DNA from: a virus
Direction: 5' to 3' (one strand)
Length of the DNA stretch: 61,256 nt
Virus record (IMG/VR): IMGVR_UViG_3300045988_077016
Coordinates: 1 to 61,256 of that record
The first letter of the stretch is position 1. The number at the start of each line of letters is the position of its first letter. Made by a program: the position numbers and the translations under genes. Positions 1 through 61,256 of this stretch are shown here, one piece after another. The notes beneath the pieces are model-generated. The model worked only from the letters and a program-made list of their open reading frames with translations. It was not told the DNA's origin and made no database searches.

Positions 1-12
1 TCTAAAAAAGTA

Positions 13-41
13 TTGACAAATATCCAAATAAGTGTTATCAT
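13..41 (+). promoter_or_regulatory. Early sigma-70-type promoter, cassette copy A (same physical copy as 61216..61244 if the genome is circular)
   Basis: TTGACA at 13-18, a 17-nt spacer containing ATATCCAAATA, and an extended -10 TGtTATCAT at 33-41. Followed by a GGGAGG RBS and ATG at 94. Confidence 0.7.
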
Positions 42-93
42 AAAACCATAGAAAAGAGATAAATATATAAACAATTTAAAGGGAGGTAATATT

Positions 94-306
94 ATGACAA
101 AATTCACACAAAAACAGTTAAAAGAGTTAGTAAAATCGGGTGCAGCTGTCGATATAACAAACGGTGATGATGCTACACGTGAGAGCATCGAAAGCAAAGA
201 GGGCTATTATACACAAATAGGCTATCCCATAAGAGTTTATGCAATTATGGGGAAAGATAAAATCGTTAAATATTTAAAAAATTGGTACAGTGTGAAAAAT
301 AAATAA
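94..306 (+). CDS. Hypothetical early protein (70 aa)
   Basis: ORF with AAAGGGAGG RBS 7 nt upstream of ATG and a TAA stop. First gene behind promoter cassette A. No recognisable motif. Confidence 0.7.
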   Translation: MTKFTQKQLKELVKSGAAVDITNGDDATRESIESKEGYYTQIGYPIRVYAIMGKDKIVKYLKNWYSVKNK

Positions 307-319
307 TCGAGGTGATTAA

Positions 320-697
320 ATGCAATATAAAATAAGTAAACGTGTTATATCTGTTAAAAATACCAAGCGTATTGCTGCTACTGTTGCTTATATTAATAAT
401 TGTAAATATAGTTATAGTTCTGGCATGGTAGCATTCTATGCCGCCGAGGAGACTGATGTAAATAAAGCCTTGGCGTTGTATGATAAATTAATACAGAACA
501 CACGCTATAAGATGTATAATAAGGACAGTGTGGAGCTGGTAGGATGTGGAAAAAACGCTGATTTATATGTTTTAGGGTTATGCTATGCTTTACTACATTC
601 CCCAGCTCAAGGGGAGGATATTATGTTAGCAGCTGAAAAGCGGGCCAGCAATATGTACAGTCTGGGATTTGCAAGTATACAAAAAATTATTTTATAA
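320..697 (+). CDS. Hypothetical early protein (125 aa)
   Basis: ORF with GAGGTG RBS and a TAA stop. Its last ~20 nt are part of the repeated cassette (the same 3' sequence recurs at 61176-61200). Confidence 0.7.
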   Translation: MQYKISKRVISVKNTKRIAATVAYINNCKYSYSSGMVAFYAAEETDVNKALALYDKLIQNTRYKMYNKDSVELVGCGKNADLYVLGLCYALLHSPAQGEDIMLAAEKRASNMYSLGFASIQKIIL

Positions 698-714
698 AAA
701 TATCTAAAAAAGTA

Positions 715-743
715 TTGACAAATATCTAAAAAAGTGTTATCAT
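715..743 (+). promoter_or_regulatory. Early promoter, cassette copy B
   Basis: TTGACA 715-720, 17-nt spacer, TGtTATCAT ending at 743. The spacer reads ATATCTAAAAAA instead of ATATCCAAATA. An AAAGGAGG RBS precedes ATG 787. Confidence 0.7.
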
Positions 744-786
744 AAAACCATAGAAAAAAGATAAACAATTTAAAGGAGGAATTCAT

Positions 787-1017
787 ATGGAATATCCAAA
801 AGAAATTTACTTGGATGGTTATACATATACGCAAATGTATGAACATGAAAAGGGTGGGATGTATTATCATTCGGGGGAATGCACCGATGTTATTATAGGT
901 TTATTTATTAGTTTATATCCAGATGGAAGATTAACATATTTATGGGGTGGATATGAACATGAATATGGGAAATATGATTTTGAAAATAATAAAAAGATTG
1001 GAGACGAAAATATATGA
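787..1017 (+). CDS. Hypothetical early protein (76 aa)
   Basis: ORF with a strong RBS, overlapping the next gene by 4 nt (ATGA). Confidence 0.65.
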   Translation: MEYPKEIYLDGYTYTQMYEHEKGGMYYHSGECTDVIIGLFISLYPDGRLTYLWGGYEHEYGKYDFENNKKIGDENI

Positions 1018-1271
1018 AATATTCGGTAAAGATTGATAAAGGTATTTCTGCATTATCATATTATTTAAATAAAGTAATTGAGGAAATTGAAGCTGTTTGG
1101 GGTTGGGATATACGTATCAATGTAAGTATTGATGTACGTATGATTGATGATTGTGAAATTTATTTTAACTTTGATATATACAATCAGATAATAGAAATCT
1201 GCAATAGGCCGACTTGTGATGATTGTACTTCACTTAATGCTGTTATAGAACTGATTAATGACCTGGGTTGA
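1014..1271 (+). CDS. Hypothetical early protein (85 aa)
   Basis: ORF translationally coupled to the upstream gene. TGA stop. Confidence 0.65.
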   Translation: MKYSVKIDKGISALSYYLNKVIEEIEAVWGWDIRINVSIDVRMIDDCEIYFNFDIYNQIIEICNRPTCDDCTSLNAVIELINDLG

Positions 1272-1289
1272 ATAAGGGGGAGGTTAGAA

Positions 1290-1856
1290 ATGAGTAGGAG
1301 ACTAAATACAGCGGGAGGCTGTGCTGCTTTGATAGCATTTCCCATAGGTGCGGTATATGGATTAGTTAAAGAGGTGTGTAATTATAATGAGCGTAAAAGA
1401 CTTAGAGAAGAACAGGAGCAATTTGAGCGTGAGCAAATCAGATTCGAACAAGAGCAACAGGAAAGAGAAGCTGCGGAGCGTGATGCTTTAATATCTGGAG
1501 AAAATGAATACGCTATAATTGAACTTATGCAAGATGATAAAAAACGTGCGGCTGAATTAGATTTTAACGACATCGAATTAATAAGAGGTGTTATAGATGC
1601 TTTTGCTATGTACGCCAAAGACTTGTTTACATCAGCTGCGGGAGATATAATCATATCTGACATAACAAGGGAACCTGACCTAACGGCTATATTCTGCATA
1701 TGCAATAACGATAAAATCAGTAAAAATTATAAACGTAAAATATATAATGACAGATATGGGTACTATTTTAAATTGGATAATAAAAGATGGTATTTTCATA
1801 AAGAGCTGCCAGAATTTATTATTACTGATGACTTCGATGCCCCGTGTTTACGATAA
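1290..1856 (+). CDS. Hypothetical membrane-anchored coiled-coil protein (188 aa)
   Basis: GGGGGAGG RBS. N-terminal hydrophobic segment GGCAALIAFPIGAVYGLV, then an E/Q/R-rich heptad-like stretch (RLREEQEQFEREQIRFEQEQQEREAAERD). Confidence 0.7.
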   Translation: MSRRLNTAGGCAALIAFPIGAVYGLVKEVCNYNERKRLREEQEQFEREQIRFEQEQQEREAAERDALISGENEYAIIELMQDDKKRAAELDFNDIELIRGVIDAFAMYAKDLFTSAAGDIIISDITREPDLTAIFCICNNDKISKNYKRKIYNDRYGYYFKLDNKRWYFHKELPEFIITDDFDAPCLR

Positions 1857-1919
1857 CAAATAAAAACCTCTCCCATGTAATGGGGGGGTAATTTTATACT
1901 ATAATGAGGAGGATTATAT

Positions 1920-2342
1920 ATGGCAAGAGTTGACACATTATCAGAACAGACCAAAAAAGAGATATTAAAACTATATGTTGACGGTAACATAACAGTAAAA
2001 GAAATATGTCAATTATATAGTATAGGATGCAAAGCGTTAAATGATTTGTTGCTACAAACTAATACTCCACATCGTGCGTAGTACCGAGTTGGGCAAAAGC
2101 GTGCTACAGCTAAAGGCAAAAAGCATTGTAGACACTGTGGGAGCAGAATTAATCCTCCCGGCGCTGTTTTTTGCTGTCAGTGCGGCAAGCCACTTTTGAC
2201 AGATAAAGAAAGAGTAATACAGATGCTGGAGCATCTGACTAATCATTTCATTTGTTTAGAACAGTCTAAACGGGACAGCTACATAGCCGAAGTCAATGCT
2301 ATTATAAAGCTTGTAAAGGCTTTAAATATATCAGATGATTAA
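1920..2342 (+). CDS. HTH plus zinc-ribbon protein interrupted by one in-frame TAG (2079..2081). The minimal product is 1920..2081 (53 aa) and the readthrough product is 140 aa.
   Basis: GAGGAGG RBS 7 nt before ATG 1920. After the TAG the same frame stays open for 87 codons and encodes CRHCGSRINPPGAVFCCQCGKPL, a classic CxxC..CxxC zinc ribbon. No ATG, GTG or TTG occurs in frame between the TAG and the ribbon. Confidence 0.6.
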
Positions 2343-2357
2343 AATATCACATAACAC

Positions 2358-2396
2358 AAAAAATGCCTTGTAAAGTCAAATTACAGGGCATTTTTA
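2358..2396. terminator. Bidirectional intrinsic terminator between the convergent plus-strand island and the TerS-like gene
   Basis: AAAAA-ATGCCTTGTAA-loop-TTACAGGGCAT-TTTTT: an 11-bp stem with one G-U pair, flanked by an A-run and a T-run. Confidence 0.75.
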
Positions 2397-2402
2397 ATAT
2401 CA

Positions 2403-2864
2403 TCAATCTGGTATGTTATCTTCCCCAACAAACTGTACTAATTGAGCAGCATCAACATTCACGTTTGTTTGATTTAATCCATTCATTAGATTAAGCTCTT
2501 TTATAGGCTGCAGAATAGCATTTAAACGGGACATTGTGATAGGTTTATCATTATTATATAAATCATCCTCTGCACGCTCAATCACTCTCATAAGCTTTTC
2601 AGTTGCCACTTCTTTAGTCCAAACGGCTTTTTTTGTCTCATAGTCTCGCACATCCTCCATAAGGCCATCATAATAAGAGCGTATGTTTGACCTTTTTAAA
2701 TACATCTGTGCTTTACGTTTTAATAAGTCCTCATTATCTGATGTCATTTCAACACCAAAATTTTTAGAATAAGATTCAGCGGGAGTTAATCCATTGTTTA
2801 CTATATCCTTCACGAAGTATCGTTCAATATCCTTCAGCGGCCTCAATACTTTATTATCACTCAT
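2403..2864 (-). CDS. terS: Putative terminase small subunit (153 aa)
   Basis: N-terminal HTH-like FVKDIVNNGLTPAESYSKNFG and a helical C-terminal half, resembling Terminase_2-type TerS proteins. The call rests on pattern recognition only. The gene is not adjacent to terL. Confidence 0.45.
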   Translation of the reverse strand: MSDNKVLRPLKDIERYFVKDIVNNGLTPAESYSKNFGVEMTSDNEDLLKRKAQMYLKRSNIRSYYDGLMEDVRDYETKKAVWTKEVATEKLMRVIERAEDDLYNNDKPITMSRLNAILQPIKELNLMNGLNQTNVNVDAAQLVQFVGEDNIPD

Positions 2865-2907
2865 TTAATATTCACCTCCATAACAAAACTAATAAATAAT
2901 TAATTAA

Positions 2908-2980
2908 CTGGGCATGATAGATTTGAACTATCGTATGCAGGAGTCAAAGTCCTGTGCCTTTACCGCTTGGCTAATGCCCA
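2908..2980 (-). tRNA. tRNA-Gln (anticodon UUG)
   Basis: Minus-strand cloverleaf. Acceptor stem TGGGCAT/ATGCCCA; D arm GCCAAGCGGTAAAGGC; anticodon stem CAGGA/TCCTG with loop CTTTGAC. T arm GATAG-TTCAAAT-CTATC, discriminator G, no encoded CCA. The 5' half closely resembles bacterial tRNA-Gln. Confidence 0.9.
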
Positions 2981-3055
2981 ATAAAGGCGAGCAGCAACGC
3001 CCGCCCCAATATAAAGAAAGGAGTTTGTAAAAAATGGAATACATTTTACAATAAC

Positions 3056-3084
3056 AGTATAACACAGTACACAATTTTTGTAAA
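3056..3084 (-). promoter_or_regulatory. Sigma-70-type promoter upstream of the tRNA-Gln and TerS-like gene
   Basis: Minus strand: TTTACA, 17 nt, TGtTATACT (extended -10). Confidence 0.55.
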
Positions 3085-3092
3085 CGATAATC

Positions 3093-3155
3093 AATTTTCA
3101 ATTTGCAAATTTTTGATTTTAAATCCGCAAATTTTCAATACGCAAATTTTTGATT
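3093..3155. repeat. Two 26-bp direct repeats (3093..3118 and 3130..3155), 37-bp period, upstream of the tRNA promoter
   Basis: AATTTTCAATTTGCAAATTTTTGATT versus AATTTTCAATACGCAAATTTTTGATT (2 mismatches). Confidence 0.8.
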
Positions 3156-3171
3156 TGATTTCCGAAAAATT

Positions 3172-3345
3172 TTATTCCGAACTTTTCTTTTTTACAATTT
3201 GTTTATGACAGTTTTCTTTTTTGTACTTCTCAAAACACACCTTACCCATACCCACTCTTTGAGCATCTTCATTCTTTAATATACGGTTGCACCGCAAACA
3301 TCGAGAATATTTTTTATCGTCAATTAATCCGCAATTTTCTTGCAT
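3172..3345 (-). CDS. Small zinc-ribbon protein (57 aa), below the ORF-track cutoff
   Basis: AAGGAGAATAA-ATG RBS. Translation is MQENCGLIDDKKYSRCLRCNRILKNEDAQRVGMGKVCFEKYKKENCHKQIVKKKSSE. The CxxC..G.G..C pattern is typical of small phage Zn-ribbon proteins. Overlaps the 3' end of 3324..3545 by 22 nt. Confidence 0.6.
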   Translation of the reverse strand: MQENCGLIDDKKYSRCLRCNRILKNEDAQRVGMGKVCFEKYKKENCHKQIVKKKSSE

Positions 3346-3545
3346 TTATTCTCCTTCTTTCGTTTCCCAACTCGATAACAGGTGTAGCTGCAAAAATAAC
3401 TATTAGCAGTAGCATTGCGATATTTAAGTTTATACACATAATCGGAAGTTATATAAAATACTTTACCACAAATTGGGCAAGTCTTTCTTCTACTCTTTAA
3501 ATAACTATCCCACGTACAATTATAATAATCTGACAAGACAGTCAC
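3324..3545 (-). CDS. Small zinc-ribbon protein (73 aa)
   Basis: CPICGKVF...CSYTCY cysteine pairs. TAA stop. Confidence 0.65.
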   Translation of the reverse strand: MTVLSDYYNCTWDSYLKSRRKTCPICGKVFYITSDYVYKLKYRNATANSYFCSYTCYRVGKRKKENKCKKIAD

Positions 3546-3556
3546 CTCGATTTACA

Positions 3557-3826
3557 TTAGATATGTTCGAAATAATCACAATCAGCACTACGGGATTTGC
3601 TGCATACACATTTATCTATACCGCAAATAGACTTTGAAAACTCATTACCATTTTTATCAATGCCAATGTGGTCTTTGATGATATGCTTACAAACAACACA
3701 ATTTTTTGCATTGGGGTTTTTTAGACAAGCTCTTTCGTGTCTATCCGCAATTTTATAGCTTTTAAATATTTTACCGCAATACCCACAAAGATAACCATAT
3801 GTTCTTTTGGACATTAACATCACCAC
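3557..3826 (-). CDS. Small C2HC/C2H2-like zinc-finger protein (89 aa)
   Basis: CGYCGKIFKSYKIADRHERAC (CxxC-x12-H-x3-C) plus further Cys pairs. Confidence 0.65.
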   Translation of the reverse strand: MVMLMSKRTYGYLCGYCGKIFKSYKIADRHERACLKNPNAKNCVVCKHIIKDHIGIDKNGNEFSKSICGIDKCVCSKSRSADCDYFEHI

Positions 3827-4026
3827 TCTTCTATATTTATTTCAATAACTTTATACATTGACGTATCAACGGTTACTGTCTCCGTTGTTAAAGACTTTAT
3901 TGTACATACGTTACTATCTACATCACGTACAACCGAATAAACATCAGGCACTAATTTAAGAACTTCATCGTCTTTAGTTAATATTGCAACATCTTCAATT
4001 TCGAGATTTATCATGTGTTCGCCCAC
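3820..4026 (-). CDS. Hypothetical protein (68 aa)
   Basis: ORF with a GTG start in a tightly packed operon. Confidence 0.5.
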   Translation of the reverse strand: MGEHMINLEIEDVAILTKDDEVLKLVPDVYSVVRDVDSNVCTIKSLTTETVTVDTSMYKVIEINIEEW

Positions 4027-4029
4027 CCC

Positions 4030-4971
4030 CTATAAAATATTTACAAGCAAATAATCAATCGCAATTTCCGGCATTACAGTGCCGTTCTTGATGCCCTGTT
4101 CGATATTCGTAATCAACTTTAGCATAAATATTATATCAGCATTAGTGTATACATTAGACTTCTCTTTCGCCAATTTATACTGAAACGGCGTCAAACCTAA
4201 ATCTACGGCTTTTATATTCTTAGGAGCGGTCTGCACTGACAGGATATTTTTAAAGCCGTTATACAATGTGCCAAGTGTTAATAATTCGGGCTCACCAATC
4301 TGTTTTGCCTGTACAGAATACTTTTTAACTGCATCTATATCATGGAGCAGTATCGCATCTGTAAACTTAAATGTTATGTCACCTATAGGTGCTGTAATTA
4401 TACCCGCAGTAACTAATTTATTAAATGCTTCATCGAATGATATACTTCGATACTCCGCAAAATGCCGTATTTTATCCTCCTCTAAACGTATACGATTATA
4501 ATTACTCTCACACATTGATATAAGCTTTTTTACGCAATTTTCCGAAAAGTTTGGTAAATCAGCTAAAATGTAACTTTTTAAAATATTGTCCGATAACACA
4601 TCAAACTCACAAATTGTATCTTTATACTGCTTGTAAAACTTACTACGCTTATCTAAACTGTTATAAACTATAACCAATATTGCATCGTGCTGAATTACGG
4701 TGTTATTTACGGTCTCCCACGATTTATCATCTTTGAGGTATGATTTATCGTCAGACACTACAAAACACATCCTACCGTTATTCAAACGTGGTTTTTTAAT
4801 TGTTCTCACAGCTTCGGAAACGGTGTCAAACCTAATCGTATCGATGCATCCAAATGTTTTTGCAATTTGTTTAATATAAGTATCTCTTACATATATCTCA
4901 CTGCCTGTAAAAATATACAAATGCAAGTTTTTTTTGTTTATAATACTCTTATGCAATTCCCTTAATTCCAT
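4030..4971 (-). CDS. holA: Clamp-loader delta-like subunit (HolA-like)
   Basis: Size, position after the two AAA+ clamp-loader genes, and delta-like N-terminus (LYIFTGSEIYV...). ATG at 4971 has a GGTGAGGTG RBS; the ORF-track start at 4995 is an upstream alternative. One of only four genes ending in TAG. Confidence 0.55.
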   Translation of the reverse strand: MELRELHKSIINKKNLHLYIFTGSEIYVRDTYIKQIAKTFGCIDTIRFDTVSEAVRTIKKPRLNNGRMCFVVSDDKSYLKDDKSWETVNNTVIQHDAILVIVYNSLDKRSKFYKQYKDTICEFDVLSDNILKSYILADLPNFSENCVKKLISMCESNYNRIRLEEDKIRHFAEYRSISFDEAFNKLVTAGIITAPIGDITFKFTDAILLHDIDAVKKYSVQAKQIGEPELLTLGTLYNGFKNILSVQTAPKNIKAVDLGLTPFQYKLAKEKSNVYTNADIIFMLKLITNIEQGIKNGTVMPEIAIDYLLVNIL

Positions 4972-4975
4972 AAGC

Positions 4976-5797
4976 TCACACCTCACCAATATCAATCAGA
5001 GATAAAAAATAAGACAGTACAGCAGATTTTTTATTCAGGTTACGGGTTACCAAATTATGCTGCAATTCAGCCAGTTTGGTTATCGCCTGTGTTAATCCAT
5101 ATAATTCTTCCTCAGTACCATTGTCTATCTTATTAAATGCTTTAAGTAGTATAATGTGCTTAAGTCCAATTAAAACATTGTCAAGCGGATAAACGCCGTT
5201 ATCATCATCTGTATACTTTATATCATTTAATAACGGTATACCTGAATACAACTTATGTGGATTACAGAACAGTGTAAAAAGTGTATTGCAATAATCCGCC
5301 ATTTTCTGTTTATCTACACTCCTTACACGTTCAATATCCCCAGGACATTCACAAAACGCTAAATATTCATCGAACTTTGGTTCGTATTCGCATAACTCAT
5401 TAACAGAGTATTCTTCCATGTGCAATTCAACACATCGACTTCTGAGCGTTTCCAATAACATTGACATAGATGGTGCGGTTAAAATAAAATGTGCATTATT
5501 AGGTGGTTCTTCTGTAATTTTTAATAACGCATTTTTAGCATTTAAGGACATCTTATGTGCATTTGCAAAAATATACGCTGTAGGAATAGTTATTGTGTAC
5601 GCCTGTTTTATAACTTCTCGCACCGAATCAACATCACAGCTGCAATCAATTTTTGTAACACCCATAGCCGAACAAATTTCATTTGCTAAAGTGCGTTTGC
5701 CCCAGCCGTCACGCTGGGTAATTACGATAAATCTTGGGAAACTCTTTACTTTAGACCATTTCTTTATCTGAGATTTTATATTCTCCTGACCAATCAC
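4976..5797 (-). CDS. holB: Clamp-loader delta-prime-like AAA+ subunit (HolB-like)
   Basis: Degenerate P-loop GWGKRTLA, LLKITEEPP and SRC motifs. GTG start overlaps the upstream stop (GTGA). Confidence 0.65.
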   Translation of the reverse strand: MIGQENIKSQIKKWSKVKSFPRFIVITQRDGWGKRTLANEICSAMGVTKIDCSCDVDSVREVIKQAYTITIPTAYIFANAHKMSLNAKNALLKITEEPPNNAHFILTAPSMSMLLETLRSRCVELHMEEYSVNELCEYEPKFDEYLAFCECPGDIERVRSVDKQKMADYCNTLFTLFCNPHKLYSGIPLLNDIKYTDDDNGVYPLDNVLIGLKHIILLKAFNKIDNGTEEELYGLTQAITKLAELQHNLVTRNLNKKSAVLSYFLSLIDIGEV

Positions 5798-6849
5798 TTA
5801 TTATTCCCCCTACAAAATAACATAAAATGACATTCAATTAATTCTTTTACAGCTGTTTCCCATCGTAATTTATTATTTAGCTCAACTACCATATCCAACA
5901 CATCTGCAACATCATTATAATTCAACTGCTCACAATACACTTTAATTTGATTTGTCGGCGGCAATGATGTAAAATCCAAAGAACTAAACAACTTAAATTT
6001 TAAAACATCTAAAATAAAAAACTGGAATTGTTTAAGATACAAACTTAAGTTAATGCCATTAGAATTGAGTTCCTCAACAAATTTTACACTTATAGCATCT
6101 CGATATACTAAAGCATCTAACAGCTGAATTTTATATTTAATATCAGTGTCTCCTAAAACATTAGCAACATCATCAACCGTAATACGATTAGTTAGAGATA
6201 ATATTTTATCGAGCATTGTAATACCATTACGCATACCGCCGTCAGCACATTTAGCAATATATGCCAATGCTTCATCATCGGCAGTGATTTTATCTTTTCT
6301 GCTTCGTGTCTGATTTTCCAAGTCGCATATCTGCTTTAATCTTGCCTGTATGCCCCCAACAGATATACGATTAAAGTTATATCTTTGCACACGGCTTAAT
6401 ATCGTTGCTGGTATCTTTTGCGGGTCTGTTGTACACAGTATAAATATAGCTGTTTTAGGAGGTTCTTCGAGTAGCTTAAGCAATGCTTGCCAAGCGTTAT
6501 TAGAAAATGAGTGAACCTCATCACAAATAAATACTTTATATTCACTGTCAATTGGTTTCTTTTTACTATCTTCTATAATCTGTCTAACATCTTCGACACC
6601 GTTATGTGATGCAGCATCAAGCTCTATTGGTTTGCCCTTTCCTTTATTTATCTCATTTGCAAATATTCTTGCAGTAGTTGTTTTACCGTCCCCAGCCGGG
6701 CCACAAAATAAATAGGCCTGTTTAAAAGTACCGGTATTAAGCTGATTAAGCAATATTTGTTTAATATAATTCTGTTCAACCAATTCATCAAATGTTTTAG
6801 GACGATACTTAACCGCCAGTGTTTGATTTGTAAATTTTTCAATCAACAT
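5794..6849 (-). CDS. dnaX: Clamp-loader ATPase, DnaX (gamma/tau)-like
   Basis: KYRPKTF, Walker A GPAGDGKTT, Walker B CDEVH, LLKLLEEPP, sensor SRVQ. ATG 6849 has a GAGGT RBS; the ORF is open to 6870. Confidence 0.85.
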   Translation of the reverse strand: MLIEKFTNQTLAVKYRPKTFDELVEQNYIKQILLNQLNTGTFKQAYLFCGPAGDGKTTTARIFANEINKGKGKPIELDAASHNGVEDVRQIIEDSKKKPIDSEYKVFICDEVHSFSNNAWQALLKLLEEPPKTAIFILCTTDPQKIPATILSRVQRYNFNRISVGGIQARLKQICDLENQTRSRKDKITADDEALAYIAKCADGGMRNGITMLDKILSLTNRITVDDVANVLGDTDIKYKIQLLDALVYRDAISVKFVEELNSNGINLSLYLKQFQFFILDVLKFKLFSSLDFTSLPPTNQIKVYCEQLNYNDVADVLDMVVELNNKLRWETAVKELIECHFMLFCRGNNK

Positions 6850-6856
6850 TATTACC

Positions 6857-7117
6857 TCATTTCTCAACATTTTTTATAATTCTAACATCATTAGAATCCA
6901 ATTTTATAACATATTCAGTACCATCTATGTAACGTAAATAAGCAGACACCAAATTATAAAATTGATACTGTGCAAAAACAATCTCGTCTTGAGCGTAGTT
7001 GTCTTTGTAGTCAAATTCATGTACATACTTACCAAAGGTTAAGGCGCCAGAATTTATATCATCCAAAAACGACATAAACTCATCTATAACGATTTCATAG
7101 GCACGTATCATCGTCAA
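6857..7117 (-). CDS. Hypothetical protein (86 aa)
   Basis: ORF in operon context. Confidence 0.55.
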   Translation of the reverse strand: MTMIRAYEIVIDEFMSFLDDINSGALTFGKYVHEFDYKDNYAQDEIVFAQYQFYNLVSAYLRYIDGTEYVIKLDSNDVRIIKNVEK

Positions 7118-7350
7118 TAATCAGCCTCCAAATCTATATCATGTGAAAGTTGAAAACTTATACGACCAACTGTTTTAAGAGTATCTTCTACAGTTGCCTT
7201 ACACGGCGCCCTATGGTCATTACCGTAATTAGTCCAAAAATCTTTTCCTTGTGAACGTCTATGACCGTTATATGTTTTAGCGTATAATACTTCATCTTTT
7301 ACCAATTCAAGTGATTTTATCATAAAGTCTATTTTATCTAACTGGTTCAT
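7114..7350 (-). CDS. Hypothetical protein (78 aa)
   Basis: ORF with a 4-nt overlap with its neighbour. Confidence 0.55.
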   Translation of the reverse strand: MNQLDKIDFMIKSLELVKDEVLYAKTYNGHRRSQGKDFWTNYGNDHRAPCKATVEDTLKTVGRISFQLSHDIDLEADY

Positions 7351-7759
7351 TTATATAATTACCCCTCTCTATTGAATTATCTTTCTGTACTAAATTAAAG
7401 TATCGTTGTTTATAGTCAAATACAAAATCTAAATTGTAAGAACTAAATCCTATATTATACTGATTTTGGCCCACTTCTCGGTACATGATTTCAAAATACG
7501 GTTTATTTTTATTGCCTGTTACAATTATATAAATACTATCAACATTAATTTTCTCACAGTTATCAATGTTTGACACTAAAAGCTCGCAAATATTCATATT
7601 ATCTGCAACAGATTTACTAAATTTGCTCAAATATGTACACCCCCCATCAACCACGCTTATAACTAACCGGTTCAATGCAAATTTCTTTGAAATACGGTAA
7701 TTTTTCGATTTCCTCACAAAATATACGCCATTCCTTGAGTCTATGATTTTTTCTGGCAA
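7334..7759 (-). CDS. Hypothetical protein, start uncertain
   Basis: The ORF overlaps the ThyX-fold gene by 113 nt, so the real start is probably internal (GTG near 7654 or ATG 7597). Confidence 0.45.
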   Translation of the reverse strand: MPEKIIDSRNGVYFVRKSKNYRISKKFALNRLVISVVDGGCTYLSKFSKSVADNMNICELLVSNIDNCEKINVDSIYIIVTGNKNKPYFEIMYREVGQNQYNIGFSSYNLDFVFDYKQRYFNLVQKDNSIERGNYINEPVR

Positions 7760-8342
7760 AATACATATTTTTTAAGACCTGATAATTTAACATCACTGTT
7801 CTTTTTTGATTATAGCTTGACGGTAAAAGCTGTATCATCTGCCACCAGTATCTCTTGTCTTTGGTTTCAAGATACTTTTTTCTATAAGCGTTAAGTACGG
7901 CAACAGTATCAACAAACATTGTGTAAGCAGATGTATCATTCAAGCAAATAACTGCCCCGCAACCATCCAAATCATATTCGGCATTGATTGCATCATCCAT
8001 TAAATGCTCACAACTGAAATCATCCAATGTAAGTTCTTTACTATGTATCTTGTGCATTGTTGAGCAAGAATTGACAACCGTACCAACCTTATAGGTGTCG
8101 AACTCTTTCCACCAGTACAGGGGTGCTGTAATGTCCATTGTTACTACTATCATTCTTAAAAATTTTGAATCGTCATCTCCTGCTGCTGACAACTGTTGCA
8201 TAAGTTTTAAATCATTGTTACCTAAACACCATTTATCACCATCAAAAATTGTGTCGGATTTTTCCCAACTGTTCATTGAGTTTCTCATACCTCTGATAGC
8301 TGGTCTCCAGCCGTAAACGTCAATATCCTCTATTTTAATCAT
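7647..8342 (-). CDS. ThyX-fold (flavin-dependent thymidylate synthase-like) protein with a non-canonical signature
   Basis: By-eye alignment to ThyX. AIRGMRNSMNSWEKSD aligns near the N-terminus. ITAPLYWWKEF aligns to the ThyX AP-F-ARQWFRHR segment. C-terminal ARKNHRLKEWRI aligns to the ThyX R..AQ.EIR segment. The RHRxxSxxxxSxR motif is replaced by DTYKVGTVVNSCSTMH. Confidence 0.55.
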   Translation of the reverse strand: MIKIEDIDVYGWRPAIRGMRNSMNSWEKSDTIFDGDKWCLGNNDLKLMQQLSAAGDDDSKFLRMIVVTMDITAPLYWWKEFDTYKVGTVVNSCSTMHKIHSKELTLDDFSCEHLMDDAINAEYDLDGCGAVICLNDTSAYTMFVDTVAVLNAYRKKYLETKDKRYWWQMIQLLPSSYNQKRTVMLNYQVLKNMYFARKNHRLKEWRIFCEEIEKLPYFKEICIEPVSYKRG

Positions 8343-8752
8343 TCTTCGTCCTCCTTGTACAATTTAACATGTTTCCATGTCATTGTAGAGCGATTTGCCC
8401 AGCTGGTAGCACCATCAAGCCAAGCTAAACGCTCATTAGTACACGCATCAATACCGGCAAAATATCTCCTATACCAATTTATCTCATCGTCACTCACAAG
8501 AACCTTTGTGTCAATCGGAACTTTCGACCAGTCAACCTCTTCTTTTTCTTCTTCAACATATTCAGAATTTAGCCACTTTTCCATTTCACACGCGTTTTTA
8601 CATATAGACGCCCCATTTGCATTAAATTTACACTTTTCGCAACACCGGTCCGAACAATCAACTAATTTATTCGTGTGAATTTCTAATCCAATATATGATT
8701 GTGCTATTACATGTTTAAGCAATTCGTCTTTATATTTCTCATAATTAGTCAT
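8339..8752 (-). CDS. Hypothetical Cys-rich protein (137 aa)
   Basis: ORF with CSDRCCEKCKF...C..AC. Confidence 0.55.
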   Translation of the reverse strand: MTNYEKYKDELLKHVIAQSYIGLEIHTNKLVDCSDRCCEKCKFNANGASICKNACEMEKWLNSEYVEEEKEEVDWSKVPIDTKVLVSDDEINWYRRYFAGIDACTNERLAWLDGATSWANRSTMTWKHVKLYKEDEE

Positions 8753-9003
8753 TATAATTTCCCCCTATAATATGTTTGTTTACGACCATCGGACAATTCT
8801 ACTGTAATTGATTTTGGTGCTCTTATATTTATGGATTTATCAAATGGATTTATTGACATACCATCAACAGACAAAGTATAATCATATTCAAAACATAATA
8901 TCTTCTTTGGCACAAGGTGTGAATCTTCACAATCCACACATTTTTCTAAAGAAGCCCACTCTTTACCGCAATAGTCGCACTTATAACGCTTAACCTCTTT
9001 CAC
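8752..9003 (-). CDS. Small zinc-ribbon protein (83 aa)
   Basis: YKCDYCGKEW...CVDCEDSH. Confidence 0.6.
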   Translation of the reverse strand: MKEVKRYKCDYCGKEWASLEKCVDCEDSHLVPKKILCFEYDYTLSVDGMSINPFDKSINIRAPKSITVELSDGRKQTYYRGKL

Positions 9004-9020
9004 CTTTTATACCAATCCTC

Positions 9021-9467
9021 TCAATTATTATTGGATAATTTATACGTGACTACCTTATAATCATCCTCACCCAACCGTTCACGTTTTTTAAGAGCTGCGT
9101 CATAAGTATGATATGCCCCACCACGGGCATTAAATATAACTTCACCAGTATTAATATTTTTAACTCCAAACAGTTTGTCAACACTTGTTTTAGTTACATC
9201 TATACGCTGCCCACAATTAGGGCAATAGTGTATATCAGACACACTTTCAGTGTCTATTATCATACCACAATTAGGGCAAAACTTTGAATTATTAATAACA
9301 TTAACTGCTTTAATATTTTGACGTTCTACAACATCTCTTAATTTAGGCACCGCTTTTTCATATGAGTAACTACATTCTTTTGACGGGAACAAACAATAAA
9401 TACTACGTTCAAATATATTTATTAAATCTAACATTACATTAAGTTCATCTAACGAATAATCATTCAT
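9021..9467 (-). CDS. Zinc-ribbon protein (148 aa)
   Basis: CPNCG...CPNCG double CxxC. Confidence 0.6.
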   Translation of the reverse strand: MNDYSLDELNVMLDLINIFERSIYCLFPSKECSYSYEKAVPKLRDVVERQNIKAVNVINNSKFCPNCGMIIDTESVSDIHYCPNCGQRIDVTKTSVDKLFGVKNINTGEVIFNARGGAYHTYDAALKKRERLGEDDYKVVTYKLSNNN

Positions 9468-9823
9468 TGCAATGCCTCCTCAATAGTTCTACTAATACAA
9501 TCAAGTGATAAATTAGGCAAAGCTTTTAAAAACCAGTATTCATTCATAACATAGTAATTCTCTCCATTAGGTTCAAAGTTAAAAGCTAAAAAGGAACCTT
9601 CTTTGCCTTGCTCAAACGCCTGTTTTTTTGCCTTATCTAACCATTCTTTTTTAATTGATACTGATTTTGTCTCTTTTGTTACTGTTTTGGCTTCAATCAA
9701 AAAATGTTCTGTTAAAATATCCCCTGCTGAAAACTTTGTGCCGCCAGAATTTGGCGTAAGTTTACCACCTGTAATCTTTGCAATATGCCTTTCCTGTTCG
9801 CTACTATAATCTCTTGTACTCAA
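9464..9823 (-). CDS. PD-(D/E)xK nuclease, Holliday-junction-resolvase-like
   Basis: SGG...AGDILTEHFLIEAKT (D...ExK) in a ~120-aa protein. Confidence 0.55.
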   Translation of the reverse strand: MSTRDYSSEQERHIAKITGGKLTPNSGGTKFSAGDILTEHFLIEAKTVTKETKSVSIKKEWLDKAKKQAFEQGKEGSFLAFNFEPNGENYYVMNEYWFLKALPNLSLDCISRTIEEALQ

Positions 9824-10067
9824 TATTTAACAACTCCTCTATATCACAATCACTTAATTCATCGAGCTTGTATGCGTATTCGTCAACTTTTGCAATATAA
9901 GTATTTACAAGTGTTGTATACTTATTTAATCTGTAAAGATATACACAAACTGATACGAAAAACGCTGCAAATACAACTATCATCACCCTAAGTGTTATAA
10001 TCCTCCTATTCCAAGTATCTATAAGCCCGTTTATATCCGCATTGTTAAGTTTGTCAAATTCTCCCAA
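9804..10067 (-). CDS. Small membrane protein (87 aa)
   Basis: TM segment MIVVFAAFFVSVCVYLY. Ends TAG TAG. Confidence 0.5.
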   Translation of the reverse strand: MGEFDKLNNADINGLIDTWNRRIITLRVMIVVFAAFFVSVCVYLYRLNKYTTLVNTYIAKVDEYAYKLDELSDCDIEELLNIEYKRL

Positions 10068-10085
10068 TATTAAATCCTCCCAACA

Positions 10086-10403
10086 TCATTGAATTTCCAA
10101 TAACTGCATAGCGTTCTTTACTATTAAATCATCCGTATACGGTAAATCAAATCCCGATGAACCATCAAAGTTTTTAAAAGCTTCTGCATATATAACTTTA
10201 CTCGCTATATCAGGATTATCTTTTTGTAACTTTACTAATTCTTTAGCCCATCTGTCCCACGTAGCATCACTGATTAAATTAGTATTTTGATTATAGTATA
10301 AATAACTATGTACAAGTAGCTGCAAACGTCTTTGTTGTATCTTAGCCGCTATTGTTGATGTATAATTTATAGGTTGTATTACTTTTTTACTTATTAACCC
10401 CAT
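10086..10403 (-). CDS. Protein resembling the NAD-ligase Ia / N-terminal helical domain
   Basis: LLVHSYLYYNQNTNLISDATWDRWAKELVKLQKDNP resembles the LigA YY..d.P.isD.eYD..eL..lE..P pattern. ATG 10403 overlaps the upstream TAA (TAATG) and has a GAGAGGG RBS. Confidence 0.4.
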   Translation of the reverse strand: MGLISKKVIQPINYTSTIAAKIQQRRLQLLVHSYLYYNQNTNLISDATWDRWAKELVKLQKDNPDIASKVIYAEAFKNFDGSSGFDLPYTDDLIVKNAMQLLEIQ

Positions 10404-10750
10404 TAATATACCCTCTCGACAAAATCTACTTTTACCCAACCCGTAAAATCGTTAGACTGTATCTTATATAAACCGCCTTTAATGTCAATTACCTTAGCTA
10501 CAACATTACGTAGATGTAATGCTATACCGCCATTCCAGCGGTTTATTAACGATTTCTGATTGCTTTCATCGTCAATGTAATCTTCCTTAAACATAAAATC
10601 ATAGGTACGACCAAGTCTAAGAGATTGTTTGTCGATGTCAGACACTATAACAGACAATGTTTCGCCTGATTTTAGACTATCTACTGCATCATAGTAATTA
10701 AGACCACCTATATCAATATGTCTGTCAATAGCATTTAATAAATCTTGCAT
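10403..10750 (-). CDS. Hypothetical protein
   Basis: ATG 10750 with an AGGTGA RBS; the ORF is open to 10771. Confidence 0.55.
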   Translation of the reverse strand: MQDLLNAIDRHIDIGGLNYYDAVDSLKSGETLSVIVSDIDKQSLRLGRTYDFMFKEDYIDDESNQKSLINRWNGGIALHLRNVVAKVIDIKGGLYKIQSNDFTGWVKVDFVERVY

Positions 10751-10754
10751 AATA

Positions 10755-10982
10755 TCACCTACAATCAGCATTTCTCAGTAATTCTACAATTCGGGCTACA
10801 ATCAACTGTCGTTCAAAATTTTTAAAATCATCCTCACTACCAGTATAACTAAAATCGGGTAACCAACCCCTTACAATAGAACTAAGTCGATTAGCTAAGG
10901 CATCATTTGACATAGCATCTATTTCAGCTCTGCATTCATCATAGTCCCTTTGTTCATATGTCACTATCGTTTCAACTATCAT
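10755..10982 (-). CDS. Hypothetical protein
   Basis: ATG 10982 behind a GAGGAGAAGAG RBS; the ORF is open to 11000. Confidence 0.55.
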   Translation of the reverse strand: MIVETIVTYEQRDYDECRAEIDAMSNDALANRLSSIVRGWLPDFSYTGSEDDFKNFERQLIVARIVELLRNADCR

Positions 10983-11041
10983 AATCTCTTCTCCTCTCAA
11001 TAAATCAATAGCATTAATACAATTACTTAAGTACTAACGCT

Positions 11042-11070
11042 ATTATACGATGTATTACACCGTTTGTAAA
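11042..11070 (-). promoter_or_regulatory. Consensus sigma-70-type promoter
   Basis: Minus strand: TTTACA, 17 nt, TATAAT, in the 110-nt gap after recA. Confidence 0.6.
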
Positions 11071-11109
11071 GATTTATTAAATAAAAACATTAAATAAAAA
11101 TATTTATAT

Positions 11110-12153
11110 TTATGTATTCAATTTTTGGTTAATATTCTCTGTCAGTAAGTTTCGGTAAGTTTCATTATCATTCAAAAACTCAGCTAAATTGGGTTTACCT
11201 TGGAACTTAAGCGGTTTATTTTCTTCGTCACAATAAATTTCACCATCAACATCCACCAAAGTAAACCACGCACCGCCCTGTACAATCAAACTTATTTTTA
11301 GAGCAACATCAATTAAATCGGATATATAATCAATACCAGTAAGATACTTTAATGTATAATACCCCATTTTACGGTCTGGTCTACTTGCTTTTGATTTAAT
11401 TACAGCACACTGTACTAAATTACCTGCTGGGTTTTCGGTTGATTTACTTACTTTATTACCCTTATCGTCTATATAATCACCTTTACGGAATTCAAGGCGA
11501 ACAGTGGTATTATGTTTCCAACCTCTACCGCCGGTAGTAGTTTTACCGCCATACATACTGTGCATATCATCACGTACCTGATTAATGCCTAACAATACAC
11601 ACTTTGTTCTTGCACAAATGGGCACAGCCTTCTTGGAAAACAGCGTCAATGCTTGAGATATACCACCATACGTCTTTTCTTCCATAGTTTTCTGATAAGC
11701 TTGCTGTGAGACCATAACACCTAAACTGTCTATAATTAACAACGATACTTCGCCAGTGTCCATTATAGATAACGCTATATCAAACAATTCTTCCGCAGTT
11801 TCTTGTTGTGGCTGTATTAAAACAAGACTTTCAACATCTACTCCTAAGGTATGCGCCCAATAAGATGAGAATGTGCGTTCACAGTCCATATATACAACTT
11901 TCTTATCTGTATACTTTCTCTGTGCTTGTGCAGCTAAATCTAATGCTGTTGTGGTTTTACCGCTACCCTCTTCACCATAAAACTCTACAATTCTGCCAAC
12001 GGGTATGCCTCCATAAAGCATATAATTTAATCTGGGAGAGCTGAATGGTATACGTTCAATGTCTGTATAATCTTCAATACCGCCGAGTGTAATCATATCA
12101 TACTTACTCTTTTTGTTTATGTCTTTTATAATAGCATCTAATCCGCACGCCAT
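11110..12153 (-). CDS. recA: RecA-family recombinase
   Basis: Walker A GEEGSGKTTTALDL, Walker B LLIIDSLG, RecA-like length (347 aa). Confidence 0.85.
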   Translation of the reverse strand: MACGLDAIIKDINKKSKYDMITLGGIEDYTDIERIPFSSPRLNYMLYGGIPVGRIVEFYGEEGSGKTTTALDLAAQAQRKYTDKKVVYMDCERTFSSYWAHTLGVDVESLVLIQPQQETAEELFDIALSIMDTGEVSLLIIDSLGVMVSQQAYQKTMEEKTYGGISQALTLFSKKAVPICARTKCVLLGINQVRDDMHSMYGGKTTTGGRGWKHNTTVRLEFRKGDYIDDKGNKVSKSTENPAGNLVQCAVIKSKASRPDRKMGYYTLKYLTGIDYISDLIDVALKISLIVQGGAWFTLVDVDGEIYCDEENKPLKFQGKPNLAEFLNDNETYRNLLTENINQKLNT

Positions 12154-12157
12154 TTAA

Positions 12158-12685
12158 TCACATCCTATCTGATTCCGTAATATCATATGATGCAATACGT
12201 CTTGACATTACCTTTTTAATAGAGTTGAGCATTTCATAAGCTGCATCTATTCTTGACCGTATCTTTTTATACGCTCTCTGATACACAACAGTTGCAACCA
12301 ACTCATGCTGTGACGTTAAATCTGCCACGCTATCTTTATCGGCTACTGTACCTTTAGCGTGCTGTCTGGCTATATTAAAAACTTCTACTCTTATGGCTCT
12401 TGCAACATCTTCCCTAATACCAACAGCCTCTTGTGCTTCACTTGCAAAGTATATTAATGATGGTATATTTAATGCAAAATCATCCAACTCCTCGTCAGAT
12501 ACTTCTTGGCCAGATTTTAAAATATCATCTATCTGTTGCATATAATCATCAAGAGGTTTACAGTATGTTTTTACAATACGATTGACCATATTATCAATAG
12601 CGGAAGAGTTACATTCAGCTCTTTCCAAACACTCATTTAATCTATCTATGCTAATACTTTTAGCCATTACCTCTGATTGGGCCAT
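12158..12685 (-). CDS. Hypothetical protein, start uncertain
   Basis: ORF open to 12712. The ATG at 12685 has the best GGGAG spacing. Confidence 0.5.
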   Translation of the reverse strand: MAQSEVMAKSISIDRLNECLERAECNSSAIDNMVNRIVKTYCKPLDDYMQQIDDILKSGQEVSDEELDDFALNIPSLIYFASEAQEAVGIREDVARAIRVEVFNIARQHAKGTVADKDSVADLTSQHELVATVVYQRAYKKIRSRIDAAYEMLNSIKKVMSRRIASYDITESDRM

Positions 12686-13064
12686 TTCCATCAACTCCCA
12701 TAATTGTACCATCTTTATTAACGTGTAACGCTCTTAAAAAACCGCTGTATATACATAAAAAATCTTCTAAAGACAGCGTAACTTCCCATTCCTCACCGTT
12801 TTTACGATGGAATACAGCTGGATATTCCTCGTCTTTACTATCATCTATTGCCTGCTGTAACGCTTTTGTAAGATTAAGGTTTTCAACTCTTTTACATTCA
12901 ATATGCAAATAAGGCACACCGATAACATCGGCGTCACCGTTAGCACCACAGTACTGCTGACCTCTACGGGTATCAAATCCGTAACGATTTAAAATGTGGG
13001 AGAGTTCAAGCTCTCCCCGTTTACCTTTATTTCGTGAGTTTATCTTTTTTGCCAAATAAATCAC
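12660..13064 (-). CDS. PD-(D/E)xK nuclease-like protein
   Basis: GDADVIGVPYLHIECKRVE (D...ExK) after KGKRGELE. Confidence 0.5.
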   Translation of the reverse strand: MIYLAKKINSRNKGKRGELELSHILNRYGFDTRRGQQYCGANGDADVIGVPYLHIECKRVENLNLTKALQQAIDDSKDEEYPAVFHRKNGEEWEVTLSLEDFLCIYSGFLRALHVNKDGTIMGVDGNGPIRGNG

Positions 13065-13417
13065 CCCTTATTCGTAGAAACATCTTTATCTATCATATGT
13101 ATTTCCGATATAAACGCTTTACGTATAGTATTTGTCAGCTGTGTAGCCTCAGCCACAAGTTCATAGGTCGACTGCATAGGCTTGATTAAAACCGTACACT
13201 TTGTACTTGCATCATCTGCCCTAATTGCTTTCCAATACTCCTGTAAACCCTCTTTGGTATTATTTAACGCCTCAACAACTTCTTCTAATTCTTCGCTTAT
13301 CACACCGATGGCCTCATGACTGGAATTATAATACGGGCCCCATTCGGCACTGCTTCTCTTATATTCGTTGGCAACAATAGTATAGACTTCTCTCATTAAT
13401 TCTTCCACTAAATACAC
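13061..13417 (-). CDS. All-alpha MazG-like NTP pyrophosphohydrolase candidate
   Basis: SHEAIGVISEELEEVVEAL acidic helix pattern. A GTG start at 13417 or 13408. Confidence 0.35.
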   Translation of the reverse strand: MYLVEELMREVYTIVANEYKRSSAEWGPYYNSSHEAIGVISEELEEVVEALNNTKEGLQEYWKAIRADDASTKCTVLIKPMQSTYELVAEATQLTNTIRKAFISEIHMIDKDVSTNKG

Positions 13418-13505
13418 TCCTCATTTAAAATAACGTTTTCTTGGACTGATTTATAATTGATTTACAATTCAATACAACATGTTCGCAGTAGTTAATCATT
13501 TAACA

Positions 13506-14300
13506 TCAACTCTTTCTACACACAGTTTTATATTTGCACCACTTACACTTCTTGGTATCTTCTGGTTTGGGTGGTATTATTAATCGTTCCACGTAGCCCT
13601 CACATTCAAGCAACCTGTTGTAAAAACTCTGTTTCATAGCATCTGTAACCTCAAATAATTCGGGACATTCAAGACTACAGTTATCCCTATTTTCATACAA
13701 AACAAAAGCTTTTGTTAAATCAAGCTCTGCACAATATGCCGTAACCTGATTAAAGTGTTCTTTATCAACAGATTCTTTGCCCGCAGCTTTAAATGATATT
13801 TGATTTTTAAACTCAAACAAATAATATTCACCGGTCGAAATACGCTGAACGATGCCATCACATAAGAACATCAATTTCCAAACATCATCAAACAGCTTTG
13901 TTTCTGCACCGCTTTTACCAACTACTGAAAGTGACTGACATTTACCGGCTTTATGCTTTTGTTCTATGTACTCGGCAACATCAATATATCGCCAATCGTA
14001 ATGCATATCTTCCATATGCTCAAGGACAGTTTGTATAGCAACATGTCTACGACTGCCTGTATCTGCCATACCTATAGAATTATATTCTGTAAAAGTATCG
14101 TCAACATCTGCTTTGGTACGCATAAAATACATCTGTCTAAGGCAATTTAATGAGGAAGGTTTATACCACTCAGACGGTTTATGCGACCTCTCTTTATCGT
14201 ATTTTTCTATGGCCGTCATTACGTCAGTAAGGAAGACTTTATTAAGTGGTCTATTATTCTTAGCTGACGTAATGGCAGAAATTAAGCGTTTTCTACTCAA
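13506..14300 (-). CDS. Cas4/RecB-like PD-(D/E)xK exonuclease with an Fe-S cysteine cluster
   Basis: N-terminal Cys (SLNCLRQ), D...FEFK core, and C-terminal CKWCKYKTVC triad. Confidence 0.7.
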   Translation of the reverse strand: MSRKRLISAITSAKNNRPLNKVFLTDVMTAIEKYDKERSHKPSEWYKPSSLNCLRQMYFMRTKADVDDTFTEYNSIGMADTGSRRHVAIQTVLEHMEDMHYDWRYIDVAEYIEQKHKAGKCQSLSVVGKSGAETKLFDDVWKLMFLCDGIVQRISTGEYYLFEFKNQISFKAAGKESVDKEHFNQVTAYCAELDLTKAFVLYENRDNCSLECPELFEVTDAMKQSFYNRLLECEGYVERLIIPPKPEDTKKCKWCKYKTVCRKS

Positions 14301-15412
14301 TTTGCAGTGGCATTATTAGAAAGTTCCTCATCTTCAAATAATGCAATAACTGATACAATATTACCGCTTGATAACTTAATGGCGTTTTCATCACCGAATG
14401 AAATTGCAACATTATCTGTCGGGATTGATTCTAACTGAGCTTTAAAAAGTGGCACATCTACACAGCATACAAATGGTGTAAAGTTAGTACTATCTGCGTA
14501 TCTAACCAATTCTTCAAGGCTTGATTTCTTACTTTTGATTAAAATACCATCGTTCTGGAAGATAAAATATGCACCGTTTCTGTCGTAAGGCTCAATAAAT
14601 AATGAGAGCCTGTCAAGTACAGCCTGCATAGACAGCTTTGTAACTTTGCAGCTACTTGTAAATGCTTTATCAAGATATGTACACATATCCTCAACAGGAA
14701 ATTCTTCAAGTCCACTATGCTGCCAACCAATAACAGTTAAATCCCCGCAGTAGAATTTTATAGCACCGTCAGCAGTTGTTGTAAAAGAAATATCCTCATT
14801 GTCTGACAAAGACACTAAATCAAACATATTACGGGAAATAAGCATTGGCTGACTGCAAATGTTCATTAAGCTAAAGCATATAGCGTTTTCATCCGATGTA
14901 ATTGCCTTATCGGCTAAATAATACGCACAAAAGCAATCATCATCTGTTGATGTACTTAAAGCTGCTTTATTTACGGCTATAACAGCTTTTACTGTTGAAA
15001 GCTTTAACTTATTCGCACCTGTATCATCATCAATAGCCGGTGAAAATTCGGGGTAAGTAACGAGACCCTCTTCATCAACGGGTAAGGAAATTTTATAAGT
15101 ACCATTACCGGTAACCTTAAGTACATCGCCAATAACTTCAAGTGTAACCTTATCGCAAGTTAATTTAGATACAAGCTTACTAAATATATCAACGGGTACT
15201 ACGCAATAAAATGGCTCTCCTGTATATGCTTCACCAAAGACATTAAACCATGTCATAGTATCTGTCGTTGTTAAACAAATTCTATTATCTGTGCTTTCAT
15301 TCTTTGATATTAACATCATACTTGTTATAGGTAATAATCTATTATTACCCGCCCCCTTGATAGCTTTTGCCACCATCTTTTTAAATTCGTCTGTTTTTAC
15401 TGTAATCTTCAT
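14297..15412 (-). CDS. dnaN: DNA sliding clamp, DnaN (beta)-like
   Basis: 371 aa with a three-domain beta-clamp-like layout. N-terminus is MKITVKTDEFKKMVAKAIKGAG..LLPITSMMLI. Confidence 0.75.
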   Translation of the reverse strand: MKITVKTDEFKKMVAKAIKGAGNNRLLPITSMMLISKNESTDNRICLTTTDTMTWFNVFGEAYTGEPFYCVVPVDIFSKLVSKLTCDKVTLEVIGDVLKVTGNGTYKISLPVDEEGLVTYPEFSPAIDDDTGANKLKLSTVKAVIAVNKAALSTSTDDDCFCAYYLADKAITSDENAICFSLMNICSQPMLISRNMFDLVSLSDNEDISFTTTADGAIKFYCGDLTVIGWQHSGLEEFPVEDMCTYLDKAFTSSCKVTKLSMQAVLDRLSLFIEPYDRNGAYFIFQNDGILIKSKKSSLEELVRYADSTNFTPFVCCVDVPLFKAQLESIPTDNVAISFGDENAIKLSSGNIVSVIALFEDEELSNNATAN

Positions 15413-15416
15413 TTAA

Positions 15417-16286
15417 TTACTCCTTTCTATATTTTTCACTTATAATTTTAGGTACTGCTTTATCCCAATCAATAACATGATGGAAACGCTTATTAGTGAC
15501 ACCCATTGTATACATCTTTACACATGATGGGCAAGCCATAATAGTATAAAATGTTTTTACATATGTGCCGGAATCTAAGTACCCATCTGACATACCACCT
15601 GATAAAGATTGGGTAGCTAACTGGTCAATAGATACATCGGCTACTGTGAAAAATAAATAACCTCGTGAGCCCAAATTAACATATGTTGTAACATCTTCAT
15701 TCATCTTACCCGACCACCTAAATGGTCTATCTGTTCTACAAAAGAAGGCATTCATAGCCTTTCTGGTTAATCTGTCTTTACATACTTTAGAGTTTTTACC
15801 GCCAATAAAATCGCCTATCTGAGATAATGCCACTGTATGTGCATTTGAAGTATCTAAAAACTCCAAAACAATGTCAACAAGTTCATCGAATTTACGAATA
15901 TACTCGGTGCCCAAATGTTCGCCTTGAACGACACGACTTCTAAAATTTGTATAGTCATCGTCAAGCTCTAAAAAATATTTATATCCTAATTTTTTTGCTA
16001 TATCAAAACAAGCACATCGGGCATATAAAATAGCTTTACGGTCATTATCTGGGCCCATAGCATCAACCTTTAATGCCTGCAATAACTTATTAAACATATA
16101 CACATTATCCTCACCGTACAGAGAATAGTATTTGTCTGCATCTGCGTCCTCATTGTCTATGACAAGGATAATTCGACCAGTATATCCAGCCTGTTTCAAA
16201 GCTTTATACGTATAAACATTATCTGCTCTACCGTGTGTCAATATAAACACCACAAAATCTGTCCAATGTAACATACTAATCACCAA
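15417..16286 (-). CDS. Glycosyltransferase-like (GT-A-like, DxD) protein
   Basis: N-terminal beta-alpha FVVFILTHGRADN, ILVIDNEDADA, acidic ELDDDY motif. Overall reminiscent of phage base-glycosyltransferase (TAGT-like) families. Recognition by eye only. Confidence 0.4.
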   Translation of the reverse strand: MVISMLHWTDFVVFILTHGRADNVYTYKALKQAGYTGRIILVIDNEDADADKYYSLYGEDNVYMFNKLLQALKVDAMGPDNDRKAILYARCACFDIAKKLGYKYFLELDDDYTNFRSRVVQGEHLGTEYIRKFDELVDIVLEFLDTSNAHTVALSQIGDFIGGKNSKVCKDRLTRKAMNAFFCRTDRPFRWSGKMNEDVTTYVNLGSRGYLFFTVADVSIDQLATQSLSGGMSDGYLDSGTYVKTFYTIMACPSCVKMYTMGVTNKRFHHVIDWDKAVPKIISEKYRKE

Positions 16287-16289
16287 CTC

Positions 16290-17249
16290 TCAAATAAACT
16301 GATAGTCAGTTAAATTAGACATACAATGATAAACGGCCTGATTTGGCCCGGTTAACCGACATGGTACGTCACACATACTCATATTAGTTACAAACTTGGA
16401 CTTCTTTTCAAGTATATCATCATCCATAATATGACCAACTATTTCATAAGGTTTATGGCAACAATACATAACATTGCCATACTCGTTAACAGCTATCTGT
16501 GACCAATTCGCTATACATTTATCAAAACGCTCACCTAACATTTGCCATTTATAATTAAGCACAACACGTTCATCAATCCTCTGAATAGATTCAATCGCCG
16601 CTATTATTGTTTTTGCACACTCCCGATTTTGTGGGTTCTTTAAATAATACTCACCGTCGGTAGATTCAACAGGACGTATTACAATATAATCAACATCTAA
16701 ATCAGCATTAGCGTTATAAAATTTATACACTTCATCAACTGTATTCGCCAACATTTGTATGCCCAATGACGTTTTAATATCATTCTCTTTCTTCCACTTG
16801 GCATACTCCTGAATATTATAGCGGGTATGCTGATAAAAACGTACACCACGTTTTGCCGCATAGCTATCTTCATCCCAAGCATCTAAAGACACTTTTAAAT
16901 AATTGGGTTTAATGTACTTAAGATTATTAAAATTTGTATTAATACCATAAGCAGTATTGGTACTCTCCAGATAACCTGCGATAGCATCAAATTCAGGATT
17001 AACTGTGGGTTCACCCCCACCAGTTAATATAATACCCAATACACCAAGCTCTTTAAGTCTGTTTACATAAACAACAAAATCCTCATATGATACACATTTT
17101 GTACGCTGGGGTAATTTCCAACGATTGTATGTACAGTAGCCGCACTTATTGTTACAAAAATTAGTTAAAAACATATCTGCGGTAATCGGTCGCCTATCGT
17201 AGAACATTCTGTCAATATACCCCATAATTTTTGAATTACTAATAGCCAA
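16290..17249 (-). CDS. Radical SAM enzyme
   Basis: CNNKCGYC (CxxxCxxC), GGGEPT SAM-binding motif, and extra C-terminal cysteines (MYCCHKP, MCDVPC). Confidence 0.85.
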   Translation of the reverse strand: MAISNSKIMGYIDRMFYDRRPITADMFLTNFCNNKCGYCTYNRWKLPQRTKCVSYEDFVVYVNRLKELGVLGIILTGGGEPTVNPEFDAIAGYLESTNTAYGINTNFNNLKYIKPNYLKVSLDAWDEDSYAAKRGVRFYQHTRYNIQEYAKWKKENDIKTSLGIQMLANTVDEVYKFYNANADLDVDYIVIRPVESTDGEYYLKNPQNRECAKTIIAAIESIQRIDERVVLNYKWQMLGERFDKCIANWSQIAVNEYGNVMYCCHKPYEIVGHIMDDDILEKKSKFVTNMSMCDVPCRLTGPNQAVYHCMSNLTDYQFI

Positions 17250-17264
17250 AACAATTTCGCCCCC

Positions 17265-17648
17265 TCACTCATTCGCAGAATCAATTAACTTTAATATGTC
17301 CTTTGAAAATTTAACATATCCATTGGCAATGGCATCACCAACATCCACTATAACTAAAGCAGACTGTTCCATTAATCGTTGCATATCGACATCTGTATTA
17401 GCATAATAATCGGCTATCTTACCGTAATTAAAAGCCAAATGTCGAGTTGCAGCTAATCTTAAAAACTGCTTCTGTTCTTCAGGTACATTAGACTTATTTA
17501 TTGCGTACAGTAATTCTTTATACTTAGTCTCATCAACAAGTTCGCCAATTTTTGGGCAATCATAATTCGGTAAATATTGAGGTATTTTAATTTTTGATGT
17601 ATAATTTGATTTTATTTCCTGTTTATCTCTCTTAAATGATAATCCCAT
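17265..17648 (-). CDS. Hypothetical protein (127 aa)
   Basis: ORF between the polymerase and the radical SAM gene. Confidence 0.6.
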   Translation of the reverse strand: MGLSFKRDKQEIKSNYTSKIKIPQYLPNYDCPKIGELVDETKYKELLYAINKSNVPEEQKQFLRLAATRHLAFNYGKIADYYANTDVDMQRLMEQSALVIVDVGDAIANGYVKFSKDILKLIDSANE

Positions 17649-17651
17649 ATA

Positions 17652-18563
17652 TTACACCTCCACAGGGTCACCATACCAACATTTTGTAATTTCACTGTCG
17701 CACTTCATTGGTACAGATATTTTATCTTTAGCCGAATCAATCATTATCATAGATAATCTATCTGCAACCTTTTTAGCATTTTCGATGGGACATTCCCCAA
17801 TCACCTCATCATGGACCTGTAAAAGTATCTGAAAACCCCATTCTTTTAATAACTTATCATCATGTACATGAATCATGGCTGTTTTTGACATATCGGCTGA
17901 TGTACCTTGAATAATACTATTAACACACTGTCTACTTGCATCTGTTATCTTAAGTGTATTATCTTTAATCTCAATACCCTGTGCAGCTAACAGTTCCCGT
18001 ATTTTTGATTTCCCCTTAGAGGAAAATGTTTTCTGCAACATTGACGTATATTTATCAACAATAGACTGTGGTACAGTTTCGTCAACAACAGCATCATTAA
18101 AACTCAATGGATTAAAGTTGGGAGAATTACCGTTTACATACTTAAATTCATACGGTTTAAGTAACATATTGGGTAAATGTCTTACCCTACCCCATGCAGT
18201 TGTAACATAACCATGCTCACTTGCAAATTGTTCCGTTGATTTAATAAAATCTTCAACATGAGGGAAAGCATCAAAAAATTTACGTGTCAATTTCTTTGCT
18301 TCATCTACCGATACACCTAATTGCTCTGCTACCGATTTATCACCCCTTGAATACATCAACCCCAAAACAATCGATTTACAAAAACTTCTACGTTCTTTAC
18401 CTTCGGGATTAACCGTACCGTCAGGTCTAAACTCCCTACATTCATCATAGGGCACATCATATACTAATGATGCTACCCAAGAATAAATGTCTTTACCTTC
18501 CGCATAAGCACCAATCAAATTTTCATCACCGCTAATGTGCGCCAATGTTCGTGGTTCTTGCTG
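17652..18563 (-). CDS. polA: DNA polymerase I family, exon 2 (palm/fingers C-terminal part)
   Basis: Begins QQEPRTLAHISGDENL (the continuation of Pol A motif A). Contains RRSFCKSIVLGLMYS (motif B-like) and QVHDE (motif C). Confidence 0.85.
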   Translation of the reverse strand, partial: QQEPRTLAHISGDENLIGAYAEGKDIYSWVASLVYDVPYDECREFRPDGTVNPEGKERRSFCKSIVLGLMYSRGDKSVAEQLGVSVDEAKKLTRKFFDAFPHVEDFIKSTEQFASEHGYVTTAWGRVRHLPNMLLKPYEFKYVNGNSPNFNPLSFNDAVVDETVPQSIVDKYTSMLQKTFSSKGKSKIRELLAAQGIEIKDNTLKITDASRQCVNSIIQGTSADMSKTAMIHVHDDKLLKEWGFQILLQVHDEVIGECPIENAKKVADRLSMIMIDSAKDKISVPMKCDSEITKCWYGDPVEV

Positions 18564-19540
18564 CTAACTGTTATTGTAGTTCGCTACACTACACCCCACT
18601 TTTCAATGGGTGTCGGGCTATATCTTCGTGTATCACGTTTCGACACGCTTGTGCCTACTCTACTTGCTGTCTTACCGTTAATATCGAATAAGAAAGGTTT
18701 TCGATAGCCTCCACACACGATTATTCTTTATACCATTTAGGAAACTCATATATATTATGCTTATATGTGTATTTACCGTATTTAATACTCTGTTTTATCT
18801 TACGCTGATAAACACACTCAGCTAAAGTATCGAATGGGTTTTCAACCGTTTTCCACCAATTATAGCCATCCCTATATGAGTGAAAATGTCGTTCATTACC
18901 AAATTCGTCTACACAAAAACAACCAATCGAACGAGTATCGCCGCTACCGAAATTATGATTACCTTTAGCCTTCTCTGATAGCTTGCGGCGGTGTTCATCT
19001 GAAAATGGGTGTATCTTACGATACTCTCGCATAGACTTCGATATTTTATTACGAACAATCTCTGACCGCATAATATCATCATGCTTCTGTTTGGGCTTCT
19101 CCTCAAACATGATATTATTATCGCCGCCGTAGCTCATATTATAACCGCTACGAACTGAATCATACTTAACAATATAATAAGTTTCTAAATAGTTTAAATC
19201 ATCTAAACTATCGGCTGTATCAATCTGTTCAAACTTAAAATTTTCCACGCCATACTTACGCATAGCATTATACAAATGTCTTGAATTACCATATTTTGCA
19301 CATTTTAAATGCTGCTGTTTACGATGCTCTAATGTGTTTATAGTTTGACCAATATACACCTTACCATTTATTTGATTTATTATCTTATAAATTATCATAA
19401 CATCACCCCAAATAAAGTATAACACAATAATTGAGTTTTGTCTATAAGATAACTTATTAGAATAATCTTGCTCGGTATTACCATATCTAATGACTTAAGT
19501 TTCACCGACTTAGTGACATTTTACTTCTCCCAGTATGTTA
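18564..19540 (-). mobile_element. Group I intron (977 nt) interrupting polA inside motif A
   Basis: Exon 1 ends ...ACTTCTCT. Intron nt 11-18 (GGAGAAGT) pair with it, giving the U-G wobble at the 5' splice site (P1). The intron ends in G (..AGTTAG|CAGCAA). Splicing restores ADFS-QQEPRTLAHISGD. Confidence 0.8.
18721..19398 (-). CDS. GIY-YIG homing endonuclease (intron-encoded)
   Basis: IYKIIN..GKVYIGQT...R...H plus YNMSYGG. ATG 19398 follows a GGGGTGA RBS; the ORF is open to 19425. Confidence 0.8.
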   Translation of the reverse strand: MIIYKIINQINGKVYIGQTINTLEHRKQQHLKCAKYGNSRHLYNAMRKYGVENFKFEQIDTADSLDDLNYLETYYIVKYDSVRSGYNMSYGGDNNIMFEEKPKQKHDDIMRSEIVRNKISKSMREYRKIHPFSDEHRRKLSEKAKGNHNFGSGDTRSIGCFCVDEFGNERHFHSYRDGYNWWKTVENPFDTLAECVYQRKIKQSIKYGKYTYKHNIYEFPKWYKE

Positions 19541-20893
19541 AGAGAAGTCAGCACCAACAAGAACATAACCATCTTTAGCACAGAACATCTTTCGTATTTC
19601 CTTATTATGGGAAGGTATGTTCTGTAAATTCGGGTCCGAGCTTGAAAATCTGCCTGTTCTTGCCCCGTACTGATTAAAAGAACCGTGTAATCTACCTGTA
19701 TTAGGGTTTACCATTTCTGGTAGTTTGTCTATATAAGTCGAAAGTAATTTTACCGTACCTCGATAATCTAATATAGCTTTACTTAACGGATGATTTAATG
19801 CTGTCAATATTTCTTCACCTGTGCCCCTTGGACTTTTCTTATCGGGTGAAGTTAATCCTAAAACATCATATAACAATATAGCTATCTGAGCTGGACTACC
19901 AACATTTATCGGGTCCGACAGTTTATTATCGGGATTAGCTTTCTTGTATGCCTCAATCTGTTTACTGTAGTTATTAATAATACTGTGTACTGTCGCCACC
20001 TGTTCATCGAGTATCTTGTGATACTTTTCAGACAGTTTCTTAGCGTATTCAATATCAAGAGTTATACCGGTATCTTCCATATCTACAACAACATCAATCA
20101 GCGGCATTTCGATATTCATAAATACACTATATTGTCCGGGTAATTTACGTCTATTTAATACTGTCTGCTGATACTCATATAATTCAAACGTCTTTATAGC
20201 ATCACCAGCAGCATATAAATAAGCTACATTAACGGGTACAAGTGTAAAAGAAAGCCCATCAAACAACTTCTCATAAGTATACGCTTCATCGTCTGTTGAA
20301 TTACAATATTTCAAATGCAGCGTTTTCAATGCCGCCGATTCATTTTCATCAATGCACCGGCTTGCCAACATCGTGTCCCAATAAGCATACAGCTTAATAC
20401 CTATATGGTTTCTGATAACACGTATATCAAATTTTGCATTGTGCATTACCCATTTAATGTCCTTTAAATTATTAAAACAGTTATATAGAAATTCTTTTGT
20501 GGGCTGATTGGCCACCCTACTGCCCGTTATATAACTGATATGACCATAAGGTATGTATACAGCTTTTTCACCAGGCGTATACAAACATATACCAGCTAAA
20601 TCGTCTAACATAGGATTTAAACCGCTTGTTTCGGTATCTAATGCAGCTGTACCATTAGACTGTATAAGATTAAAGTAATCTTCTATCTCTGCCTCTGTAC
20701 GTAATACCTTATACTTATCTTTATACTTACCTAATTTAGTATTTACATAAGCACTAAGGGTATTTATTGTATCAAGTACATTCTTACCGCCCTTAACAGT
20801 TGCACCAACTGTTATAAGATTTTTAGATTTATTAATTATATCTGTATCACGTTTCTTATTATCAACTACCGGCACTTTCTTTATTAAACCCAT
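19541..20893 (-). CDS. polA: DNA polymerase I family, exon 1 (3'-5' exonuclease domain and N-terminal polymerase domain)
   Basis: Exo I motif ALDTETSGL. Ends VGADFS, then the first intron codon is TAA. Confidence 0.85.
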
Positions 20894-20897
20894 TTAA

Positions 20898-21596
20898 TCA
20901 ACTCCTACGTGAACGTCTTGAAGTATTATCAACTGTTTCAGCTCTGCTTGGGGACCTCCTCGATGTAACCGGTTCACGATTATTTTCCACCGCAGGTCTA
21001 CGTCTAACATTAGCGGGCTGATTATTATTGTTTGTATCAGTATTAGGGAAAACGGCGTTTTCAATGTAATATTCCATATCCTCAACAGACTTATCTAAAA
21101 CAATCGAGCCAAGTAATTCAGGTTTTTCAATTTCGTTTAAGTCGATAGGTTTTTCGTTGGGGCATGGATATATTTCATATGTTGTCTGTGTGTCACCCGG
21201 TCTACCATGACGTTCTATCTCAAAAACTGTGTTGTAAAGTGGGTAATATCTATTTGCAAGACCTTCAAGTCTTGTAATAAACTGCTTACCTCTTTCCCAA
21301 ATCTTAACCTTACCATCGTCTAAACAATACATAACAACAAATCTTGCAATATTGAGTTTATAACCATCACGACAAAGTGGGCATACATTTAAGTCCTCAC
21401 CGTATTCTCTGGGACAATTCACATAACGCTCTTTGCCATTCAACTGTACTTTGTGAGCAGTAAAAACATCTAACTCACTGCAATCAGCAAACATAAACTG
21501 TACTTTAGCGGTATCACCATCAGTCTTAAGTACAAACCACTCACCACTATTACTGGGTACGTATTTGTCTGCATCATTATTAGCTATTCTTGCCAT
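20898..21596 (-). CDS. Zinc-binding protein, possible ssDNA-binding protein
   Basis: Position between polymerase and primase. CPREYGEDLNVCPLC motif and a basic R/S-rich tail. No firm family assignment. Confidence 0.3.
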   Translation of the reverse strand: MARIANNDADKYVPSNSGEWFVLKTDGDTAKVQFMFADCSELDVFTAHKVQLNGKERYVNCPREYGEDLNVCPLCRDGYKLNIARFVVMYCLDDGKVKIWERGKQFITRLEGLANRYYPLYNTVFEIERHGRPGDTQTTYEIYPCPNEKPIDLNEIEKPELLGSIVLDKSVEDMEYYIENAVFPNTDTNNNNQPANVRRRPAVENNREPVTSRRSPSRAETVDNTSRRSRRS

Positions 21597-21612
21597 AATT
21601 TAATCTCCTCTC

Positions 21613-22197
21613 TTAACTATTCTTTCTGTAAAAGATACCGTCCGAAATTATTGAACGCATAATCGGTGACTGTGACGTACTTTGGAAAACAAATCTTGCA
21701 CGTAATACTTTATTCCACTCAGCAGGATAAAGTTTATCCATTCGTCTACGATTATCAGCGGTTAAAGAATCAGGGTGAGCTAAAACAACTAATTTACGTC
21801 TGTTAATTCTCACATAAAAGACTGCTTTACCCTTATACAACACTTTGGCATCAACTGATTTAGTATACTGGATAACAAGGTTTTTATCGTTATAAGACCT
21901 AACAATACTTGAAAAAATATCCATTAATTCTTTACCTGTTGATTCGCCCCTATCTCGATGTGTGGTATCTTCAATTTCAGTTTCTTTTACAATAGCATCA
22001 ACTTCTTTTTCCGCTTCTTTGATTTCTTCCTCAGGTCTATCCTCTACCCACCAACGCTCAAAGTTAGAATGAGTTACACACTTAACGCCGACACTATCAA
22101 CATCAATGTATATCATTTCATCATCGATTTTAACGACTGTACCAGTGAGCAAAGTTCTTCGATTTAAGACCTTCATGTTCTTTTTTGGCATTGCCAT
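21613..22197 (-). CDS. Hypothetical protein (194 aa)
   Basis: ORF with an AGGAGAGGA RBS, downstream of promoter 22235..22263. Confidence 0.6.
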   Translation of the reverse strand: MAMPKKNMKVLNRRTLLTGTVVKIDDEMIYIDVDSVGVKCVTHSNFERWWVEDRPEEEIKEAEKEVDAIVKETEIEDTTHRDRGESTGKELMDIFSSIVRSYNDKNLVIQYTKSVDAKVLYKGKAVFYVRINRRKLVVLAHPDSLTADNRRRMDKLYPAEWNKVLRARFVFQSTSQSPIMRSIISDGIFYRKNS

Positions 22198-22234
22198 ATA
22201 GTCCTCTCCTTTCTATCTAAATTTTACAATTCAT

Positions 22235-22263
22235 ATATTACACGACTATATCCAAAAAGTCAA
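22235..22263 (-). promoter_or_regulatory. Sigma-70-type promoter
   Basis: Minus strand: TTGACT, 17 nt, TAATAT. Shares TTGACTTTTTG with the promoter at 27287..27314. Confidence 0.6.
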
Positions 22264-22270
22264 TAGTTAT

Positions 22271-23224
22271 TTAATAAATTTCTTTTAAATTTAAAACTTC
22301 TTTATCGAGGTCATTCAAATCTTTGCCTTCCGGTATTACATACTCTGTTATTACTTTACTTCGACTTAAATTTTTACGTAATTTCTCCGCTGCACGCCGA
22401 CCAGCTGCATCGGGGTCTGTTGCAAGTATATATTTACGCACAGGTAACCCATTCAATATTTTGTACTGTTCCTTGGTACCCGTACCCAACAAAGCAACCG
22501 CGGGTATATCAAACTTCCAACAAGTAAGTGCATTAAATACGGACTCACATATCACAGCATACTGATAAGCTTTTTCCACAAAGAGATAAGCTGCATAGAC
22601 AGGCTTGTCAACATCCTTCGGATAGTTAAAAAACTTGTAATTAACAGACCTACGAGCAACGAAAACACAGTTGCCATTAATATCACGAATGGGTATAGTA
22701 ATGCAAGCAGTAGCAGCGTCATACCCAATATCAAATTTGCTAATAAGTTCATCGGTCAACCCCCTTTTATACATATATGGGTGGATATATCTGTATCTAT
22801 CAAGTTCTTCTTCTGTTACATAATTCGTTTTTACTTCATTTTTAATTCGTTTTCGAGTTAAATTTAACTCGATGGGCTTACGTTCTTCGACTGTTATAGA
22901 CACAAAGTTTTTTGATAACCATGACTTACCATACTGCCCCCTATCATCATAACCAAATATCCTTGATATTACATCGTATAAATTACCAGAATACCCACAC
23001 GTAAAACAATGCGCCTCCATGGTAGATTTATTAATACCAAAAGAGGGTTTACGTTCTTGGCCGCCTTTATGGAACGGGCAGGTAACCATTAAATCGTTAC
23101 CCGATTCTTTTATATCTTTAAAAATACTTAATCCTGCAAATGTAGCCTGTCTGCGTAATTCCACTAAAACATTATACTCAGACTGCATTATGGGATTACC
23201 ATTAACGGAAAACATTCGGCTCAC
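22271..23224 (-). CDS. dnaG: DNA primase (DnaG-like: CHC2 zinc finger plus TOPRIM)
   Basis: CPFHKGGQERKPSF...CFTCG zinc finger. TOPRIM residues E (VICESVF) and DPDAAG. Confidence 0.85.
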   Translation of the reverse strand: MSRMFSVNGNPIMQSEYNVLVELRRQATFAGLSIFKDIKESGNDLMVTCPFHKGGQERKPSFGINKSTMEAHCFTCGYSGNLYDVISRIFGYDDRGQYGKSWLSKNFVSITVEERKPIELNLTRKRIKNEVKTNYVTEEELDRYRYIHPYMYKRGLTDELISKFDIGYDAATACITIPIRDINGNCVFVARRSVNYKFFNYPKDVDKPVYAAYLFVEKAYQYAVICESVFNALTCWKFDIPAVALLGTGTKEQYKILNGLPVRKYILATDPDAAGRRAAEKLRKNLSRSKVITEYVIPEGKDLNDLDKEVLNLKEIY

Positions 23225-23591
23225 TCCTCCAAGATACTATAATATCATATGCTTTTTGTAATGTTTCCATATCAAAATAAGCAAAATGACAATCTTCCGG
23301 TGCTACCCCCAACTGTTCAGCTAACTTATCATATAAAATCCTACGCTCAGAAGGTGTTTCCCACATATTATCAAAGACTTCATGGCATTTACGTCTTAAT
23401 CTACGCATAGGTTTATTAGCTAAAATACCTCTTGCTCTACGATATTTGTCTTTCGTTGCCCCGACATAGGCGTGACAAGCAGTACAAAAATAAATATGCT
23501 CAGTCTCATTTCTTGTAATATTTTTCTTTTTGGTGTAAATAACTTTACCACCACATAAATTACATACTTTAGGATAATAGCTAATACTCAA
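23202..23591 (-). CDS. Zinc-finger protein (DUF3268-like)
   Basis: CNLCGGKV...FCTACHAYVG. Confidence 0.5.
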   Translation of the reverse strand: MSISYYPKVCNLCGGKVIYTKKKNITRNETEHIYFCTACHAYVGATKDKYRRARGILANKPMRRLRRKCHEVFDNMWETPSERRILYDKLAEQLGVAPEDCHFAYFDMETLQKAYDIIVSWRSEPNVFR

Positions 23592-24853
23592 ATAGATTCC
23601 CCCCTATCTCTAAATCGTTTTCTTTGATTTTCCACACGTTCTGAATTATCTGTATCATCGTCAGTAGCCGGTATATATAAAAACGTACCCTTGTCAATAT
23701 CCCAAGCATAAAGAACTTTAGCGTTATTAATACCGTTACGATGTTTCTTAACTGTTAATTCAACTCCCGGCTCTTTTTGCTTGATTGATATAATCATACT
23801 TGCATTGTGGGCTATACCATCAGAATCACGTATATTCTCAACTTCCGGACTTGCATTAGCATCCATACCCAATCTATTAGACTGTACAACTGCTATAACG
23901 GGTATTTGTAATTCAACACTCAAATCCATTAAATCTTCTGATATATTAGTTAATGTCGTTGTTTTATTATCGCCACGTTTACCACGTTCATCCCGCAAAT
24001 ATGATAAACCGTCTATGCCTAAAACATCAACCTTATTCTGAATACAAAAATTACGTAGCTTAGATACTGTAACTGCTCTACCAAAGTCTTTGGGAGTAGC
24101 AACATAAAACGGTATCTTATTCTTTGTTAAACGGTCTATATAACTTTTATAGTCTATGTTTTTACCCCTTAATAAAGCTGTATTAGATATATTTGCATTT
24201 AAAGTGTCGAATCTATAACCAATACGATTATATGACATTTCAGGCTCTATTAAAGCCACAGTAAGCTTTGTACGCCAAAGATACTCTAACATCTTCAACA
24301 AAATCCATGTTTTACCCTCACCAGTACGGGCTAACAGTACAACAAATTCTTCCCCCTTATTCAGACCGCCAATTATCTCGTCAAGCTCATTAAAACCGGT
24401 GTGTAACAACACGTTCTTGCCACTCTGACGGTCTAAAAATTCGTCATAACGGGCTTTGGCATCTTTAATAATATTATGACCGACCACACCACCATTAGAT
24501 GCAACTAATTCTGGCAGCATGGATTGTAAATACTCAACAGCAGAGTAGGAATTAGTCTGCAATAACTCAGCTATACGATTAACAACTGGTACAACTTTTG
24601 TATACTGATACTCCTCTCTAATCGTATCAAGTAAATATTGGTCACTCTCTATAACATTCAATACACTAAAACTGGGAAATTTGTTTAAAAAAGTTTCAAC
24701 ATCGGGCACATTACCATAAGTGGAATAATGGTCTAATAAAAATCTATACTCTTCTGGATAATTAGTAAAATACTCCTCTGTCAAGTTGTTATCAGTAATT
24801 AACGATATACTTTTTGTGTTTAAAACTTTACTAATTATCTGCACATCTGTCAT
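23588..24853 (-). CDS. dnaB: Replicative DNA helicase (DnaB-like)
   Basis: Walker A ARTGEGKTW, Walker B VLGIDGLSY, and the QSNR motif. Confidence 0.85.
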   Translation of the reverse strand: MTDVQIISKVLNTKSISLITDNNLTEEYFTNYPEEYRFLLDHYSTYGNVPDVETFLNKFPSFSVLNVIESDQYLLDTIREEYQYTKVVPVVNRIAELLQTNSYSAVEYLQSMLPELVASNGGVVGHNIIKDAKARYDEFLDRQSGKNVLLHTGFNELDEIIGGLNKGEEFVVLLARTGEGKTWILLKMLEYLWRTKLTVALIEPEMSYNRIGYRFDTLNANISNTALLRGKNIDYKSYIDRLTKNKIPFYVATPKDFGRAVTVSKLRNFCIQNKVDVLGIDGLSYLRDERGKRGDNKTTTLTNISEDLMDLSVELQIPVIAVVQSNRLGMDANASPEVENIRDSDGIAHNASMIISIKQKEPGVELTVKKHRNGINNAKVLYAWDIDKGTFLYIPATDDDTDNSERVENQRKRFRDRGESI

Positions 24854-25608
24854 AATGTCACCTCGTTTTTATTACGCTTATCTGTTTCTGTAAAATGTAT
24901 GTGTCTGCTTGTACCCCAAACACGACTGTACAAACGCTGACCTAAAAAGTCTTTCATGTTTTCTTCGTCTGCATTACCTGTATATATGTTAGATAAACCG
25001 TTAGTAATACGATAATCGATATACGTTAAAAGTAGCGTATGCTCATACGGGGTTAAACTCTGTACTGCTATATCATCCCAAACAACTAAATCTGCTGTAT
25101 ATATCTTATGCACAAGTGATTTTAAACCGCGTTCATCACCCGAAAAACTGGCTTTGTGCATTGCTAATAATTTTGGCACGAACACAAACACACCTCGACA
25201 ATTAAAACCGTTACCACTCCATACCTCATTAAAGTATGACACTAACAACCTTGTTGCCCAGCTTGTTTTACCATTACCAGTTGATTCTGAATAAATATAC
25301 AAATTTGAACCGTCGCGCACAAAATCCAAAATTGATTGTTTTACACCTATAAGCTCTCTAAAAGCTACTCGGTCACTGCCATCTGCATAAAGTTTCGGCG
25401 GTAAATAATTCTGTTTCGGTAATTCAGCCAGTTCGCATAATCTACGCATTTCCATAAATCTGATACAACGACCTGTACAGTCGCCCGTGTCAGCTAAGTT
25501 ACACACATCTTTGTACCACACACAATCTGCATTCACATTTACACCCCCTAAATTTGCCGTTATTTCGCCTGTAAGCAGTTTTAACTCACCAGACGATAAA
25601 TTTATCAA
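24850..25608 (-). CDS. DnaC/IstB-like AAA+ helicase loader
   Basis: Walker A ESTGNGKTS and Walker B LVVWDD. Confidence 0.7.
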   Translation of the reverse strand: MINLSSGELKLLTGEITANLGGVNVNADCVWYKDVCNLADTGDCTGRCIRFMEMRRLCELAELPKQNYLPPKLYADGSDRVAFRELIGVKQSILDFVRDGSNLYIYSESTGNGKTSWATRLLVSYFNEVWSGNGFNCRGVFVFVPKLLAMHKASFSGDERGLKSLVHKIYTADLVVWDDIAVQSLTPYEHTLLLTYIDYRITNGLSNIYTGNADEENMKDFLGQRLYSRVWGTSRHIHFTETDKRNKNEVTL

Positions 25609-25672
25609 GACCGATTATAAAATTAACCACAAGTCAAAATACAGGAAATTTTCGACAGCTAAATCAATGAGC

Positions 25673-26686
25673 TTAAAACCATTCGACCTCTCCTCGGGCA
25701 ATTCGCTCATTCCTTGCTCTGATTTCTTCCTCAGTTGGGCCAGATTTTAACTTATCACTTTCCCAACTGGGTCGACCGGCTTTACTAAAGCCTTTAGTAC
25801 GTGTGTAATTTTCGATTGAGTAAATCAGAGTTGTATGGCCGCAAGCTATCGCACGATTGATAATCTCGATACGGTCTTTGTCGTTTTTTACGTTGTCAGA
25901 CAAGGCAGTTAATTGACCACGTACGCCCTCCGGCGTACAGTGGGCTTTCGCCGTTACTAAAACATTCCCAAACTTCTCCAGAGCTGATGTGACTGTTTCG
26001 GAGAAACCAAATTCGTCAGAAATCCTAAAGAACATATCTCCGTAGTCGTTTTTTGCTTTTTTGGATTTTTTAGTTGTGAGTGTTTTCGGGGCCGCATTTT
26101 TTGCGGTTCCGTTAGTGCTATGAGAAATACTTTTAGTATTTCGAATAGTGCTAATTGATATATCTGTATTATTTGTTTTTGTATTATTATATATAGTATT
26201 ATTTGGCTCCGTTTTCGTAAACCCTTGGGTTGTCGAATTCGTTAAGTCAAGGGGCTCCGTTTTCGTAAACCCTTGATGTTCAATATTTTCACATCTTGGA
26301 GAAACCCCGGAATCGTCAGCTTTTTTAACTGAATCTGTCGTTGTTTTAGGTTCTGTTATCTCCAATACTTCAGCAAGTTTATTCTCGTCAATTTTATAAT
26401 GAATTACAGCAGGTAATCCGATTAATTTTGTGGACAAAATACCCATCTTTATTAGTGTGTTAATAACTTTTCGCTGCTCATACATGGTTACACCTAAATT
26501 ATCCCGTAAATCTTCTCTGGTGTAATAAAAATATTCACCATCGACTAATTTATCGTTATGTTCTAAATAAGCATATTTAGCGTACATTTCGCCGATTATA
26601 GCGGCACTTGTTAATCCTAATTTTTTGCAGAGAGTTTTATTAACGATGAAATACCCCCTTGAACTTAAAACATTTGCCAAACTCAT
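25673..26686 (-). CDS. Replication initiator / replisome organiser (DnaD-like)
   Basis: N-terminal winged-helix-like region, a Thr/Asn-rich linker with the duplicated peptide QGFTKTEP, and a DnaD-like C-terminal region. Lies immediately upstream of the loader and helicase genes. Confidence 0.6.
   Translation of the reverse strand: MSLANVLSSRGYFIVNKTLCKKLGLTSAAIIGEMYAKYAYLEHNDKLVDGEYFYYTREDLRDNLGVTMYEQRKVINTLIKMGILSTKLIGLPAVIHYKIDENKLAEVLEITEPKTTTDSVKKADDSGVSPRCENIEHQGFTKTEPLDLTNSTTQGFTKTEPNNTIYNNTKTNNTDISISTIRNTKSISHSTNGTAKNAAPKTLTTKKSKKAKNDYGDMFFRISDEFGFSETVTSALEKFGNVLVTAKAHCTPEGVRGQLTALSDNVKNDKDRIEIINRAIACGHTTLIYSIENYTRTKGFSKAGRPSWESDKLKSGPTEEEIRARNERIARGEVEWF
26205..26275. repeat. Two perfect 23-bp direct repeats (26205..26227 and 26253..26275) inside the initiator gene, candidate origin iterons
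   Basis: GGCTCCGTTTTCGTAAACCCTTG occurs twice with a 48-bp period. Confidence 0.8.
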
Positions 26687-26783
26687 AAACTTTACCTCCT
26701 TTAAATATTAATATTTTTGTGTGTAAATTTTATTTAATGTTTTTTGAATTATTGGTGTATAAATATACATATATTTTGCATGA

Positions 26784-27053
26784 TTATACGATACTTATAC
26801 TTTTCTTGACTCCATAAGGTCTGATTATTATATAACCGAGTTTTTCTAATTTCTCAGCACAATCTTTAATATGACCAGCATTACAGCCACAGATTTTAGA
26901 TACATCAATCCATCGTACCATATAATTACCTGTTACAGAGCTTTTACAGAGCGTATATAACACACCGTAAAGTAATTTATCTAAGTGACTTAAGTTCTTG
27001 TCCTGGGACACTTTAACGGGTATTACAATCTCTTCGAGTTTCTGAATGTGCAT
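26784..27053 (-). CDS. Winged-helix/HTH DNA-binding protein (89 aa)
   Basis: LSHLDKLLYGVLYTL...WIDVSKICGCNAGHIKDCAEKLEKLGYI resembles a wHTH fold. Confidence 0.5.
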   Translation of the reverse strand: MHIQKLEEIVIPVKVSQDKNLSHLDKLLYGVLYTLCKSSVTGNYMVRWIDVSKICGCNAGHIKDCAEKLEKLGYIIIRPYGVKKSISIV

Positions 27054-27090
27054 TTCTTATTCCACCTTTCTATGATATAAATTATTATAA

Positions 27091-27142
27091 ACAAAAATAT
27101 CGTTATGGCTCAAGAGAGGTTCGTTGAGTGCCATAACGATAT
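27091..27142 (-). terminator. Strong intrinsic terminator/attenuator in the leader of the wHTH gene
   Basis: Minus strand: ATATCGTTATGGC(AC)TCAA-loop-TTGAGCCATAACGATAT followed by TTTTGTTT. Confidence 0.7.
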
Positions 27143-27286
27143 TTATAAATCCCAATTAATGACTTGCATGGTCACGATATATAAAGTCGGCGTCCCAACC
27201 TTAGATTCATTTTTTTGTGTATAGTGTCTTTACTTGTTCACGCCACGCATAGTTAGGAAAAGCGTTAGCATTACGGTTACATTTTT

Positions 27287-27314
27287 AGTATAGTCGTATT
27301 TCTCAAAAAGTCAA
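27287..27314 (-). promoter_or_regulatory. Sigma-70-type promoter
   Basis: Minus strand: TTGACT, 16 nt, TATACT, about 190 nt upstream of the terminator at 27091..27142. Confidence 0.55.
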
Positions 27315-27557
27315 TCACTTTTTAGGATTAAATATATTTTCAGTATTTATGTCTAATAATTTAAAAACTCTATGCTGATATTCTTGTACCATTTGTAAAA
27401 CCATCCAGTTAGGTATCGCATTACTAACATCGGAGGCATCATAAACGGTAAAGCCGCCATTCTTAGTTTTTACAATTCGAATTTCTTTAAAGAGTTTATA
27501 AAATATTCTATCTATCTCCCTAAGAGTTTTTAATTTCTCTTCCTCAGTTAAATCCAT
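27315..27557 (-). CDS. Hypothetical protein (80 aa)
   Basis: ORF with a GGGGGAAA RBS. Confidence 0.6.
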   Translation of the reverse strand: MDLTEEEKLKTLREIDRIFYKLFKEIRIVKTKNGGFTVYDASDVSNAIPNWMVLQMVQEYQHRVFKLLDINTENIFNPKK

Positions 27558-27569
27558 TAAATTTCCCCC

Positions 27570-28151
27570 TTATTTAAGGCCTAAATCATTTTTCGTGTTA
27601 AGTAATGCAGTATCTACTTCATTAAATACTGTGTCCCACAGGTCTTTACGCTGGGTATTAATATCTTCATTAGGGTTTACAGTACGTTTTTCCGAATAAT
27701 CAAACTTATACCAAACGCCGTTAAGCTCTATACTAATACCAGTACCAGCCGAAATCTCAATATTTTCTACGTGACAGTTGCATTTATCTCCACAGCTGCA
27801 CTTTGTTTCTGTTTCAACTTTGTTCTGTACTGATGTGTCAGTGTCATAAGTTTCCGTTTCATGTGTTGTGTCAAGTACAGGTTCGTCTGATTCTGTGGAG
27901 TTTGTTTTCCAAGGCATATCAAGCACTTCTTTAGGCACATCTGCATCAACTGGAGCTTCGTTAGGTTCTTCTACAACATTTGCAGGTGCATCAACCGCAC
28001 CAACAGATTCTTCACCCGGCTCATAGCCACCACATTCTTCGCATGATACTGTAATCTCTTTGTTGTTTTCGTCTAAATCAACAAAATCAATACCATTACA
28101 TTCAGCACAACAAGCATCATTAGGGTCACCAGCATATTTACATTTAAACAT
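27570..28151 (-). CDS. Acidic Cys-cluster protein
   Basis: ATG 28151 behind a CAGGAGGA RBS; the ORF is open to 28193. Motifs CCAEC, CEECG and CSCGDKCNC around an acidic linker. Confidence 0.6.
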   Translation of the reverse strand: MFKCKYAGDPNDACCAECNGIDFVDLDENNKEITVSCEECGGYEPGEESVGAVDAPANVVEEPNEAPVDADVPKEVLDMPWKTNSTESDEPVLDTTHETETYDTDTSVQNKVETETKCSCGDKCNCHVENIEISAGTGISIELNGVWYKFDYSEKRTVNPNEDINTQRKDLWDTVFNEVDTALLNTKNDLGLK

Positions 28152-28170
28152 AATATTATCCTCCTGTAAT

Positions 28171-28467
28171 TTATTTATCAATGTTTTTAACAAGTTCGTC
28201 TACTTGATTTCGGTTAATTAACTCAAGCAGCAGTAATGAATATCCTATAATATCTACAACTGTGTCTGATATACTTTCATTGGTTATTGTAGGATTTTGT
28301 TTGTTTAGTGTTAGATTTTCTAACCTATTGAGTTTATCGGTAATTCTTATAAAGTAGGCATACCAACCGTACTCATTAAATGTACGCTCAAATGCGGCGT
28401 CATAGTCGGTGTTTTTACGCTCAACAAGATTACTGATTGCATTACCAATTGTTTGTATGTTGCCCAT
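28171..28467 (-). CDS. DUF1599-like / MazG-superfamily all-alpha protein
   Basis: KNTDYDAAFERTFNEYGWYAYFIRITDKLNRLENL matches the K..DY...f....G....ir..DK..Rl..L pattern. Confidence 0.45.
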   Translation of the reverse strand: MGNIQTIGNAISNLVERKNTDYDAAFERTFNEYGWYAYFIRITDKLNRLENLTLNKQNPTITNESISDTVVDIIGYSLLLLELINRNQVDELVKNIDK

Positions 28468-28480
28468 ATATTACTCCTTT

Positions 28481-28909
28481 TTAGCTTTTTAAACCAACTC
28501 TAACTGTATGTACTGGTTTACTGTCTATGCAGTTAGTCAATTCAGCTGCATCAATCTGATTGTTGTAAATAGCCTTTTCAAGGGCATCTTCATCTATGTA
28601 CGGCTGCATTTTAACGATGCTGCCCCATAATTCTGTCGAGATTTTACCGTTATCAACCATAGAATTAAGTATTTGTATACAGCTGTCAGTATTAATAGTC
28701 TGTCGATATGATGTTGAAACACTACATTTGATATTATTAACTTCAAGCGTATCAATACCCGCATCAAGATAATAGTTTTTTATTGTTTCTTTTTCATTGT
28801 CACATATCTTTTTAATTGATTTAAGCTGTTTGTCATGGTCATAATAATCCTCTATTAGATGATTAATAGCTGGTTCGTTCGGTTTACCTGTTGTTAAATC
28901 GTTGTTCAT
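28481..28909 (-). CDS. Hypothetical protein
   Basis: ATG 28909 with a GAGGGGGA RBS; the ORF is open to 28933. Confidence 0.55.
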   Translation of the reverse strand: MNNDLTTGKPNEPAINHLIEDYYDHDKQLKSIKKICDNEKETIKNYYLDAGIDTLEVNNIKCSVSTSYRQTINTDSCIQILNSMVDNGKISTELWGSIVKMQPYIDEDALEKAIYNNQIDAAELTNCIDSKPVHTVRVGLKS

Positions 28910-29291
28910 CGAATACATCCCCCTCATAAACAAGTTTACTGTGGATTTCGTGGTAGTCTTTATGTTGTCTTGCTAAAGTTCTTCTACCCTTATTACCTTT
29001 TATGTAGGCATTATTAAAATCAGACATACAGCCTTTATGAGTTGTAACGATTTTAGCTTTGAAGTCTTTAAACATCCACACATCGTCTTTATGGAAGAAC
29101 TTAGTACCTCTTCTGTCTAAGTAGACAAAATCGGGTAATTGAATACCATTAGGCTTGGGAAAATTGGGATTATACCACCACTTAAGCCATTTACGAATTG
29201 TAGACGGGGTAACACCGATTGCATACCCAATGTCTGTTGTTGTTACATAATCATCATTATTTATTACTTTTTGAACTGGTTTTTTAGGCAA
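28884..29291 (-). CDS. HTH DNA-binding protein
   Basis: TTTDIGYAIGVTPSTIRKWLKWW helix-turn-helix. Confidence 0.55.
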   Translation of the reverse strand: MPKKPVQKVINNDDYVTTTDIGYAIGVTPSTIRKWLKWWYNPNFPKPNGIQLPDFVYLDRRGTKFFHKDDVWMFKDFKAKIVTTHKGCMSDFNNAYIKGNKGRRTLARQHKDYHEIHSKLVYEGDVFDEQRFNNR

Positions 29292-29305
29292 ATAAACACA
29301 CCTCC

Positions 29306-31027
29306 TTAGTCTAAAATATAGTGCAACACTTTACCAACATTTTCTTGTGGTAATTTACCGTCAATTAATAAGTCAGCCATTTTACCTTTACCATATACAA
29401 TTTCTTCTATAGCTTCATCTATAGTATTTTTAGTAACTAATGTAATTATGCTGACTGTGCCTTTTGTACCTATTCGATACGCCCTATCTTCTGCCTGGTC
29501 TTTCAATGCCCTGTTCCATGGGCTATCCATAAAAATAACTGTCTGTGCAGCTGTGAGCGTAAAACCAGTACCCAAAGCACCTATTGTACCTATAATGACT
29601 TCGCAATTTTTATCGTTCTGGAATCTCACTTTTTCAATATTACGTGTGGTCTCATCGACATCACCGGTTATATAAGCTGGGTGATATTTGGCTAACTTAT
29701 CCCGTATAACATCTGTTACAGCTGACCAATTGGAGAATATAATGCACTTTTCATTCTTCATGTGTATTTCCTCCACTAATTCAAGTAATCTGTCCATCTT
29801 AGCTGATACTTGTACAGTACTACTTAAAATGCCTGTCCAAGCGGTGGCTTGTCGTAGCCTAATTAATTCAGACATGGGATTATGTGAGAGCTGTATTTTA
29901 TCAATGTCTTTTCGTAATGCCGTTTTTACTTCTTCATAGATTTTAGCCTGTTTTTTGTCCAACTCAACATATTCTGTCGAACGAACCTTCGGCGGCAAAT
30001 CAAGCACCTCTGTTTTTAATCTACGTAACATAGCTACACTCATAATAGATTGTAATTCATCTAAGTTTTTATAGCTTAAAACTTCTGTACCTGCATACCC
30101 ACCTAAAACACAGTAATGTTTTTTAAATTCGTAAAAACTGCTGTTGATATAATTAGTCCATTTAAGGGGTACAAATAAATCTAATGGTGTATTCATTAAA
30201 AATGTACCACTCAAAGCTATTTTTCTTTTACATTTTAAGGCTAAAATAGCTCTACCCTGTAGGGACGTTGGATTACGTGATTTATGTGCTTCATCAAATA
30301 TTACAGCATCAATTTCGCCCATTTTACAGAGGTTATTTATACACTCCACCATGGGGAACACATATTTACCACTTTTCTTGTAAGCTAATTGCCTAAGTGT
30401 TTCGATGTTTGTAATGATGAAGTAATTGTCGGGTAAATTATTGAGGTCATTTAACTTATCGTCACTGTTACCTATGTATTTTTTACCCTTTTTAGTGTAT
30501 CTTGTACCCAAAATCCACGATTTTTCATTGCTGTGTATTTTAACTTCTTCTTCCCAGTTGTATTTAAGCCCATTAACACCACAGATAATTAAACAGTGTT
30601 TAGCGTTATTACGCTCTTTATTAATTGTGCATATGTCTATTATCTGTTTAGTTTTACCTAAACCTTGGTCATCACCCAATAGCCAGGTGTCATGCTCAAG
30701 GCCATAATTAATGCCATCAAGCTGATAACTATAAGGCTGTGTTTTAAACTTAAAATCAGCCGGTATCAAACTCCCGCCCTTTTCAACACTCCTTTCAAAT
30801 GTGCCTGTTAATTTGATTGTATAATCTTTTAATACTTTATTACATACAATAGCAATTAATGAGTATGGTATTTCCCAGCATCGTTTATCAGCTAAATATA
30901 TACGGGTAGACAGTGATTTTATTTTGGTGATTAAATCAGAGTCGTAATCACAGTATATAAAGCCAGAATATGGATTAATTATACTTTTCTTTAGCTTAAC
31001 AGGTTTATCAATAACTATTTCTACCAT
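29306..31027 (-). CDS. SNF2-family helicase/translocase
   Basis: Motif I DDQGLGKT, motif II FDEAHKSRN, LSGTFLMNTPLDLF, and helicase C motif DRAYRIGT. ATG 31027 is downstream of the promoter; the ORF-track start at 31066 lies inside the promoter. Confidence 0.85.
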   Translation of the reverse strand: MVEIVIDKPVKLKKSIINPYSGFIYCDYDSDLITKIKSLSTRIYLADKRCWEIPYSLIAIVCNKVLKDYTIKLTGTFERSVEKGGSLIPADFKFKTQPYSYQLDGINYGLEHDTWLLGDDQGLGKTKQIIDICTINKERNNAKHCLIICGVNGLKYNWEEEVKIHSNEKSWILGTRYTKKGKKYIGNSDDKLNDLNNLPDNYFIITNIETLRQLAYKKSGKYVFPMVECINNLCKMGEIDAVIFDEAHKSRNPTSLQGRAILALKCKRKIALSGTFLMNTPLDLFVPLKWTNYINSSFYEFKKHYCVLGGYAGTEVLSYKNLDELQSIMSVAMLRRLKTEVLDLPPKVRSTEYVELDKKQAKIYEEVKTALRKDIDKIQLSHNPMSELIRLRQATAWTGILSSTVQVSAKMDRLLELVEEIHMKNEKCIIFSNWSAVTDVIRDKLAKYHPAYITGDVDETTRNIEKVRFQNDKNCEVIIGTIGALGTGFTLTAAQTVIFMDSPWNRALKDQAEDRAYRIGTKGTVSIITLVTKNTIDEAIEEIVYGKGKMADLLIDGKLPQENVGKVLHYILD

Positions 31028-31056
31028 CTGTACAATCTCACCTCCTTTATGAGTAG

Positions 31057-31085
31057 AATATAACACGAGTGTAACATATTGTCAA
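31057..31085 (-). promoter_or_regulatory. Sigma-70-type promoter heading the minus-strand replication operon
   Basis: Minus strand: TTGACA, 17 nt, TGtTATATT. Closely related in sequence to the plus-strand early cassette promoter. Confidence 0.65.
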
Positions 31086-31093
31086 GAGTTTTT

Positions 31094-31133
31094 AATAAAA
31101 AAAATAAACAGCAGTATAAAAACTGCTGTTTAT
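31094..31133 (-). terminator. Intrinsic terminator closing the cargo/late transcription unit
   Basis: 12-bp stem ATAAACAGCAGT/ACTGCTGTTTAT with a 6-nt loop, followed on the minus strand by T7-8. Confidence 0.8.
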
Positions 31134-31282
31134 CAGAGGATAATACATTGATTATTTTATTTGCGTGTCGCCAAACACACAAAAACAAGAAGAGATTAAC
31201 ATTAAATAAATTTAAGGAAAGTAATCAGAAAACAAATGTTATTTGTTTGTACTTTTTATGTTAGCACACATTTTAAATTATG

Positions 31283-31753
31283 TCAATATGATTTAACAAC
31301 TTTTTGATAATATCTCCAAGCTTTACCTTCTGCCACATCTATATCTTCTAACCATGCTTTAGCTAATTGTATATATGTGTTTGAATCATTGCCAAACACA
31401 CCATAATTATCACTGTAAAGCATATTTAACACAAAATAGAAGTCATACTCATTAAAGCGTTTAAAAACAATGCCCGCTTGTTTAGCTGCATTTGTTGTTT
31501 GTTCTAAATCCCAATGTTCACCGACTGAGCCGTCCATGTTTTGCATACCAGCAACGGCGGCATGAGCGGTTTCTTTATCGAAATGCTCACCATAAACACT
31601 TACGTATAAATCGTTGGAAACCATTTTCTCTATTTTAGGATTTTCTATTTTTAAATCCGTTAATAGTTCATTAAAAATGTTAACCCACTCATTGAATATG
31701 TTTAGTGCATCATCCTTATTACGTACTTCTTCATAAAGCTGTTTAATGGTCAT
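31283..31753 (-). CDS. Hypothetical protein (cargo operon)
   Basis: ATG 31753 overlaps the upstream TAA (TAATG) behind GGGAGGTG. No recognised motif. Confidence 0.6.
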   Translation of the reverse strand: MTIKQLYEEVRNKDDALNIFNEWVNIFNELLTDLKIENPKIEKMVSNDLYVSVYGEHFDKETAHAAVAGMQNMDGSVGEHWDLEQTTNAAKQAGIVFKRFNEYDFYFVLNMLYSDNYGVFGNDSNTYIQLAKAWLEDIDVAEGKAWRYYQKVVKSY

Positions 31754-32121
31754 TAACACACCTCCCAAGCACCCCAAATTATACTATCGCCACAATCCCA
31801 TGTGTCATATATAGTACCGTCTATAATGCAGGTAATATGACCTCTCATAGTCAGCAAATATGTGCCAAATGAGTGCGTTGTTATAAATTGTTTTATACTC
31901 AATCTACGCCCATCACACCTATAACAAACACTGGGGTAAAGTCTGTTTAGATATTTTTCCACAAACCCCACATCGTCAAGTATTGTACATTGTTGTTGGG
32001 CTAATATACTTAAATCAGTATAGACTTCGTCCCAATCTTTGTGTTGGGCAGTACTTATAGCTCTTATAACACAATCATTTACTTGACGATTTTGTGGGTT
32101 GCAGTTATAGTACTTATACAT
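31753..32121 (-). CDS. Cys-His(-Asp) papain-like peptidase/transferase-fold candidate (cargo operon)
   Basis: NRQVNDCVIRAIS (candidate nucleophile Cys) and RGHITCIIDGTIYDTWD (candidate His/Asp). Assigned by eye only. Confidence 0.35.
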   Translation of the reverse strand: MYKYYNCNPQNRQVNDCVIRAISTAQHKDWDEVYTDLSILAQQQCTILDDVGFVEKYLNRLYPSVCYRCDGRRLSIKQFITTHSFGTYLLTMRGHITCIIDGTIYDTWDCGDSIIWGAWEVC

Positions 32122-32612
32122 CAGAGTTCTTTAATTTTGCGGGCGTATTTTTTAATTATATCAACACCTTCTTGACCGTCTACACTTTCCTGAAGCTCCT
32201 CGATAAAACAAACTACACTGTCCATCATATATTCAAGAGCCTCTAAGCTCTTATCTTTGGCACCATAGTTACCGCCCCTACGGTATTCATCGTAGCTGTC
32301 CATGTAGTCATCGTAGCCATCCATCATACGTGTAAAATACATTTTAGGGGCATGGCGATTATATCTACCGCTCATGTCTCTATCATCGTCACGCATCATA
32401 TATCTACCACGACTATCTCTACGTCTTGCACCAAAATCCTCATCGTAATCTCGTCTATATCTCATGGTTACTGCCTCCTTTTGACATTCTTCGTCAACTA
32501 AATTTTTATGAACCGCAACAAGTGTTTGTAGTGTACTAAGATTATCAGTGTCAATACCACTATTTTCAATATTCTTAATACTTTGTTCGATTAATTCTTT
32601 TATTTTATCCAT
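32121..32612 (-). CDS. D/R/Y/M-rich protein (cargo operon)
   Basis: TAAGGAG RBS before ATG 32612. The central ~70 aa are dominated by R, D, Y and M (RYRRDYDEDFGARRRDSRGRYMMRDDDRDMSGRYNR...). Confidence 0.6.
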   Translation of the reverse strand: MDKIKELIEQSIKNIENSGIDTDNLSTLQTLVAVHKNLVDEECQKEAVTMRYRRDYDEDFGARRRDSRGRYMMRDDDRDMSGRYNRHAPKMYFTRMMDGYDDYMDSYDEYRRGGNYGAKDKSLEALEYMMDSVVCFIEELQESVDGQEGVDIIKKYARKIKEL

Positions 32613-32624
32613 AATCAACACTCC

Positions 32625-33014
32625 TTACACTGTTGCGGTAGTAAGTAATGTTGCAGGTGTTACTGATGTACACGGTAAACAGTTTTTACCAATGTACTTA
32701 AATACACCTGTTCCTACTGCTGTCGATACTCTTGTGGGGTAAATCCTACGTGTTCTGAGTTGTGAAGCATAGATTGGTGTACAATCTTTATTTAAAAAGT
32801 CGAATACAGTTGTACCACCGTTTATAGTAAACACAACTGGTGTTGCTATTGTTACCGTAGTGGGTATTGTTTGAGCAATCACAATACAGTATCTACCATT
32901 GTTTAGATAGTTGCCTTCGGGTAAGTCTATTGTTAATTGGTTATTTGCAAATGTAACACTTCTTGATATTACAAGGTTGTTACACAGTTTACAGTTGTTA
33001 ATGCAATTAGACAT
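32625..33014 (-). CDS. Cys-capped beta-rich small protein (cargo operon)
   Basis: N-terminus MSNCINNCKLCNN, a T/V/I-rich body, and C-terminal CLPC. AAAGGAGG RBS. Confidence 0.65.
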   Translation of the reverse strand: MSNCINNCKLCNNLVISRSVTFANNQLTIDLPEGNYLNNGRYCIVIAQTIPTTVTIATPVVFTINGGTTVFDFLNKDCTPIYASQLRTRRIYPTRVSTAVGTGVFKYIGKNCLPCTSVTPATLLTTATV

Positions 33015-33107
33015 TATATAACCTCCTTTGCTTAAAATAATAGGAGATAGTGTGGTTTACTATCTCCTATAAATCACACTAAAATAATAGTGGAAATATT
33101 TAATTAA

Positions 33108-33926
33108 TTATGCACAGCAGCCGCCGTTGTTGTAACCACAGCCGGTTGTATTATATCCATAGGGATATGAATAGCTCTGATAGGGTGAGCAGGTAAGATA
33201 TGCCGGAATTGGTACGGGTTTAAGCTGATTAACCAGTGTCTGTGTCTGTGCATTATTCTGTAATGCAAGTTGAGCAGACTGTAACTCAGTTCTAAGGGCT
33301 GTAATCTCATTCTGTGTAAGCGTGTCAATAATTCTTTGTGTGTTAGCATTATTGGCATTAATAATGTCACAAGTATTCTTTGCCATATTATAGTTTACAC
33401 CGTCAATACTTCTCTGTGTTTCACAGCAGCAGTTTTGGAGATTAAAACCAAGTGTGTTAATGGCCTGATTTACGCCATTGAAACCGTTGCAAAGGTTAGA
33501 ATTGATTGCATTTGAGTTGGAATTTATAGCGTCCCTTGTCTGATAACCTGTTTCAGCAATACTTGACTGTGTTTTGCAGCAACATTCAAGGAGCTGATAA
33601 CCAAGGTTAGCAATGCTACTGTTCATTGAATAAAAACCATCACAAATACCGTTTTGAATACCTCTTGCAGCGTTATCAAGCTGACTGAAATTCATGGCAT
33701 CTGAAAGGCTCTGTTGTGTCGCAGGTGTGCAACAAGGTGACCAATTAGCAGCACTGTTACCATCATTGCCATTTCCATTAAAACCGTTTCTGCCCCAACC
33801 GAGGAATGCGAAGATGAGGAATACTATAATCCACCAACTGCCACCATCTCCCCAAGAGTTATTACGATTGTTGTCATTAGTCAAAAGGGCAACATCCGAA
33901 GCACTTAAACCGTCTGAATAAGCCAT
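33108..33926 (-). CDS. Single-pass membrane protein with duplicated CCC-containing repeats and a Y/G/C-rich tail (cargo operon)
   Basis: TM segment WWIIVFLIFAFLGW. Two ~45-aa repeats (CDGF..N..IANLGYQLLECCCKTQSSI and CNGF..NQAINTLGFNLQNCCCETQRSI). Coiled-coil-like ITALRTELQSAQLALQNNAQ. Tail reads CSPYQSYSYPYGYNTTGCGYNNGGCCA. Confidence 0.7.
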   Translation of the reverse strand: MAYSDGLSASDVALLTNDNNRNNSWGDGGSWWIIVFLIFAFLGWGRNGFNGNGNDGNSAANWSPCCTPATQQSLSDAMNFSQLDNAARGIQNGICDGFYSMNSSIANLGYQLLECCCKTQSSIAETGYQTRDAINSNSNAINSNLCNGFNGVNQAINTLGFNLQNCCCETQRSIDGVNYNMAKNTCDIINANNANTQRIIDTLTQNEITALRTELQSAQLALQNNAQTQTLVNQLKPVPIPAYLTCSPYQSYSYPYGYNTTGCGYNNGGCCA

Positions 33927-33977
33927 AATAAAACCTCCTTAAAAAAATAAATTATTGTATATAAGTTTTTGCAAAAA

Positions 33978-34223
33978 CTATCTTTTATTAATATTCTGCA
34001 TAAAAGCGGGAAATTCTTTGTCGAAATCTATACCACGTTCTTTTAAAATATTTCGGGCAAACTGCTCTACTTGCTGACTTTGACCATTGTTTGCCATGTT
34101 TATAAGATTAGTAATCATGGGATTTTTATTCATGCCCATCATTGATAAGGCATTCATAAGCAACTGTTGAGGATTGCCTCCACCGCTCATAAACATCTGC
34201 AATATCTGCATAGGGTTATTCAT
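33978..34223 (-). CDS. Met/Asn/Gln-rich small protein (cargo operon)
   Basis: 81-aa ORF, ATGA-coupled to the upstream gene. Ends in TAG. Confidence 0.6.
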   Translation of the reverse strand: MNNPMQILQMFMSGGGNPQQLLMNALSMMGMNKNPMITNLINMANNGQSQQVEQFARNILKERGIDFDKEFPAFMQNINKR

Positions 34224-34729
34224 TAATTATCACCCTTCCTTTTATAATCTTTTAAATCATCTGTTAAGTCACGTAACTGACGTTTGATGCTTTTGATTTC
34301 TTCTTTAACATCTTTCATATCCTTGGGTTCTTGTTTTAACATTTCCTGTACATCGTCTACTGTTACATATTTAGGCTGTTCCTGTTTTATATCATCAGGC
34401 GTTACAGGTTTATAAATAACTGTTTTACTGGTGCCATCCATTTGAAGTTGTTTAGTTACAATAGCACTACCATCAGTAATGGGAAAATAGCTAATACTAC
34501 CATCAAGAGGTATGTCTGTTGCTTTTACAACTTCAATACTATCAACTGATTTACCCTGTAATCCCACAGTCTGTACAGGTGTTTGTGGCATAAACTGTTG
34601 AGTATTTGGCTGTGTGTACTGTGGCTGAGGTTGGGAAAACTGTGGATATTGTTGCTCTAACATACCCAATCTCTGCTGTTGTTGCATCATCATTTGTGGG
34701 TTATACTGATACATGTTATTACCAAACAT
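34223..34729 (-). CDS. Protein with a Q-rich (prion-like) N-terminus (cargo operon)
   Basis: 17 Gln in the first 55 residues (QMMMQQQQRLGMLEQQYPQFSQPQPQYTQPNTQQ), then a beta-rich core and a charged coiled-coil tail. Confidence 0.65.
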   Translation of the reverse strand: MFGNNMYQYNPQMMMQQQQRLGMLEQQYPQFSQPQPQYTQPNTQQFMPQTPVQTVGLQGKSVDSIEVVKATDIPLDGSISYFPITDGSAIVTKQLQMDGTSKTVIYKPVTPDDIKQEQPKYVTVDDVQEMLKQEPKDMKDVKEEIKSIKRQLRDLTDDLKDYKRKGDN

Positions 34730-34730
34730 A

Positions 34731-34850
34731 TTAATACCTCCTGTACTTTTTAATCTTAGCGGCTAAAAGGCTGGCAGCTTGTTCAGCATCAGTCTTAGAC
34801 CAACCACCTACATTAATTAAGTAATCAACTAACATCTTATCTGTCAACAT
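34731..34850 (-). CDS. Possible 39-aa protein, below the ORF-track cutoff
   Basis: ATG behind a TGGAGG RBS. Translation is MLTDKMLVDYLINVGGWSKTDAEQAASLLAAKIKKYRRY. The stop lies 1 nt before the next ATG. Confidence 0.4.
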   Translation of the reverse strand: MLTDKMLVDYLINVGGWSKTDAEQAASLLAAKIKKYRRY

Positions 34851-34895
34851 TCTACCAGCCTCCAATTATTATTTATCTTATGTATTTATTATCGC

Positions 34896-34935
34896 ACAAA
34901 AATAAAGCTATCGTTTAATAATTAAACAATAGCTT
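34896..34935 (-). terminator. Intrinsic terminator after the sigma-like gene
   Basis: 12-bp stem AAGCTATCGTTT/AAACAATAGCTT (1 mismatch) with a 7-nt loop. Minus strand continues TTTATTTTTG. Confidence 0.6.
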
Positions 34936-34958
34936 ATAGATATAAATTTAACATAGAT

Positions 34959-35282
34959 TTAATTCGTTTTTAATATGTCTAAATATTGCTGTAATTCGGG
35001 CGATAATAAAACGCCTTGTGTATCTAACAAATACTTAAGCTGTTTTCGAGCTTTAGTGATTAAATTGTCAATGGATTCTTTTGTTAAATTCATTTCTTCC
35101 GCAATTTCAACATGAGATTTTTCTTCGACATAAAACAACCACAATACCTTTTCGTACCTATATTTTAGACCAATAGAAGAAATGATTAGTTTTAAATACA
35201 CTTTAGACATACGTTTTAATAGATTATTAAATTCGCTTTGTGTTGTATCAGCCACATCGTAATCCTCCTTAAAATTGTACAA
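34959..35282 (-). CDS. Sigma-70 region-4-like HTH protein (107 aa)
   Basis: KVLWLFYVEEKSHVEIAEEMNLTKESIDNLITKARKQL matches the region 4.2 pattern. No region 2 is present. Confidence 0.6.
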   Translation of the reverse strand: MYNFKEDYDVADTTQSEFNNLLKRMSKVYLKLIISSIGLKYRYEKVLWLFYVEEKSHVEIAEEMNLTKESIDNLITKARKQLKYLLDTQGVLLSPELQQYLDILKTN

Positions 35283-35314
35283 TATGGTTAAGGATTAGAT
35301 ATATTGCACTTAAA

Positions 35315-35665
35315 CTATTCTGCTTTGTTATAGGCATTACTTTGGGATAATGTACTATCTGAAATGTCGTTTAGTATTATACCATTATCTCCAGCGACCA
35401 TTTCTTCTGCTGTTTGTTCAGAACATAAAGAACCATTACTTAAAAAGTCACATAAATTTTGCTGTGCTTTACTGTATGTTATTACCAATGCGGTGCTAAA
35501 TATTGCTACAACCAAAACTACACAGATAAACGCTATTTTAATAATACTCACAAGTTTTTCATTTACATCTTTATAAACAGCCGCATCTTTAACTTTTCTG
35601 TCGAGTTTTTCCTGTAGCATTTCCATTTTGTTTAGTTCTTGTTCGATTGTATCAAAATTTTGCAT
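35315..35665 (-). CDS. Coiled-coil plus TM protein (XhlA-like lysis accessory candidate)
   Basis: N-terminal coiled coil, TM IIKIAFICVVLVVAIFSTALVI. Adjacent to the endolysin. Ends in TAG. Confidence 0.45.
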   Translation of the reverse strand: MQNFDTIEQELNKMEMLQEKLDRKVKDAAVYKDVNEKLVSIIKIAFICVVLVVAIFSTALVITYSKAQQNLCDFLSNGSLCSEQTAEEMVAGDNGIILNDISDSTLSQSNAYNKAE

Positions 35666-36399
35666 TAGTTATCCCCCTTAACAGAAGATGATGGTTTAAA
35701 ATTTTTTACATCAGTATCTTTTTTAATCTGTAAAACTCTAACAATCATTGCAATTACCTGTTCTCTTGTGGCAAACATTTGAGGCTGTGTGCCATCAGAT
35801 ATACCAAGTTCTTTAGCTTCTGCTATATCAGCTTTAGCCCAATCGCTACAAGGTTTTTCAGCACGTTCGGCTAAATTATTGTTCAAAAGTTTATCAAAAT
35901 CTGTCTGTGACATTGTTTCACCTTCTCTTAGTCTGTTTTCGACTTCGGTCAAAAACCAAGTTAAGTCTAAACCATCTTTTATGTAATTTTTATCTATTAA
36001 TATTCTGGGACAGTTCTTACCGTTCCATTGAAAATGTGTTTTGATATTTTTGATACCAAGCTTTTTCATTTTTAAAACCGTTAGTTGTACAGCATTTTCA
36101 AGTGTTTTTCTACGGTCACCACTTTCGCAAATTTCAATGGATAATGATGTAGTGTTACCATAGGTATTACCACAATGATAAGCTACTTCATTATCTGGTA
36201 TAGCCTGTATAATCTCTTTTTCATCGACACAATAATGCCAAGATGCAATACGTGTATTCGAGGGGTTATCAAACCAATCACGCTCATTACGTGCAGTGCT
36301 TTTAGTATTAGCTGTTGAGTGTATTGTTATTGATGTTTTATTTGTTTGTATACCCGGACGTAATTTGGGGTTATTTAAAAATTTTTGAACTATTATCAC
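35665..36399 (-). CDS. Endolysin: N-acetylmuramoyl-L-alanine amidase (Amidase_2/PGRP fold) with an SLH-like C-terminal module
   Basis: ITIHSTAN...SWHYCVD...AYHCG...SIEICE...H..W.GKNCP. The C-terminus DWAKADIAEAKELGISDGTQPQMFATREQVIAMIVRVL resembles one S-layer-homology repeat. Confidence 0.8.
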   Translation of the reverse strand: MIIVQKFLNNPKLRPGIQTNKTSITIHSTANTKSTARNERDWFDNPSNTRIASWHYCVDEKEIIQAIPDNEVAYHCGNTYGNTTSLSIEICESGDRRKTLENAVQLTVLKMKKLGIKNIKTHFQWNGKNCPRILIDKNYIKDGLDLTWFLTEVENRLREGETMSQTDFDKLLNNNLAERAEKPCSDWAKADIAEAKELGISDGTQPQMFATREQVIAMIVRVLQIKKDTDVKNFKPSSSVKGDN

Positions 36400-36587
36400 T
36401 TACCATCACCTTCATTAGTTGGTTTATTAAGCTGAGTGCCAAAATAAAAAGAAATTACAACTGTAAAAATTGTTAAAAACTGTTCCGGCTGAATATGCTG
36501 TGTACAAGCTAAATAAGCGAATACACCAGTTAAAACTAAAGTAACAATAGTCTTAACATTTATCAATTTGATTAACGCTTTAGACAT
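36396..36587 (-). CDS. Holin (63 aa, two TM segments)
   Basis: TM1 IVTLVLTGVFAYLAC, TM2 FLTIFTVVISFYFG, and a charged C-terminus. 4-nt overlap with the endolysin. Confidence 0.7.
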   Translation of the reverse strand: MSKALIKLINVKTIVTLVLTGVFAYLACTQHIQPEQFLTIFTVVISFYFGTQLNKPTNEGDGK

Positions 36588-36654
36588 AAAATCACCTCCC
36601 TAATAGTTTATATAATCATATTATCACTAAAAATTGACAATTACAATAGACAAA

Positions 36655-37764
36655 TTAAAAAATTTTTAGCTTAACCTTCAACTCTGACGCACTTTTTATA
36701 TGCGTATAATGCGGATACGACTTAATCGCCTTGTAAGCAGCAAGTTCTGCGGCTGTAAGCGGTGTTTCAATGGGTGTGGCGAGTATGTATATAACGATTG
36801 CACCAGTTGTCAATTTTCCCGTTGTACTCATATACTTAGTAGATAGTTGTTCATTATTATAGGATGCAATTTTTCCTATTCTCTGCACAAACACACCCCT
36901 CTTAAAATCTACTTCGTCACACACCCATTGTTGCCCTGTACTGTCTGTATAATTACCGCCAGTATCAACAGGTATACCGCAAAGTCCATTAGGTGTATTG
37001 ATTGTAAGTGTTTGGCTATTGCCGTTATTGTCTGATACCACCACATCTACACTGCCGCTGTCACCTATGCTGTTGATTGGCTGAGGATAGTCGGGATTAG
37101 GTGAAGGTATGCCGCCTGTATATGGTTCATAATTTGTTAATGTACTGCCTTTTTGCAACATTGGTTTCGTAAAATAGAATTGTCCGCCCCAGTTTGCAAA
37201 TACTAAAACTACACGATTTACATTTTCATCAAAATCATCTTTAACGCTGAATGATAAACTGTATCTTGTATATTCGTCTATCTTTGATGTTACATAAAAC
37301 TCCGCAAGATTAAACTTTACCCAGTCTTGTCCTTTTGTATTTGTATAAAATGCAATCAGTCTTACTGGGTTCAATGTATTAAAACTACCTTTAATATATC
37401 CAGAAAACGTATATGTTTCACCGACTTTGAATTTAATATTTTCTGTATGAAAATTAGGTTTAACCGATATGCCCGTATTTCTATTACCATTTTCCACATC
37501 AGCATTGACCTGCCATTCTCTGCCAGCAAAATCCGTATCTGGATTTACGATTGCTATTTTAGCATTATTTTGTGGGATAAAATAATAAGTACTATTAACC
37601 AGATTAGCTCCCGTAGTCGTTTCTTGCCAACTCTTTCCATACAGATGCAATCCCAACTCTGCACGATATGTATTATTTGCCGCTATCTCTGTGCCTTGAT
37701 ATTCATGCTCTTTTGCATGGTAGCGGTTGTTGCCATGCAGCAATAACATATTATCACTTCTCAC
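36655..37764 (-). CDS. Tail fibre / receptor-binding protein with a CBM-like beta-sandwich
   Basis: Last structural gene before the lysis cassette. Beta-rich, N/T/G/Y-rich composition. Confidence 0.5.
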   Translation of the reverse strand: MRSDNMLLLHGNNRYHAKEHEYQGTEIAANNTYRAELGLHLYGKSWQETTTGANLVNSTYYFIPQNNAKIAIVNPDTDFAGREWQVNADVENGNRNTGISVKPNFHTENIKFKVGETYTFSGYIKGSFNTLNPVRLIAFYTNTKGQDWVKFNLAEFYVTSKIDEYTRYSLSFSVKDDFDENVNRVVLVFANWGGQFYFTKPMLQKGSTLTNYEPYTGGIPSPNPDYPQPINSIGDSGSVDVVVSDNNGNSQTLTINTPNGLCGIPVDTGGNYTDSTGQQWVCDEVDFKRGVFVQRIGKIASYNNEQLSTKYMSTTGKLTTGAIVIYILATPIETPLTAAELAAYKAIKSYPHYTHIKSASELKVKLKIF

Positions 37765-38975
37765 ACAATCACCGTCCTTGACCAGTTATAATAACTGCCA
37801 TCATACAAAAACGTATATTGATACATACCACCTGTTGGCAAGTCCATATAGTCATAGTCGTAAGCTTTCTTGCTGTTTTCCGGCAGTGTTATATCTAAGT
37901 CTGTCTGTATAAGTCCGACTGCTCCGTTATACACGTTCCCGATACTTACAAGGTCAGCAGTAAGCTTGATTTTGTCAGCCGCCGAATAATCCCACACACC
38001 ATCATCAACAATCACAAAACTCTCATATCGTTTAGGTTTATTAATTAAGTCGGTATAACTGCCCGTTGTTGCGACAGTGGCAAGCTGTAAGATATTAAGC
38101 AGGTAATCTTTAGTCGGAGCAACAAGCTGTATGTCAGTCAGCCATACCCAAGTAGGATTGCTTAACGCCGTACCATCTATTGCCGTTGTATAGTACATAT
38201 AAGCGGATTGTACATCACCCAGCACAAAACAAATGTCCTTTTCTTTGGGATTTGCGATAGCTCGCATCTCTTCAATAGTCTGTGTAATGTATATTGTTGG
38301 CATTAAGCCTATAAGCTTACGTTGCTCTTCGAGGATGGCTCGGCTTTCCGTAACCATTTCAGACACCTCTGTCTTATCTGTGCCGACCTGTTCGGCAAGT
38401 TGTTTTGTCGTAGTTACGTTGGTGTCAGTCTTATCCTTGTTGAGTGATGCCGCATTGGCTTGTTCAACAGCAGTATCTTTAGCTATTACTGCATCGTTTT
38501 TAGCTGCAAGGGCTGTATCGGCATTAATTTTAGACGATTGCACATAAGACTGTAATTCTTCTTTGGATATATTTAAAACATATACAATATCAAAATCCGC
38601 TTCAATATAACTTTCGGTTGTATCAATACTGGGTGTGTTACCATTAATAAGTTCAGTACCGATAGTTTTTTTGCACAGAAATATTTTATAATCTATCTTA
38701 CTGACCGATTTATTTGTAAAATTTATCTGTATACCAAAATAAACCATTTTCACACCTAAAAAAGTTAAGGTGTCCTCTTGAGTAAATGGTACATAAAAGT
38801 ATCCGTTGTTAAGTTGTACTTTATCCGAACCATCCTTTTTATATGTTTTAGTGACAGTAGGATTATTGTCTTTTGTGCGGGATAAATAAAACTGTATACT
38901 ATCTACAGTATCTATTAAGATATTATTCAGGTTTACTTTTAACATTAACGTACTACCCGGGTTAATTACGTTCAC
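37761..38975 (-). CDS. Tail fibre protein
   Basis: 404 aa with a central Ala/Thr-rich coiled-coil segment (ALAAKNDAVIAKDTAVEQANAASLNKDKTD). Call also rests on position. Confidence 0.5.
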   Translation of the reverse strand: MNVINPGSTLMLKVNLNNILIDTVDSIQFYLSRTKDNNPTVTKTYKKDGSDKVQLNNGYFYVPFTQEDTLTFLGVKMVYFGIQINFTNKSVSKIDYKIFLCKKTIGTELINGNTPSIDTTESYIEADFDIVYVLNISKEELQSYVQSSKINADTALAAKNDAVIAKDTAVEQANAASLNKDKTDTNVTTTKQLAEQVGTDKTEVSEMVTESRAILEEQRKLIGLMPTIYITQTIEEMRAIANPKEKDICFVLGDVQSAYMYYTTAIDGTALSNPTWVWLTDIQLVAPTKDYLLNILQLATVATTGSYTDLINKPKRYESFVIVDDGVWDYSAADKIKLTADLVSIGNVYNGAVGLIQTDLDITLPENSKKAYDYDYMDLPTGGMYQYTFLYDGSYYNWSRTVIV

Positions 38976-38994
38976 ATTATCACCTCTTTACATT

Positions 38995-39022
38995 AAAAAA
39001 CGGTGGTAAATTAATACCACCG
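38995..39022 (-). terminator. Intrinsic terminator inside the tail gene block
   Basis: CGGTGGTA-AATTAA-TACCACCG followed on the minus strand by T6. Confidence 0.65.
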
Positions 39023-39034
39023 CATATGAATTTA

Positions 39035-39436
39035 TCAAATGAGCATTTTGTAGAAACTGTGAAGAAGTGTATAAGCTGCGACATCGTCTTTATTTGTGTA
39101 GACAATTTTCTTTGTGTCTGTATCGGCAATATAGAATTTATCACCTCTGGCCGAAATTACTACAAAGTTTTCTCCGATGTCCCATATATCGTACACTTTA
39201 CCGTTTACACAGGGTTTACCATCTTTAGCTGTGACTTCATCAGTCTTAATAAATTTACCTTCAATGCTACCTGCTCTGTCCTCATATTCAGTAGCTTTAA
39301 GCATACCCTTTTCGGAGAGATAAAGATAACATACACCATCATCAGGAATAGGTGTTTTAACACCCTTATCATAAGTATAGTCGTGGTGAGCATCAGCTAC
39401 CACTGTTTTCTTTTCAATAAGTTCACGCATAATCAT
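39035..39436 (-). CDS. Hypothetical protein (133 aa)
   Basis: AAGGAGG RBS and a protein-like composition. The fully antisense plus-strand ORF 39026..39448 is rejected. Confidence 0.65.
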   Translation of the reverse strand: MIMRELIEKKTVVADAHHDYTYDKGVKTPIPDDGVCYLYLSEKGMLKATEYEDRAGSIEGKFIKTDEVTAKDGKPCVNGKVYDIWDIGENFVVISARGDKFYIADTDTKKIVYTNKDDVAAYTLLHSFYKMLI

Positions 39437-39444
39437 AGACCTCC

Positions 39445-39609
39445 TTAAGCAACTGTTGTAACGGGATTACCATCAGCATCTAAACCGAGTGCTTCAAGTT
39501 CTGTTGTGACAGCTTTTCTGTATCTTGTGGGAACAAGCGGTACAGATTTATTTTCGGGGTTGCAAGTTCTTCTACCTGCGATTACAAGTGCTAAGTACAT
39601 ATCTACCAT
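39445..39609 (-). CDS. Small protein (54 aa), paralogue B
   Basis: AAGGAGG RBS. Translation is MVDMYLALVIAGRRTCNPENKSVPLVPTRYRKAVTTELEALGLDADGNPVTTVA. The ORF-track version (to 39747) over-extends through the paralogue upstream. Confidence 0.6.
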   Translation of the reverse strand: MVDMYLALVIAGRRTCNPENKSVPLVPTRYRKAVTTELEALGLDADGNPVTTVA

Positions 39610-39655
39610 ATTTAAAAACCTCCTTATAAATAAAAAGATAATAAGTGACTTTAGA

Positions 39656-39808
39656 TTACTGAGCATTGCCGTCAGCATCATACCCACCCGCCTTAAGCAT
39701 AGCCTTAACTGCTTCTCTATATGTTGCGGGTACAAGGGGTACATCAAGGTTGTCTAAATTACAAGTTCTTTTGTGTGCTAATACTAACTGATAATACATT
39801 TCTTTCAT
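39656..39808 (-). CDS. Small protein (50 aa), paralogue A, below the ORF-track cutoff
   Basis: ATGA overlap with 39805..40122. Translation is MKEMYYQLVLAHKRTCNLDNLDVPLVPATYREAVKAMLKAGGYDADGNAQ, similar along its whole length to paralogue B. Confidence 0.55.
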   Translation of the reverse strand: MKEMYYQLVLAHKRTCNLDNLDVPLVPATYREAVKAMLKAGGYDADGNAQ

Positions 39809-40122
39809 TCAGTTGTGCCTCCTCCACTTAATGCTAATACAGCTTCGTAAATAGTTGCTTGAACCTCTTGGTCGTTTAAACGGTTCTCCAGATTCTGCTC
39901 ATACTGGTCAGCTATTGCCTCCATAATAGTTAACTGTGCTTCACTTATTTTATCTGTGTCAGATAATTCAAACCGTTGTGTGGCCCAGTTATACTTCTTA
40001 CCAATGAGGTTATCTGTATTTTCTATTGTGTCTACATTAACATAAAACCTACTGGATAAATTATGGTCATAATAGAAAATATCAGTACAAATATTTTCTA
40101 AATTTATTTTAGCAAATTTCAT
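39805..40122 (-). CDS. Hypothetical tail-associated protein (105 aa)
   Basis: ORF in the tail fibre block. Confidence 0.55.
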   Translation of the reverse strand: MKFAKINLENICTDIFYYDHNLSSRFYVNVDTIENTDNLIGKKYNWATQRFELSDTDKISEAQLTIMEAIADQYEQNLENRLNDQEVQATIYEAVLALSGGGTTE

Positions 40123-40125
40123 AAA

Positions 40126-40764
40126 TTATCGCAACCTTTCTATTTTATACCAATCTAACGATATATCTCTATTGGCTTGAGCAGTTAATTTAAATCGAAT
40201 ACGTGTAATATTTACTGCTGTTACATAACAATATAACTGTTGTTTACCCTGTTCATCAAGTTTAGTACTATTTCCAAAAGGCATAGTATATAATTGGTCA
40301 CTACTTAAAACTTCTCCAGACGAATCTTCATTTTTAATTTGTAGCTCAATATGTAGCCCAATAAACGCACTCGTATTTGCAGTATACGGGGATGTACCTT
40401 GAAAGGTTATTTTATATACAGCGTTATCAGTTTGATTAATTATCACATTATTAATATCGTGGGTAACAGTTGAACCTTGAGTATTTTCAGCTATTTCCAC
40501 ACCGTCAGTAAATGTAGTTGGTACAACTAACTCAGTTGTATTACCCCTAATATCTTCCTCAATTAAGGGCTTTAGTATCGATATAACTTCATTAGTTTGT
40601 TGGGTTACATTGGCTAATTCAGTTAATACTTTATTTAATTTAGCCATTAGGGTACCAGTCGTTACTGATGCCCCTCCCCCATCATCAGAGGTTACACCAA
40701 TTCTGTTTTTAACAGCATCTAAAGTTGGTTTATCTGCTATTTGTACTCTATCCCCTGTTGCCAT
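40126..40764 (-). CDS. Tail fibre-associated protein (212 aa)
   Basis: ORF with a GAGGAGG RBS, downstream of the baseplate genes. Confidence 0.5.
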   Translation of the reverse strand: MATGDRVQIADKPTLDAVKNRIGVTSDDGGGASVTTGTLMAKLNKVLTELANVTQQTNEVISILKPLIEEDIRGNTTELVVPTTFTDGVEIAENTQGSTVTHDINNVIINQTDNAVYKITFQGTSPYTANTSAFIGLHIELQIKNEDSSGEVLSSDQLYTMPFGNSTKLDEQGKQQLYCYVTAVNITRIRFKLTAQANRDISLDWYKIERLR

Positions 40765-40765
40765 G

Positions 40766-40939
40766 TTATACCTCCTCTAAATAAACTATGCCATTAGCTG
40801 CTACGCCCCATTTATATTTAATGCTACCATCTTCTGAATATACATATTGAGCATCATATATACCCTTTTCGATTCTATTCATATCTTCGGGCATAACGGT
40901 ATCATTTGTTTGCCAGTTTGTTTTTGCGTTAAATGCCAT
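40766..40939 (-). CDS. Small tail-fibre N-terminal-motif protein (57 aa), below the ORF-track cutoff
   Basis: TAATG coupling. AKTNWQTNDTVMPEDMNRIEKGI resembles the conserved K.dW...D....D.NRIE fibre N-terminal motif. Confidence 0.5.
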   Translation of the reverse strand: MAFNAKTNWQTNDTVMPEDMNRIEKGIYDAQYVYSEDGSIKYKWGVAANGIVYLEEV

Positions 40940-41841
40940 TATAAGCCCTCCTTTATACGTATAGTATGTTTCATTATAACTGACTGCTCAACAGGCACAT
41001 ATAAGTTACTTGCAAACATATTAGTACTCGCTTTATCTAATATATTAATAGTATGTATTGTATCAATGCCAGAATCAGGTGTAACTTGATAGCTTAATGT
41101 AACTACACCCACATTATTTTCAACAGTAGCGCCAACAGATATAAAATCTGTTATAATTGCTTGACCCTCATTAATTAACACTGTTTTTATATTATCTGCT
41201 ATGCCTTTAGCGGCGTTCAATAATCCTGCATTTGCTATGGAAGGTACACTTGCCATTTTTTTAATCACCTCGTCTGAGTAGGACAAAAATGGTTTCTGTC
41301 CCAAGTTCCATGTTACACCAAGTCTGTAATTGTATACAAGATTAGCTGTTGATACTTCCTCATTAACAAGCATTAAATCACTTATTGTCGGTAAATTTAC
41401 ATACACCATATTAGCAGGTTTAATTCTTGTTAATGTAACAGCTACTTCATGTGCGTATACTTGATTTTCCGCAACTGATTCTATGTATATTGTATAATTA
41501 TCATAATCTATTGTCAATGTGTATTTGCCGACACCAATTAATTCGTCAAGTCTTTCCCGTAAAAATTTAGTGGTAAACGGTGGCTGCATCGAAATCCTGT
41601 TCATTAAACGTATTCGTCTGAAATCGAGTGTTTCGACAGATGGATTTGCCATTATACCAAGTTCATTTTCTCGATAACTTATAGCACGTTCATTTGATGT
41701 CATTATAAACTGATTATCGAGTAGTGTATTCAATTCATCTTCTGCAACATTAAAATTTTTATTTTCAGTATCAACAATTTGTTGTATTTCTTCAACATCT
41801 TTGTATACTAAGGGGAAATATTTACCAATATCAACTGACAT
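40939..41841 (-). CDS. Baseplate/tail protein, XkdU-position (DUF2313-like)
   Basis: Synteny after the baseplate J gene; 300 aa. Confidence 0.5.
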   Translation of the reverse strand: MSVDIGKYFPLVYKDVEEIQQIVDTENKNFNVAEDELNTLLDNQFIMTSNERAISYRENELGIMANPSVETLDFRRIRLMNRISMQPPFTTKFLRERLDELIGVGKYTLTIDYDNYTIYIESVAENQVYAHEVAVTLTRIKPANMVYVNLPTISDLMLVNEEVSTANLVYNYRLGVTWNLGQKPFLSYSDEVIKKMASVPSIANAGLLNAAKGIADNIKTVLINEGQAIITDFISVGATVENNVGVVTLSYQVTPDSGIDTIHTINILDKASTNMFASNLYVPVEQSVIMKHTIRIKEGL

Positions 41842-41854
41842 TTACATTACCTCC

Positions 41855-43021
41855 TTACGATTGCTGAGTTAATGTTACAGTACCGAGTTTTGGTAACTGT
41901 TGTGATTGAGCTGTTTCAATTAATTCTACATCGTTTGCACTATCATTAAGCGTAACATTAGTTACATTGGCTACACCACTGACCCTTAGTATGTTTGCAA
42001 TTATACGTGCTACATAAACAGTTACATGGTAATTATTTAATTCATCAGCTATACCCCAATTAACTCTTAATTCATCGAAATAATATTGAATAGCTTCTCG
42101 CACAGATGATTGTATTTGACCTAAAGTCACGCTACCTGTTACAGCTATTGTGGCTTTAATATTTATGGTAACTTCTGTCGGTGTTGTTACAGTTACTACA
42201 TGACCTATTGGAGCCATGCCCAAACCAGTACCCTTATCACCGTTTACGTTTTCTGGGTCAATCAGTTTTTCTAACGCCGATATAAATTCGGTTGAAATTG
42301 GATTGTATTCGGCATCAACAACACTTAATTTAACTGTGCCTCCACCATTCCAAACTGGATAAACCTGTACTTCACCAACACCATCAAGCGCCCTAATTTC
42401 TTCATCGTACTGGGCAATATTACCACCAAAGGGTTTTTGACTTAATCTTAAATAATATCGGGTACGTAATTCATCGTCAGTCTCTTGGTTTTGAGCGGGT
42501 TCAAGCAGTGTACTCATTGTAGCTGTTGCAATGCCAGAAATAAATGTAATGTTAATTAACTCACCTGTGTAATCATTACCTGTTATACCAGCTAACTCAC
42601 ATCGTAAAGCATACGCACCTGATACTGTTTTACCCTCTTCATCGATGTATGCTGATTCTACATAATAATTTACGGGTACTGATGCTGATACAGTTGTAAA
42701 TCGTGTGCCAACCGGTACTGAAATAGGTGAACCAGATTCATCTGCAAAATCAGCTCTTTTTAAAGCATACGTAGCTTGATACCTTGACATACCCTGTTCT
42801 TTGACACGTAAATCAAGATATTCACCTGTGGCACTATCTGCGTATGTATTACGATATACTTCTTTTAACTGCAAATAAAATTCGGCTAATTGATATGCGT
42901 GAGGTGCAACGGCGTCCCACATTATAGCGCCTTGTCGTTTATCGTAATCGTCTGATATTCTTACAAGACTTTTTGATAACAGATATTCGTATGTAAATTC
43001 TTGTAAGTAGTCACCAATCAT
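41855..43021 (-). CDS. Baseplate J-like protein (XkdT-like)
   Basis: 388 aa, placed by synteny within the Xkd-type module. Confidence 0.65.
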   Translation of the reverse strand: MIGDYLQEFTYEYLLSKSLVRISDDYDKRQGAIMWDAVAPHAYQLAEFYLQLKEVYRNTYADSATGEYLDLRVKEQGMSRYQATYALKRADFADESGSPISVPVGTRFTTVSASVPVNYYVESAYIDEEGKTVSGAYALRCELAGITGNDYTGELINITFISGIATATMSTLLEPAQNQETDDELRTRYYLRLSQKPFGGNIAQYDEEIRALDGVGEVQVYPVWNGGGTVKLSVVDAEYNPISTEFISALEKLIDPENVNGDKGTGLGMAPIGHVVTVTTPTEVTINIKATIAVTGSVTLGQIQSSVREAIQYYFDELRVNWGIADELNNYHVTVYVARIIANILRVSGVANVTNVTLNDSANDVELIETAQSQQLPKLGTVTLTQQS

Positions 43022-43416
43022 ATAGCCACCTCCGTTTCATAATTCAAGTCACCAAAAATAGTCCTAACTAAAAAAGTAACGTGTAAAGAATTGTAATCAG
43101 TTTTTTCAAATGCAAAGTCGGTAACGTCTTTTATTCTATTATCTTGCTTTAACGCATCATTAATTATACGGGGTATTTCAGCTATTACATAATCAAAATC
43201 TTTGCCAAGTAATTTAAGTAATTGCTGACCATAATTCCAATCGTAAATCTCATATGCGTATTTATCTGTATTTAGTATTTTCTTTATTGCCTGCATCACT
43301 GAATCTGCGCCATCAATTTTACCCATAATTCTATGATTTTCCATATCTAAACGATACGTTAAAGACGGTTGTATGTCAGCTTCAATAATTTTAGGAGTTA
43401 TAGTATTTGGTATCAT
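43018..43416 (-). CDS. Baseplate wedge protein, gp25/W-like (XkdS-position)
   Basis: 132 aa, 4-nt overlaps on both sides. Confidence 0.5.
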   Translation of the reverse strand: MIPNTITPKIIEADIQPSLTYRLDMENHRIMGKIDGADSVMQAIKKILNTDKYAYEIYDWNYGQQLLKLLGKDFDYVIAEIPRIINDALKQDNRIKDVTDFAFEKTDYNSLHVTFLVRTIFGDLNYETEVAI

Positions 43417-43769
43417 CCCTGTATCATTACTCCTTCCTTACGTTGTAATACGTAATAGAGTTGACCTCCATTGCATTTTATCATGTACACTGTATCACCC
43501 TTTTTTAGCCCTCGCCAAAGTAATACTTTTTTCTGTTCAACGGATGTATTTCGTGTCGCACCATCATCTGTATACTTATGACTATGGTGTATATCAACTG
43601 ATGTTTGTATACAAAACGGCGAAAGAATTAAAAACGTCTTGCTATATTCAACGCTGCCAACTTTTATTTTTAGTGGTGATGTGCTTGTAACACTGCCTAC
43701 AACTAAATCAGATGAATCATTGGGTGTGTATGTCACTTTTTTAATTGTTCTTGTCATACTTGCTGCCAT
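43413..43769 (-). CDS. Baseplate hub/spike small protein (XkdR-position)
   Basis: 118 aa, placed by synteny. Confidence 0.45.
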   Translation of the reverse strand: MAASMTRTIKKVTYTPNDSSDLVVGSVTSTSPLKIKVGSVEYSKTFLILSPFCIQTSVDIHHSHKYTDDGATRNTSVEQKKVLLWRGLKKGDTVYMIKCNGGQLYYVLQRKEGVMIQG

Positions 43770-43770
43770 A

Positions 43771-44748
43771 TTAAATCACCAACCTAACCGTTAAATCCAT
43801 AAGATGTTCGTTGTTTTTTAGTTTATGTGTACATTCAGTGACGAGTAGTTTTTTATAAACAGATAAATCACCAATGTCGGCTATATCTACTGTAATAAAA
43901 CTACCGGCACAAACATCAAAATTACCTAAACAATTAGAAAACTTAAGCTCTCTGCTTTTATTATCGTAGAGTTTAAGCATATTTGTTGCTTGCTGTTCTA
44001 TTTGTGCCAAATTTAAGTTTTCATCGACTTTTTTATAAAGCTGTAATAAGCCCCATTCTTTTATGTCAGCACTATTTTTTACAATGTATACAGTATGTTT
44101 ACCTGTTTCGGAATCATCACGATATAGCTTAACTTGATTGTATACATTTTTATCAATAGATGTTTCATAGCTTAAATTGGTGACACCACTTTTATCACCT
44201 AATACAACACCAGTATCAAGTGATTTTGTGTTTATATGCTCAAGTGTGCCAAAATTATCTCTGATTATAAACCACTCAGATGTATTAATTAAGGTATCAT
44301 CAAGAGCATTTTTAATCATTTCATATAGATATTTATCCGATTCACTTCTTGGCGCACAAATATAACTACTGCTATCAACAATTTTATAATTTAAACCATA
44401 CTCATTACAAAGTTGTGCGAATATTTGTGAAGAAGTCATATTTTCAAAAGCTTTTGAGTCTTTGTTTTTTAAATAACGTATTTGGTCAAAGGCGGTACAA
44501 GATATTTGTTCAACATCTTCATCCCTCGATTTGGTAAATACATAACCCTTAAATATACCTCTACCATCAATACTAATAGATATTGTTGCACCTTCCCAAA
44601 AGGCTAAACCGTCTAAACGTATTACTTTAAAAGTGCATTTACCGGCGTTATCTTCAATATAAGAGGTTATAGATATGTCATATATAGCCTCTGATACATC
44701 GTATAGAATATTATGTCTATTATCAAATATAGTTGCTTCTATATTCAT
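43771..44748 (-). CDS. Tail/baseplate hub protein (XkdQ / late-control-D-like position)
   Basis: 325 aa, placed by synteny after the tape measure and the XkdP-position gene. Confidence 0.5.
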   Translation of the reverse strand: MNIEATIFDNRHNILYDVSEAIYDISITSYIEDNAGKCTFKVIRLDGLAFWEGATISISIDGRGIFKGYVFTKSRDEDVEQISCTAFDQIRYLKNKDSKAFENMTSSQIFAQLCNEYGLNYKIVDSSSYICAPRSESDKYLYEMIKNALDDTLINTSEWFIIRDNFGTLEHINTKSLDTGVVLGDKSGVTNLSYETSIDKNVYNQVKLYRDDSETGKHTVYIVKNSADIKEWGLLQLYKKVDENLNLAQIEQQATNMLKLYDNKSRELKFSNCLGNFDVCAGSFITVDIADIGDLSVYKKLLVTECTHKLKNNEHLMDLTVRLVI

Positions 44749-44812
44749 TCTATAACCTCCACATTATTTAATCTGTATTTATTATACAATTATTAGGTTA
44801 AAATGTAAATGT

Positions 44813-45541
44813 TTAAGCTAAAGTAATATCACTATCTTTTACCCAGCCTACCCACTCACCATCTTCGCTTGTTACATGATATTTACATGAAGCGTTTTTC
44901 TTGATGAAGTCAACCTTACACTTAAAATCAGATTTGGTTGCATTTGTTATGTCACCTGTACTTGCTGTATATACATTACCATTTACAACAACGCTGCAAC
45001 CAACTGTAATCTGTTCGGGCAATAATGTTGGCGTGTCCATACTACCTATAACAGGTAATTCAGTATTTGTAGATGAATAACCTGTTGTCAGCGTTGGCGT
45101 TAATATCTTCACATGATATGGTACATATTCTTTTAACTCTAAAGAGTAGTAACAATCCTCATAGTCACCACCTTGATTGTAATACTCAAAGTTTTCAACG
45201 GTTACTAAAGTGTTAAAATTAGTGCCCGTTACAACAAATCTACAAGGCTTTGCTTCATCCATTATACGTGTAAAGAAATCTTTGTAAAACTCGACTGATT
45301 CAAACCTACGTTTAGTATTAACACCTGTCCACCAATTTTCGTATGGGAAAAAGCTTTGGAACTTAATTGTGCCGAGTTTCTTTTTCTTTGGTATACTTAT
45401 TTCACCCAACTGTATTATTTCAACATTTTTATTATTACCCTTATAAGTAATAGTCAGCTTTTCGGGATTTACTGGGAGTTGTACTGATATACTGTCGTAT
45501 TCAAAAAATAATCCTATATTTCCAAATGCCAATAACCTCAA
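44813..45541 (-). CDS. Tail protein at the XkdP position, start uncertain
   Basis: 242 aa immediately downstream of the tape measure. I could not identify a LysM motif. Confidence 0.45.
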   Translation of the reverse strand: MRLLAFGNIGLFFEYDSISVQLPVNPEKLTITYKGNNKNVEIIQLGEISIPKKKKLGTIKFQSFFPYENWWTGVNTKRRFESVEFYKDFFTRIMDEAKPCRFVVTGTNFNTLVTVENFEYYNQGGDYEDCYYSLELKEYVPYHVKILTPTLTTGYSSTNTELPVIGSMDTPTLLPEQITVGCSVVVNGNVYTASTGDITNATKSDFKCKVDFIKKNASCKYHVTSEDGEWVGWVKDSDITLA

Positions 45542-45547
45542 CCCCCC

Positions 45548-47635
45548 TTATCCCATTACAACAGATGTTGCTACTTCTTCTTCAAGCATCTGTGATAATC
45601 TGTTCATTATCATGTCAACATCGACAGTTTCTTTAATGTCACCAAAGTTGTTTGTCATTGTTGGTGTACTTGTAGACACATTAATTAAAAAATCTCTTGC
45701 CGCAATATCTTTTAATAATGCTATATCTTCATCTGATAACTGTACTTCACCGCTACTGTCAAGTTTACCGCCCTTAATTTTAGATGCAACTGCACCGTCC
45801 TCAACGGGTACACCCCCTCCAGCACCAGCTGTTTGAGTGGCTGCATCATTTGCCGCAGCCATCCAGTCAGACACACCGCCTGCATTATCAAGTGAACTCA
45901 GTATTGTTGAAGTCAAGTCGCCAGCTTTTTCGCCTATTTTATTGGGGTCAAACTGGTCATATTTATCCCAAATATCCCCAATGGTTCCGACTCCTGCTCT
46001 CGCTTTTTCAAAAGCATTGTCTCCGAATGAGTTTAAGCTGTTTGCGGCCGCAGCCAACTTATCACTTATACTACGGGCATTATTTGTGCCAGCATTTTTA
46101 ATGCTGTCTGGCAAAACCTCTGTACCCAAAAAGGGTAAATCGGCATCACCGAATTTATCACCCAAGTCAGCGAAACCGCCAAAAACTTTACTTAACGCAT
46201 TAAGTATGCTGCCAATCATAGTGGCTATTGCACCAAGCACACCAGTTGCGATTGAGTATAAAAACCAAAAAGCACTCACTAATGTTGAACCAACAGCTAC
46301 CGCAAACTGAACAACTTTAGCTATGGCTGTAACAGATTTCTGTATAATATCTGTAAATGTTTCTCCACTTTTTTCATGTAGGTTTTTAAAGTAGTCAATA
46401 GCACTTGATATGGCAATACCGAGCAATAATGCTTTACCATGAGCAATTATAAATCCTGCTGCTATATACGGTAGTATTTCCATAGCCGCTGCGGCTAAAT
46501 CGTCAAAATTTTCTGACAACCATTCGATGCCGTCAGCAGCAGCATTAACGCCAACAGACATAATTCCAAAGAAACCGTCCACAACAGTTGACAAAGTTTC
46601 CCAGAATTTAATAGAATCTTCACTTTGTAGCCAGTCCATTATGTCTGTTATACTCTGATAAAAGCTTTTCATACCCGCACCGTTTGAGGTTAAATTGGAC
46701 ATCATCATACCCCACATGGTGGTAATGGATTCTTTAACTTGCTCAACTGTCCATGGCATAGCTGCAAAATCTTCATTTATCTTGTCAGACATTAATTCGA
46801 AAGCTTTAGTTATTCTTTCAGCAGTTAATTCACCCTGTGAACCCAATTCTTTCAAGTCGCCGAAAGTAACATCTTTATCAAAAATGCCTTGCATATTCAA
46901 GCCTTCTGCTAAATACTCACCCATTCGGGGTGCGTACTGTCTAATAGCTTTAAGCTCTTGTCCTTGTAAAGTGCCTTGACCTAATGCTTGAGATAACTGC
47001 AATAATACTGATTCAGTTTCTTTAGCATTAGCACCACCAAGAATAAGTGATTTATTAACTGCCTCGGCAAATTTAGCACTTTGTTGTATAGCATTTGCAC
47101 CAGAATAAACGCCTGTTGCTAACATACGGTTTACAAGGTCAGATGTTGCATTTAAACTTGAGCGTGATGCTAAAGCAGATTTACCTATAACATTATACAT
47201 TACATCATCACTAAAACCTGATGTATTATATGCTGACAACCTGGCTTTTTGTAACTTTATACTGTCAGACGTATCAGTTAATTTCGATGTTAGGTCTATC
47301 GCTTTATTACCGATTTTGGACATTAGATAGTAGACAGATGCTAAATCCTGTATTGATTGTTTAGTGTCTTCCACAACTGTTTTTACAGCTTTAGCGGCTG
47401 CTTGCATTCCAGCAATAAAGCCTGTTCCAGCAGATATGCCACCATACCCAGCGCCTCCTGCGCCCGCACCTGCACCCATTGCCCCATTTATCGCACTCGC
47501 CATACGTTGAGCCGCTTGTGCAGTTTGGTCGAACTGAGTTTCTAATGTTTTCGCATTTCGGCTAAGTGTTTTTAATGCGGGGCTCATTCTGTCAACAAAT
47601 TCCATAGAAACTCTTAAATTTGTATCACTTGGCAA
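45548..47635 (-). CDS. Tail tape measure protein
   Basis: 695 aa, Ala/Gly-rich with hydrophobic helices. TTG start 5 nt after AGGAGGTGA. Follows the frameshifted chaperone. Confidence 0.85.
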   Translation of the reverse strand: MPSDTNLRVSMEFVDRMSPALKTLSRNAKTLETQFDQTAQAAQRMASAINGAMGAGAGAGGAGYGGISAGTGFIAGMQAAAKAVKTVVEDTKQSIQDLASVYYLMSKIGNKAIDLTSKLTDTSDSIKLQKARLSAYNTSGFSDDVMYNVIGKSALASRSSLNATSDLVNRMLATGVYSGANAIQQSAKFAEAVNKSLILGGANAKETESVLLQLSQALGQGTLQGQELKAIRQYAPRMGEYLAEGLNMQGIFDKDVTFGDLKELGSQGELTAERITKAFELMSDKINEDFAAMPWTVEQVKESITTMWGMMMSNLTSNGAGMKSFYQSITDIMDWLQSEDSIKFWETLSTVVDGFFGIMSVGVNAAADGIEWLSENFDDLAAAAMEILPYIAAGFIIAHGKALLLGIAISSAIDYFKNLHEKSGETFTDIIQKSVTAIAKVVQFAVAVGSTLVSAFWFLYSIATGVLGAIATMIGSILNALSKVFGGFADLGDKFGDADLPFLGTEVLPDSIKNAGTNNARSISDKLAAAANSLNSFGDNAFEKARAGVGTIGDIWDKYDQFDPNKIGEKAGDLTSTILSSLDNAGGVSDWMAAANDAATQTAGAGGGVPVEDGAVASKIKGGKLDSSGEVQLSDEDIALLKDIAARDFLINVSTSTPTMTNNFGDIKETVDVDMIMNRLSQMLEEEVATSVVMG

Positions 47636-47640
47636 CTATC

Positions 47641-48248
47641 TCACCTCCTTGTACTACGTCTATTAACAACATTTCTACCACCATTTAATCTGTTTCTCTG
47701 CTCTTTTTCGGATTTAAGTCGTTCTTCAACTATTGCTCTTAAAACAATCTTTTCCCGATAAGGCATCATTAAAAAATCGGAAGGTTTCCAATGAAGCTTA
47801 GTTACACAATAATAGCATAACCAAGCCTCACCGTCACCTTCCTTTAGGAGTTTTTTACCTCTTCAACCATTTCTTCTTGTTCGACCTCGCCGAAACCAGA
47901 GAACTGTTGAATAGCAATAGCCAGATTTATAACTTCACCACCAGTGAGTATCTTATAAAGTAATGCTTTGGGGTTTGTGGGACAACCTGCTTTAGCAAGC
48001 CATTCAGCATCTCTAAAATTGGGGGCTACACAATGATTGAGTACGATAGTTTCATTAAATTTCTGTATATCAAATTCACGTTTGCCCTTAGCACCAACTT
48101 TCATGCACTGTTTTTGATATTCGTTAAGTTTAACACCGTCAATACAACTAATTGTAAACGGTTTATCTTTTAATCTTTCTGAAATGATTACCTCTTTAGT
48201 TAAATCATTGACTGTGTTCTCGAGAAGGAACATCTGTAAATCTGTCAT
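47641..48248 (-). CDS. Tail assembly chaperone long form (G-T analogue) made by a -1 programmed frameshift
   Basis: Slippery heptamer A AAA AAC (47856..47850) sits 2 codons before the G stop. The -1 frame is open for 70 codons up to the TGA that overlaps the tape-measure RBS. Confidence 0.75.
47844..48248 (-). CDS. Tail assembly chaperone short form (XkdN-like)
   Basis: 134-aa ORF between the tube and tape measure genes. Confidence 0.8.
   Translation of the reverse strand: MTDLQMFLLENTVNDLTKEVIISERLKDKPFTISCIDGVKLNEYQKQCMKVGAKGKREFDIQKFNETIVLNHCVAPNFRDAEWLAKAGCPTNPKALLYKILTGGEVINLAIAIQQFSGFGEVEQEEMVEEVKNS
47850..47856 (-). other. -1 ribosomal frameshift slippery site A_AAA_AAC
   Basis: Fits X XXY YYZ in the zero frame GTA AAA AAC. 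Confidence 0.7.
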
Positions 48249-48290
48249 ATATAAAACCTCCTATATATTAAGTATTATTTACTTTAATTA

Positions 48291-48773
48291 TCAGCTACCT
48301 AATACAGGCACACCAAATTCATCGAGTAATTCGGCATCATCGAATGTAAATGATATATTTTCGTCTAATACTTCTGAATCAACATCAAGTTTACCCATAA
48401 TAACTGAGTCCAGTGTACAAGTTCTGAGTAATGTTGTCTGTTTACCGATGGAACTTCCTGGGTCATCATTAATAAGAGTAATATCGAAGTATACGGGTTT
48501 ACCTGTTTTCATATACTTAATAGCCATTTCTCTAAAACGAGAAGTAGCATAATAAAGTGTTGCTGTACCTGCGCCTGTCCAACCATTGGGTTTATGTTGT
48601 TCACCACGTTTACCGAGTGTTCTAATGCCTGTTTTATTGATTGTACAGGTTGCTTCGATGTTCTTTATCATAAATAAATCCTCAACAGTGGACGAACCGC
48701 TTTCATCCTGAACTACCATTGTAGCCCAACCCTCTTGTCCAGAGATTGTGTCACCAGCTTTAAAGTAACTCAT
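48291..48773 (-). CDS. Tail tube protein (XkdM-like)
   Basis: 160 aa, directly after the sheath gene. Confidence 0.75.
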   Translation of the reverse strand: MSYFKAGDTISGQEGWATMVVQDESGSSTVEDLFMIKNIEATCTINKTGIRTLGKRGEQHKPNGWTGAGTATLYYATSRFREMAIKYMKTGKPVYFDITLINDDPGSSIGKQTTLLRTCTLDSVIMGKLDVDSEVLDENISFTFDDAELLDEFGVPVLGS

Positions 48774-48788
48774 TTAATTCACCTCCGA

Positions 48789-50150
48789 TTAAGCATCAAC
48801 ATTAACAACCATGTAAAGTTTTTCCATAGAATCTACGGGTTGTACTGTAAATTCAGCCACAACAGCATCTACGTCAGTACCTTTAAGCACAGTAATGTCA
48901 TCAGCACCATTAAAATTTTGGATAGCATTGATGCCCTGTAATTCGCTACACATACTGATTAATTCGCCCTTATAGATATTTCTGCCGTTATCGTTATTGT
49001 CCATTTTACCAGCATAATTGCGGTTAAATATTAAAGCTGCTGTATTGCCTATTTCGTCAAGTACACGAATAACCCTGTTTTTGGAAAAAGCTTTATTTTT
49101 ATCTGTTGTGAATGTGTGTAAAGAGTTTATGTCCTGCTCAATTAAAACTGCTCCATCCTGTCTTTCTGAAAGAACGAACCAACCTGCTTTGAGCTTATCT
49201 ATAATTTCTTTATCGTCATAATAGTTAATAATGTCAATAGCATCCTCAACTACCCTACAAGTATTGCTTTCATTTACAGCTGCACCGGCTGTGATACTTG
49301 CGGCATAGAGTTGGAATAACTCTGGTGTAACTGTATCTGTTGCTGTCTTAAAGCCCTGTGATGTCTTAATAATACCTTCATAGTCAGTATCATAATTATA
49401 ACATACAGCTTGAGCCTTCTTACCTAAATCATCACGACAAGTCTCAATAAATGATTTTACAAGAGGTGGAACAGTTGTTTCTGTTGTCTGAATAGCTAAA
49501 CATTGCCAGTTCTCTCTCTTAAGTAATTCAAAGAATTTTGTATAAGCAGTACTTGCTGTAACTGTACCGTTTGTACCACCTGTGAGAGGTACACCAGCTG
49601 TTTCTGTGGGTTTAGTAGCTGTCGATGCTGACGGTACTGTAAATTTAACCCAATCAGATTCAATGCTTGTTAAATCACCAAGTTTTGTAATTACAAATGA
49701 TTCTTTAAGCACGCCACTGTAAAGCACCTGTAATGTAAAAGATGTTGATTCTTCATCGTTAGCCACAATAGCTAAAGCAATATTGTTACCGATTGTACCA
49801 GCGTATTTAGCTGTTGCTGTAACCGTTGATACTGTGCCTGATGCACTTGTACCACCATTATCTGCTCTAAAGAAAAATCCTTTGTAACTTCCTGCTAAGG
49901 CCATTCTATAGGGTAAACTTTCAGCTGTATCAAACGCTGTACAACCAATTTTTTCAAGGCTGCTACCGTCAATTAAATCAGAGCTGTACACCTCAATAAG
50001 TTCATTGTTCGGCCCCCATGACATAGGTAATGCAATAGCTACTACACCACGTTCACCAAGAGTGCCTATAGGTTTGGGAACAGATTTAAAGTTGATATAT
50101 GCTCCCGGTCTTACTTTATTTTGTACTGTCCAAGTACCTCCTGCTGGCAT
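48789..50150 (-). CDS. Contractile tail sheath protein (XkdK-like)
   Basis: N-terminus MPAGGTWTVQNKVRPGAYINFKS is the typical sheath start; 453 aa. Confidence 0.85.
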   Translation of the reverse strand: MPAGGTWTVQNKVRPGAYINFKSVPKPIGTLGERGVVAIALPMSWGPNNELIEVYSSDLIDGSSLEKIGCTAFDTAESLPYRMALAGSYKGFFFRADNGGTSASGTVSTVTATAKYAGTIGNNIALAIVANDEESTSFTLQVLYSGVLKESFVITKLGDLTSIESDWVKFTVPSASTATKPTETAGVPLTGGTNGTVTASTAYTKFFELLKRENWQCLAIQTTETTVPPLVKSFIETCRDDLGKKAQAVCYNYDTDYEGIIKTSQGFKTATDTVTPELFQLYAASITAGAAVNESNTCRVVEDAIDIINYYDDKEIIDKLKAGWFVLSERQDGAVLIEQDINSLHTFTTDKNKAFSKNRVIRVLDEIGNTAALIFNRNYAGKMDNNDNGRNIYKGELISMCSELQGINAIQNFNGADDITVLKGTDVDAVVAEFTVQPVDSMEKLYMVVNVDA

Positions 50151-50152
50151 CT

Positions 50153-50617
50153 TTAATTACCTCCTTTACCGTAACTAATAAAACCTTCAGTTTCAAGTGT
50201 ACGCATTTTGTCAATAGATTCTTCCATTTTATTAACTCTAAATGAATACTCTACGAAAAAATGTAACACATTATCCATTATTTCGAAACGCATATTGCTT
50301 GCAGTAACACGTTTACCAGATACTGTAATGTTATCGAGTACCTCAAATAATTTGTGACCAACAGCATTACAATAAGTTTGTTTAGTATCTTCTTTATCAT
50401 TGGGGTGACAGCGTACATCTAAAAAATAGATACGTTCACCCGAATTACGTAAGCCCTTAACGTGTGTCGTATTTAACTGTTGTATGAAAAAACAAGGTTT
50501 TACCATACCCTCAAGTGGCGTATCTTTATAAACCGTTGTTATTTCATTCTTAAAGCCATCTAATAGCTTCATAGCTACCTGTGACACCACATCGGTTGCA
50601 GATAAACTTGTCGGCAT
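50153..50617 (-). CDS. Tail completion/terminator protein candidate
   Basis: ATG 50617 behind a GCAGGAGG RBS; the ORF is open to 50635. Placed by synteny before the sheath. Confidence 0.5.
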   Translation of the reverse strand: MPTSLSATDVVSQVAMKLLDGFKNEITTVYKDTPLEGMVKPCFFIQQLNTTHVKGLRNSGERIYFLDVRCHPNDKEDTKQTYCNAVGHKLFEVLDNITVSGKRVTASNMRFEIMDNVLHFFVEYSFRVNKMEESIDKMRTLETEGFISYGKGGN

Positions 50618-50660
50618 TAATAAAACCTCCTGCATCTATCAAGAATATTTACTACTGTAT

Positions 50661-51161
50661 TTAAGTACCGTTATAAACAAATTCGGTACCACCAACTGAC
50701 ATACTACCGTTACCTGATAAATAACTCTGTAGCCATTTTGTAAAGTTCAAGCCAAATTGTTTATTAACATCATCTAAAAAGATTTGTAACGGTACAGTTA
50801 TCATAAATTTACCGTCTACCCAATCAGCATCACCCTCACCAACACCACTTTTATACGGCTTTGCGTGACCGTACTCAACCCAACCTGAATACGGCGCTGT
50901 ATTTTCAAAAGTTATTTTTACTGATGTGCCGTTCATTTCGATTTTAGGTGAAATCCAGCTGTTAAGTAAGTTACCTGTATAAATCGGTGTACGTTTTTTT
51001 GCTTCACGATTTATTTTTAATGCTTGCATGGTTGCCCAGCTTTGTAACCATTGTGGGAAATAAGTTGTAGCAGCACTTAAACCATCTACAAAAACTGAAT
51101 ATTGTCTATAATTAAACCCGCTGACATTACGCATTGGGTCTATATTACCTAAAGCCATCAA
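50661..51161 (-). CDS. HK97 gp10-like head-tail joining protein
   Basis: KKRTPIYTGNLLNSW...APYSGWVEYGH matches the gp10 pattern (tG.Lr.S......Ya..vEyG). Confidence 0.65.
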   Translation of the reverse strand: MMALGNIDPMRNVSGFNYRQYSVFVDGLSAATTYFPQWLQSWATMQALKINREAKKRTPIYTGNLLNSWISPKIEMNGTSVKITFENTAPYSGWVEYGHAKPYKSGVGEGDADWVDGKFMITVPLQIFLDDVNKQFGLNFTKWLQSYLSGNGSMSVGGTEFVYNGT

Positions 51162-51172
51162 ACATCACCGCC

Positions 51173-51571
51173 TTAAGCTGATGTATCGATATTAAGCATT
51201 GCCTCTGTATGCGTATCATAAGCAGCTGGCAAACCTAATATACCCTCATACTTCATAAGTACTTCATTTTCAGTACTCATTCTGTCTATATAGATATGGT
51301 CACCAGCTTTTACATCAGTAAATATTGGAAAAAATACTTTTGGGTTAGTTTCAACTGGATTTTCGTCAATAGCTTTATTAGCAGCACTTTCAAGTCTGTA
51401 TCTGCTAAAAGATAATCGGCATTTATGATTTTTAACTATGGGATTTTCTGTGTCGAGTTTTACTGTAGTTGTACCATCGGAATTTATAACCGACCTTCTT
51501 CGACATATAGTACAACGGTCAGTCATAGCAGCCTCTAATACTCTACGGGCCTGAAACACGTTCATTACCAT
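51173..51571 (-). CDS. Head closure / head-tail adaptor protein
   Basis: 132 aa, placed by synteny. Confidence 0.5.
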   Translation of the reverse strand: MVMNVFQARRVLEAAMTDRCTICRRRSVINSDGTTTVKLDTENPIVKNHKCRLSFSRYRLESAANKAIDENPVETNPKVFFPIFTDVKAGDHIYIDRMSTENEVLMKYEGILGLPAAYDTHTEAMLNIDTSA

Positions 51572-51984
51572 ATCCTCCTAAATCGATTTAATTCTTCTCG
51601 GTAATTCAGAATGATTTCATCAAGATTATTGGTGTGAGCAGCTAATCCCCTATAAGTTGGATTGGTAATGGTTAATGTACCCTCTTTCCAAGAGCTGTCA
51701 CCCATTGAAATAGTACCAAATGAACCTATAAGAGCATTAATATCACCATCAGATATAGTATCATCTGTTGTATGTGTATTATTTGCAGCCATTTCATAAT
51801 CCAGTAAATCAAGTGTCATGTTAGCCCATGTAAAATAGAGCGCCTTAGGTACTTCTGGTCTTACGCAGTAATTTTTAATACGCTGTTCAACCTCATTTAT
51901 AGCTAAAGCAATATATACATCCTCTAAATCCAACTCTGGGCGTTTAAGGTGTACGATTTCCATTATTGTACTATTATAATCCAT
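51565..51984 (-). CDS. Head-tail connector (gp6-like)
   Basis: 139 aa, ELDLEDVYIALAINEVEQRIKNYC pattern, placed by synteny. Confidence 0.55.
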   Translation of the reverse strand: MDYNSTIMEIVHLKRPELDLEDVYIALAINEVEQRIKNYCVRPEVPKALYFTWANMTLDLLDYEMAANNTHTTDDTISDGDINALIGSFGTISMGDSSWKEGTLTITNPTYRGLAAHTNNLDEIILNYREELNRFRRIW

Positions 51985-51999
51985 GACACTCAGCCTCCA

Positions 52000-52191
52000 T
52001 TACTGTTCTGTAGCTTTTTCGTCTATGTCAAGAGCAGATAATTTTCTTCTCTGTTTGGTGTGTCTAAGTACTTGACAACCCATAGCCATAAATTCTTCCA
52101 CTTCTGTTTCCCCCACTTCAAAGGGGGTACGGGCAGGAATTACCTGCCCATTATATTTAAGTTTAGTGTTGCACATTACTGTTGCAGACAT
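52000..52191 (-). CDS. Hypothetical small structural-module protein (63 aa)
   Basis: ORF after the capsid gene with a GGAGG RBS. Confidence 0.5.
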   Translation of the reverse strand: MSATVMCNTKLKYNGQVIPARTPFEVGETEVEEFMAMGCQVLRHTKQRRKLSALDIDEKATEQ

Positions 52192-52213
52192 ATTAACTAC
52201 CTCCCCCTACATA

Positions 52214-53293
52214 TTAGTATTTAATGTTAAATACCTTGTTCATGTTTTCGAATGAAGGGAGTACAATTTCTGAAACAGATGTAATAACATTTACAGGAAG
52301 TGATTCTTTCTTAGTGAGAATTGCGATACCTGTATTAATGATTGAAACATTAGCATCTGTGTTACCGCTCATAAGGTCTGCTTCTTCCGGTGTTGTACCG
52401 TACCAAGTCTTACCAAGTGTGCCGGCAGGAAGAAGTGTGATGCAGCCTGATGTGGGGTAGAAGTACTGCTCAACACCCCTAAAGTCTTTATAAAGTTTAT
52501 CAGCAATCTGGAAACTAATGCCTGTTTTCTTTGTCAGATAATCCATAACCATGTTATCTGTTACAATGATACTATTAGCACCGATAGCTGTAATTGTCAT
52601 ATCTTGTTTGATATTCTTATTAAGAGTAATATCAATCCAAGTGTCATAACCAAGAATAGCTCTTGTAAGATTAATACCCCTCTTTTTAGCCTCTCTTACT
52701 GTATCAATAATATCTGTTACAGGGTTACTGTTCTCATGGTCACTCCACTTACTTGTACCAGCAAGTGTTGTGATATTCTTGCTTGCCCATGTACCATTCG
52801 GGTCATAGTTATATGTGTAATTAGCACTCTGACCTGATGTATTCTGTGATTGAAGTGAGAAAGCACCGTCTGTAATAAGTTTAAGTCGCATGATTTCGGG
52901 AATAACTTTAGCGCCGTCTACAAGATTCTTTTCATCGTCAAAAATTCTTCTAATGATTTCTCTTGCGTAGCTATCATTATTGGCCTCCATGAACATAAGG
53001 AGCTGCTGTCTATCTTCCTCACCAATTCTCATAGCTTCTCTAAAGAATGGCATACGTGTCTGTTCAATGCTGATGTTACCTCTATCTCTAAGGGGCGGTT
53101 TAGCATCGAACGCTGATGGGTTAAGAGCAACTGGAAGAGTATCATATCCCTTAATCCATTCAAGTCTTAAGCCCTGTTTCTTATCGTTAGGGAAAAGCAC
53201 CTCACCAATCATGGGCAGCTCATTTGAATAGAGTGTTTCATAGTAGGCTGCAAGTGCTTGTGATGTTACCATATCATAAATTGATTTAGCCAT
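52214..53293 (-). CDS. Major capsid protein
   Basis: 359 aa, preceded by the scaffold and decoration genes. N-terminus (MAKSIYDM..ALAAYYETL...VLFPN) resembles E-type capsid proteins. Confidence 0.8.
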   Translation of the reverse strand: MAKSIYDMVTSQALAAYYETLYSNELPMIGEVLFPNDKKQGLRLEWIKGYDTLPVALNPSAFDAKPPLRDRGNISIEQTRMPFFREAMRIGEEDRQQLLMFMEANNDSYAREIIRRIFDDEKNLVDGAKVIPEIMRLKLITDGAFSLQSQNTSGQSANYTYNYDPNGTWASKNITTLAGTSKWSDHENSNPVTDIIDTVREAKKRGINLTRAILGYDTWIDITLNKNIKQDMTITAIGANSIIVTDNMVMDYLTKKTGISFQIADKLYKDFRGVEQYFYPTSGCITLLPAGTLGKTWYGTTPEEADLMSGNTDANVSIINTGIAILTKKESLPVNVITSVSEIVLPSFENMNKVFNIKY

Positions 53294-53310
53294 TTATCTT
53301 ACCTCCTTCA

Positions 53311-53970
53311 TCACGCTACTGTTACAATAGTTACAGCATCAGCGGGTACGTCACCTGTTGTAGTTGCAGCTGCTTTAGGTACTACTGTAACAGTACCAGC
53401 AACAGCGGCGGCTGTATTCTTAGTTGTAAATGTTACAAAGTTACCTGCGGGGTCAACTGTGATACTATCAACTGATACCTTTGTTGTAGTTTCACCTGTA
53501 ATTGTCCAATTAGCTTTATTCGCAGCGGCATCCCTAAACTGTGTACCGGCGATTGATACAACAATGTTGTGCATTGTACCATTTGCCTCACCGGCAGATG
53601 CAGAAACGGGATTTGTTACAGAAAGGGTTGAAGTAATTGACTGTAACGGTAAGAATGTAATCTGCTTAAGGTTTGTCTTAGCGGCTGCAGCGGGAATTTC
53701 GGGAAGTTTGTCTGTTCTAATAAAACCATGAATAATTACTGCTACAACAGCATCACCGTATGTAACATCATAATCATTCATAATAACGCCGATGGCTGAA
53801 CCTGTATTTGATGGGTATATTGTACCGGCTTTAATTATCTTATGACCTTCAATGTCTTTTGCAAGAGAACTACCCTTCTCAATAGTCTGTGCAATAGCCA
53901 CATAATGGTCGGGAATTGCTAAAATCTGCTTTGATGTAGTAAAATCTTGTGTTCTATACTCAATAGCCAT
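53311..53970 (-). CDS. Head decoration protein with an Ig-like C-terminal half
   Basis: N-terminal half fits the G.i...a.GV...D...G.a..a.v..hG decoration-like pattern. C-terminal half is a T/V/A-rich beta (Ig-like) segment. Confidence 0.55.
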   Translation of the reverse strand: MAIEYRTQDFTTSKQILAIPDHYVAIAQTIEKGSSLAKDIEGHKIIKAGTIYPSNTGSAIGVIMNDYDVTYGDAVVAVIIHGFIRTDKLPEIPAAAAKTNLKQITFLPLQSITSTLSVTNPVSASAGEANGTMHNIVVSIAGTQFRDAAANKANWTITGETTTKVSVDSITVDPAGNFVTFTTKNTAAAVAGTVTVVPKAAATTTGDVPADAVTIVTVA

Positions 53971-54632
53971 TAATTTGTACCTCCTTTAAAATAAGTGTTA
54001 TTTGCTGTTTCTAATGCTTTTGACTGATTAATTACATCTTGTGCTAAAGATTTAGCAAATGCAACATCAGCACTAACATTATTGTTTGGATTATTGTTGT
54101 TATTACTATTTTTAGGGGATTGACCAAAAAACTGATTCTGCTGATTTTGATTCGCAGTTTTAAAGTAATGCGGTTTACTCTGTTTAAGAGCATCAATCTG
54201 TTCCGTTAAACCAGATTCAATTTTACCGTCTTTAAAAACTACTTTGGACATATCAATTTTAGGGAATACATCGTCCATATCAACAACTATATCAGAGAGA
54301 GTGTTTCTAACGAGATTTTCTTGTAAAAGAACCGTTGCCTGATTATCATACTTGTTTTTCCAATCAGTAATTTGAGTATTCAAATCAGCAATAGTAGTAT
54401 TAAGCGTTGACACATCGTTTTCAAAAGGTTTTAACCTTTTCACCTCATTTTGGGCAGCCAGTAAATCATTCTGTAACGTTGTTTTCTTATTATTGGCTTC
54501 ATTAAATACCTCTTTGCTGACATAGTTATTATCAAGCACTGATTTAAAAAGACTGTTTATATTTGATAATATTGACGTAGCAACGGTTTCTTCAATTCCC
54601 GACTGAATAAGTTGTTCTTTAGTAATAGCCAT
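53970..54632 (-). CDS. Scaffolding protein
   Basis: 220 aa, helical and coiled-coil-rich with an N/Q-rich linker, immediately upstream of the decoration and capsid genes. Confidence 0.65.
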   Translation of the reverse strand: MAITKEQLIQSGIEETVATSILSNINSLFKSVLDNNYVSKEVFNEANNKKTTLQNDLLAAQNEVKRLKPFENDVSTLNTTIADLNTQITDWKNKYDNQATVLLQENLVRNTLSDIVVDMDDVFPKIDMSKVVFKDGKIESGLTEQIDALKQSKPHYFKTANQNQQNQFFGQSPKNSNNNNNPNNNVSADVAFAKSLAQDVINQSKALETANNTYFKGGTN

Positions 54633-54704
54633 AAATATTTCCTCCTCAATCTTCGACTTTTTACGGTGGTATCTCCCACCAGACTGATATTATTTTACAT
54701 ATAC

Positions 54705-54733
54705 AGTATAATGTATTCATAAATATTTGTAAA
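54705..54733 (-). promoter_or_regulatory. Sigma-70-type promoter upstream of the scaffold/capsid genes
   Basis: Minus strand: TTTACA, 17 nt, TATACT, followed by a GGTGG-GAGATA-CCACC hairpin in the 5' UTR. Confidence 0.5.
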
Positions 54734-54740
54734 TACATAT

Positions 54741-55787
54741 TTAACGATATTTTTTAATGTAGTCCATTATATACTGCTGATTTTCTGGTAAGTTTTCCTT
54801 TAACCAGGATGTAATTGTAGTACGTCTTGAAATCGTGCCCAATCTATTTAATTTCTTTTCGACATCGTTTGTTAAAATGGGTCTAATGGAAGACCTGCAA
54901 TTATAATGTAGTGGCGGTACATTAACGCCGATTGCGGCATCAGATAAATTAAATACAGAACCATTCATGTTTCTGCATATTTCAGTTGTTCTTTCATCTA
55001 ATACGGCCACATATTCATATTTGGAAATCGAAAGACTCTGCATTAAATCTGTATGTGCTTTATTATTTACCAGTGTAACAAAACTACGTGTATTAGCCAC
55101 ATCACCATTATACCGTATTTTTAATAATGGGTTAATTTCATTCATTATAGTATTGACAGTATATCCCATGGCAATAAATTGTGGTAACTTTGTATCTAAA
55201 GTATTCTTAAGCTGTGTGGTACTATACTCCGCTTTATCATAATAGTTGGCTCTTTCCCAAGACGTTTTTGCGGCATGACTGCCCGCTGAACCTGATAAAG
55301 GTAGAAAATCAATATCTTTTTCAACACCGTTTCTATAATTATATAAATCTACATAATAGGCACCCATATAGGTGTCCGTTAAAAGGGACTCTGTGTACTC
55401 AAGTTTCTTTGTTGCTAATAACAATACATAGTACCAACACATATATTGTAAATACTCTAAGACTGTTAATGTTTTACGTTCAGCCAGCTTACGGGATAAC
55501 GTAAAAAATTCTTTTGTTATCGTATTCAAATCAAAGCTGTTGTATGCCACCTTTATTTGAGCTTTAAATTTCTTTAGTGCGGCATCGTCTAATCTTTTAC
55601 GTAAATCTATATATAATAATTTATCACCGCTACCATATTTACTAAATATAAATACAAGTTCTTTTTCGAGGTCATTGGAAAGTGTTTCATAAATAGCCTT
55701 TAGCTGTTTTTCAAAGTCTAATGTGCCTCTTTCGGACATAAGCATACAATTAACAGAGGAATCAATCCAATACTTTTCATCACGCAT
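54741..55787 (-). CDS. Head morphogenesis protein (SPP1 gp7 / Mu F-like)
   Basis: DERTTEICRNMNGSVF...PPLHYNCRSS signature. Confidence 0.8.
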   Translation of the reverse strand: MRDEKYWIDSSVNCMLMSERGTLDFEKQLKAIYETLSNDLEKELVFIFSKYGSGDKLLYIDLRKRLDDAALKKFKAQIKVAYNSFDLNTITKEFFTLSRKLAERKTLTVLEYLQYMCWYYVLLLATKKLEYTESLLTDTYMGAYYVDLYNYRNGVEKDIDFLPLSGSAGSHAAKTSWERANYYDKAEYSTTQLKNTLDTKLPQFIAMGYTVNTIMNEINPLLKIRYNGDVANTRSFVTLVNNKAHTDLMQSLSISKYEYVAVLDERTTEICRNMNGSVFNLSDAAIGVNVPPLHYNCRSSIRPILTNDVEKKLNRLGTISRRTTITSWLKENLPENQQYIMDYIKKYR

Positions 55788-55793
55788 TGTTTA

Positions 55794-57323
55794 TCACTCC
55801 TGACCAGATGTTCTTATTTGACCATTGATAGTATTACTGGGTTTACTACCATATTGATTTTCAAGTTCAAGTTCTTCTATATCGTCATGTTTCATATTTT
55901 CCATTTCTTTATCAACGCTACGTGTCCAAGGGTGGTTAGCTGCAATAGTTTCATCTGATATAATACCTTTACTTGTAAACGCATTTGTAATCGTTTCAGT
56001 TTCATTAACAATTACATCCGTATTAAAGAGAATAGAATACTTAACCGAGCTGTAATCAATACCCGTTCTACTCTTAATATCAAAAAGTATAAAATTGAGT
56101 AATTCCATTATAGATGTTTCAAGCTCGGGTGACCAATCGCTACAATCCATATCAAGGTCAGCATACATAAATCTAAGGGCTACGCCAGATGTATCTCTAA
56201 TATCCTTATCCGCTGTATTAACGCCTTGACCAAATTCATAAATATCCTCTCTTAATCGTTGTAAATGTTTATCAAGCTCAGTGATATTAAGTGGTGTGTC
56301 TAATGACCTTGCATCACCATCACCCTGTACAAAGATTGTTCTATATTCATTTTTATTTTGGACAAATTCTTCCTTACTTTCGCCGTCATAGTTTACTACA
56401 ACAGTAATTGAGTTTGGTACGTCATTAATAAGGTCAGCAATATAGCTTGTTTTTTCGTCATAATCATCTATAAGGGATTTTATCTTTGACAAAAGAGGTA
56501 TTTCTTCTGGATTATACTTAAATGGTATAAATGGTACTACTCCCCATGATAAACCAGCAGAACTACGTTCTTCTAATGTCATGCCAAAATACTGAGGGCC
56601 CATAGCGTTCATAAATACACTTGTGTTAGGCAAAAGTATACCGTCATCATTATATTGATAATAGTAAACATTATTTTTGGTGTAATACTCAATGTATTTA
56701 TGCTCAATACGTTTACCGGTTGTATAATCAGCTACTTTATACTTTCTAATGACGCCTGTTAAAACAGTGTGGTCAATATCTTCCCAAATTGGTGCAATTT
56801 CTCTACTGGGTATACGCTTAAAACTGAGTTTACCATTTTCGTTATAGTAAACCTGTAACCAACCCAGACCATCTACGATAGAATCTCTTGCACAGTTTTT
56901 AATTGTTTTGTGCAAACTCTTTGTGTAGTAATCTTTAATTGCTTTTATCATTTCTTTAGCCCGTTCATCGTCTGGCTCGTCTGCATCAATAGTAAATGTT
57001 TTACTAATCATGTAACCAAGTTTTTGTTTAACAAGCTTTTGTAAATAGTTATGACAGAGTTTGTTATTAGAAAGTACTTTAGATTCTTTAAGTATAGGGT
57101 TATTTCCTTCGTCCTTACCTATTACAGTACGCTTTTTGTTTAAAACATCTGTTTTATTTCTATAATAAGCTTCGCACTTATCCATAAATGTTCTTTGAGG
57201 ATTATTTTCCCATTCAGCTAAATATGTAGTAATGAATGGTATAAAACTGTCAGCAGATTGTGTTGGCGGTATAGACGCCATAAGTCTGCCATCGTCTGTG
57301 TAAGTATATAATACTGTGTCCAT
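55794..57323 (-). CDS. Portal protein (SPP1 gp6-like)
   Basis: 509 aa, lying between terL and the gp7-like gene. Confidence 0.8.
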   Translation of the reverse strand: MDTVLYTYTDDGRLMASIPPTQSADSFIPFITTYLAEWENNPQRTFMDKCEAYYRNKTDVLNKKRTVIGKDEGNNPILKESKVLSNNKLCHNYLQKLVKQKLGYMISKTFTIDADEPDDERAKEMIKAIKDYYTKSLHKTIKNCARDSIVDGLGWLQVYYNENGKLSFKRIPSREIAPIWEDIDHTVLTGVIRKYKVADYTTGKRIEHKYIEYYTKNNVYYYQYNDDGILLPNTSVFMNAMGPQYFGMTLEERSSAGLSWGVVPFIPFKYNPEEIPLLSKIKSLIDDYDEKTSYIADLINDVPNSITVVVNYDGESKEEFVQNKNEYRTIFVQGDGDARSLDTPLNITELDKHLQRLREDIYEFGQGVNTADKDIRDTSGVALRFMYADLDMDCSDWSPELETSIMELLNFILFDIKSRTGIDYSSVKYSILFNTDVIVNETETITNAFTSKGIISDETIAANHPWTRSVDKEMENMKHDDIEELELENQYGSKPSNTINGQIRTSGQE

Positions 57324-57679
57324 TAGTTACCTCCAAGTCTATTTTCTAAATTAGTTATTTGTTGGTCTATAGTATCAACTCTACGATGTAAGCTTTTGTA
57401 CTGTTGAATTAATTCAGTGTTAGACATCAATAAATTACGATAATCTTTTTCAATATTTTCAAACTTCCTGTCAATTTTTACATCTGTATTGGTCATACCA
57501 TGTTTTATTTCTTCAAGCTGCTGTTTAATATATCGTAAATCAGACTGAACTTCGCCATCACATACACCATCTTGTTGGGAGTCCTTTTTACTGTTCTTTA
57601 AAACACCTATTATACTTAATACACATGATATAAAAACTAAAACTGCATAAACATTAGACACTGATAAATTTTCTTGCAT
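57323..57679 (-). CDS. Membrane/coiled-coil protein between terL and portal
   Basis: ATG 57679 after AAGGGGGG. TM segment VYAVLVFISCVLSIIGVL, then a coiled coil. Confidence 0.5.
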   Translation of the reverse strand: MQENLSVSNVYAVLVFISCVLSIIGVLKNSKKDSQQDGVCDGEVQSDLRYIKQQLEEIKHGMTNTDVKIDRKFENIEKDYRNLLMSNTELIQQYKSLHRRVDTIDQQITNLENRLGGN

Positions 57680-57749
57680 ACACCACACCCCCCTTAACAT
57701 AATATTTTATTATCAATTACATTATATAGTATTTATACGATGTATACAA

Positions 57750-59012
57750 TTAAAAACTGAAATTATTACCACCGAGATTTTCTGTTGCATAACGTAACGG
57801 GTCAATCAAGTGGTTATAATCGTCAATAGGCTCATTAATAATCTTACCATCAGTATTTTTGTCCCATACATAGTTGTTTAATTCTATAATCATATTCTCA
57901 CATCGAGGGTGTACAATGATTTCATAGTCTTGTAGTTTTAATATACCAGCTCTTACTGAATCGTTACCCTTTTTAGCAGGTCTTATTCTTGTTAAACCCA
58001 AAGCTTTTACCTCTGCAATAGATTTAGGTTCAGCACTATCTGCCTTGATTAACTCTTTATCCCAATGTAGCAGTTTTAAATCACGTACAAGCTGTGCATT
58101 GGTTACACCTGTTTTATAATATTCTCTCGGTATATAAATACGTTTTTCTTTCTCACTGGCCAAACAGAATATAACACCTGTCGGCGCTGTAAAGCCCCAG
58201 TCTAAGCCAAACAGTTTTTGATAAATGGCCATACCATATCTATCTTCCCTGTTCATAACTTCCACTTCGTCAAAGTTTTCGATATGCCAATTTGTAAAGA
58301 TAAGACCCTCTGCAATACCCCAATTACCTAAACCCTCAATACTATAACGTCTTGGTTGAGTTTCTTTCATCTTATTAAAAACACGCCTGTCATCATCACC
58401 GAGAAACTCATTACATAAATAAGTTGTAGTATCAGTGAATATATCTTCATCAGCGGGAGCATCAAAGAATCTTTTCTTTATCCAAATATTCTCACTCCAA
58501 GGGTTAAATGTCAAAGTAATCTGTTTAAAATATCCGGGTGGTAATTCACCTCTTATGGACATATCCAATTTATTAAATTCTGATTCATCTGTTATCTGAA
58601 AGGCCTCCTCCACCCAACACCAGCAGAGATAACCTCTTTCAGTTGTAATTGATGTAATAGATTGTGGGTCATCAAAACCTCTAAACAGTATCTTTTGACC
58701 AGTTGGTATATAAGTCATTTCCAAAGGATTCATAGTAGTTTTCCATAAATGCTTAACACCTAACTGATTTATAGCCCATTTTAATTGGGCGAAAGTAGAA
58801 TCTCGATGGGTATTAAAGAATTTTCTAACTACTAAAGTATTAGATAAAGGCATTTTCATCATATTGAAAATAATCCATAAAGCTGTTGTACAGCTTTTTT
58901 TACTACCACGCCCACCTTTAACTACTCTGTATCTACCTTTAAATCGCCAAAATTTACCGTAACCACCACCTATGACCTGAGATAGATTAATCACGGTTGG
59001 ATTGTTTGCCAT
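57750..59012 (-). CDS. terL: Terminase large subunit (PBSX/XtmB-like)
   Basis: Walker A KGGRGSKKS, Walker B-like CWCWVEEA, and a C-terminal nuclease region with conserved Asp residues; 420 aa. Confidence 0.85.
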   Translation of the reverse strand: MANNPTVINLSQVIGGGYGKFWRFKGRYRVVKGGRGSKKSCTTALWIIFNMMKMPLSNTLVVRKFFNTHRDSTFAQLKWAINQLGVKHLWKTTMNPLEMTYIPTGQKILFRGFDDPQSITSITTERGYLCWCWVEEAFQITDESEFNKLDMSIRGELPPGYFKQITLTFNPWSENIWIKKRFFDAPADEDIFTDTTTYLCNEFLGDDDRRVFNKMKETQPRRYSIEGLGNWGIAEGLIFTNWHIENFDEVEVMNREDRYGMAIYQKLFGLDWGFTAPTGVIFCLASEKEKRIYIPREYYKTGVTNAQLVRDLKLLHWDKELIKADSAEPKSIAEVKALGLTRIRPAKKGNDSVRAGILKLQDYEIIVHPRCENMIIELNNYVWDKNTDGKIINEPIDDYNHLIDPLRYATENLGGNNFSF

Positions 59013-59202
59013 ACATATTCTCCTCCTGCTGTGACCTAACTATATTAAAGTGTTCTCGCCACTTAAAGTAATCACCTAAAGAATAAATACACTCTTTGAA
59101 GTATTGTTCATTATCACAAAATGCACAAGCTGTACTTTTCGGTCGGTCAAAACAAATTAATCTACTAAGACAGTAATTACATTGATGCGAATAATCCTTC
59201 AT
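58987..59202 (-). CDS. Small Cys-rich protein upstream of terL
   Basis: ATG 59202 behind an AGAGGTGA RBS. The ORF-track TTG start at 59241 lies inside the 18-bp palindrome. Motifs CNYC...CAFC. Confidence 0.5.
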   Translation of the reverse strand: MKDYSHQCNYCLSRLICFDRPKSTACAFCDNEQYFKECIYSLGDYFKWREHFNIVRSQQEENMYGKQSNRD

Positions 59203-60113
59203 AATTAAGTCACCTCTTTTTAATTTTTTAGATATATCCAAATTTGGATATTATTCATTTGTATATGCTAAATATGTATACTATATTAATATAATCCAGC
59301 CTCGGCGGGCTGAATGAAGTATATATTATATATAACATAATAATAAAGAAAAAACAAGTAATTAATGCCCATATCCCCTATATCCAAAAATCTATCCAAT
59401 TATTTATCCAATACTCTATCTAAATTTGGATACCCATTTACCCCAAGAAAAAAATATCCAAATATCCTAATTTAGATATTCTTCTCCTAATTGCTATATA
59501 TCTAAAAAAGTATCTAAATTTGGATAGAATATTTTTGAGCCGAAAAAATTTTTTGGATAGAGTTTTTCCTGTCCTATACCCCCCACATGACTATCCGGAC
59601 AACAGCATCACGCAATCGGGGTCATACCCCCCCCGTTCATGTATATGCTGATGGGCGACAGAGCTGAATAATATATCTAAAAAACATGATAGAATAGATA
59701 CTTATAATAGACTTAATATAGAATCATCTGAGGAGTTCCTACATTATATATAGTAGTTAATACATATTAATATATCTATGATTCTGCTGCATCTGATGTC
59801 TATGTAAGCCACCGCCTATATGTGATATGTCTATACGCAGCTGATGCATGTGTAATAATAGGATATATCCAAATATCCTAATTTGGATATTGAATAACTA
59901 TGATAATATAGCTATATGATATTTAGATATACTATTTATATTAATATACATATACTAATATATCCATTCTGTACCGCCGGGCAGAGGCAGTATATATAAC
60001 AGCAAAGCATATATATATCCAAATAAGTATCTAAATTTGGATAGATTAATAAATATCTATATTTGGATATTATTCAATGTTTCACGTGAAACATATGTGT
60101 GAAACGCTTAATC

Positions 60114-60180
60114 ATAGCTAAAAAGCATGATATACGGCGAACGATAGCTAAAAAGCATGATATACGGCGAACGATAGCTA
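60114..60180. repeat. Tandem direct repeat, 2.2 copies of a 30-bp unit
   Basis: ATAGCTAAAAAGCATGATATACGGCGAACG at 60114..60143 and 60144..60173, plus a partial ATAGCTA. Confidence 0.9.
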
Positions 60181-60445
60181 TATTTGATAATGGGTGGAAA
60201 CGGTATTATCTGGCATGAACTGGTCTATTAGGCATGACTGCTTATTATTACTACTACTATAACTAATACTATTATTAATAACTACTCATTTAATCCCCGC
60301 CGCCCGGGAGCAGAATAGATATATGTACATATACATGGGAGCTGCTGGAAGTATTGATTTTATCAGCTTTTTTGAGGTTTATATCCAAATTTGGATATAT
60401 CCAAATTTCATTACAAAAATATCTAAAAAAGTATCTAAAAAAGTA

Positions 60446-60474
60446 TTGACAAATATCCAAATAAGTGTTATCAT
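60446..60474 (+). promoter_or_regulatory. Early promoter, cassette copy C
   Basis: TTGACA, 17 nt containing ATATCCAAATA, then TGtTATCAT. Precedes the AAGGAGG RBS of 60567. Confidence 0.7.
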
Positions 60475-60566
60475 AAAACCATAGAAAAAAGATATTTAAA
60501 AAATATCTAAAATATTGAATATCCAAATTTATATCCAAAAAACACTAAAATAAGGAGGAGATTAAT

Positions 60567-60686
60567 ATGGCAGCTTGTGCAGTAATGGGAGTATATTTCA
60601 TCGTGATACTCATAATTTACAGAGCTATTGAATGGATATGCTATGGCATATCCAAAAAGAATGAGGAAAGGGGATTAAACAAATGA
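60567..60686 (+). CDS. Small membrane protein (39 aa), below the ORF-track cutoff
   Basis: TAAGGAGGAG RBS. Translation is MAACAVMGVYFIVILIIYRAIEWICYGISKKNEERGLNK. ATGA overlap with the next gene. Confidence 0.6.
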   Translation: MAACAVMGVYFIVILIIYRAIEWICYGISKKNEERGLNK

Positions 60687-61126
60687 TTAAAAATTATGTT
60701 TGTTATAAGACTTTAAAAAAGACTGCTAAAACTAATAATTTATATATCTATGATAGGGGTACTTTAAATACTCCTTATGCCGCCGACTTGGCGCTGCTTA
60801 ATAACATGGATGTATCTGACGATGATTTCAAAGCAATAAATGATGAACTAACTAATTTAAATAATATTGATATATTTACAAACACACCAAACGGCATCAG
60901 CTTTATAGATTTCGACAACTTTAAATCGGCAAGACTGTTTTATTGGTTTTACAGACATCGAGTATATTCGGCAGACGGTAAACATTTGTATAACATTTTA
61001 CAGCTTGCTAAAATACGCTATATAACATATACCCGTAAATCTGTATATGATGAATTTGGTGTTGAATCCGATATAGAATTAGATTGTGGCTATTCTGCTC
61101 CTGTAACTGACATAGACTTAGGTTAA
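60683..61126 (+). CDS. Hypothetical early protein (147 aa)
   Basis: ORF coupled to 60567..60686, followed by a terminator. Confidence 0.7.
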   Translation: MIKNYVCYKTLKKTAKTNNLYIYDRGTLNTPYAADLALLNNMDVSDDDFKAINDELTNLNNIDIFTNTPNGISFIDFDNFKSARLFYWFYRHRVYSADGKHLYNILQLAKIRYITYTRKSVYDEFGVESDIELDCGYSAPVTDIDLG

Positions 61127-61132
61127 TTATAG

Positions 61133-61161
61133 AGATACCCATTAATTGGGTATCTTTTTTA
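61133..61161 (+). terminator. Intrinsic terminator
   Basis: AGATACCCA-TTAAT-TGGGTATCT followed by T6. Confidence 0.8.
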
Positions 61162-61203
61162 TTTACTCCCCGATGTTATACAAAAAATTATTTTATAAAA
61201 ATA

Positions 61204-61256
61204 TCTAAAAAAGTATTGACAAATATCCAAATAAGTGTTATCATAAAACCATAGAA
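61204..61256. repeat. 53-nt terminal overlap identical to nt 1..53, a sign of circular closure or assembly overlap
   Basis: Base-by-base comparison of both window ends. The overlap lies within promoter cassette copy A (TTGACA 61216..61221, -10 at 61239..61244). Confidence 0.9.

Follow-up and report, generated by a model that had tools for sequence, protein, structure and literature searches.

The in-frame TAG codon at 2079-2081 of the phage genome described here is, at a probability that we put at about 90%, a recent one-base nonsense mutation in a normally intact gene of 140 residues, with no recoding signal attached to it. The stretch of DNA analyzed, referred to throughout as the window, is 61,256 bp in length with a G+C content of 34.8% and amounts to an essentially complete phage genome. 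In the proposed course of events, a G-to-T change at 2079 would recently have turned the Glu54 codon GAG into the amber codon TAG in this strain. Translation would then end with the 53-residue HTH, leaving the zinc ribbon and helical hairpin encoded beyond it unmade apart from ordinary background readthrough, and the downstream frame would still be open only because too little time has passed since the mutation for it to decay further. The amber would constitute a loss-of-function (or truncation) allele that is segregating in the phage population, and it would be one among at least eight independent knock-outs of the same gene.

The interrupted gene and its relatives

The features of the locus, together with the basis on which each was assigned, are as follows.

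1868-1888, plus strand: terminator-like hairpin 5' of the gene, its 3' arm the poly-G tract 1882-1888 (G7 here)
1906-1912, plus strand: Shine-Dalgarno sequence GAGGAGG, 7 nt 5' of ATG 1920; read from the sequence and largely kept in relatives
1920-2342, plus strand: whole gene for a 140-aa HTH / zinc-ribbon / helical-hairpin protein, interrupted by a nonsense codon; intact orthologue P0004, 73-sequence cluster, dN/dS
1920-2078, plus strand: still-translated part, a 53-aa three-helix HTH of homeodomain-like or resolvase type; AlphaFold2 helices, Pfam, PDB profile match
2079-2081, plus strand: amber TAG derived from GAG (Glu54) by G-to-T at 2079, within the flexible HTH-ribbon linker; DNA alignments
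2082-2339, plus strand: now-untranslated part, the zinc ribbon (C70, C73, C85, C88) and two-helix hairpin, intact in sequence; invariant Cys, AlphaFold2 helices
2163-2168, plus strand: T6 run within the gene, a +1T frameshift hot spot in relatives, intact in the window
2363-2396, strand not applicable: hairpin GCCTTGTAAAGTCAAATTACAGGGC with a run of T after it; read from the sequence and almost invariant in all relatives
2907-2981, minus strand: tRNA-Gln(UUG), found by ARAGORN; not part of the feature

An earlier reading of the locus, made from the sequence only, had placed a start with a perfect ribosome-binding site at ATG 1920 and a stop at TAG 2079, and the coordinates and frame are confirmed: 53 codons lead from the one to the other. 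It had also followed the same frame past the TAG, as far as TAA 2340, and into a zinc ribbon. That frame is indeed open to TAA 2340-2342, over 86 codons rather than 87, and a four-Cys ribbon is present, with a central spacer of 11 residues rather than 14 (C70-x2-C73-x11-C85-x2-C88). Reinitiation is offered no in-frame ATG, GTG, or TTG between the TAG and the ribbon, exactly as had been noted, the earliest such codon being TTG 2196, which lies past the ribbon. The claim that a frame of this length would be unlikely to arise by chance holds as well, with a probability of about 0.005 for 86 open codons at the stop-codon density of the genome (5.9% of codons). The question is moot, because homologues show the downstream stretch to be coding. 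The family HMM matches each half separately (1908-2078, E 2.6e-12; 2082-2339, E 3.3e-27), and both it and the family alignment span the two halves, making the downstream half part of the same protein.

When the read-through product was used as the query against 5.8 billion proteins, it returned two truncated clusters and one cluster (representative P0001) of 73 distinct, close homologues of 140 aa, many of them on phage contigs of ~60-63 kb. Glu occupies position 54 in all 15 of the 15 cluster members read. The intact orthologue P0004 has E54 but otherwise agrees with the read-through product of the window at all 139 remaining positions; it is encoded on 10 contigs, some of them ~61-62 kb in length. 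At the level of DNA, codon 54 is GAG in L001 and in L005-L011, whereas L002 and L012, which are more distant, have GAA. Identity between L005 and the window is 99.92% over 5.1 kb: L005 has G instead of T at 2079, differs at 1282 and in how long the poly-G tract is, and shows one more single-base gap; compared over 1.5-5 kb, L005, L010, and L011 depart from the window only at 2079, in poly-G length, and at one other base. The TAG is confined to the strain of the window itself (L004 is 100% identical), and every other allele read has Glu at this codon. Because near-identical strains carry GAG, the TAG must be derived, the product of a very recent G-to-T transversion, and it is this recency that accounts for a downstream frame that is still perfectly open. 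Where CAG, TGG, or TAC had been anticipated in an alignment of homologues, the codon proved to be one for Glu (GAG or GAA). The suggestion that homologues might end at the same point and lack the ribbon also finds no counterpart, the close homologues being uninterrupted over 140 aa. From the menu of explanations offered by the sequence-only reading (readthrough, a suppressor or Pyl system, an amber mutation, or a sequencing error), the amber mutation is thus the one that stands, the others being unsupported or unlikely for the reasons given below.

Other collections contributed little. In a DNA search of GenBank phages the sole match was one of 66 bp to Dulem virus 39, and a tblastn search of the same phages with P0004 gave no match; scans of IMG/VR with a protein pattern and with a DNA pattern spanning the TAG site found no match; a single locus, L012, was recovered from the JGI metagenome contigs searched; and P0004 was without a match in GTDB genomes.

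The possibility that TAG is an error of sequencing or assembly, and that the true sequence is GAG, draws on its being a single-base difference from the closest strains. Against this, the change is a substitution and not a homopolymer indel, and over the 5 kb compared the window is matched at 100% identity by the ENA contig NODE_310 (61,259 bp; coverage 19x, as given in its name). Furthermore, the exact 53-aa product (P0020) is called on seven contigs of ~61 kb (size class 50-200 kb) in ENA, Logan, and JGI/IMG, although these may be re-assemblies of one read set and so may not represent seven samples. These contigs differ in size (61,256, 61,259, and 61,331 bp), and the genes neighboring the amber allele are intact on all of them. 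An error is unlikely because the same product has been called on seven contigs from several assemblies; we consider it very improbable, and the amber allele is probably real. A mixture of TAG and GAG genomes in the sample, or an assembly artefact common to re-assemblies of one read set, is conceivable. The database cluster to which P0020 belongs (cluster 4, P0020-P0024, formed at 90% identity and containing the fragments of this gene of 41-55 aa) also includes the unrelated 385-aa protein P0022, an artefact of database clustering.

Decoding of the TAG codon

The genome uses the standard genetic code. The earlier tally of genes ending in TAG, four of about 95 (ending at 4030, 9804, 33978, and 35315, on the minus strand), was reproduced, and the argument built on it against genome-wide recoding was correct: TAG ends real genes, and there is a single candidate split gene. 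Five TAG codons in the window are flanked by at least 50 open codons on both sides. Three of these lie antisense to real genes, a fourth, at 4030, is a genuine gene boundary, and the fifth is that at 2079.

These observations bear on the reassignment of TAG to Gln throughout the genome (code 15), which occurs in some crAss-like and other gut phages (bioRxiv 10.1101/2021.08.26.457843; PMC9523058; PMC10607447). The last of these reports gives a figure of 41 ORFs with in-frame TAG for one such phage, phAss-1. The window resembles the code-15 phages in being assembled from a metagenome and in having an in-frame TAG with a phage tRNA-Gln gene nearby, and the rarity of TAG as a terminator would fit such a scheme. 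However, phages using this code have in-frame TAG in many genes and usually encode a suppressor tRNA with a CUA anticodon, whereas the window contains one TAG-interrupted gene, four TAG terminators, a tRNA with the anticodon UUG, and a codon that was ancestrally Glu and not Gln. Nor is the gain in ORF coverage when TAG is treated as sense (87.4%, from 84.2% under the standard code) any larger than that of the control in which TGA is so treated (88.4%). Code 15 was rejected on these grounds, and we regard its likelihood as negligible.

A more local alternative is that UAG 2079 is usefully decoded by a host suppressor, by pyrrolysine, or by the near-cognate tRNA-Gln, such that a short HTH protein and a full-length isoform are both made. 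Consistent with this are the intact downstream frame and the proximity of the tRNA-Gln(UUG) gene, to which the sequence-only reading had drawn attention and which ARAGORN duly located. It is the only tRNA that the program finds in the window, and no tRNA with a CUA anticodon was detected there. The same gene, its anticodon unchanged, is present in nine of the nine relatives checked, irrespective of whether their alleles are intact, amber, opal, or frameshifted, and the tRNA is therefore unlinked to the TAG. The TGA and frameshift lesions of sister strains would, moreover, lie beyond the reach of any amber suppressor, and TAG terminates four other genes. A site of suppression or recoding would be expected to be conserved, with codons of the Gln, Trp, or Tyr type in relatives; here, the stop is private and the relatives have Glu, and the exotic readings are rejected for this reason. 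In the case of pyrrolysine, the lack of conservation of the UAG is joined by the observation, on the phage side only, that Gln(UUG) is the sole tRNA of the window.

Programmed readthrough fares no better. Sites of this kind, of which the UAG of MuLV gag-pol and the stop preceding the extension of the Q-beta A1 protein are familiar examples, are conserved together with a stimulatory context or structure, the CARYYA-type motif being one such context. The likeness to these systems is that a short product runs to a stop that is followed by an in-frame extension with a further domain. The differences are that the stop in the window is absent from all relatives read, which have Glu, and that there is no comparable RNA structure: the 131 nt from 2070 to 2200 are no more structured than shuffled sequence (MFE z = +0.98), and no stimulatory fold was found in them. 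The context of the stop is UAG-UAC-CGA, with no CARYYA-type motif. Programmed readthrough is accordingly without support. The intact downstream frame is explained simply by the recency of the mutation, and functional decoding of UAG 2079 by any of these routes is, in our estimation, most unlikely.

What is left is an amber allele, which is no new kind of feature. The am mutants of T4 and lambda are the classical amber (nonsense) alleles of phage genes, and the resemblance is close: a single-base change converts a sense codon to UAG and truncates the product, the rest of the gene is intact, and function would be restored only in a suppressor host. The allele in the window differs from those mutants in being natural and known from metagenome assemblies, in affecting a gene that is apparently non-essential, and in occurring alongside other natural knock-outs. 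The truncated 53-aa product is presumably non-functional; the HTH that it retains might preserve some activity.

Protein family and genomic neighborhood

Searched exhaustively with HMMER, 1.84 billion representatives yielded 157 relatives, 59 of which were aligned with P0004 and span its whole length; they are of 111-148 aa and have 21-43% identity to it. In the resulting alignment of 60 sequences, the four Cys residues are invariant, Y19 and R118 are nearly so, and an RD motif (R118-D119) is conserved in the C-terminal hairpin. Codon 54 sits in a linker that is variable in length and poorly conserved. AlphaFold2, run on the family alignment, predicts a structure with a mean pLDDT of 90, in which three HTH helices (9-21, 26-32, and 37-46) are followed by a linker of low confidence (51-70, pLDDT 65-73), a four-Cys zinc ribbon that is rubredoxin-like, and a hairpin of two helices (95-112 and 115-134), which may serve in oligomerization. 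For the intact alleles, dN/dS is 0.03-0.14, with N- and C-terminal halves alike (~0-0.08 against L012, where dS is ~0.75-0.96, and ~0.13 against L003), values that indicate strong purifying selection on the gene.

Members of the family match the Pfam entries HTH_23, HTH_28, HTH_7, and DZR/Zn_Ribbon_1, with the protein of the window itself falling below the curated thresholds. The profile matches PDB entry 2lvs_A at 7.6e-07, in line with the HTH assignment, and the best match in the family libraries is phrog_1303, annotated as 'DNA binding protein', with E 4.7e-4. No Pfam, NCBIfam, or PHROG family was found for the protein as a whole, and in fold searches no structure in PDB or BFVD was matched at E <= 0.001, the resemblance to HTH domains and small zinc fingers being confined to the level of domains. 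A search of the window with the family HMM revealed no paralogue and only a weak, ribbon-only match in the ORF at 9024-9479. The small phage HTH DNA-binding proteins represented by phrog_1303, HTH_23, HTH_7, and DZR share with the window protein a three-helix HTH and a four-Cys ribbon; the order HTH, linker, ribbon, and hairpin with an RD motif has neither a dedicated family nor a significant full-length match in PDB or BFVD to set beside them. Taken together, the alignment and searches indicate that proteins of this architecture (111-148 aa) form an uncharacterized family.

The phage is a myovirus of ~61 kb, and nearly all of its genes are on the minus strand. Structural functions are represented by the large terminase (57750-59012), portal, major head protein, tail sheath, tape measure, and baseplate, and replication by a DNA polymerase, DnaB-like helicase, primase, sliding clamp, clamp-loader subunits, and a UvsX-like recombinase. 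No integrase was seen among the window proteins scanned. The plus strand carries a block of short ORFs to which no function has been assigned, extending from ~60.3 kb (60290-61256) across the contig ends to 1-2342. The interrupted gene is the last in this block, and its product is probably a small DNA-binding or transcription regulator acting on that block, which would be accessory or early in nature. The distant homologue P0025 likewise resides in a block of small phage genes; on its contig, a match to PF25185 (Tad3) lies a few genes downstream, within small phage ORFs (L017, 7760-8426). The composition of the plus-strand block varies in relatives of the window (L005, L013, and L014), with ORFs added or replaced while the gene for a 188-aa protein and that for the HTH-zinc-ribbon protein are always present, a pattern suggestive of a variable module with accessory or early functions.

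Several further observations were made in the vicinity. The poly-G tract at 1882-1888 has seven residues in the window and eight, nine, 10, or more in otherwise near-identical strains, and could be hypermutable or sensitive to assembly. The interrupted gene is convergent with a gene on the minus strand (2403-2864) for a protein of 153 aa, and the hairpin at 2363-2396 that separates the two is likely to act as a terminator between them; a terminator scan did not list it. The 153-aa protein has a weak, small-terminase-like match (phrog_1595, E 5e-6), and is encoded at the far end of the minus-strand block, ~55 kb from the large terminase; assignment as a small terminase is doubtful. On the high-coordinate side of the tRNA-Gln gene (its upstream side, given the minus-strand orientation), AT-rich repeats in tandem or near-tandem with periods of 15, 22, and 29 occupy 3091-3222, and exactly one 15-bp unit (3126-3140) of them is missing from L007. 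The array could function as a promoter, as an origin, or as a cluster of binding sites. Three successive small Cys-rich proteins of 57, 73, and 89 aa are encoded at 3172-3826 on the minus strand, the 57-aa protein having weak matches to DUF6011 and phrog_636.

Recurrent knock-outs of the gene

The amber allele is not the sole lesion of this gene in nature. Relatives contain at least seven other independent knock-outs, comprising the Q46 amber, the R56 opal, and five one-base frameshifts, which brings the number of independent events to at least eight with the E54 amber of the window, in a tally that takes the recurrent +1T insertion once. The lesions located are the following.

Q46, CAG to TAG: L015, verified on DNA
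R56, CGA to TGA: L013, verified on DNA
+1G at codon 36: L016, verified on DNA
+1A in the A5 run near codon 67: L014, verified on DNA
-1A in the A5 run near codon 67: L002, verified on DNA
+1T in the T6 run 2163-2168: L001/P0002, P0018, and L020 (three backgrounds), on DNA, with P0018 known from protein only

One carrier of the +1T insertion, L020, shares the near-identical strain background of the window. When the lesion is ignored, the remainder of the gene reads as a normal protein in every broken allele, which implies that all of the lesions are recent. Equivalent searches with the flanking genes gave a different picture: no truncated relatives were found among 66 member sequences (180-188 aa) of the 188-aa upstream gene or among 65 (153 aa) of the 153-aa downstream gene. 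Broken alleles account for 8/81 distinct sequences of the interrupted gene as against 0/131 for the flanking genes (Fisher p = 0.0004), or for 4/77 against 0/131 (p = 0.018) if only truncated clusters from the same search are counted; the units in these comparisons are distinct sequences rather than independent samples, the broken alleles were ascertained via protein clusters, and very short fragments escape the protein searches that underlie the counts.

In phase-variable contingency genes, the ORF or promoter contains a long homopolymer (typically of eight or more), length variants of which switch the gene on and off. The runs inside the present ORF are short (T6 and A5-6); three of them carry frameshifts in relatives, with +1T having arisen independently on three backgrounds, and the poly-G tract 5' of the gene ranges from seven to 10 or more.

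The pattern fits a gene that is conditionally dispensable and trans-acting, and its knock-outs may be tolerated; broken alleles may then persist by complementation or by relaxed selection in some hosts. A more pointed interpretation is that of adaptive loss, in which the product would be a liability in some hosts, either sensed by a defense system or otherwise harmful, and knock-outs would be selected repeatedly. It refines the explanation of the TAG as a recent amber mutation and does not contradict it. The number of lesions (at least eight independent events in a 423-bp gene under strong purifying selection), the lack of truncated clusters for the flanking genes in both of the comparisons above, the occurrence of the E54 amber and +1T on one near-identical strain background, and the seven contigs of ~61 kb that carry the amber allele would all be in keeping with it. 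There is a laboratory precedent in the phages that escape bacterial defenses, in which, according to one report, the sensed phage gene is often mutated (bioRxiv 10.1101/2022.08.27.505566).

On the other hand, sampling is biased, in that protein clusters were the route by which the broken alleles came to light, and some contigs may duplicate others as re-assemblies. Short runs are ordinary hot spots of mutation, and five of the eight lesions are indels of a single base in such runs; knock-outs of a trans-acting gene can persist by complementation during co-infection without conferring any advantage. Adaptive loss is accordingly possible but improbable. The fuller version, in which the amber is one of many positively selected knock-outs and the HTH-zinc-ribbon protein is a conditional liability, for example as a trigger of host defense, is a little more doubtful again. 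A recent amber mutation, whatever the forces acting on it, is the reading that we prefer for the TAG itself.

In terms of annotation, the locus should be treated as one gene with an internal stop, that is, a disrupted allele, and not as two genes or a site of recoding, and the phage should stay on the standard genetic code. A note of caution is also warranted: a lone in-frame TAG beside a phage tRNA-Gln gene in a gut-type phage can mimic code-15 recoding or readthrough, and comparison with near-identical strains settles the question of the TAG at once. What interest remains is modest and concerns the repeated inactivation of this gene in particular, together with the uncharacterized HTH-zinc-ribbon family. 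More widely, a small regulator that is conserved as a protein has been knocked out at least eight times, next to two flanking genes without knock-outs. If this pattern of lesions reflects selection, it points to a phage gene that is conditionally costly. Were adaptive loss to be true, the intact gene would be kept by purifying selection while escape alleles arise repeatedly, and the uncharacterized family would become a candidate trigger of host defense, identified from metagenomes alone.

Follow-up and report, generated by a model that had tools for sequence, protein, structure and literature searches.

A candidate DNA-glycosylation module combining a radical SAM enzyme, a TAGT glycosyltransferase and a ParB-derived domain in a phage replication operon

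Introduction

Whether phage DNA is open to restriction enzymes, to CRISPR nucleases and to the chemistries used in sequencing depends on its hypermodification, and hypermodification systems have provided tools such as the T4 beta-glucosyltransferase and TET-based epigenetic sequencing. To our knowledge, the characterised pathways begin with a hydroxylated pyrimidine made either by a thymidylate-synthase homologue (ThyS) or by an O2-dependent TET/JBP enzyme.

Several described systems are close to the locus presented here. Phage GT-A DNA glycosyltransferases share with the base-J glucosyltransferase the active-site motif R...DDD...EDY/F (Pyle et al., bioRxiv 10.1101/2023.12.21.572611), and the characterised GT-A relatives of TAGT put a sugar on 5hmC in DNA (same reference). 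For phage thymine dioxygenases, a ParB protein has been described as the activator on dsDNA (O'Toole et al. 2026, PMC13229309). In the literature searched, the sole radical SAM enzyme (rSAM) reported to install a DNA modification is gp53 of phage M6, which resembles spore photoproduct lyase (SPL).

The window studied here, from a gut phage, is a stretch of 61,256 nucleotides of viral DNA (IMG/VR record IMGVR_UViG_3300045988_077016, positions 1 to 61,256). Three of its genes, co-directional at 17648..15417(-), could constitute one DNA-glycosylation (hypermodification) module, in which an rSAM would tailor the sugar. This reading is tentative, with a probability of about 0.45.

Organisation of the module

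The genes of the module and those flanking it are the following:

14297..15412, sliding clamp (PF00712, phrog_947)
15417..16286, minus strand, TAGT glycosyltransferase of 289 aa (PF20691, phrog_842)
16290..17249, minus strand, rSAM enzyme of 319 aa (Pfam Radical_SAM, PF04055)
17265..17648, minus strand, 127-aa ParB C-terminal-domain protein (ORF127), recognised by homology to TAGT-linked ParB-like partners
17652..18545, C-terminal fragment of PolA (cluster c52; a like arrangement in locus L283 is annotated DNA_pol_A)

An earlier note on this DNA had reported an rSAM and a glycosyltransferase embedded in a replication operon. Both ORFs are present on the minus strand with exact coordinates, and they do lie between the PolA fragment and the sliding clamp, in a row of genes separated by only 3-15 nt. 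ORF127 starts 3 nt past the PolA stop and is preceded by a GGAGG-type ribosome-binding site; 15 nt separate it from the rSAM gene, 3 nt the rSAM stop from the TAGT start and 4 nt the TAGT gene from the clamp gene. A megablast search with positions 13000..21000 against 50,697 phage records gave no match.

A Pfam scan of 36 window ORFs found no TET/JBP, thymidylate-synthase-type or C5-methyltransferase domain, which confirms the absence of TET/JBP genes noted earlier. In the same way, no component of the deazaguanine pathways was found among the window ORFs scanned. The Mom-type and amino-acid:DNA-transferase pathways were also considered and rejected, no component gene being present in these ORFs.

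Other genes of the window had been linked to possible nucleotide chemistry. Of the two proteins described as MazG/DUF1599-like, the one encoded at 28171..28467 does match DUF1599 (E 8.7e-7), but the one at 13061..13417 belongs to no significant family. The ThyX fold attributed to the product of 7647..8342 found no support in searches: nothing in Pfam, NCBIfam or the sequences of the PDB matches this protein, its only hit is phrog_6721 (function unknown), and the likeness to ThyX is a reading of motifs in which, by inspection of the sequence, the RHR/SxRY residues are replaced. Contigs of gut phages very commonly carry the ThyX-like family, and the lytic TAGT group is not represented among the 80 best of them. 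No specific linkage of the ThyX-like, MazG-like or DUF1599 genes to the rSAM/TAGT module was seen. The ThyX-like protein is thus not supported as a source of hydroxymethyl-dNMP for the module, on account of the missing family match, the replaced RHR/SxRY residues and the lack of a TAGT link.

The glycosyltransferase and its ParB-derived partner

The TAGT ORF matches PF20691, the TET-associated glycosyltransferases, with 130.4 bits (E 1.1e-37; cut-off 27.5) and phrog_842 with an E of 1.4e-64. Its invariant residues are R20, D109-D110-D111 and N196-E197-D198. Because R20, DDD109-111 and NED196-198 fit R...DDD...EDY/F, TAGT can be assigned the motif of the GT-A DNA glycosyltransferases. This bears out the earlier description of a GT-A-like protein with an 'ELDDDY' acidic motif, the three aspartates of which are invariant in this PF20691 member. 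Its nearest relatives are found in two loci (L012, 71%; L013, 68%), both ordered CTD-rSAM-TAGT, CTD being the ParB C-terminal domain. At the level of the family, the TAGT of the window is thus probably a glycosyltransferase acting on DNA.

ORF127, left unassigned by the earlier note, turns out to be the third component of the module, the C-terminal domain of a ParB protein. It shares 40-50% identity over ~115 aa with the C-terminal region of 11 ParB-like partners that precede TAGT. These partners carry PF02195 (ParB_N), and ORF127 aligns only with residues ~120-260 of the ParB_N-containing ones (L001-L010 among them). ORF127 itself lacks the ParB_N/Srx N-terminal NTP-binding domain (PF02195), the Pfam scan giving no match at all; it matches phrog_620, 'ParB-like', with an E of 3e-6 at profile positions 152-215 of 217. 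Of its 997 homologues at E<=1e-5, the 120 listed contain no Pfam domain. Its AF2 model is all-alpha (pLDDT 80.8). As Foldseek brought up nothing in the PDB with an E below 2, the label 'ParB C-terminal' derives solely from homology to the ParB_N-containing partners.

A stand-alone ParB C-terminal domain is also known from Vibrio phage pv27, and in one locus (L005) this domain is fused to TAGT in a protein of 543 aa. Furthermore, an HMM of the ORF127 domain matches 78 of 80 TAGT loci, on viral contigs retrieved by a TAGT search blind to rSAM. ORF127 is predicted to be an adaptor or activator of TAGT.

The radical SAM enzyme

The product of 16290..17249 scores 41.8 bits against PF04055 (cut-off 29.5). 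C32-x3-C36-x2-C39 and the SAM-binding GGE motif (GGGEP77-81) are invariant across sets of 37 and 55 aligned homologues. Beyond this core, five C-terminal cysteines are conserved (C245, C263, C264, C293 and C297): C263-C264 of 'CCHKPY' and C293/C297 of 'CDxPCR' are invariant, and C245 nearly so. The rSAM with a CxxxCxxC motif and extra C-terminal cysteines described earlier is therefore well founded.

SPASM and twitch domains have a C-terminal CX9-15GX4C followed by more Cys ligands, the full SPASM domain including a seven-Cys-type CX2CX5CX3C block. No such block was found in the rSAM sequence, which reaches 16.9 bits against SPASM PF13186, under the cut-off of 21.5. Its C245-x12-G258-x4-C263 together with C293-x3-C297 would form a twitch-like site for one cluster. 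Judged by its sequence, the protein is an rSAM whose C-terminal domain is probably of the twitch type (partial SPASM) and is predicted to hold an auxiliary cluster.

The AF2 model of the enzyme (pLDDT 91.4, pTM 0.89) gave 99 Foldseek matches in the PDB at E<=1e-3, and the best 50 are all rSAM enzymes. DesII, SuiB, SkfB, viperin, BlsE and anSME lead the ranking, in which CteB also appears. DesII, BlsE and viperin span E values from 1e-11 to 1e-8 (DesII, 8hzv, 1e-11; BlsE, 7vob, 3e-9), and the peptide-modifying SuiB, SkfB and anSME stand level with the sugar enzymes. TM scores of 0.55-0.64 and identities of 13-18% (0.58-0.64 and 13-15% for DesII and BlsE) correspond to the generic rSAM/twitch fold. 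The structural comparison suggested in the earlier note thus points to sugar-, nucleotide- and peptide-modifying rSAMs, but at the level of the generic fold. SPL entries were found neither among the 50 best PDB matches of Foldseek nor in a PDB sequence search, which gave marginal matches in the core alone.

An NCBIfam scan of the rSAM and ten distant relatives brought no model past its cut-off, only sub-threshold generic rSAM/SPASM scores. DesII and BlsE are absent among the best 25 of the 35 NCBIfam matches of the window rSAM, and the distant relatives score 33-43 bits against DesII/BlsE-type models, whose cut-offs are 400-450.

Linkage and distribution

A TAGT gene directly adjoins the rSAM gene on the same strand in 100 of 117 distinct rSAM relatives, which is well past chance level. 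The two genes overlap in 72 of these 100 pairs, and across all 100 the gap has a median of -4 nt. The linkage still holds in divergent members with 30-40% identity. In the most divergent rSAM loci (L225, L248, L273), the places of TAGT and its ParB are taken by a distantly related GT-A and another ParB. The rSAM is therefore the dedicated, translationally coupled partner of TAGT in more than 100 phage loci, and the TAGTs linked to it fall in clades of their own. An apparent TAGT-rSAM fusion, P0142, lacks CX3CX2C and looks like a deletion or an assembly chimera, so it was rejected as fusion evidence.

At E<=1e-5 the rSAM has 795 homologues, and those listed, 120 in number, are ~55-71% identical to it. 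The module is represented by ~800 homologous protein clusters and by more than 200 viral contigs. The genuine genomic members found all come from strictly anaerobic gut Firmicutes (among them Blautia, Lachnospiraceae, Clostridia MAGs and Phascolarctobacterium). A tblastn search of GenBank phages with the rSAM gave a single match, unannotated, in MT835491. The curated families and literature searched hold no description of the rSAM or of its combination with TAGT. The earlier note could not place this gene combination; the glycosyltransferase clearly belongs to PF20691, but the combination is indeed undescribed in that literature.

Some rSAMs of the family occur elsewhere. At five loci (L146, L165, L177, L207, L211), the gene lies between portal/MuF-like and scaffold/capsid genes, with no ParB or TAGT; in three of them (L177, L207, L211), a GT2-like GT-A enzyme comes after the capsid gene. 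The family seems limited to phage modules and not to extend to polysaccharide loci, which is unusual for an enzyme tailoring sugar donors.

TAGT modules without radical SAM enzyme

Of the 80 TAGT loci of the rSAM-blind scan, just 14 include an rSAM gene, against 78 with the ParB C-terminal domain. About 80% of the ParB/TAGT modules have neither rSAM nor TET or ThyS. They include the closest syntenic relatives of the window and belong to phages of anaerobes (Porphyromonas) as well as aerobes (Nocardia, Haloarcula). For example, Lactobacillus phage phi jlb1, whose genome is complete, encodes ParB-TAGT and no TET, ThyS or nucleotide-metabolism gene. In the syntenic lytic relatives, whose TAGTs are 56-62% identical to that of the window, the slot from PolA to the clamp holds CTD-TAGT alone, 2-5 TAGT paralogues, or a cytidylyltransferase.

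Among 98 representatives of neighbour clusters from the 66 rSAM-less TAGT loci, neither Tet_JBP nor Thymidylat_synt is recurrent, both being absent from the 25 commonest Pfam families; this survey excludes recurrent TET/ThyS, and rare single weak Tet_JBP matches may escape it. Sugar-nucleotide genes beside TAGT are few: an SDR NDP-sugar epimerase immediately follows TAGT at three loci (L036, L037, L066) and a cytidylyltransferase is present at two. Furthermore, a Polysacc_synt_2-like dehydratase, judged by its sequence alone, is encoded near the rSAM in L248.

Because ~80% of the ParB/TAGT modules lack rSAM, TET and ThyS, the acceptor of TAGT seems to be available without the rSAM. The common two-gene ParB-TAGT module thus raises a problem, as it contains no recognisable acceptor-making enzyme. 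The acceptor may be either unprecedented or made by an enzyme that is not recognised, for which the rSAM would be the obvious candidate.

Proposed function and alternative explanations

From the established domain identities, conserved motifs, gene linkage and distribution, we infer DNA as the target, a role for the ParB-derived domain and a sugar-tailoring role for the rSAM. TAGT, a GT-A enzyme, would move a sugar from a nucleotide-sugar to phage DNA after replication. ORF127 would tether or activate TAGT on duplex DNA, a role suggested by the ParB activator of the phage thymine dioxygenases on dsDNA (PMC13229309). The rSAM would split SAM into a 5'-deoxyadenosyl radical, which, with help from the twitch auxiliary [4Fe-4S] cluster and perhaps from the additional cysteine of the CC pair, would remodel the sugar by oxidation, epimerisation, deoxygenation or decarboxylation. 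Its target could be the nucleotide-sugar donor or the sugar already on DNA; as a precedent for rSAM tailoring, gp53 of phage M6 reshapes a group that the DNA already bears (PMC8989533). Phages of strict anaerobes would in this way carry a non-standard DNA glycan, presumably evading restriction and other DNA-targeting defences.

Tailoring is favoured over an acceptor-making role since the rSAM is present in 14 and the ParB C-terminal domain in 78 of the 80 TAGT loci. It is further supported by the sugar epimerases or extra glycosyltransferases that occupy the TAGT-adjacent slot elsewhere, by the lack of (recurrent) TET/ThyS in phi jlb1 and the 98 neighbour representatives, and by the pairing of the rSAM family with a different, GT2-like GT-A where ParB and TAGT are missing. 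The best fold matches also argue for it, as they are the sugar-modifying DesII and BlsE and the nucleotide-modifying viperin, SPL being absent from the top 50. It is weakened by the small number of sugar-nucleotide genes beside TAGT, by the generic nature of the fold matches, among which peptide-modifying enzymes rank as high, and by the apparent confinement of the family to phage modules.

Alternatively, the rSAM could be an oxygen-independent substitute for TET that makes the acceptor for TAGT, leading to a base-J-like product in phages of strict anaerobes. It would abstract H from the 5-methyl group of a thymine or 5mC within DNA. Oxidation of the allylic radical by the auxiliary cluster and quenching of the cation by water would then give 5hmU or 5hmC for TAGT to glycosylate; the ParB-derived domain would bring both rSAM and TAGT to DNA. 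The name of the TAGT family ties it to TET, and the genomic setting is consistent with this route, since the rSAM is found in the same ParB-GT-terminase context as 5mYOX (TET/JBP), whose contigs encode GTs in 31%, ParB in 27% and terminases in 19% of cases (PMC13229309). The absence of TET, ThyS and C5-MTase from the window ORFs scanned, the restriction of genuine genomic members to strict anaerobes of the gut, the separate clades of rSAM-linked TAGTs and the ParB link kept even by the most divergent rSAMs go in the same direction. A fully Cys-ligated twitch cluster would also suit a two-electron oxidation, as carried out by anSME, which is in the Foldseek list, and BtrN. However, most ParB/TAGT modules do without rSAM, TET and ThyS, including those of the closest relatives and phi jlb1, so that the idea implied earlier, of an rSAM providing the missing base chemistry, is not the reading with the best support. 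Moreover, the rSAM also accompanies a different GT in head modules devoid of ParB, it is not SPL-like, unlike both known DNA-acting rSAMs, and no precedent is known for an rSAM that hydroxylates a DNA base with water. We hold this route to be unlikely.

It is less probable still that the glycosyltransferase and rSAM put a radically modified sugar on a virion protein or a cell-envelope polymer. The five loci where the rSAM lies amid head genes, three of them with a GT2-like enzyme past the capsid gene, could be understood in this way. In addition, TarP, which transfers GlcNAc to teichoic acid, is reported as the best PDB match for the GT-A enzymes of phages, and 65% of GT-containing contigs have no base-modification partner (bioRxiv 10.1101/2023.12.21.572611). 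In the window, however, the module is flanked by the genes for DNA polymerase and clamp; TAGT comes almost always with a ParB/Srx protein of DNA-clamp type, to which it is sometimes fused, and has the catalytic motif of DNA-acting GT-A enzymes and the base-J glucosyltransferase. DNA as the target is supported by this motif together with PF20691 membership and by the ParB_N fusions to TAGT, as well as by the GT-A relatives that glycosylate 5hmC in DNA and the ParB activation of thymine dioxygenases on dsDNA.

A viperin-like or MoaA-like nucleotide modifier (making, e.g., a modified NTP that would serve in counter-defence or in the takeover of the host), adjacent to TAGT by accident, is very improbable. 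Viperin structures are among the Foldseek matches, a weak PADLOC pVip match (E 1.6e-7, 29 bits) covers only residues 24-171, the N-terminal core, and GT genes of phages have been reported to have 'annotated viperins' in their vicinity (bioRxiv 10.1101/2023.12.21.572611). The NCBIfam model viperin_w_prok, however, gives 20.2 bits for a cut-off of 180, and the near-obligate, overlapping linkage to TAGT (100/117) shows that the adjacency is not incidental. The conserved twitch Cys cluster (CCHKPY, CDxPCR) also argues against it, as no auxiliary cluster is known in viperins. A peptide (RiPP-type) maturase is hardly credible: SuiB, SkfB, CteB and anSME are among the structural matches and PqqE, AlbA and PapB among weak NCBIfam ones, but all NCBIfam scores are far under the family cut-offs, neither a precursor-peptide gene nor a RiPP recognition domain was seen, and the steady partner is a glycosyltransferase within phage DNA or packaging modules.

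The hypermodification system proposed in the earlier note is hence credible as a candidate module, given the TAGT family and its dedicated rSAM partner. Beside the SPL-like gp53, the rSAM-TAGT module represents a second, unrelated and much more widespread class of rSAM, here tied to a DNA glycosyltransferase, in phages of the anaerobic Firmicutes that dominate the gut of humans and animals. A radically tailored DNA glycan would be new, and so would an anaerobic route to hydroxymethylpyrimidines; each would imply a new DNA chemistry and a new enzyme activity. In either case, the module could also flag gut phages whose DNA metagenomes may under-represent or mis-read.

Comparison with known systems

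The phage clusters that combine a C5-MT or T / 5mYOX with a GT-A (Burke 2021, PMC8256090; bioRxiv 10.1101/2023.12.21.572611) have the same kind of glycosyltransferase (PF20691, R...DDD...ED) and common neighbours (ParB, terminase, polymerase, clamp), and both systems are expected to add sugars to DNA after replication. However, the present module is devoid of TET/JBP, C5-methyltransferase and ThyS, its constant partner being an rSAM/twitch enzyme. The ParB-dependent thymine dioxygenases (PMC13229309) often share its placement just upstream of the terminase, but here the ParB partner goes with the glycosyltransferase. Moreover, the window keeps only the ParB C-terminal domain, with no NTP-binding domain and no PDB fold match.

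Like gp53 of phage M6, the N-alpha-glycinylthymidine isomerase (Lee et al. 2022, PMC8989533), the enzyme described here is a phage rSAM with a probable place in a DNA hypermodification pathway. The former is spore-photoproduct-lyase-like and is associated with an amino-acid:DNA transferase, whereas the latter belongs to a twitch/SPASM-like family and pairs with a glycosyltransferase. With DesII, BlsE, viperin and BtrN, it shares a partial TIM barrel and probably a C-terminal twitch-like domain. It differs from them by its own signature (CNNxCxYCTYxRW, CCHKPY, CDxPCR), by identities of 13-18% and NCBIfam scores far under the cut-offs, and by its occurrence in phage DNA-glycosylation modules instead of antibiotic pathways. 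The substrate of BlsE is a cytosine-linked sugar and that of DesII a TDP-sugar.

Finally, the synthesis of base J in trypanosomatids, by the thymine hydroxylases JBP1/2 and the glucosyltransferase JGT, also involves a TAGT-related GT-A acting on DNA and follows the same two-step logic of an oxidative enzyme and a glycosyltransferase. However, JBP is an O2-dependent Fe/2OG dioxygenase, whereas the sole redox enzyme of the present module is an O2-sensitive rSAM.

A three-gene module between polymerase and clamp genes

The genome has about 35% GC and is dense in genes, nearly all of its ORFs lying on the minus strand. A radical SAM protein (rSAM) and a glycosyltransferase-like protein had been paired in the earlier note as a candidate DNA hypermodification system. 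Both ORFs are present, 3 nt apart, score above their Pfam cut-offs and do lie between polymerase and clamp genes:

14297..15412: sliding clamp, flanking the module on the TAGT side
15417..16286, minus strand: TAGT, 289 aa, PF20691 'TET-associated glycosyltransferase' (130.4 bits, cut-off 27.5; phrog_842, E 1e-64)
16290..17249, minus strand: rSAM, 319 aa, Pfam PF04055 (41.8 bits, cut-off 29.5)
17265..17648, minus strand: CTD protein, 127 aa, beginning 3 nt past the polymerase stop and stopping 15 nt ahead of rSAM
17652..18545, minus strand: C-terminal fragment of a family-A DNA polymerase, flanking the module on the CTD side

The glycosyltransferase (GT) is, judging from its profile score, an unambiguous member of the known family PF20691; its residues R20, D109-D111 (ELDDDY) and N196-E197-D198 are invariant in the homologue alignment. 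For rSAM, such alignments reveal invariant C32-x3-C36-x2-C39 and GGGEP (77-81) and conserved C-terminal cysteines, C245-x12-G-x4-C263-C264 ('CCHKPY') and C293-x3-C297 ('CDxPCR').

The 127-aa ORF, previously left unassigned, is a ParB C-terminal domain (CTD), 40-50% identical to the last ~115 residues of proteins with a ParB_N domain, one of which precedes TAGT in each of the related loci looked at first. Vibrio phage pv27 carries the same CTD as a stand-alone protein, with a TAGT. When IMG/VR was scanned with TAGT as the sole seed, blind to other genes, 78 of 80 loci proved to have this domain beside TAGT (scan-derived sets being best-scoring subsets and not random samples, with ORFs called mechanically). 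It makes up a protein of ~130 aa or forms the C-terminal end of a ParB_N protein of ~250 aa, and some contigs encode a fusion of it with TAGT (543 aa). AF2 predicts a small, helical domain with pLDDT 80.8, for which a PDB fold search found no relative. Since the CTD adjoins the pair and matches the ParB partners of TAGT, the module in the window comprises three genes: CTD, rSAM and TAGT.

The rSAM family and its partners

At E<=1e-5, 795 proteins match rSAM; the 120 matches listed have ~310-340 aa and 54-71% identity, save one at 97%. Against 50%-identity representatives, 44 fall below 1e-30, followed by a sharp fall to generic SPASM/twitch enzymes, and an NCBIfam scan gave no model above its threshold. 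By these sequence comparisons rSAM is a compact, unnamed family, probably of the twitch subgroup of the rSAM superfamily and in no curated family.

Among 117 distinct rSAM sequences, covering all loci fetched via rSAM (genomes, IMG/VR and divergent members), 100 have a TAGT directly beside them on the same strand, upstream in 96 and downstream, as in the window, in 4; the spacing has a median of -4 nt, and overlaps occur in 72 of these 100 pairs. Four others are at contig ends, two have a TAGT elsewhere in the locus and 11 loci are devoid of TAGT. Three of the loci without TAGT, namely L225, L248 and L273, have another kind of ParB_N protein together with a distant GT-A ('SYKR...DDD...DYDFSLQ'), and L248 also has a putative Polysacc_synt_2-type NDP-sugar dehydratase, from a look at its sequence; no GT was found near rSAM in loci L101, L144 and L232. 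In five loci (L146, L165, L177, L207, L211), rSAMs with 52-58% identity and all motifs retained (e.g., L211 5983..6948) lie between the portal/MuF-like minor head protein and scaffold/major capsid genes, and neither TAGT nor ParB occurs in the surrounding 6 kb; in the last three, a ~215-aa GT2-like GT-A comes right after the capsid gene. This arrangement could be the mark of capsid glycosylation or of DNA modification at packaging. A GT-A glycosyltransferase is the constant partner of the family, and in nearly all cases it is TAGT.

In a crude neighbour-joining tree, the rSAM-linked TAGTs form their own clades, one of them large and from temperate phages. The triad of temperate phages directly precedes the genes for terminase and portal. 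The TAGTs of the window and of its relatives L012 and L013 form a second clade, nested among rSAM-less lytic relatives. True rSAM family members (at least 51% identity) were found in reference genomes only in strict gut anaerobes (Blautia, Lachnospiraceae, Clostridia and Eubacteriales MAGs, Muriventricola, Phascolarctobacterium and one 2.9-kb contig binned as Bacteroides).

The metagenomic protein P0142 (441 aa) was considered as a TAGT-rSAM fusion and rejected: it lacks the CX3CX2C motif, its TAGT part ('...QSLSGG') joining rSAM 'GGEPT' directly, and it is probably a deletion or an assembly chimera and not a functional fusion.

Target and acceptor

Phage GT-A enzymes with an R...DDD...EDY/F motif, structurally related to the base-J glucosyltransferase, add diverse sugars onto 5hmC in DNA (Pyle et al., bioRxiv 10.1101/2023.12.21.572611). 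The neighbourhoods of TET/JBP-type 5-methylpyrimidine dioxygenases (5mYOX) are rich in GTs, ParB and terminases, and a ParB homologue is a required activator on dsDNA for one phage thymine dioxygenase subclass (O'Toole et al., PMC13229309). By analogy with these precedents, DNA would be the most likely target of the module, a non-DNA target being a minor alternative, and an activator-type role, after the ParB of phage dioxygenases, is plausible for the CTD.

The absence of TET/JBP pointed out earlier holds for the 36 window ORFs scanned with Pfam, which also include no ThyA-type hydroxymethylase or C5-methyltransferase. rSAM itself is optional, being present in 14 of the 80 TAGT-seeded loci. 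The ParB-TAGT pair alone is widespread in cultured temperate phages, bacterial and archaeal, of Lactobacillus (phi jlb1, L282 12746..14321, complete 38-kb genome), E. coli (vB_EcoS-683R6, L010), Nocardia (NTR1, L092), Haloarcula (HHTV-2, L093) and Porphyromonas (phage005b, L094), in most of these just ahead of the terminase genes. No recognisable enzyme making a hydroxylated base was found in these five phages, and the complete phi jlb1 genome has no nucleotide-metabolism, dioxygenase or polymerase gene. The RefSeq annotation is 'beta-glucosyl-HMC-alpha-glucosyltransferase'. No recurrent Tet_JBP or thymidylate synthase appeared in rSAM-less loci (Pfam, the 25 commonest families among 98 neighbour-cluster representatives), so that these scans reveal no recognisable source of an acceptor for the TAGT clade, with or without rSAM.

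In Lactobacillus phage Ld25A (KJ564036 366..500, search match H36), the start of a 'ParB nuclease' gene matches the last 45 TAGT residues (51% identity), and phrog_31222 covers TAGT residues 208-288 only. These sequences suggest that some phages of Lactobacillus delbrueckii contain remnants of TAGT or rearranged forms of it.

Role of the radical SAM protein

The syntenic lytic relatives of the window have in common the gene order PolA - module - clamp - Cas4-like exonuclease - ... - RecA, with TAGTs and CTDs 53-62% identical to those of the window. The PolA-to-clamp slot holds CTD-rSAM-TAGT (with an extra, unassigned 395-aa ORF in L012 and L013), CTD-TAGT by itself, TAGT-CTD-TAGT or CTD-TAGT pairs in duplicate, or as many as five TAGT paralogues plus a cytidylyltransferase. 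In the last case (L038 3937..8510, L040 5722..8319), the tandem paralogues follow a single CTD gene and the additional gene is cytidylyltransferase-like (PF01467), which suggests a complex DNA glycan built stepwise, possibly containing glycerol- or ribitol-phosphate. In temperate loci L036, L037 and L066, an SDR NDP-sugar epimerase follows TAGT, in the slot otherwise held by rSAM. Such variation around an unchanging CTD-TAGT core is the pattern of a cassette that diversifies glycans.

The closest structure to the AF2 model of rSAM (pLDDT 91.4) is DesII (E 1e-11), followed by SuiB, SkfB, viperin, BlsE and anSME, while spore photoproduct lyase (SPL), a DNA-acting type of rSAM, is absent from the top 50. 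DesII is a TDP-sugar enzyme, BlsE decarboxylates a glucuronate joined to cytosine and the substrate of viperin is CTP. SuiB, SkfB and anSME modify peptides. The C-x12-G-x4-C and C-x3-C motifs indicate a predicted single twitch-type auxiliary cluster, and the adjoining invariant cysteine of the CC pair could, by analogy with rSAM epimerases, which use a cysteine in this way, be a hydrogen-atom donor. The one reported precedent for a phage rSAM sculpting a DNA-appended group is the SPL-like gp53 of phage M6 (PMC8989533). Together, the cassette-like slot, the likeness to DesII/BlsE and the gp53 precedent favour a sugar-tailoring role, to which we give a probability of about 0.45: rSAM would remodel the sugar either on its nucleotide-sugar donor or once joined to DNA.

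A distinctly less probable role is that of an O2-independent replacement of TET/JBP, in which rSAM would make the acceptor for TAGT by oxidation of the 5-methyl group on T or 5mC. The restriction of the family to anaerobes, the lack in the window of any other enzyme that might do so, the ParB/GT/terminase context common to the rSAM module and 5mYOX, a cluster arrangement that suits two-electron oxidation and the clade specificity of rSAM-linked TAGTs all speak for it. However, most of the otherwise very similar modules have no rSAM, even in anaerobes where TET likewise could not work, rSAM also occurs with another GT and without ParB, and its fold is not that of SPL.

Peptide maturation, for all the SuiB/SkfB matches, and a viperin-like role are minor alternatives. 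rSAM gives weak PADLOC pVip matches (PDLC02903/4, E ~1e-7, 29 bits) over the rSAM core only, so automated defence-finders could mislabel it as an antiviral viperin. Part of the 'annotated viperins (pVip)' near phage GTs, read as immune genes by Pyle et al. (bioRxiv 10.1101/2023.12.21.572611), may be this rSAM family.

Other genes of the window and its relatives

The family-A DNA polymerase (17652..20893, minus strand) is split into an N-terminal (19538..20893) and the C-terminal part, with a free-standing GIY-YIG homing-endonuclease-like ORF (18721..19425) between them; in L283, a 71%-related phage, this gap is taken up by a pair of genes for endonucleases, HNH_3 and GIY-YIG. The clamp-loader gene of L283 (19825..20960) contains an intein (Intein_splicing, PT-HINT and Vint matches), that of the window (5794..6870, 358 aa) none.

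The protein called ThyX-like in the earlier note (7647..8342, minus strand, 231 aa; phrog_6721, a group without an assigned function) gave no sequence match in Pfam, NCBIfam or PDB, and its ThyX RHR...SxRY residues appear, by eye, replaced (TYK...CSTMH). Its family has at least 600 matches in gut-phage contigs. In L283 the next gene after the homologue encodes a 250-aa protein bearing a FolD C-terminal domain (PF02882); the window has no such protein. The ThyX-like protein may be a folate-linked nucleotide enzyme.

The DUF1599 assignment of 28171..28467 (minus strand, 98 aa) is borne out by PF07659, 'nucleotide modification associated domain 1' (E 8.7e-7). This gene overlaps the start of an unassigned 207-aa Cys-rich ORF (27570..28193), and no link to the CTD-rSAM-TAGT module was found.

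Comparison with known systems

We infer from sequence all of the chemistry of the module, namely the DNA modification, the base and the substrate of rSAM. The three genes probably form a module for the hypermodification of DNA by glycosylation, to which a new radical enzyme is dedicated. A full-text literature search found no report uniting radical SAM, ParB, glycosyltransferase, phage and DNA modification, the related descriptions concerning other systems. While gp53 of phage M6 is SPL-like, the window rSAM is not, and its CTD partner is alike in logic to the ParB proteins lately reported to activate phage dioxygenases.

Follow-up and report, generated by a model that had tools for sequence, protein, structure and literature searches.

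An undescribed accessory gene module, horizontally mobile among gut-anaerobe phages

Results

Organization of the locus

The window is the whole stretch of viral DNA that was analysed, 61,256 nucleotides in length, and the genes, hairpins and -10 element given with coordinates below lie on its minus strand. Eight ORFs, g1 to g8, were found in the ORF listing at the positions and on the strand given by the initial annotation. An independent public gene call of the same phage (L175) contains identical products of 39, 168, 81, 272, 129, 163, 122 and 156 aa. GGAGG-type ribosome-binding sites are present at seven of the eight genes, the start of g7 coincides with the stop of g6, and the intergenic gaps from g1 to g8 are 1, -1, 51, 93, 12, -1 and -1 nt. 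Searches of Pfam, PHROGs, NCBIfam and PADLOC gave no named function for any of the eight, the only matches being DUF7841 (g8) and PHROGs of unknown function; the remark that the block has no recognisable phage function thus holds. Residue counts likewise bore out the unusual compositions described for g2, g3, g4, g5 and g6. The phage is baseplate-bearing. It has genes for a DNA polymerase, a clamp, a clamp loader and a recombinase of its own, and none of the scanned ORFs looked like an integrase.

The outer terminators proposed for the block were recovered, one as a hairpin with a 14-bp stem and T-run (34905..34935) and the other, closing the block, as a hairpin with a 13-bp stem (31103..31134). 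The region contains seven terminator-like hairpins, compared to 2.8 +/- 1.8 in shuffled sequences. Beyond the closing hairpin there is a promoter-like site, TTGACA-17-TATATT, followed by an SNF2 helicase gene. A third strong hairpin (33040..33070; 12-bp stem and T-run) occupies the 93-nt gap between g4 and g5. It is conserved in 84/121 distinct relatives, against 11/121 shuffles and 17/112 coding controls. The block is therefore not the single, tightly coupled operon that it had been taken for.

The predicted extended -10 element also exists. TGcGATAAT (TGCGATAAT; 34888..34896) directly follows the T-run of the first hairpin, and no good -35 is present for it. This arrangement recurs: of 129 distinct relatives, 90 have a hairpin ahead of g2 (16/129 in shuffles), and in 44 relatives and no shuffles the pre-g2 hairpin is followed within 40 nt by a -10-like hexamer.

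A candidate regulator and its membrane neighbour

Upstream of the first hairpin lies a small helix-turn-helix (HTH) gene (34959..35282; 107-aa ORF, 98 aa in the public call). Its product resembles sigma-70 region 4 (Pfam Sigma70_r4_2, 9.1e-10; r4, 8.3e-07). It matches the family profile at E = 9e-19, a value to be read with the window HTH itself among the profile seeds. At 124 loci a member of this HTH family precedes g4 on its strand by less than 3.5 kb (median distance 897 nt). The initial annotation started the block after this gene, whereas the gene is a conserved member of the module, and from its sequence the product is probably the regulator of the module. Region 2 is absent, and a protein having region 4 only cannot by itself be a sigma factor.

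Next to it is a gene (35315..35665) for a protein 't' of 116 aa, with a single transmembrane (TM) segment and a coiled-coil N-terminus, assigned to the locus from its position. No sequence homologue of 't' was found in the related loci. At 60 of 92 distinct loci, nevertheless, a single-pass TM/coiled-coil ORF stands immediately 5' of the HTH gene, and at two loci (L069, L094) one protein combines the HTH with a multi-TM domain in a fusion. On positional grounds, 't' is a possible membrane partner of the HTH regulator. In being beside or fused to a membrane protein, and directly upstream of a promoter that it possibly controls, the HTH protein is similar to sigma/membrane anti-sigma pairs and tethered HTH regulators. 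It differs in having region 4 only, and in membrane partners that lack homology to the known anti-sigma domains.

Products of the first unit

The 39-aa ORF g1 (34731..34850; 44 aa from a TTG at 34865) has a ribosome-binding site and appears in the L175 gene call. The 168 related loci yielded no homologue, and by sequence comparison g1 is judged lineage-specific and not conserved. Unrelated small ORFs occupy its position in some relatives.

Alignment divides g2 (34223..34729; 168 aa; phrog_21718) into a Gln/Pro/Tyr/Met-rich low-complexity N-terminus (17 Gln in the first 55 aa), a conserved middle of ~50 aa and a charged C-terminal helix; it has no match in the PDB. The next gene, g3 (33978..34223; 81 aa), identified by HMM and alignment, encodes a Met/Asn/Gln-rich protein (N 16%, M 14%, Q 11%) with NPxx repeats. 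Its place is always between g2 and g4, its Met positions are not conserved across the alignment, and it showed faint XPC-binding/STI1-like hints and nothing more. In L039, g2 and g3 are fused.

The hallmark of the module is g4 (33108..33926; 272 aa; phrog_16490 at 7.8e-42), whose homologues make up 4,377 database clusters. In alignments an acidic N-terminus and a hydrophobic segment precede the coiled-coil-like body, which contains the CCC motifs; a PxPAY motif and a Gly/Tyr/Cys tail follow. The hydrophobic segment (WWIIVFLIFAFLGW) is flanked by Gly and Trp; a hydrophobic core of 13-17 residues is found in 39 of 41 distinct g4 sequences, with an acidic N-side and a C-side that usually contains Arg. 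Window g4 has 15 Cys, CCC at 115-117 and 166-168, and a tail ending in GCGYNNGGCCA. At least one CCC motif occurs in all but two of the homologues among those listed. A Cys-rich tail is nearly universal (2-7 Cys in most; GCGC..GCGC is one form), and its type does not co-vary with the type of protein in the g5 slot. PDB searches gave weak coiled-coil matches only. Annotators of crAss-like phages have named g4 a 'spike protein'.

Products of the second unit

The product of g5 (32625..33014; 129 aa) was modelled by AF2 (pLDDT 81) as a beta-sandwich of eight strands; its CX3CX2C arm at the N-terminus is the low-confidence part of the model. Window g5 has Cys at 4, 8, 11, 43, 78, 112 and 115; those invariant in the family are C3, C7, C10 and C42 in alignment numbering. 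Neither sequence nor fold comparison gave a match in the PDB. In BFVD the model had 21 matches at E <= 1e-3. These include C-terminal knobs of collagen-like, hyaluronidase, tail-fibre and receptor-binding proteins (TMq 0.44-0.57 for fibre proteins), and a region inside a crAss-like DUF7841 protein. The slot of g5 is taken in many relatives by an unrelated protein with conserved Cys, read by eye from the sequences. BclA provides the top four PDB profile matches of this alternative family, and BclA_C its sub-threshold Pfam match.

The g6 protein (32121..32612; 163 aa from a 166-aa ORF; phrog_28802 at 9.6e-14) has helical ends and a disordered R/D/Y/M-rich centre of 75 aa (R15, D14, Y10, M8). It is present in 39 of the 79 cassettes defined below and alternates with g8 (31283..31753; 156 aa; Pfam DUF7841 at 2e-29), both occurring together in the window lineage only. 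Relatives of g8, in which His is conserved, contain long R/D/Y/G-rich regions, and in the crAss-like cr53_1 the g8 homologue is immediately upstream of g4.

The candidate thiol enzyme g7 (31753..32121; 122 aa) has invariant C17, R20, H95 and D106, and in the AF2 model (pLDDT 92.5) Cys17 opens a helix and His95 a strand. The Cys, the His and the Asp 11 residues further on, placed as in papain-like and NlpC-P60 thiol hydrolases, agree with the pattern on which g7 had been called papain-like. That assignment was not sustained, as sequence and fold comparisons with PDB and Pfam linked it to no solved peptidase; g7 is also very small and has the extra invariant Arg three residues after the Cys. One TPA record labels it 'endopeptidase'. 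The g7 family has 6,417 representatives and is also widespread apart from the module, with members in Pseudomonas, Bacillus and Prevotella Lak phages; g7 may be a mere neighbour of the module.

Recurrence, order and distribution of the module

Co-occurrence was determined on 79 distinct g4 homologues whose flanking sequence extends for 3 kb or more in each direction, within a wider set of 168 related loci. The genes do occur together: of the 79 cassettes, 76 contain g2, 78 contain g5 or the alternative protein of that slot, 70 contain g6 or g8 and 37 contain g7. By HMM g3 was detected in 61, and most of the others hold an ORF of ~75 aa at its place. The order is conserved and begins with the HTH gene, often with a preceding or fused membrane protein, followed by the terminator and -35-less extended -10, g2-g3-g4, a terminator and the second unit. 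In the second unit the Cys-bearing beta-sandwich is either g5 or the unrelated BclA_C-like protein, and the R/D/Y-rich helical protein is either g6 or the DUF7841 protein g8; g7 is often present too. All four slot combinations exist, in 31, 21, 9 and 7 cassettes, and the gene-size series is repeated in distant phages (L083, L086, L171).

Assigned hosts belong to at least five bacterial lineages, among them Clostridia, Bacilli and Mollicutes-like bins, Negativicutes, Melainabacteria and Bacteroidota (crAss-like phages), and include monoderm, diderm and wall-less lineages. Among GenBank phage records the module is present in 37 of 50,697, all faecal, C. perfringens or crAss-like; Dulem virus 36 is one phage that has it. 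The Clostridium perfringens phages 17DYC and PMQ04 carry the module while phiCP26F and phiCP39-O do not, with flanks 93-98% identical, and the module is therefore accessory.

In most lineages it is located at the end of, or within, the structural gene block. It lies between portal/minor head genes and scaffold/major head genes at three loci (L009, L073, L002), right after tail-fibre or receptor-binding genes at three others (L001, L083, L171), and in the C. perfringens phages among anti-repressor, Erf and SSB genes, which are early genes in the phiCP26F group. Lysis genes are in its vicinity in many lineages; the position after a lysis cassette that had been described for the block applies to some lineages and not to others. 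At L173 an Acb2/Tad1-like gene is near the module. These results identify the block as one representative of a previously undescribed gene module, accessory and horizontally mobile, of gut-anaerobe phages. The initial observation is partly confirmed, and the interpretation placed on it is partly supported.

Discussion

The idea of a moron or cargo region fits the module. As in the promoter-gene-terminator morons of lambdoid and other phages, terminators flank the unit and a promoter-like element belongs to it; near-identical phages may have it or lack it, and it is placed at module boundaries. Classic morons, however, are one or two prophage-expressed genes, whereas here six to nine genes in conserved order have a dedicated regulator, an internal terminator and interchangeable parts, and are found in apparently virulent phages too. 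The region after the lysis genes is a known cargo hot spot, g1 is lineage-specific and g7 is widespread alone, as expected of a chance row of unrelated, composition-biased morons. Such a row is hardly credible when the genes nearly always occur together, in a conserved order, with conserved punctuation between them and with gene fusions.

We tentatively favour a self-contained, putative membrane-anchored stalk-and-knob assembly, a reading that is possible rather than probable. The N-terminal hydrophobic segment of g4 would insert into the host cytoplasmic membrane. Its charge balance favours an N-out/C-in orientation, a mere guess as to topology because the segment lacks the usual flanking Lys/Arg. 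The CCC body and Gly/Cys tail would then face the cytoplasm, the location of all the other, signal-less products. With g4 as stalk or scaffold and g3 as its small helper, the knob-like g5 could assemble on it together with two kinds of disordered partner, the Tyr/Arg-rich g6/g8 and the Gln/Tyr-rich g2. The links would be made by thiol chemistry, as metal or Fe-S clusters while reduced and as disulfides once oxidised. A thiol hydrolase, g7, might mature or remodel a component or the cell wall, and the HTH protein, gated by its membrane partner, may drive the insulated g2-g4 promoter. In its hydrophobic N-anchor, coiled-coil-like body, conserved Cys, Pro-containing C-terminal motif and often adjoining holin/endolysin genes, g4 recalls Rz-type i-spanins and N-anchored coiled-coil lysis proteins. 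It differs from them in lacking a lipoprotein partner and any sequence similarity, in its CCC motifs and Gly/Cys tail, and in hosts that are mostly monoderm, even wall-less.

The fold of virion fibre tips in g5 and the head-gene placement in three lineages favour instead a role in the virion. The module could encode an accessory appendage, a coiled-coil fibre or whisker made of g4 and tipped by a distal knob of g5 or the BclA_C-like protein, with g2 and g3 as assembly chaperones, g6/g8 as adaptors and g7 as maturation protease, serving as an optional head or tail decoration for gut life. The loci following tail-fibre genes and the name 'spike protein' point the same way. The decoration suggested in the initial annotation gains from this in part, from a g5 model that aligns with fibre and collagen-like knobs in BFVD and from an alternative whose best PDB and Pfam match is the BclA C-terminal domain. 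These likenesses to BclA and C1q/TNF-like knobs are all sub-threshold in curated databases or structural only, and g5 is a stand-alone protein of ~130 aa with no stalk, a CX3CX2C arm and four invariant Cys. Moreover, no shared particle docking site is evident among phages as different as the window phage, Dulem virus 36 and crAss-like phages; the module is dispensable, and among early genes, in the phiCP26F group; it has its own regulator and insulating terminators; and g4 has a strongly hydrophobic core. We consider a virion appendage unlikely. The early setting in C. perfringens phages, the accessory nature of the module, the Acb2/Tad1-like neighbour at L173 and a -35-less, host-type promoter shielded by a terminator from upstream late genes would suit host takeover, superinfection exclusion or anti-defence, in which g4 would work at the membrane to counter host defences or the DNA of incoming phages. 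Known functions of this kind are usually single small genes, here there are six to eight in order, most lineages place them at the end of or inside the structural block, and PADLOC, whose library covers defence and not anti-defence, gave no matches; we regard such a role as quite improbable.

The four invariant Cys of g5, including CX3CX2C in an arm modelled with low confidence, the CCC motifs and GCGC..GCGC tail of g4, the Met-rich g3, the conserved His of g8 and the restriction to gut-anaerobe phages are consistent with binding of Fe-S or Cu/Zn, for example in a membrane oxygen or redox sensor timing lysis in anaerobes. No similarity to known metalloproteins was found and the Met positions of g3 vary. 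A metal or redox device has a slim chance of being the explanation, one compatible with the membrane-anchored assembly and not exclusive of it. Less probable still, and very unlikely, is the cross-linked extracellular or spore-associated coat, exosporium or appendage that had been suggested from Cys-rich, Tyr-rich and Q-rich proteins with a possible thiol enzyme, here taken as modifying host spores. Cys-rich, Tyr-rich and R/D/Y-rich stretches do recall coat proteins, a BclA_C-like protein fills the g5 slot of many relatives, and the small sigma-r4-like regulator presumably resembles GerE. Ena pilins and the Cys-rich exosporium proteins ExsY/CotY and CdeC presumably also share with the module a small beta-sandwich with an N-terminal Cys arm and Cys-rich partners. 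Nonetheless, g5 has no Ena or exosporium match in Pfam or PDB, nor was any found by Foldseek. Direct reading of g2, g3 and g5-g8 revealed no N-terminal hydrophobic or signal-like segment, which speaks against an extracellular location. The host range, including non-sporulating lineages (crAss-like phages and Bacteroidota, Negativicutes, Melainabacteria and Mollicutes-like Bacilli contigs), largely refutes a spore-specific role, and a phage with its own replication genes and no integrase seen is unlikely to have a long-term effect on host spores.

The membrane-anchored assembly that we tentatively propose would act at the cell envelope during infection, in lysis and release or in exclusion, and not as a spore part. 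The occurrence of the module in phages of monoderm, diderm and wall-less hosts is in keeping with a target that every cell possesses, for instance the membrane.

Organization of the genome and of the eight-gene block

From ORF scans, the window appears to be one phage genome with nearly all genes on the minus strand. In gene order, the large terminase (57750–59012) is followed by the portal, the major head protein (52214–53293), the tape measure protein (45548–47635) and a baseplate protein (41855–43021). Two fibre-sized proteins are encoded between the latter and a 63-aa holin-like ORF, beyond which lie an Amidase_2 endolysin (35665–36399), a 116-aa single-TM protein (35315–35665) and a 107-aa sigma-70 region-4-like protein (HTH; 34959–35282). 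The HTH gene stands directly before the eight ORFs (g1–g8, minus strand, 34850 down to 31283; 39, 168, 81, 272, 129, 163, 122 and 156 aa). These are followed by a replication block of SNF2 helicase, DnaB, primase, DNA polymerase, clamp, clamp loader and UvsX-like recombinase genes. No integrase was found among the ORFs scanned, and the phage is therefore probably virulent. A weak small-terminase match (2403–2864) lies on the same strand as the large terminase gene and ~55 kb from it; from this position, the window is probably a complete, circularly permuted genome. Dozens of 60–64 kb contigs in public data carry the same phage.

The eight ORFs were found where the initial annotation had placed them, and an independent public gene call of the same phage gives identical products. 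Their ribosome-binding sites, composition and Cys positions also agreed with the earlier description. Both outer terminator-like hairpins could be confirmed in the window, as could the TGcGATAAT element. The bracketing of the block by two hairpins was incomplete, as a third one of the same quality (33070–33040), overlooked before, lies in the 93 nt that separate g4 from g5. TGCGATAAT occurs a second time, as an exact copy, on the minus strand at 40125–40133, within the tail-gene region. Directly after the terminator at 31134–31103 and before the SNF2 helicase gene, a near-consensus promoter-like site (31057–31085, minus strand; TTGACA-17-TATATT with an upstream TG, 11/12 matches) probably marks where the replication operon begins.

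All seven larger products are present verbatim in public databases as 'hypothetical protein', except g7, which is labelled 'endopeptidase' in one TPA record. Pfam searches of the block returned DUF7841 for g8 (2e-29), sigma-70 region 4 for the upstream gene and nothing else. In PHROGs, g2, g4, g6, g7 and g8 fall into unknown-function families and g1, g3 and g5 into none; NCBIfam and PADLOC gave no match for any of the eight products. Thus none of these four libraries provided a named function. Profile searches against PDB sequences with g2, g3, g4, g5, g7 and g8 gave no significant match, and the match of g3 to the designed protein 'Gogy' and those of g4 to coiled coils are probably compositional. 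Foldseek searches of the PDB with the g5 and g7 models gave no match at E ≤ 1e-3. Full-text literature searches retrieved nothing on DUF7841, and literature searches nothing on PMQ04-group phages, BclA-like phage proteins or the crAss 'spike protein'.

Conservation of the gene set in related phages

A tblastn search of GenBank phages with g4, the hallmark protein, gave 37 records, all from faecal metagenome phages, six C. perfringens phages or crAss-like phages. The order g2-g3-g4-g5 is syntenic in Dulem virus 36 and bajarodcaudo virus 2. Related loci were sampled from IMG/VR (80 loci), from contigs with database homologues and from a species-representative genome collection (80), and iterative profile searches were carried out over all ORFs of 168 loci and the window. 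Cassettes were counted for those 79 distinct g4 homologues that have 3 kb or more of sequence on either side. Whether the genes co-occur in relatives had been set as the refutation test of the initial annotation, and they do: g2 is present in 76/79 cassettes. By profile, g3 was detected in 61/79, and most of the others have a ~75-aa ORF in its place. The HTH gene was found in 59/79. The g5 slot is filled by g5 or by a ~140-aa alternative family with BclA_C-like character (g5p) in 78/79, g6 or g8 is present in 70/79, and g7 in 37/79. No homologue of g1 was detected in the 168 loci by profile searches.

The gene order kept in these cassettes is (TM protein)-HTH-g2-g3-g4-g5/g5p-g6/g8-(g7), with g7 located upstream instead in some lineages. 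All four combinations of g5/g5p with g6/g8 were seen (31, 21, 9 and 7 cassettes); g6 and g8 occur together only in the lineage of the window. No homology was detected by hhalign for any pair among the seven families, including g6 with g8 and g5 with g5p, and the type of g4 C-terminal tail does not co-vary with the type of g5 slot. A 294-aa crAss-like 'DUF7841 domain-containing protein' has a region matching the g5 model. In one locus (L039, 7185–7841) the g2 and g3 homologues form a single 218-aa ORF, which reflects a genuine fusion or else a frameshift from sequencing.

Other genes were observed within or near the cassettes. An opposite-strand HNH/NUMOD homing-endonuclease gene lies between the g3 and g4 homologues in two loci (L173, 6278–6802; also L174). 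In L173, an Acb2/Tad1-hairpin (anti-defence-like) gene and an M23 peptidase gene (10453–11501) are located 1.5–3 kb downstream of the cassette. Some cassettes, such as those of loci L073 and L087, contain two additional recurrent ORFs. One, of ~70 aa, has a hydrophobic stretch and a coiled coil (L073 8666–8878; L087 6730–6951), and the other is a helical protein of 175–197 aa (L073 9389–9982; L087 7339–7866). The latter was considered as ferritin-like and rejected, since it has no Pfam match and is present in phiCP26F (gp37), which has no cassette.

The upstream regulator and the punctuation of the cassette

In 124 loci the HTH gene precedes g4 on the same strand by less than 3.5 kb; the median distance is 897 nt, which places it directly before g2. 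Sigma factors have both region 2 and region 4, whereas the product of 34959–35282 matches region-4 models only (residues 39–83 of 107) and no region 2, and its relatives are of 66–81 aa. It is a region-4-only regulator and not a sigma-70 factor. In two loci (L069 6150–6785 and L094 3026–4255) HTH and an N-terminal multi-TM domain form one fused protein, encoded at the usual place upstream of g2. In other loci the HTH gene follows a separate ORF for a single-pass TM/coiled-coil protein (60/92 distinct cases).

A hairpin with a T-run is located between the HTH gene and g2 in 90/129 distinct sequences, compared to 16/129 shuffles. A -10-like hexamer follows immediately 3′ of this hairpin in 44 sequences and in none of the shuffles. 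After g4, a hairpin with a T-run was found in 84/121 distinct sequences, compared to 11/121 shuffles and, as a second control, 17/112 equal-sized coding stretches. The stems differ in sequence between lineages, which indicates that the feature itself is conserved, more than the DNA. These are consensus-level signals whose function we infer; their pattern suggests that g2-g3-g4 would form an insulated promoter-to-terminator unit and g5 onward a second unit. The loops of the HTH-g2 hairpin in three loci (L009, L024 and L073) share the core ACGA(A/C)CTGT on different stems, which could be an HTH operator or plain common ancestry.

Genomic position, hosts and mobility of the module

The module was found in three settings. 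It adjoins the holin and endolysin genes in the window, in L039–L048 (L046 and L047 among them), L051–53 and L055, in the crAss-like phage cr53_1 and in the C. perfringens phage PMQ04. In L001, L083 and L171 it is placed directly after tail-fibre or receptor-binding genes, and in L009, L073 and bajarodcaudo virus 2 between the portal/minor head and scaffold/major head genes. In cr53_1 the order is holin, LysB-like protein, g8, g4 and a g5-like ORF, the last assigned by reading the translation, with the downstream genes read with recoded stops. The annotated genes gp65 and gp64 of this phage (L088, 5522–6569) have in-frame stop codons under table 11, indicating stop-codon recoding; gp65 reads as g5-like despite them.

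Contigs with the module were binned to Clostridia of many families, to gut Bacilli, Erysipelotrichaceae and Mollicutes- and Anaeroplasmatales-like bins, to Negativicutes (Phascolarctobacterium, Megasphaera), to Gastranaerophilales and Vampirovibrio, and to Bacteroidota (Segatella, Muribaculaceae, Paludibacteraceae). The module is also present in crAss-like phages. The breadth of hosts is clear, though single phage-contig bins can be wrong.

Among C. perfringens phages, g4 is present in 17DYC, PMQ04, XP41-N3, CPD1, HMD-PC1 and CPQ4, and for PMQ04 profile searches confirmed that g2, g3 and g5 flank it. The module is absent from the close relatives phiCP26F, phiCP39-O, phiCP13O, phiCP34O and phiCP9O. 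A 2.9-kb segment of 17DYC (3455–6359) is swapped for other DNA in phiCP26F between flanks that are 94–98% identical. Presence and absence between near-identical phages show that the module is accessory and mobile. It is also untied to sporulation.

Properties of g4, g2 and g3

The conserved N-terminus of g4 is acidic (LSxADxxAL) and is followed by a Gly-rich stretch and a hydrophobic core of 13–17 residues with Trp/Gly flanks and almost no Lys/Arg on either side. The body has one to three helical repeats, each with a terminal CCC-T-Q, then a heptad-like segment and PxPAY, and the protein ends in a Gly/Tyr/Asn/Cys tail with 2–7 Cys. As the N-side is net acidic and Arg usually comes after the core, an N-out/C-in topology would be the better guess. 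The g4 profile gave only weak coiled-coil matches in the PDB (coronavirus spike heptad repeats, keratin, syntaxin), and the matches to coiled coils including the coronavirus spike account for the annotation 'spike protein' in crAss phages. A role as an Rz-like i-spanin was considered and rejected. An i-spanin has an o-spanin lipoprotein partner and acts in diderm hosts; g4 resembles it in outline only, direct sequence reading revealed no signal peptide or lipobox in any neighbour product, and most hosts are monoderm Clostridia.

The N-terminus of the g2 protein is rich in Gln, Pro and Tyr; a small conserved domain in the middle and a C-terminal helix follow. The g3 protein is helical and Met/Gln/Asn-rich, with NPxx repeats. 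It was rejected as an STI1/XPC-binding-like chaperone, as only 2/16 members match, with a best E of 0.03. Direct sequence reading revealed no N-terminal hydrophobic segment in g2, g3 or g5–g8.

Properties of g5, g5p, g6, g7 and g8

For g5, 127 database relatives were collected, with C3, C7, C10 and C42 (alignment numbering) invariant. AF2 (pLDDT 81) predicts an eight-stranded beta-sandwich, with low confidence for the Cys arm at the N-terminus. Neither the sequence profile nor Foldseek gave a significant match in the PDB. In BFVD the model matches small proteins of uncultured phages and also the C-termini of collagen-like, adhesin-stalk, hyaluronidase, tail-fibre and receptor-binding proteins (fibre-protein C-termini at E 1e-4 to 1e-2, TMq 0.44–0.57). 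The g5 of the window has no Pfam match, BclA_C (PF18573) included. The alternative g5p, in which direct sequence reading showed conserved Cys, scored 22 and 16 bits (1.6e-4, 0.01) with BclA_C, below the cut-off of 38, and its four best PDB profile matches are all BclA (E 0.019–0.12). Both families recall fibre-tip/BclA knobs but do not qualify as members.

Two other assignments of g5 were rejected. As an Ena pilin (DUF3992/DUF4183) it has neither a Pfam nor a PDB-sequence match, and no Ena is among the Foldseek PDB matches listed. The CX3CX2C motif recalls radical-SAM enzymes, but these have a TIM-barrel-like domain of about 200 aa or more, whereas g5 has only 129 aa, is all-beta in the model and lacks a Pfam Radical_SAM match. 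The g6 and g8 families, unrelated in sequence, both have helical parts and disordered stretches rich in R/D/Y/G; the g6 of the window has such a stretch, the g8 of the window does not.

In g7, C17, R20, H95 and D106 are invariant (C17, H95 and D106 checked in 53 sequences). The model (pLDDT 92.5) has a helix at 17–26 and strands at 95–100 and 103–106, with Cys17 at the helix start and His95 at a strand start. No Pfam or PDB-sequence profile match was found, the best Foldseek E against the PDB was 0.47, and papain-like entries appeared in that search only at E 1–3.5 with TM ≤ 0.26. Of the papain-like candidate proposed before, the conserved Cys at a helix start and the His and third polar residue on strands stand, but no significant similarity to a characterised member was detected. 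From its sequence, g7 appears to have the catalytic-residue pattern of papain-like/NlpC-P60 hydrolases without a detectable family. Members of the family are also found independently of the module in Bacillus, Pseudomonas and Prevotella Lak phages, and Pfam scans of longer g7 relatives gave no informative domain fusions.

Discussion

The eight-gene block represents a real, conserved, mobile and accessory module with its own regulator and internal punctuation. The suggestion that it is moron-like cargo fits its own promoter- and terminator-like signals, which are consensus-level and kept in relatives above controls, and its presence or absence between close phages. Classic morons have a similar architecture, but they are much smaller and less structured than the module. 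The co-occurrence of the genes contradicts a chance row of morons, which is hardly credible.

The most likely identity of the module, put forward tentatively, is a membrane-anchored stalk or scaffold assembly. The stalk or scaffold would be g4, anchored in the membrane and made in excess from the insulated first unit. A knob-like Cys-bearing protein and disordered partners would join its cytoplasmic part by thiol chemistry, and g3 may assist g4. A component of the assembly or the cell wall could be processed by g7, and the HTH protein with its membrane partner might switch the promoter.

The main rival, itself rather unlikely, is that the module encodes an optional virion fibre or decoration together with its chaperones. 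The fold of g5 and the placement of the module in head and tail gene blocks favour such a role, but the module is portable across virion types, dispensable and insulated. An early exclusion or anti-defence module is improbable, and a metal or redox sensor, which would be compatible with the stalk or scaffold assembly, quite improbable. The initial annotation had likened the block to spore-coat, exosporium or appendage material, or to a virion decoration. The spore-related role is very unlikely given the host range of the module, which extends to crAss-like phages and to contigs that were binned to Bacteroidota, Negativicutes, Melainabacteria and Mollicutes-like taxa.

A system of this composition has not been described, and literature searches retrieved nothing; the module therefore appears to be of a new kind. 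Speculatively, it may build a hitherto unrecognised phage structure, a stalk-and-knob lattice or condensate that is anchored in the membrane, held together by thiols (Fe-S/metal or disulfide) and switched on by the module's own membrane-gated sigma-r4-like regulator; phages of strictly anaerobic gut bacteria of five or more phyla would exchange and use it. The strongest single clue is that the module is confined to phages of gut anaerobes and that its cysteines are conserved. If true, the structure could organise release or protect progeny leaving an anoxic cell. The cultured C. perfringens phages with the module (PMQ04, 17DYC, CPD1, XP41-N3, HMD-PC1) and without it (phiCP26F, phiCP39-O) offer a ready test system.

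No function has been described for any family of the module, while g4 alone accounts for 4,377 database clusters at 90% identity and the g7 family for 6,417 representatives at 50% identity. The module has a conserved grammar, its own regulator and swappable parts, and it crosses phage morphotypes and bacterial phyla while staying in gut anaerobes. Such grammar and spread point to a general, unrecognised step of phage biology in anoxic habitats, to which the conserved cysteine chemistry may be central.
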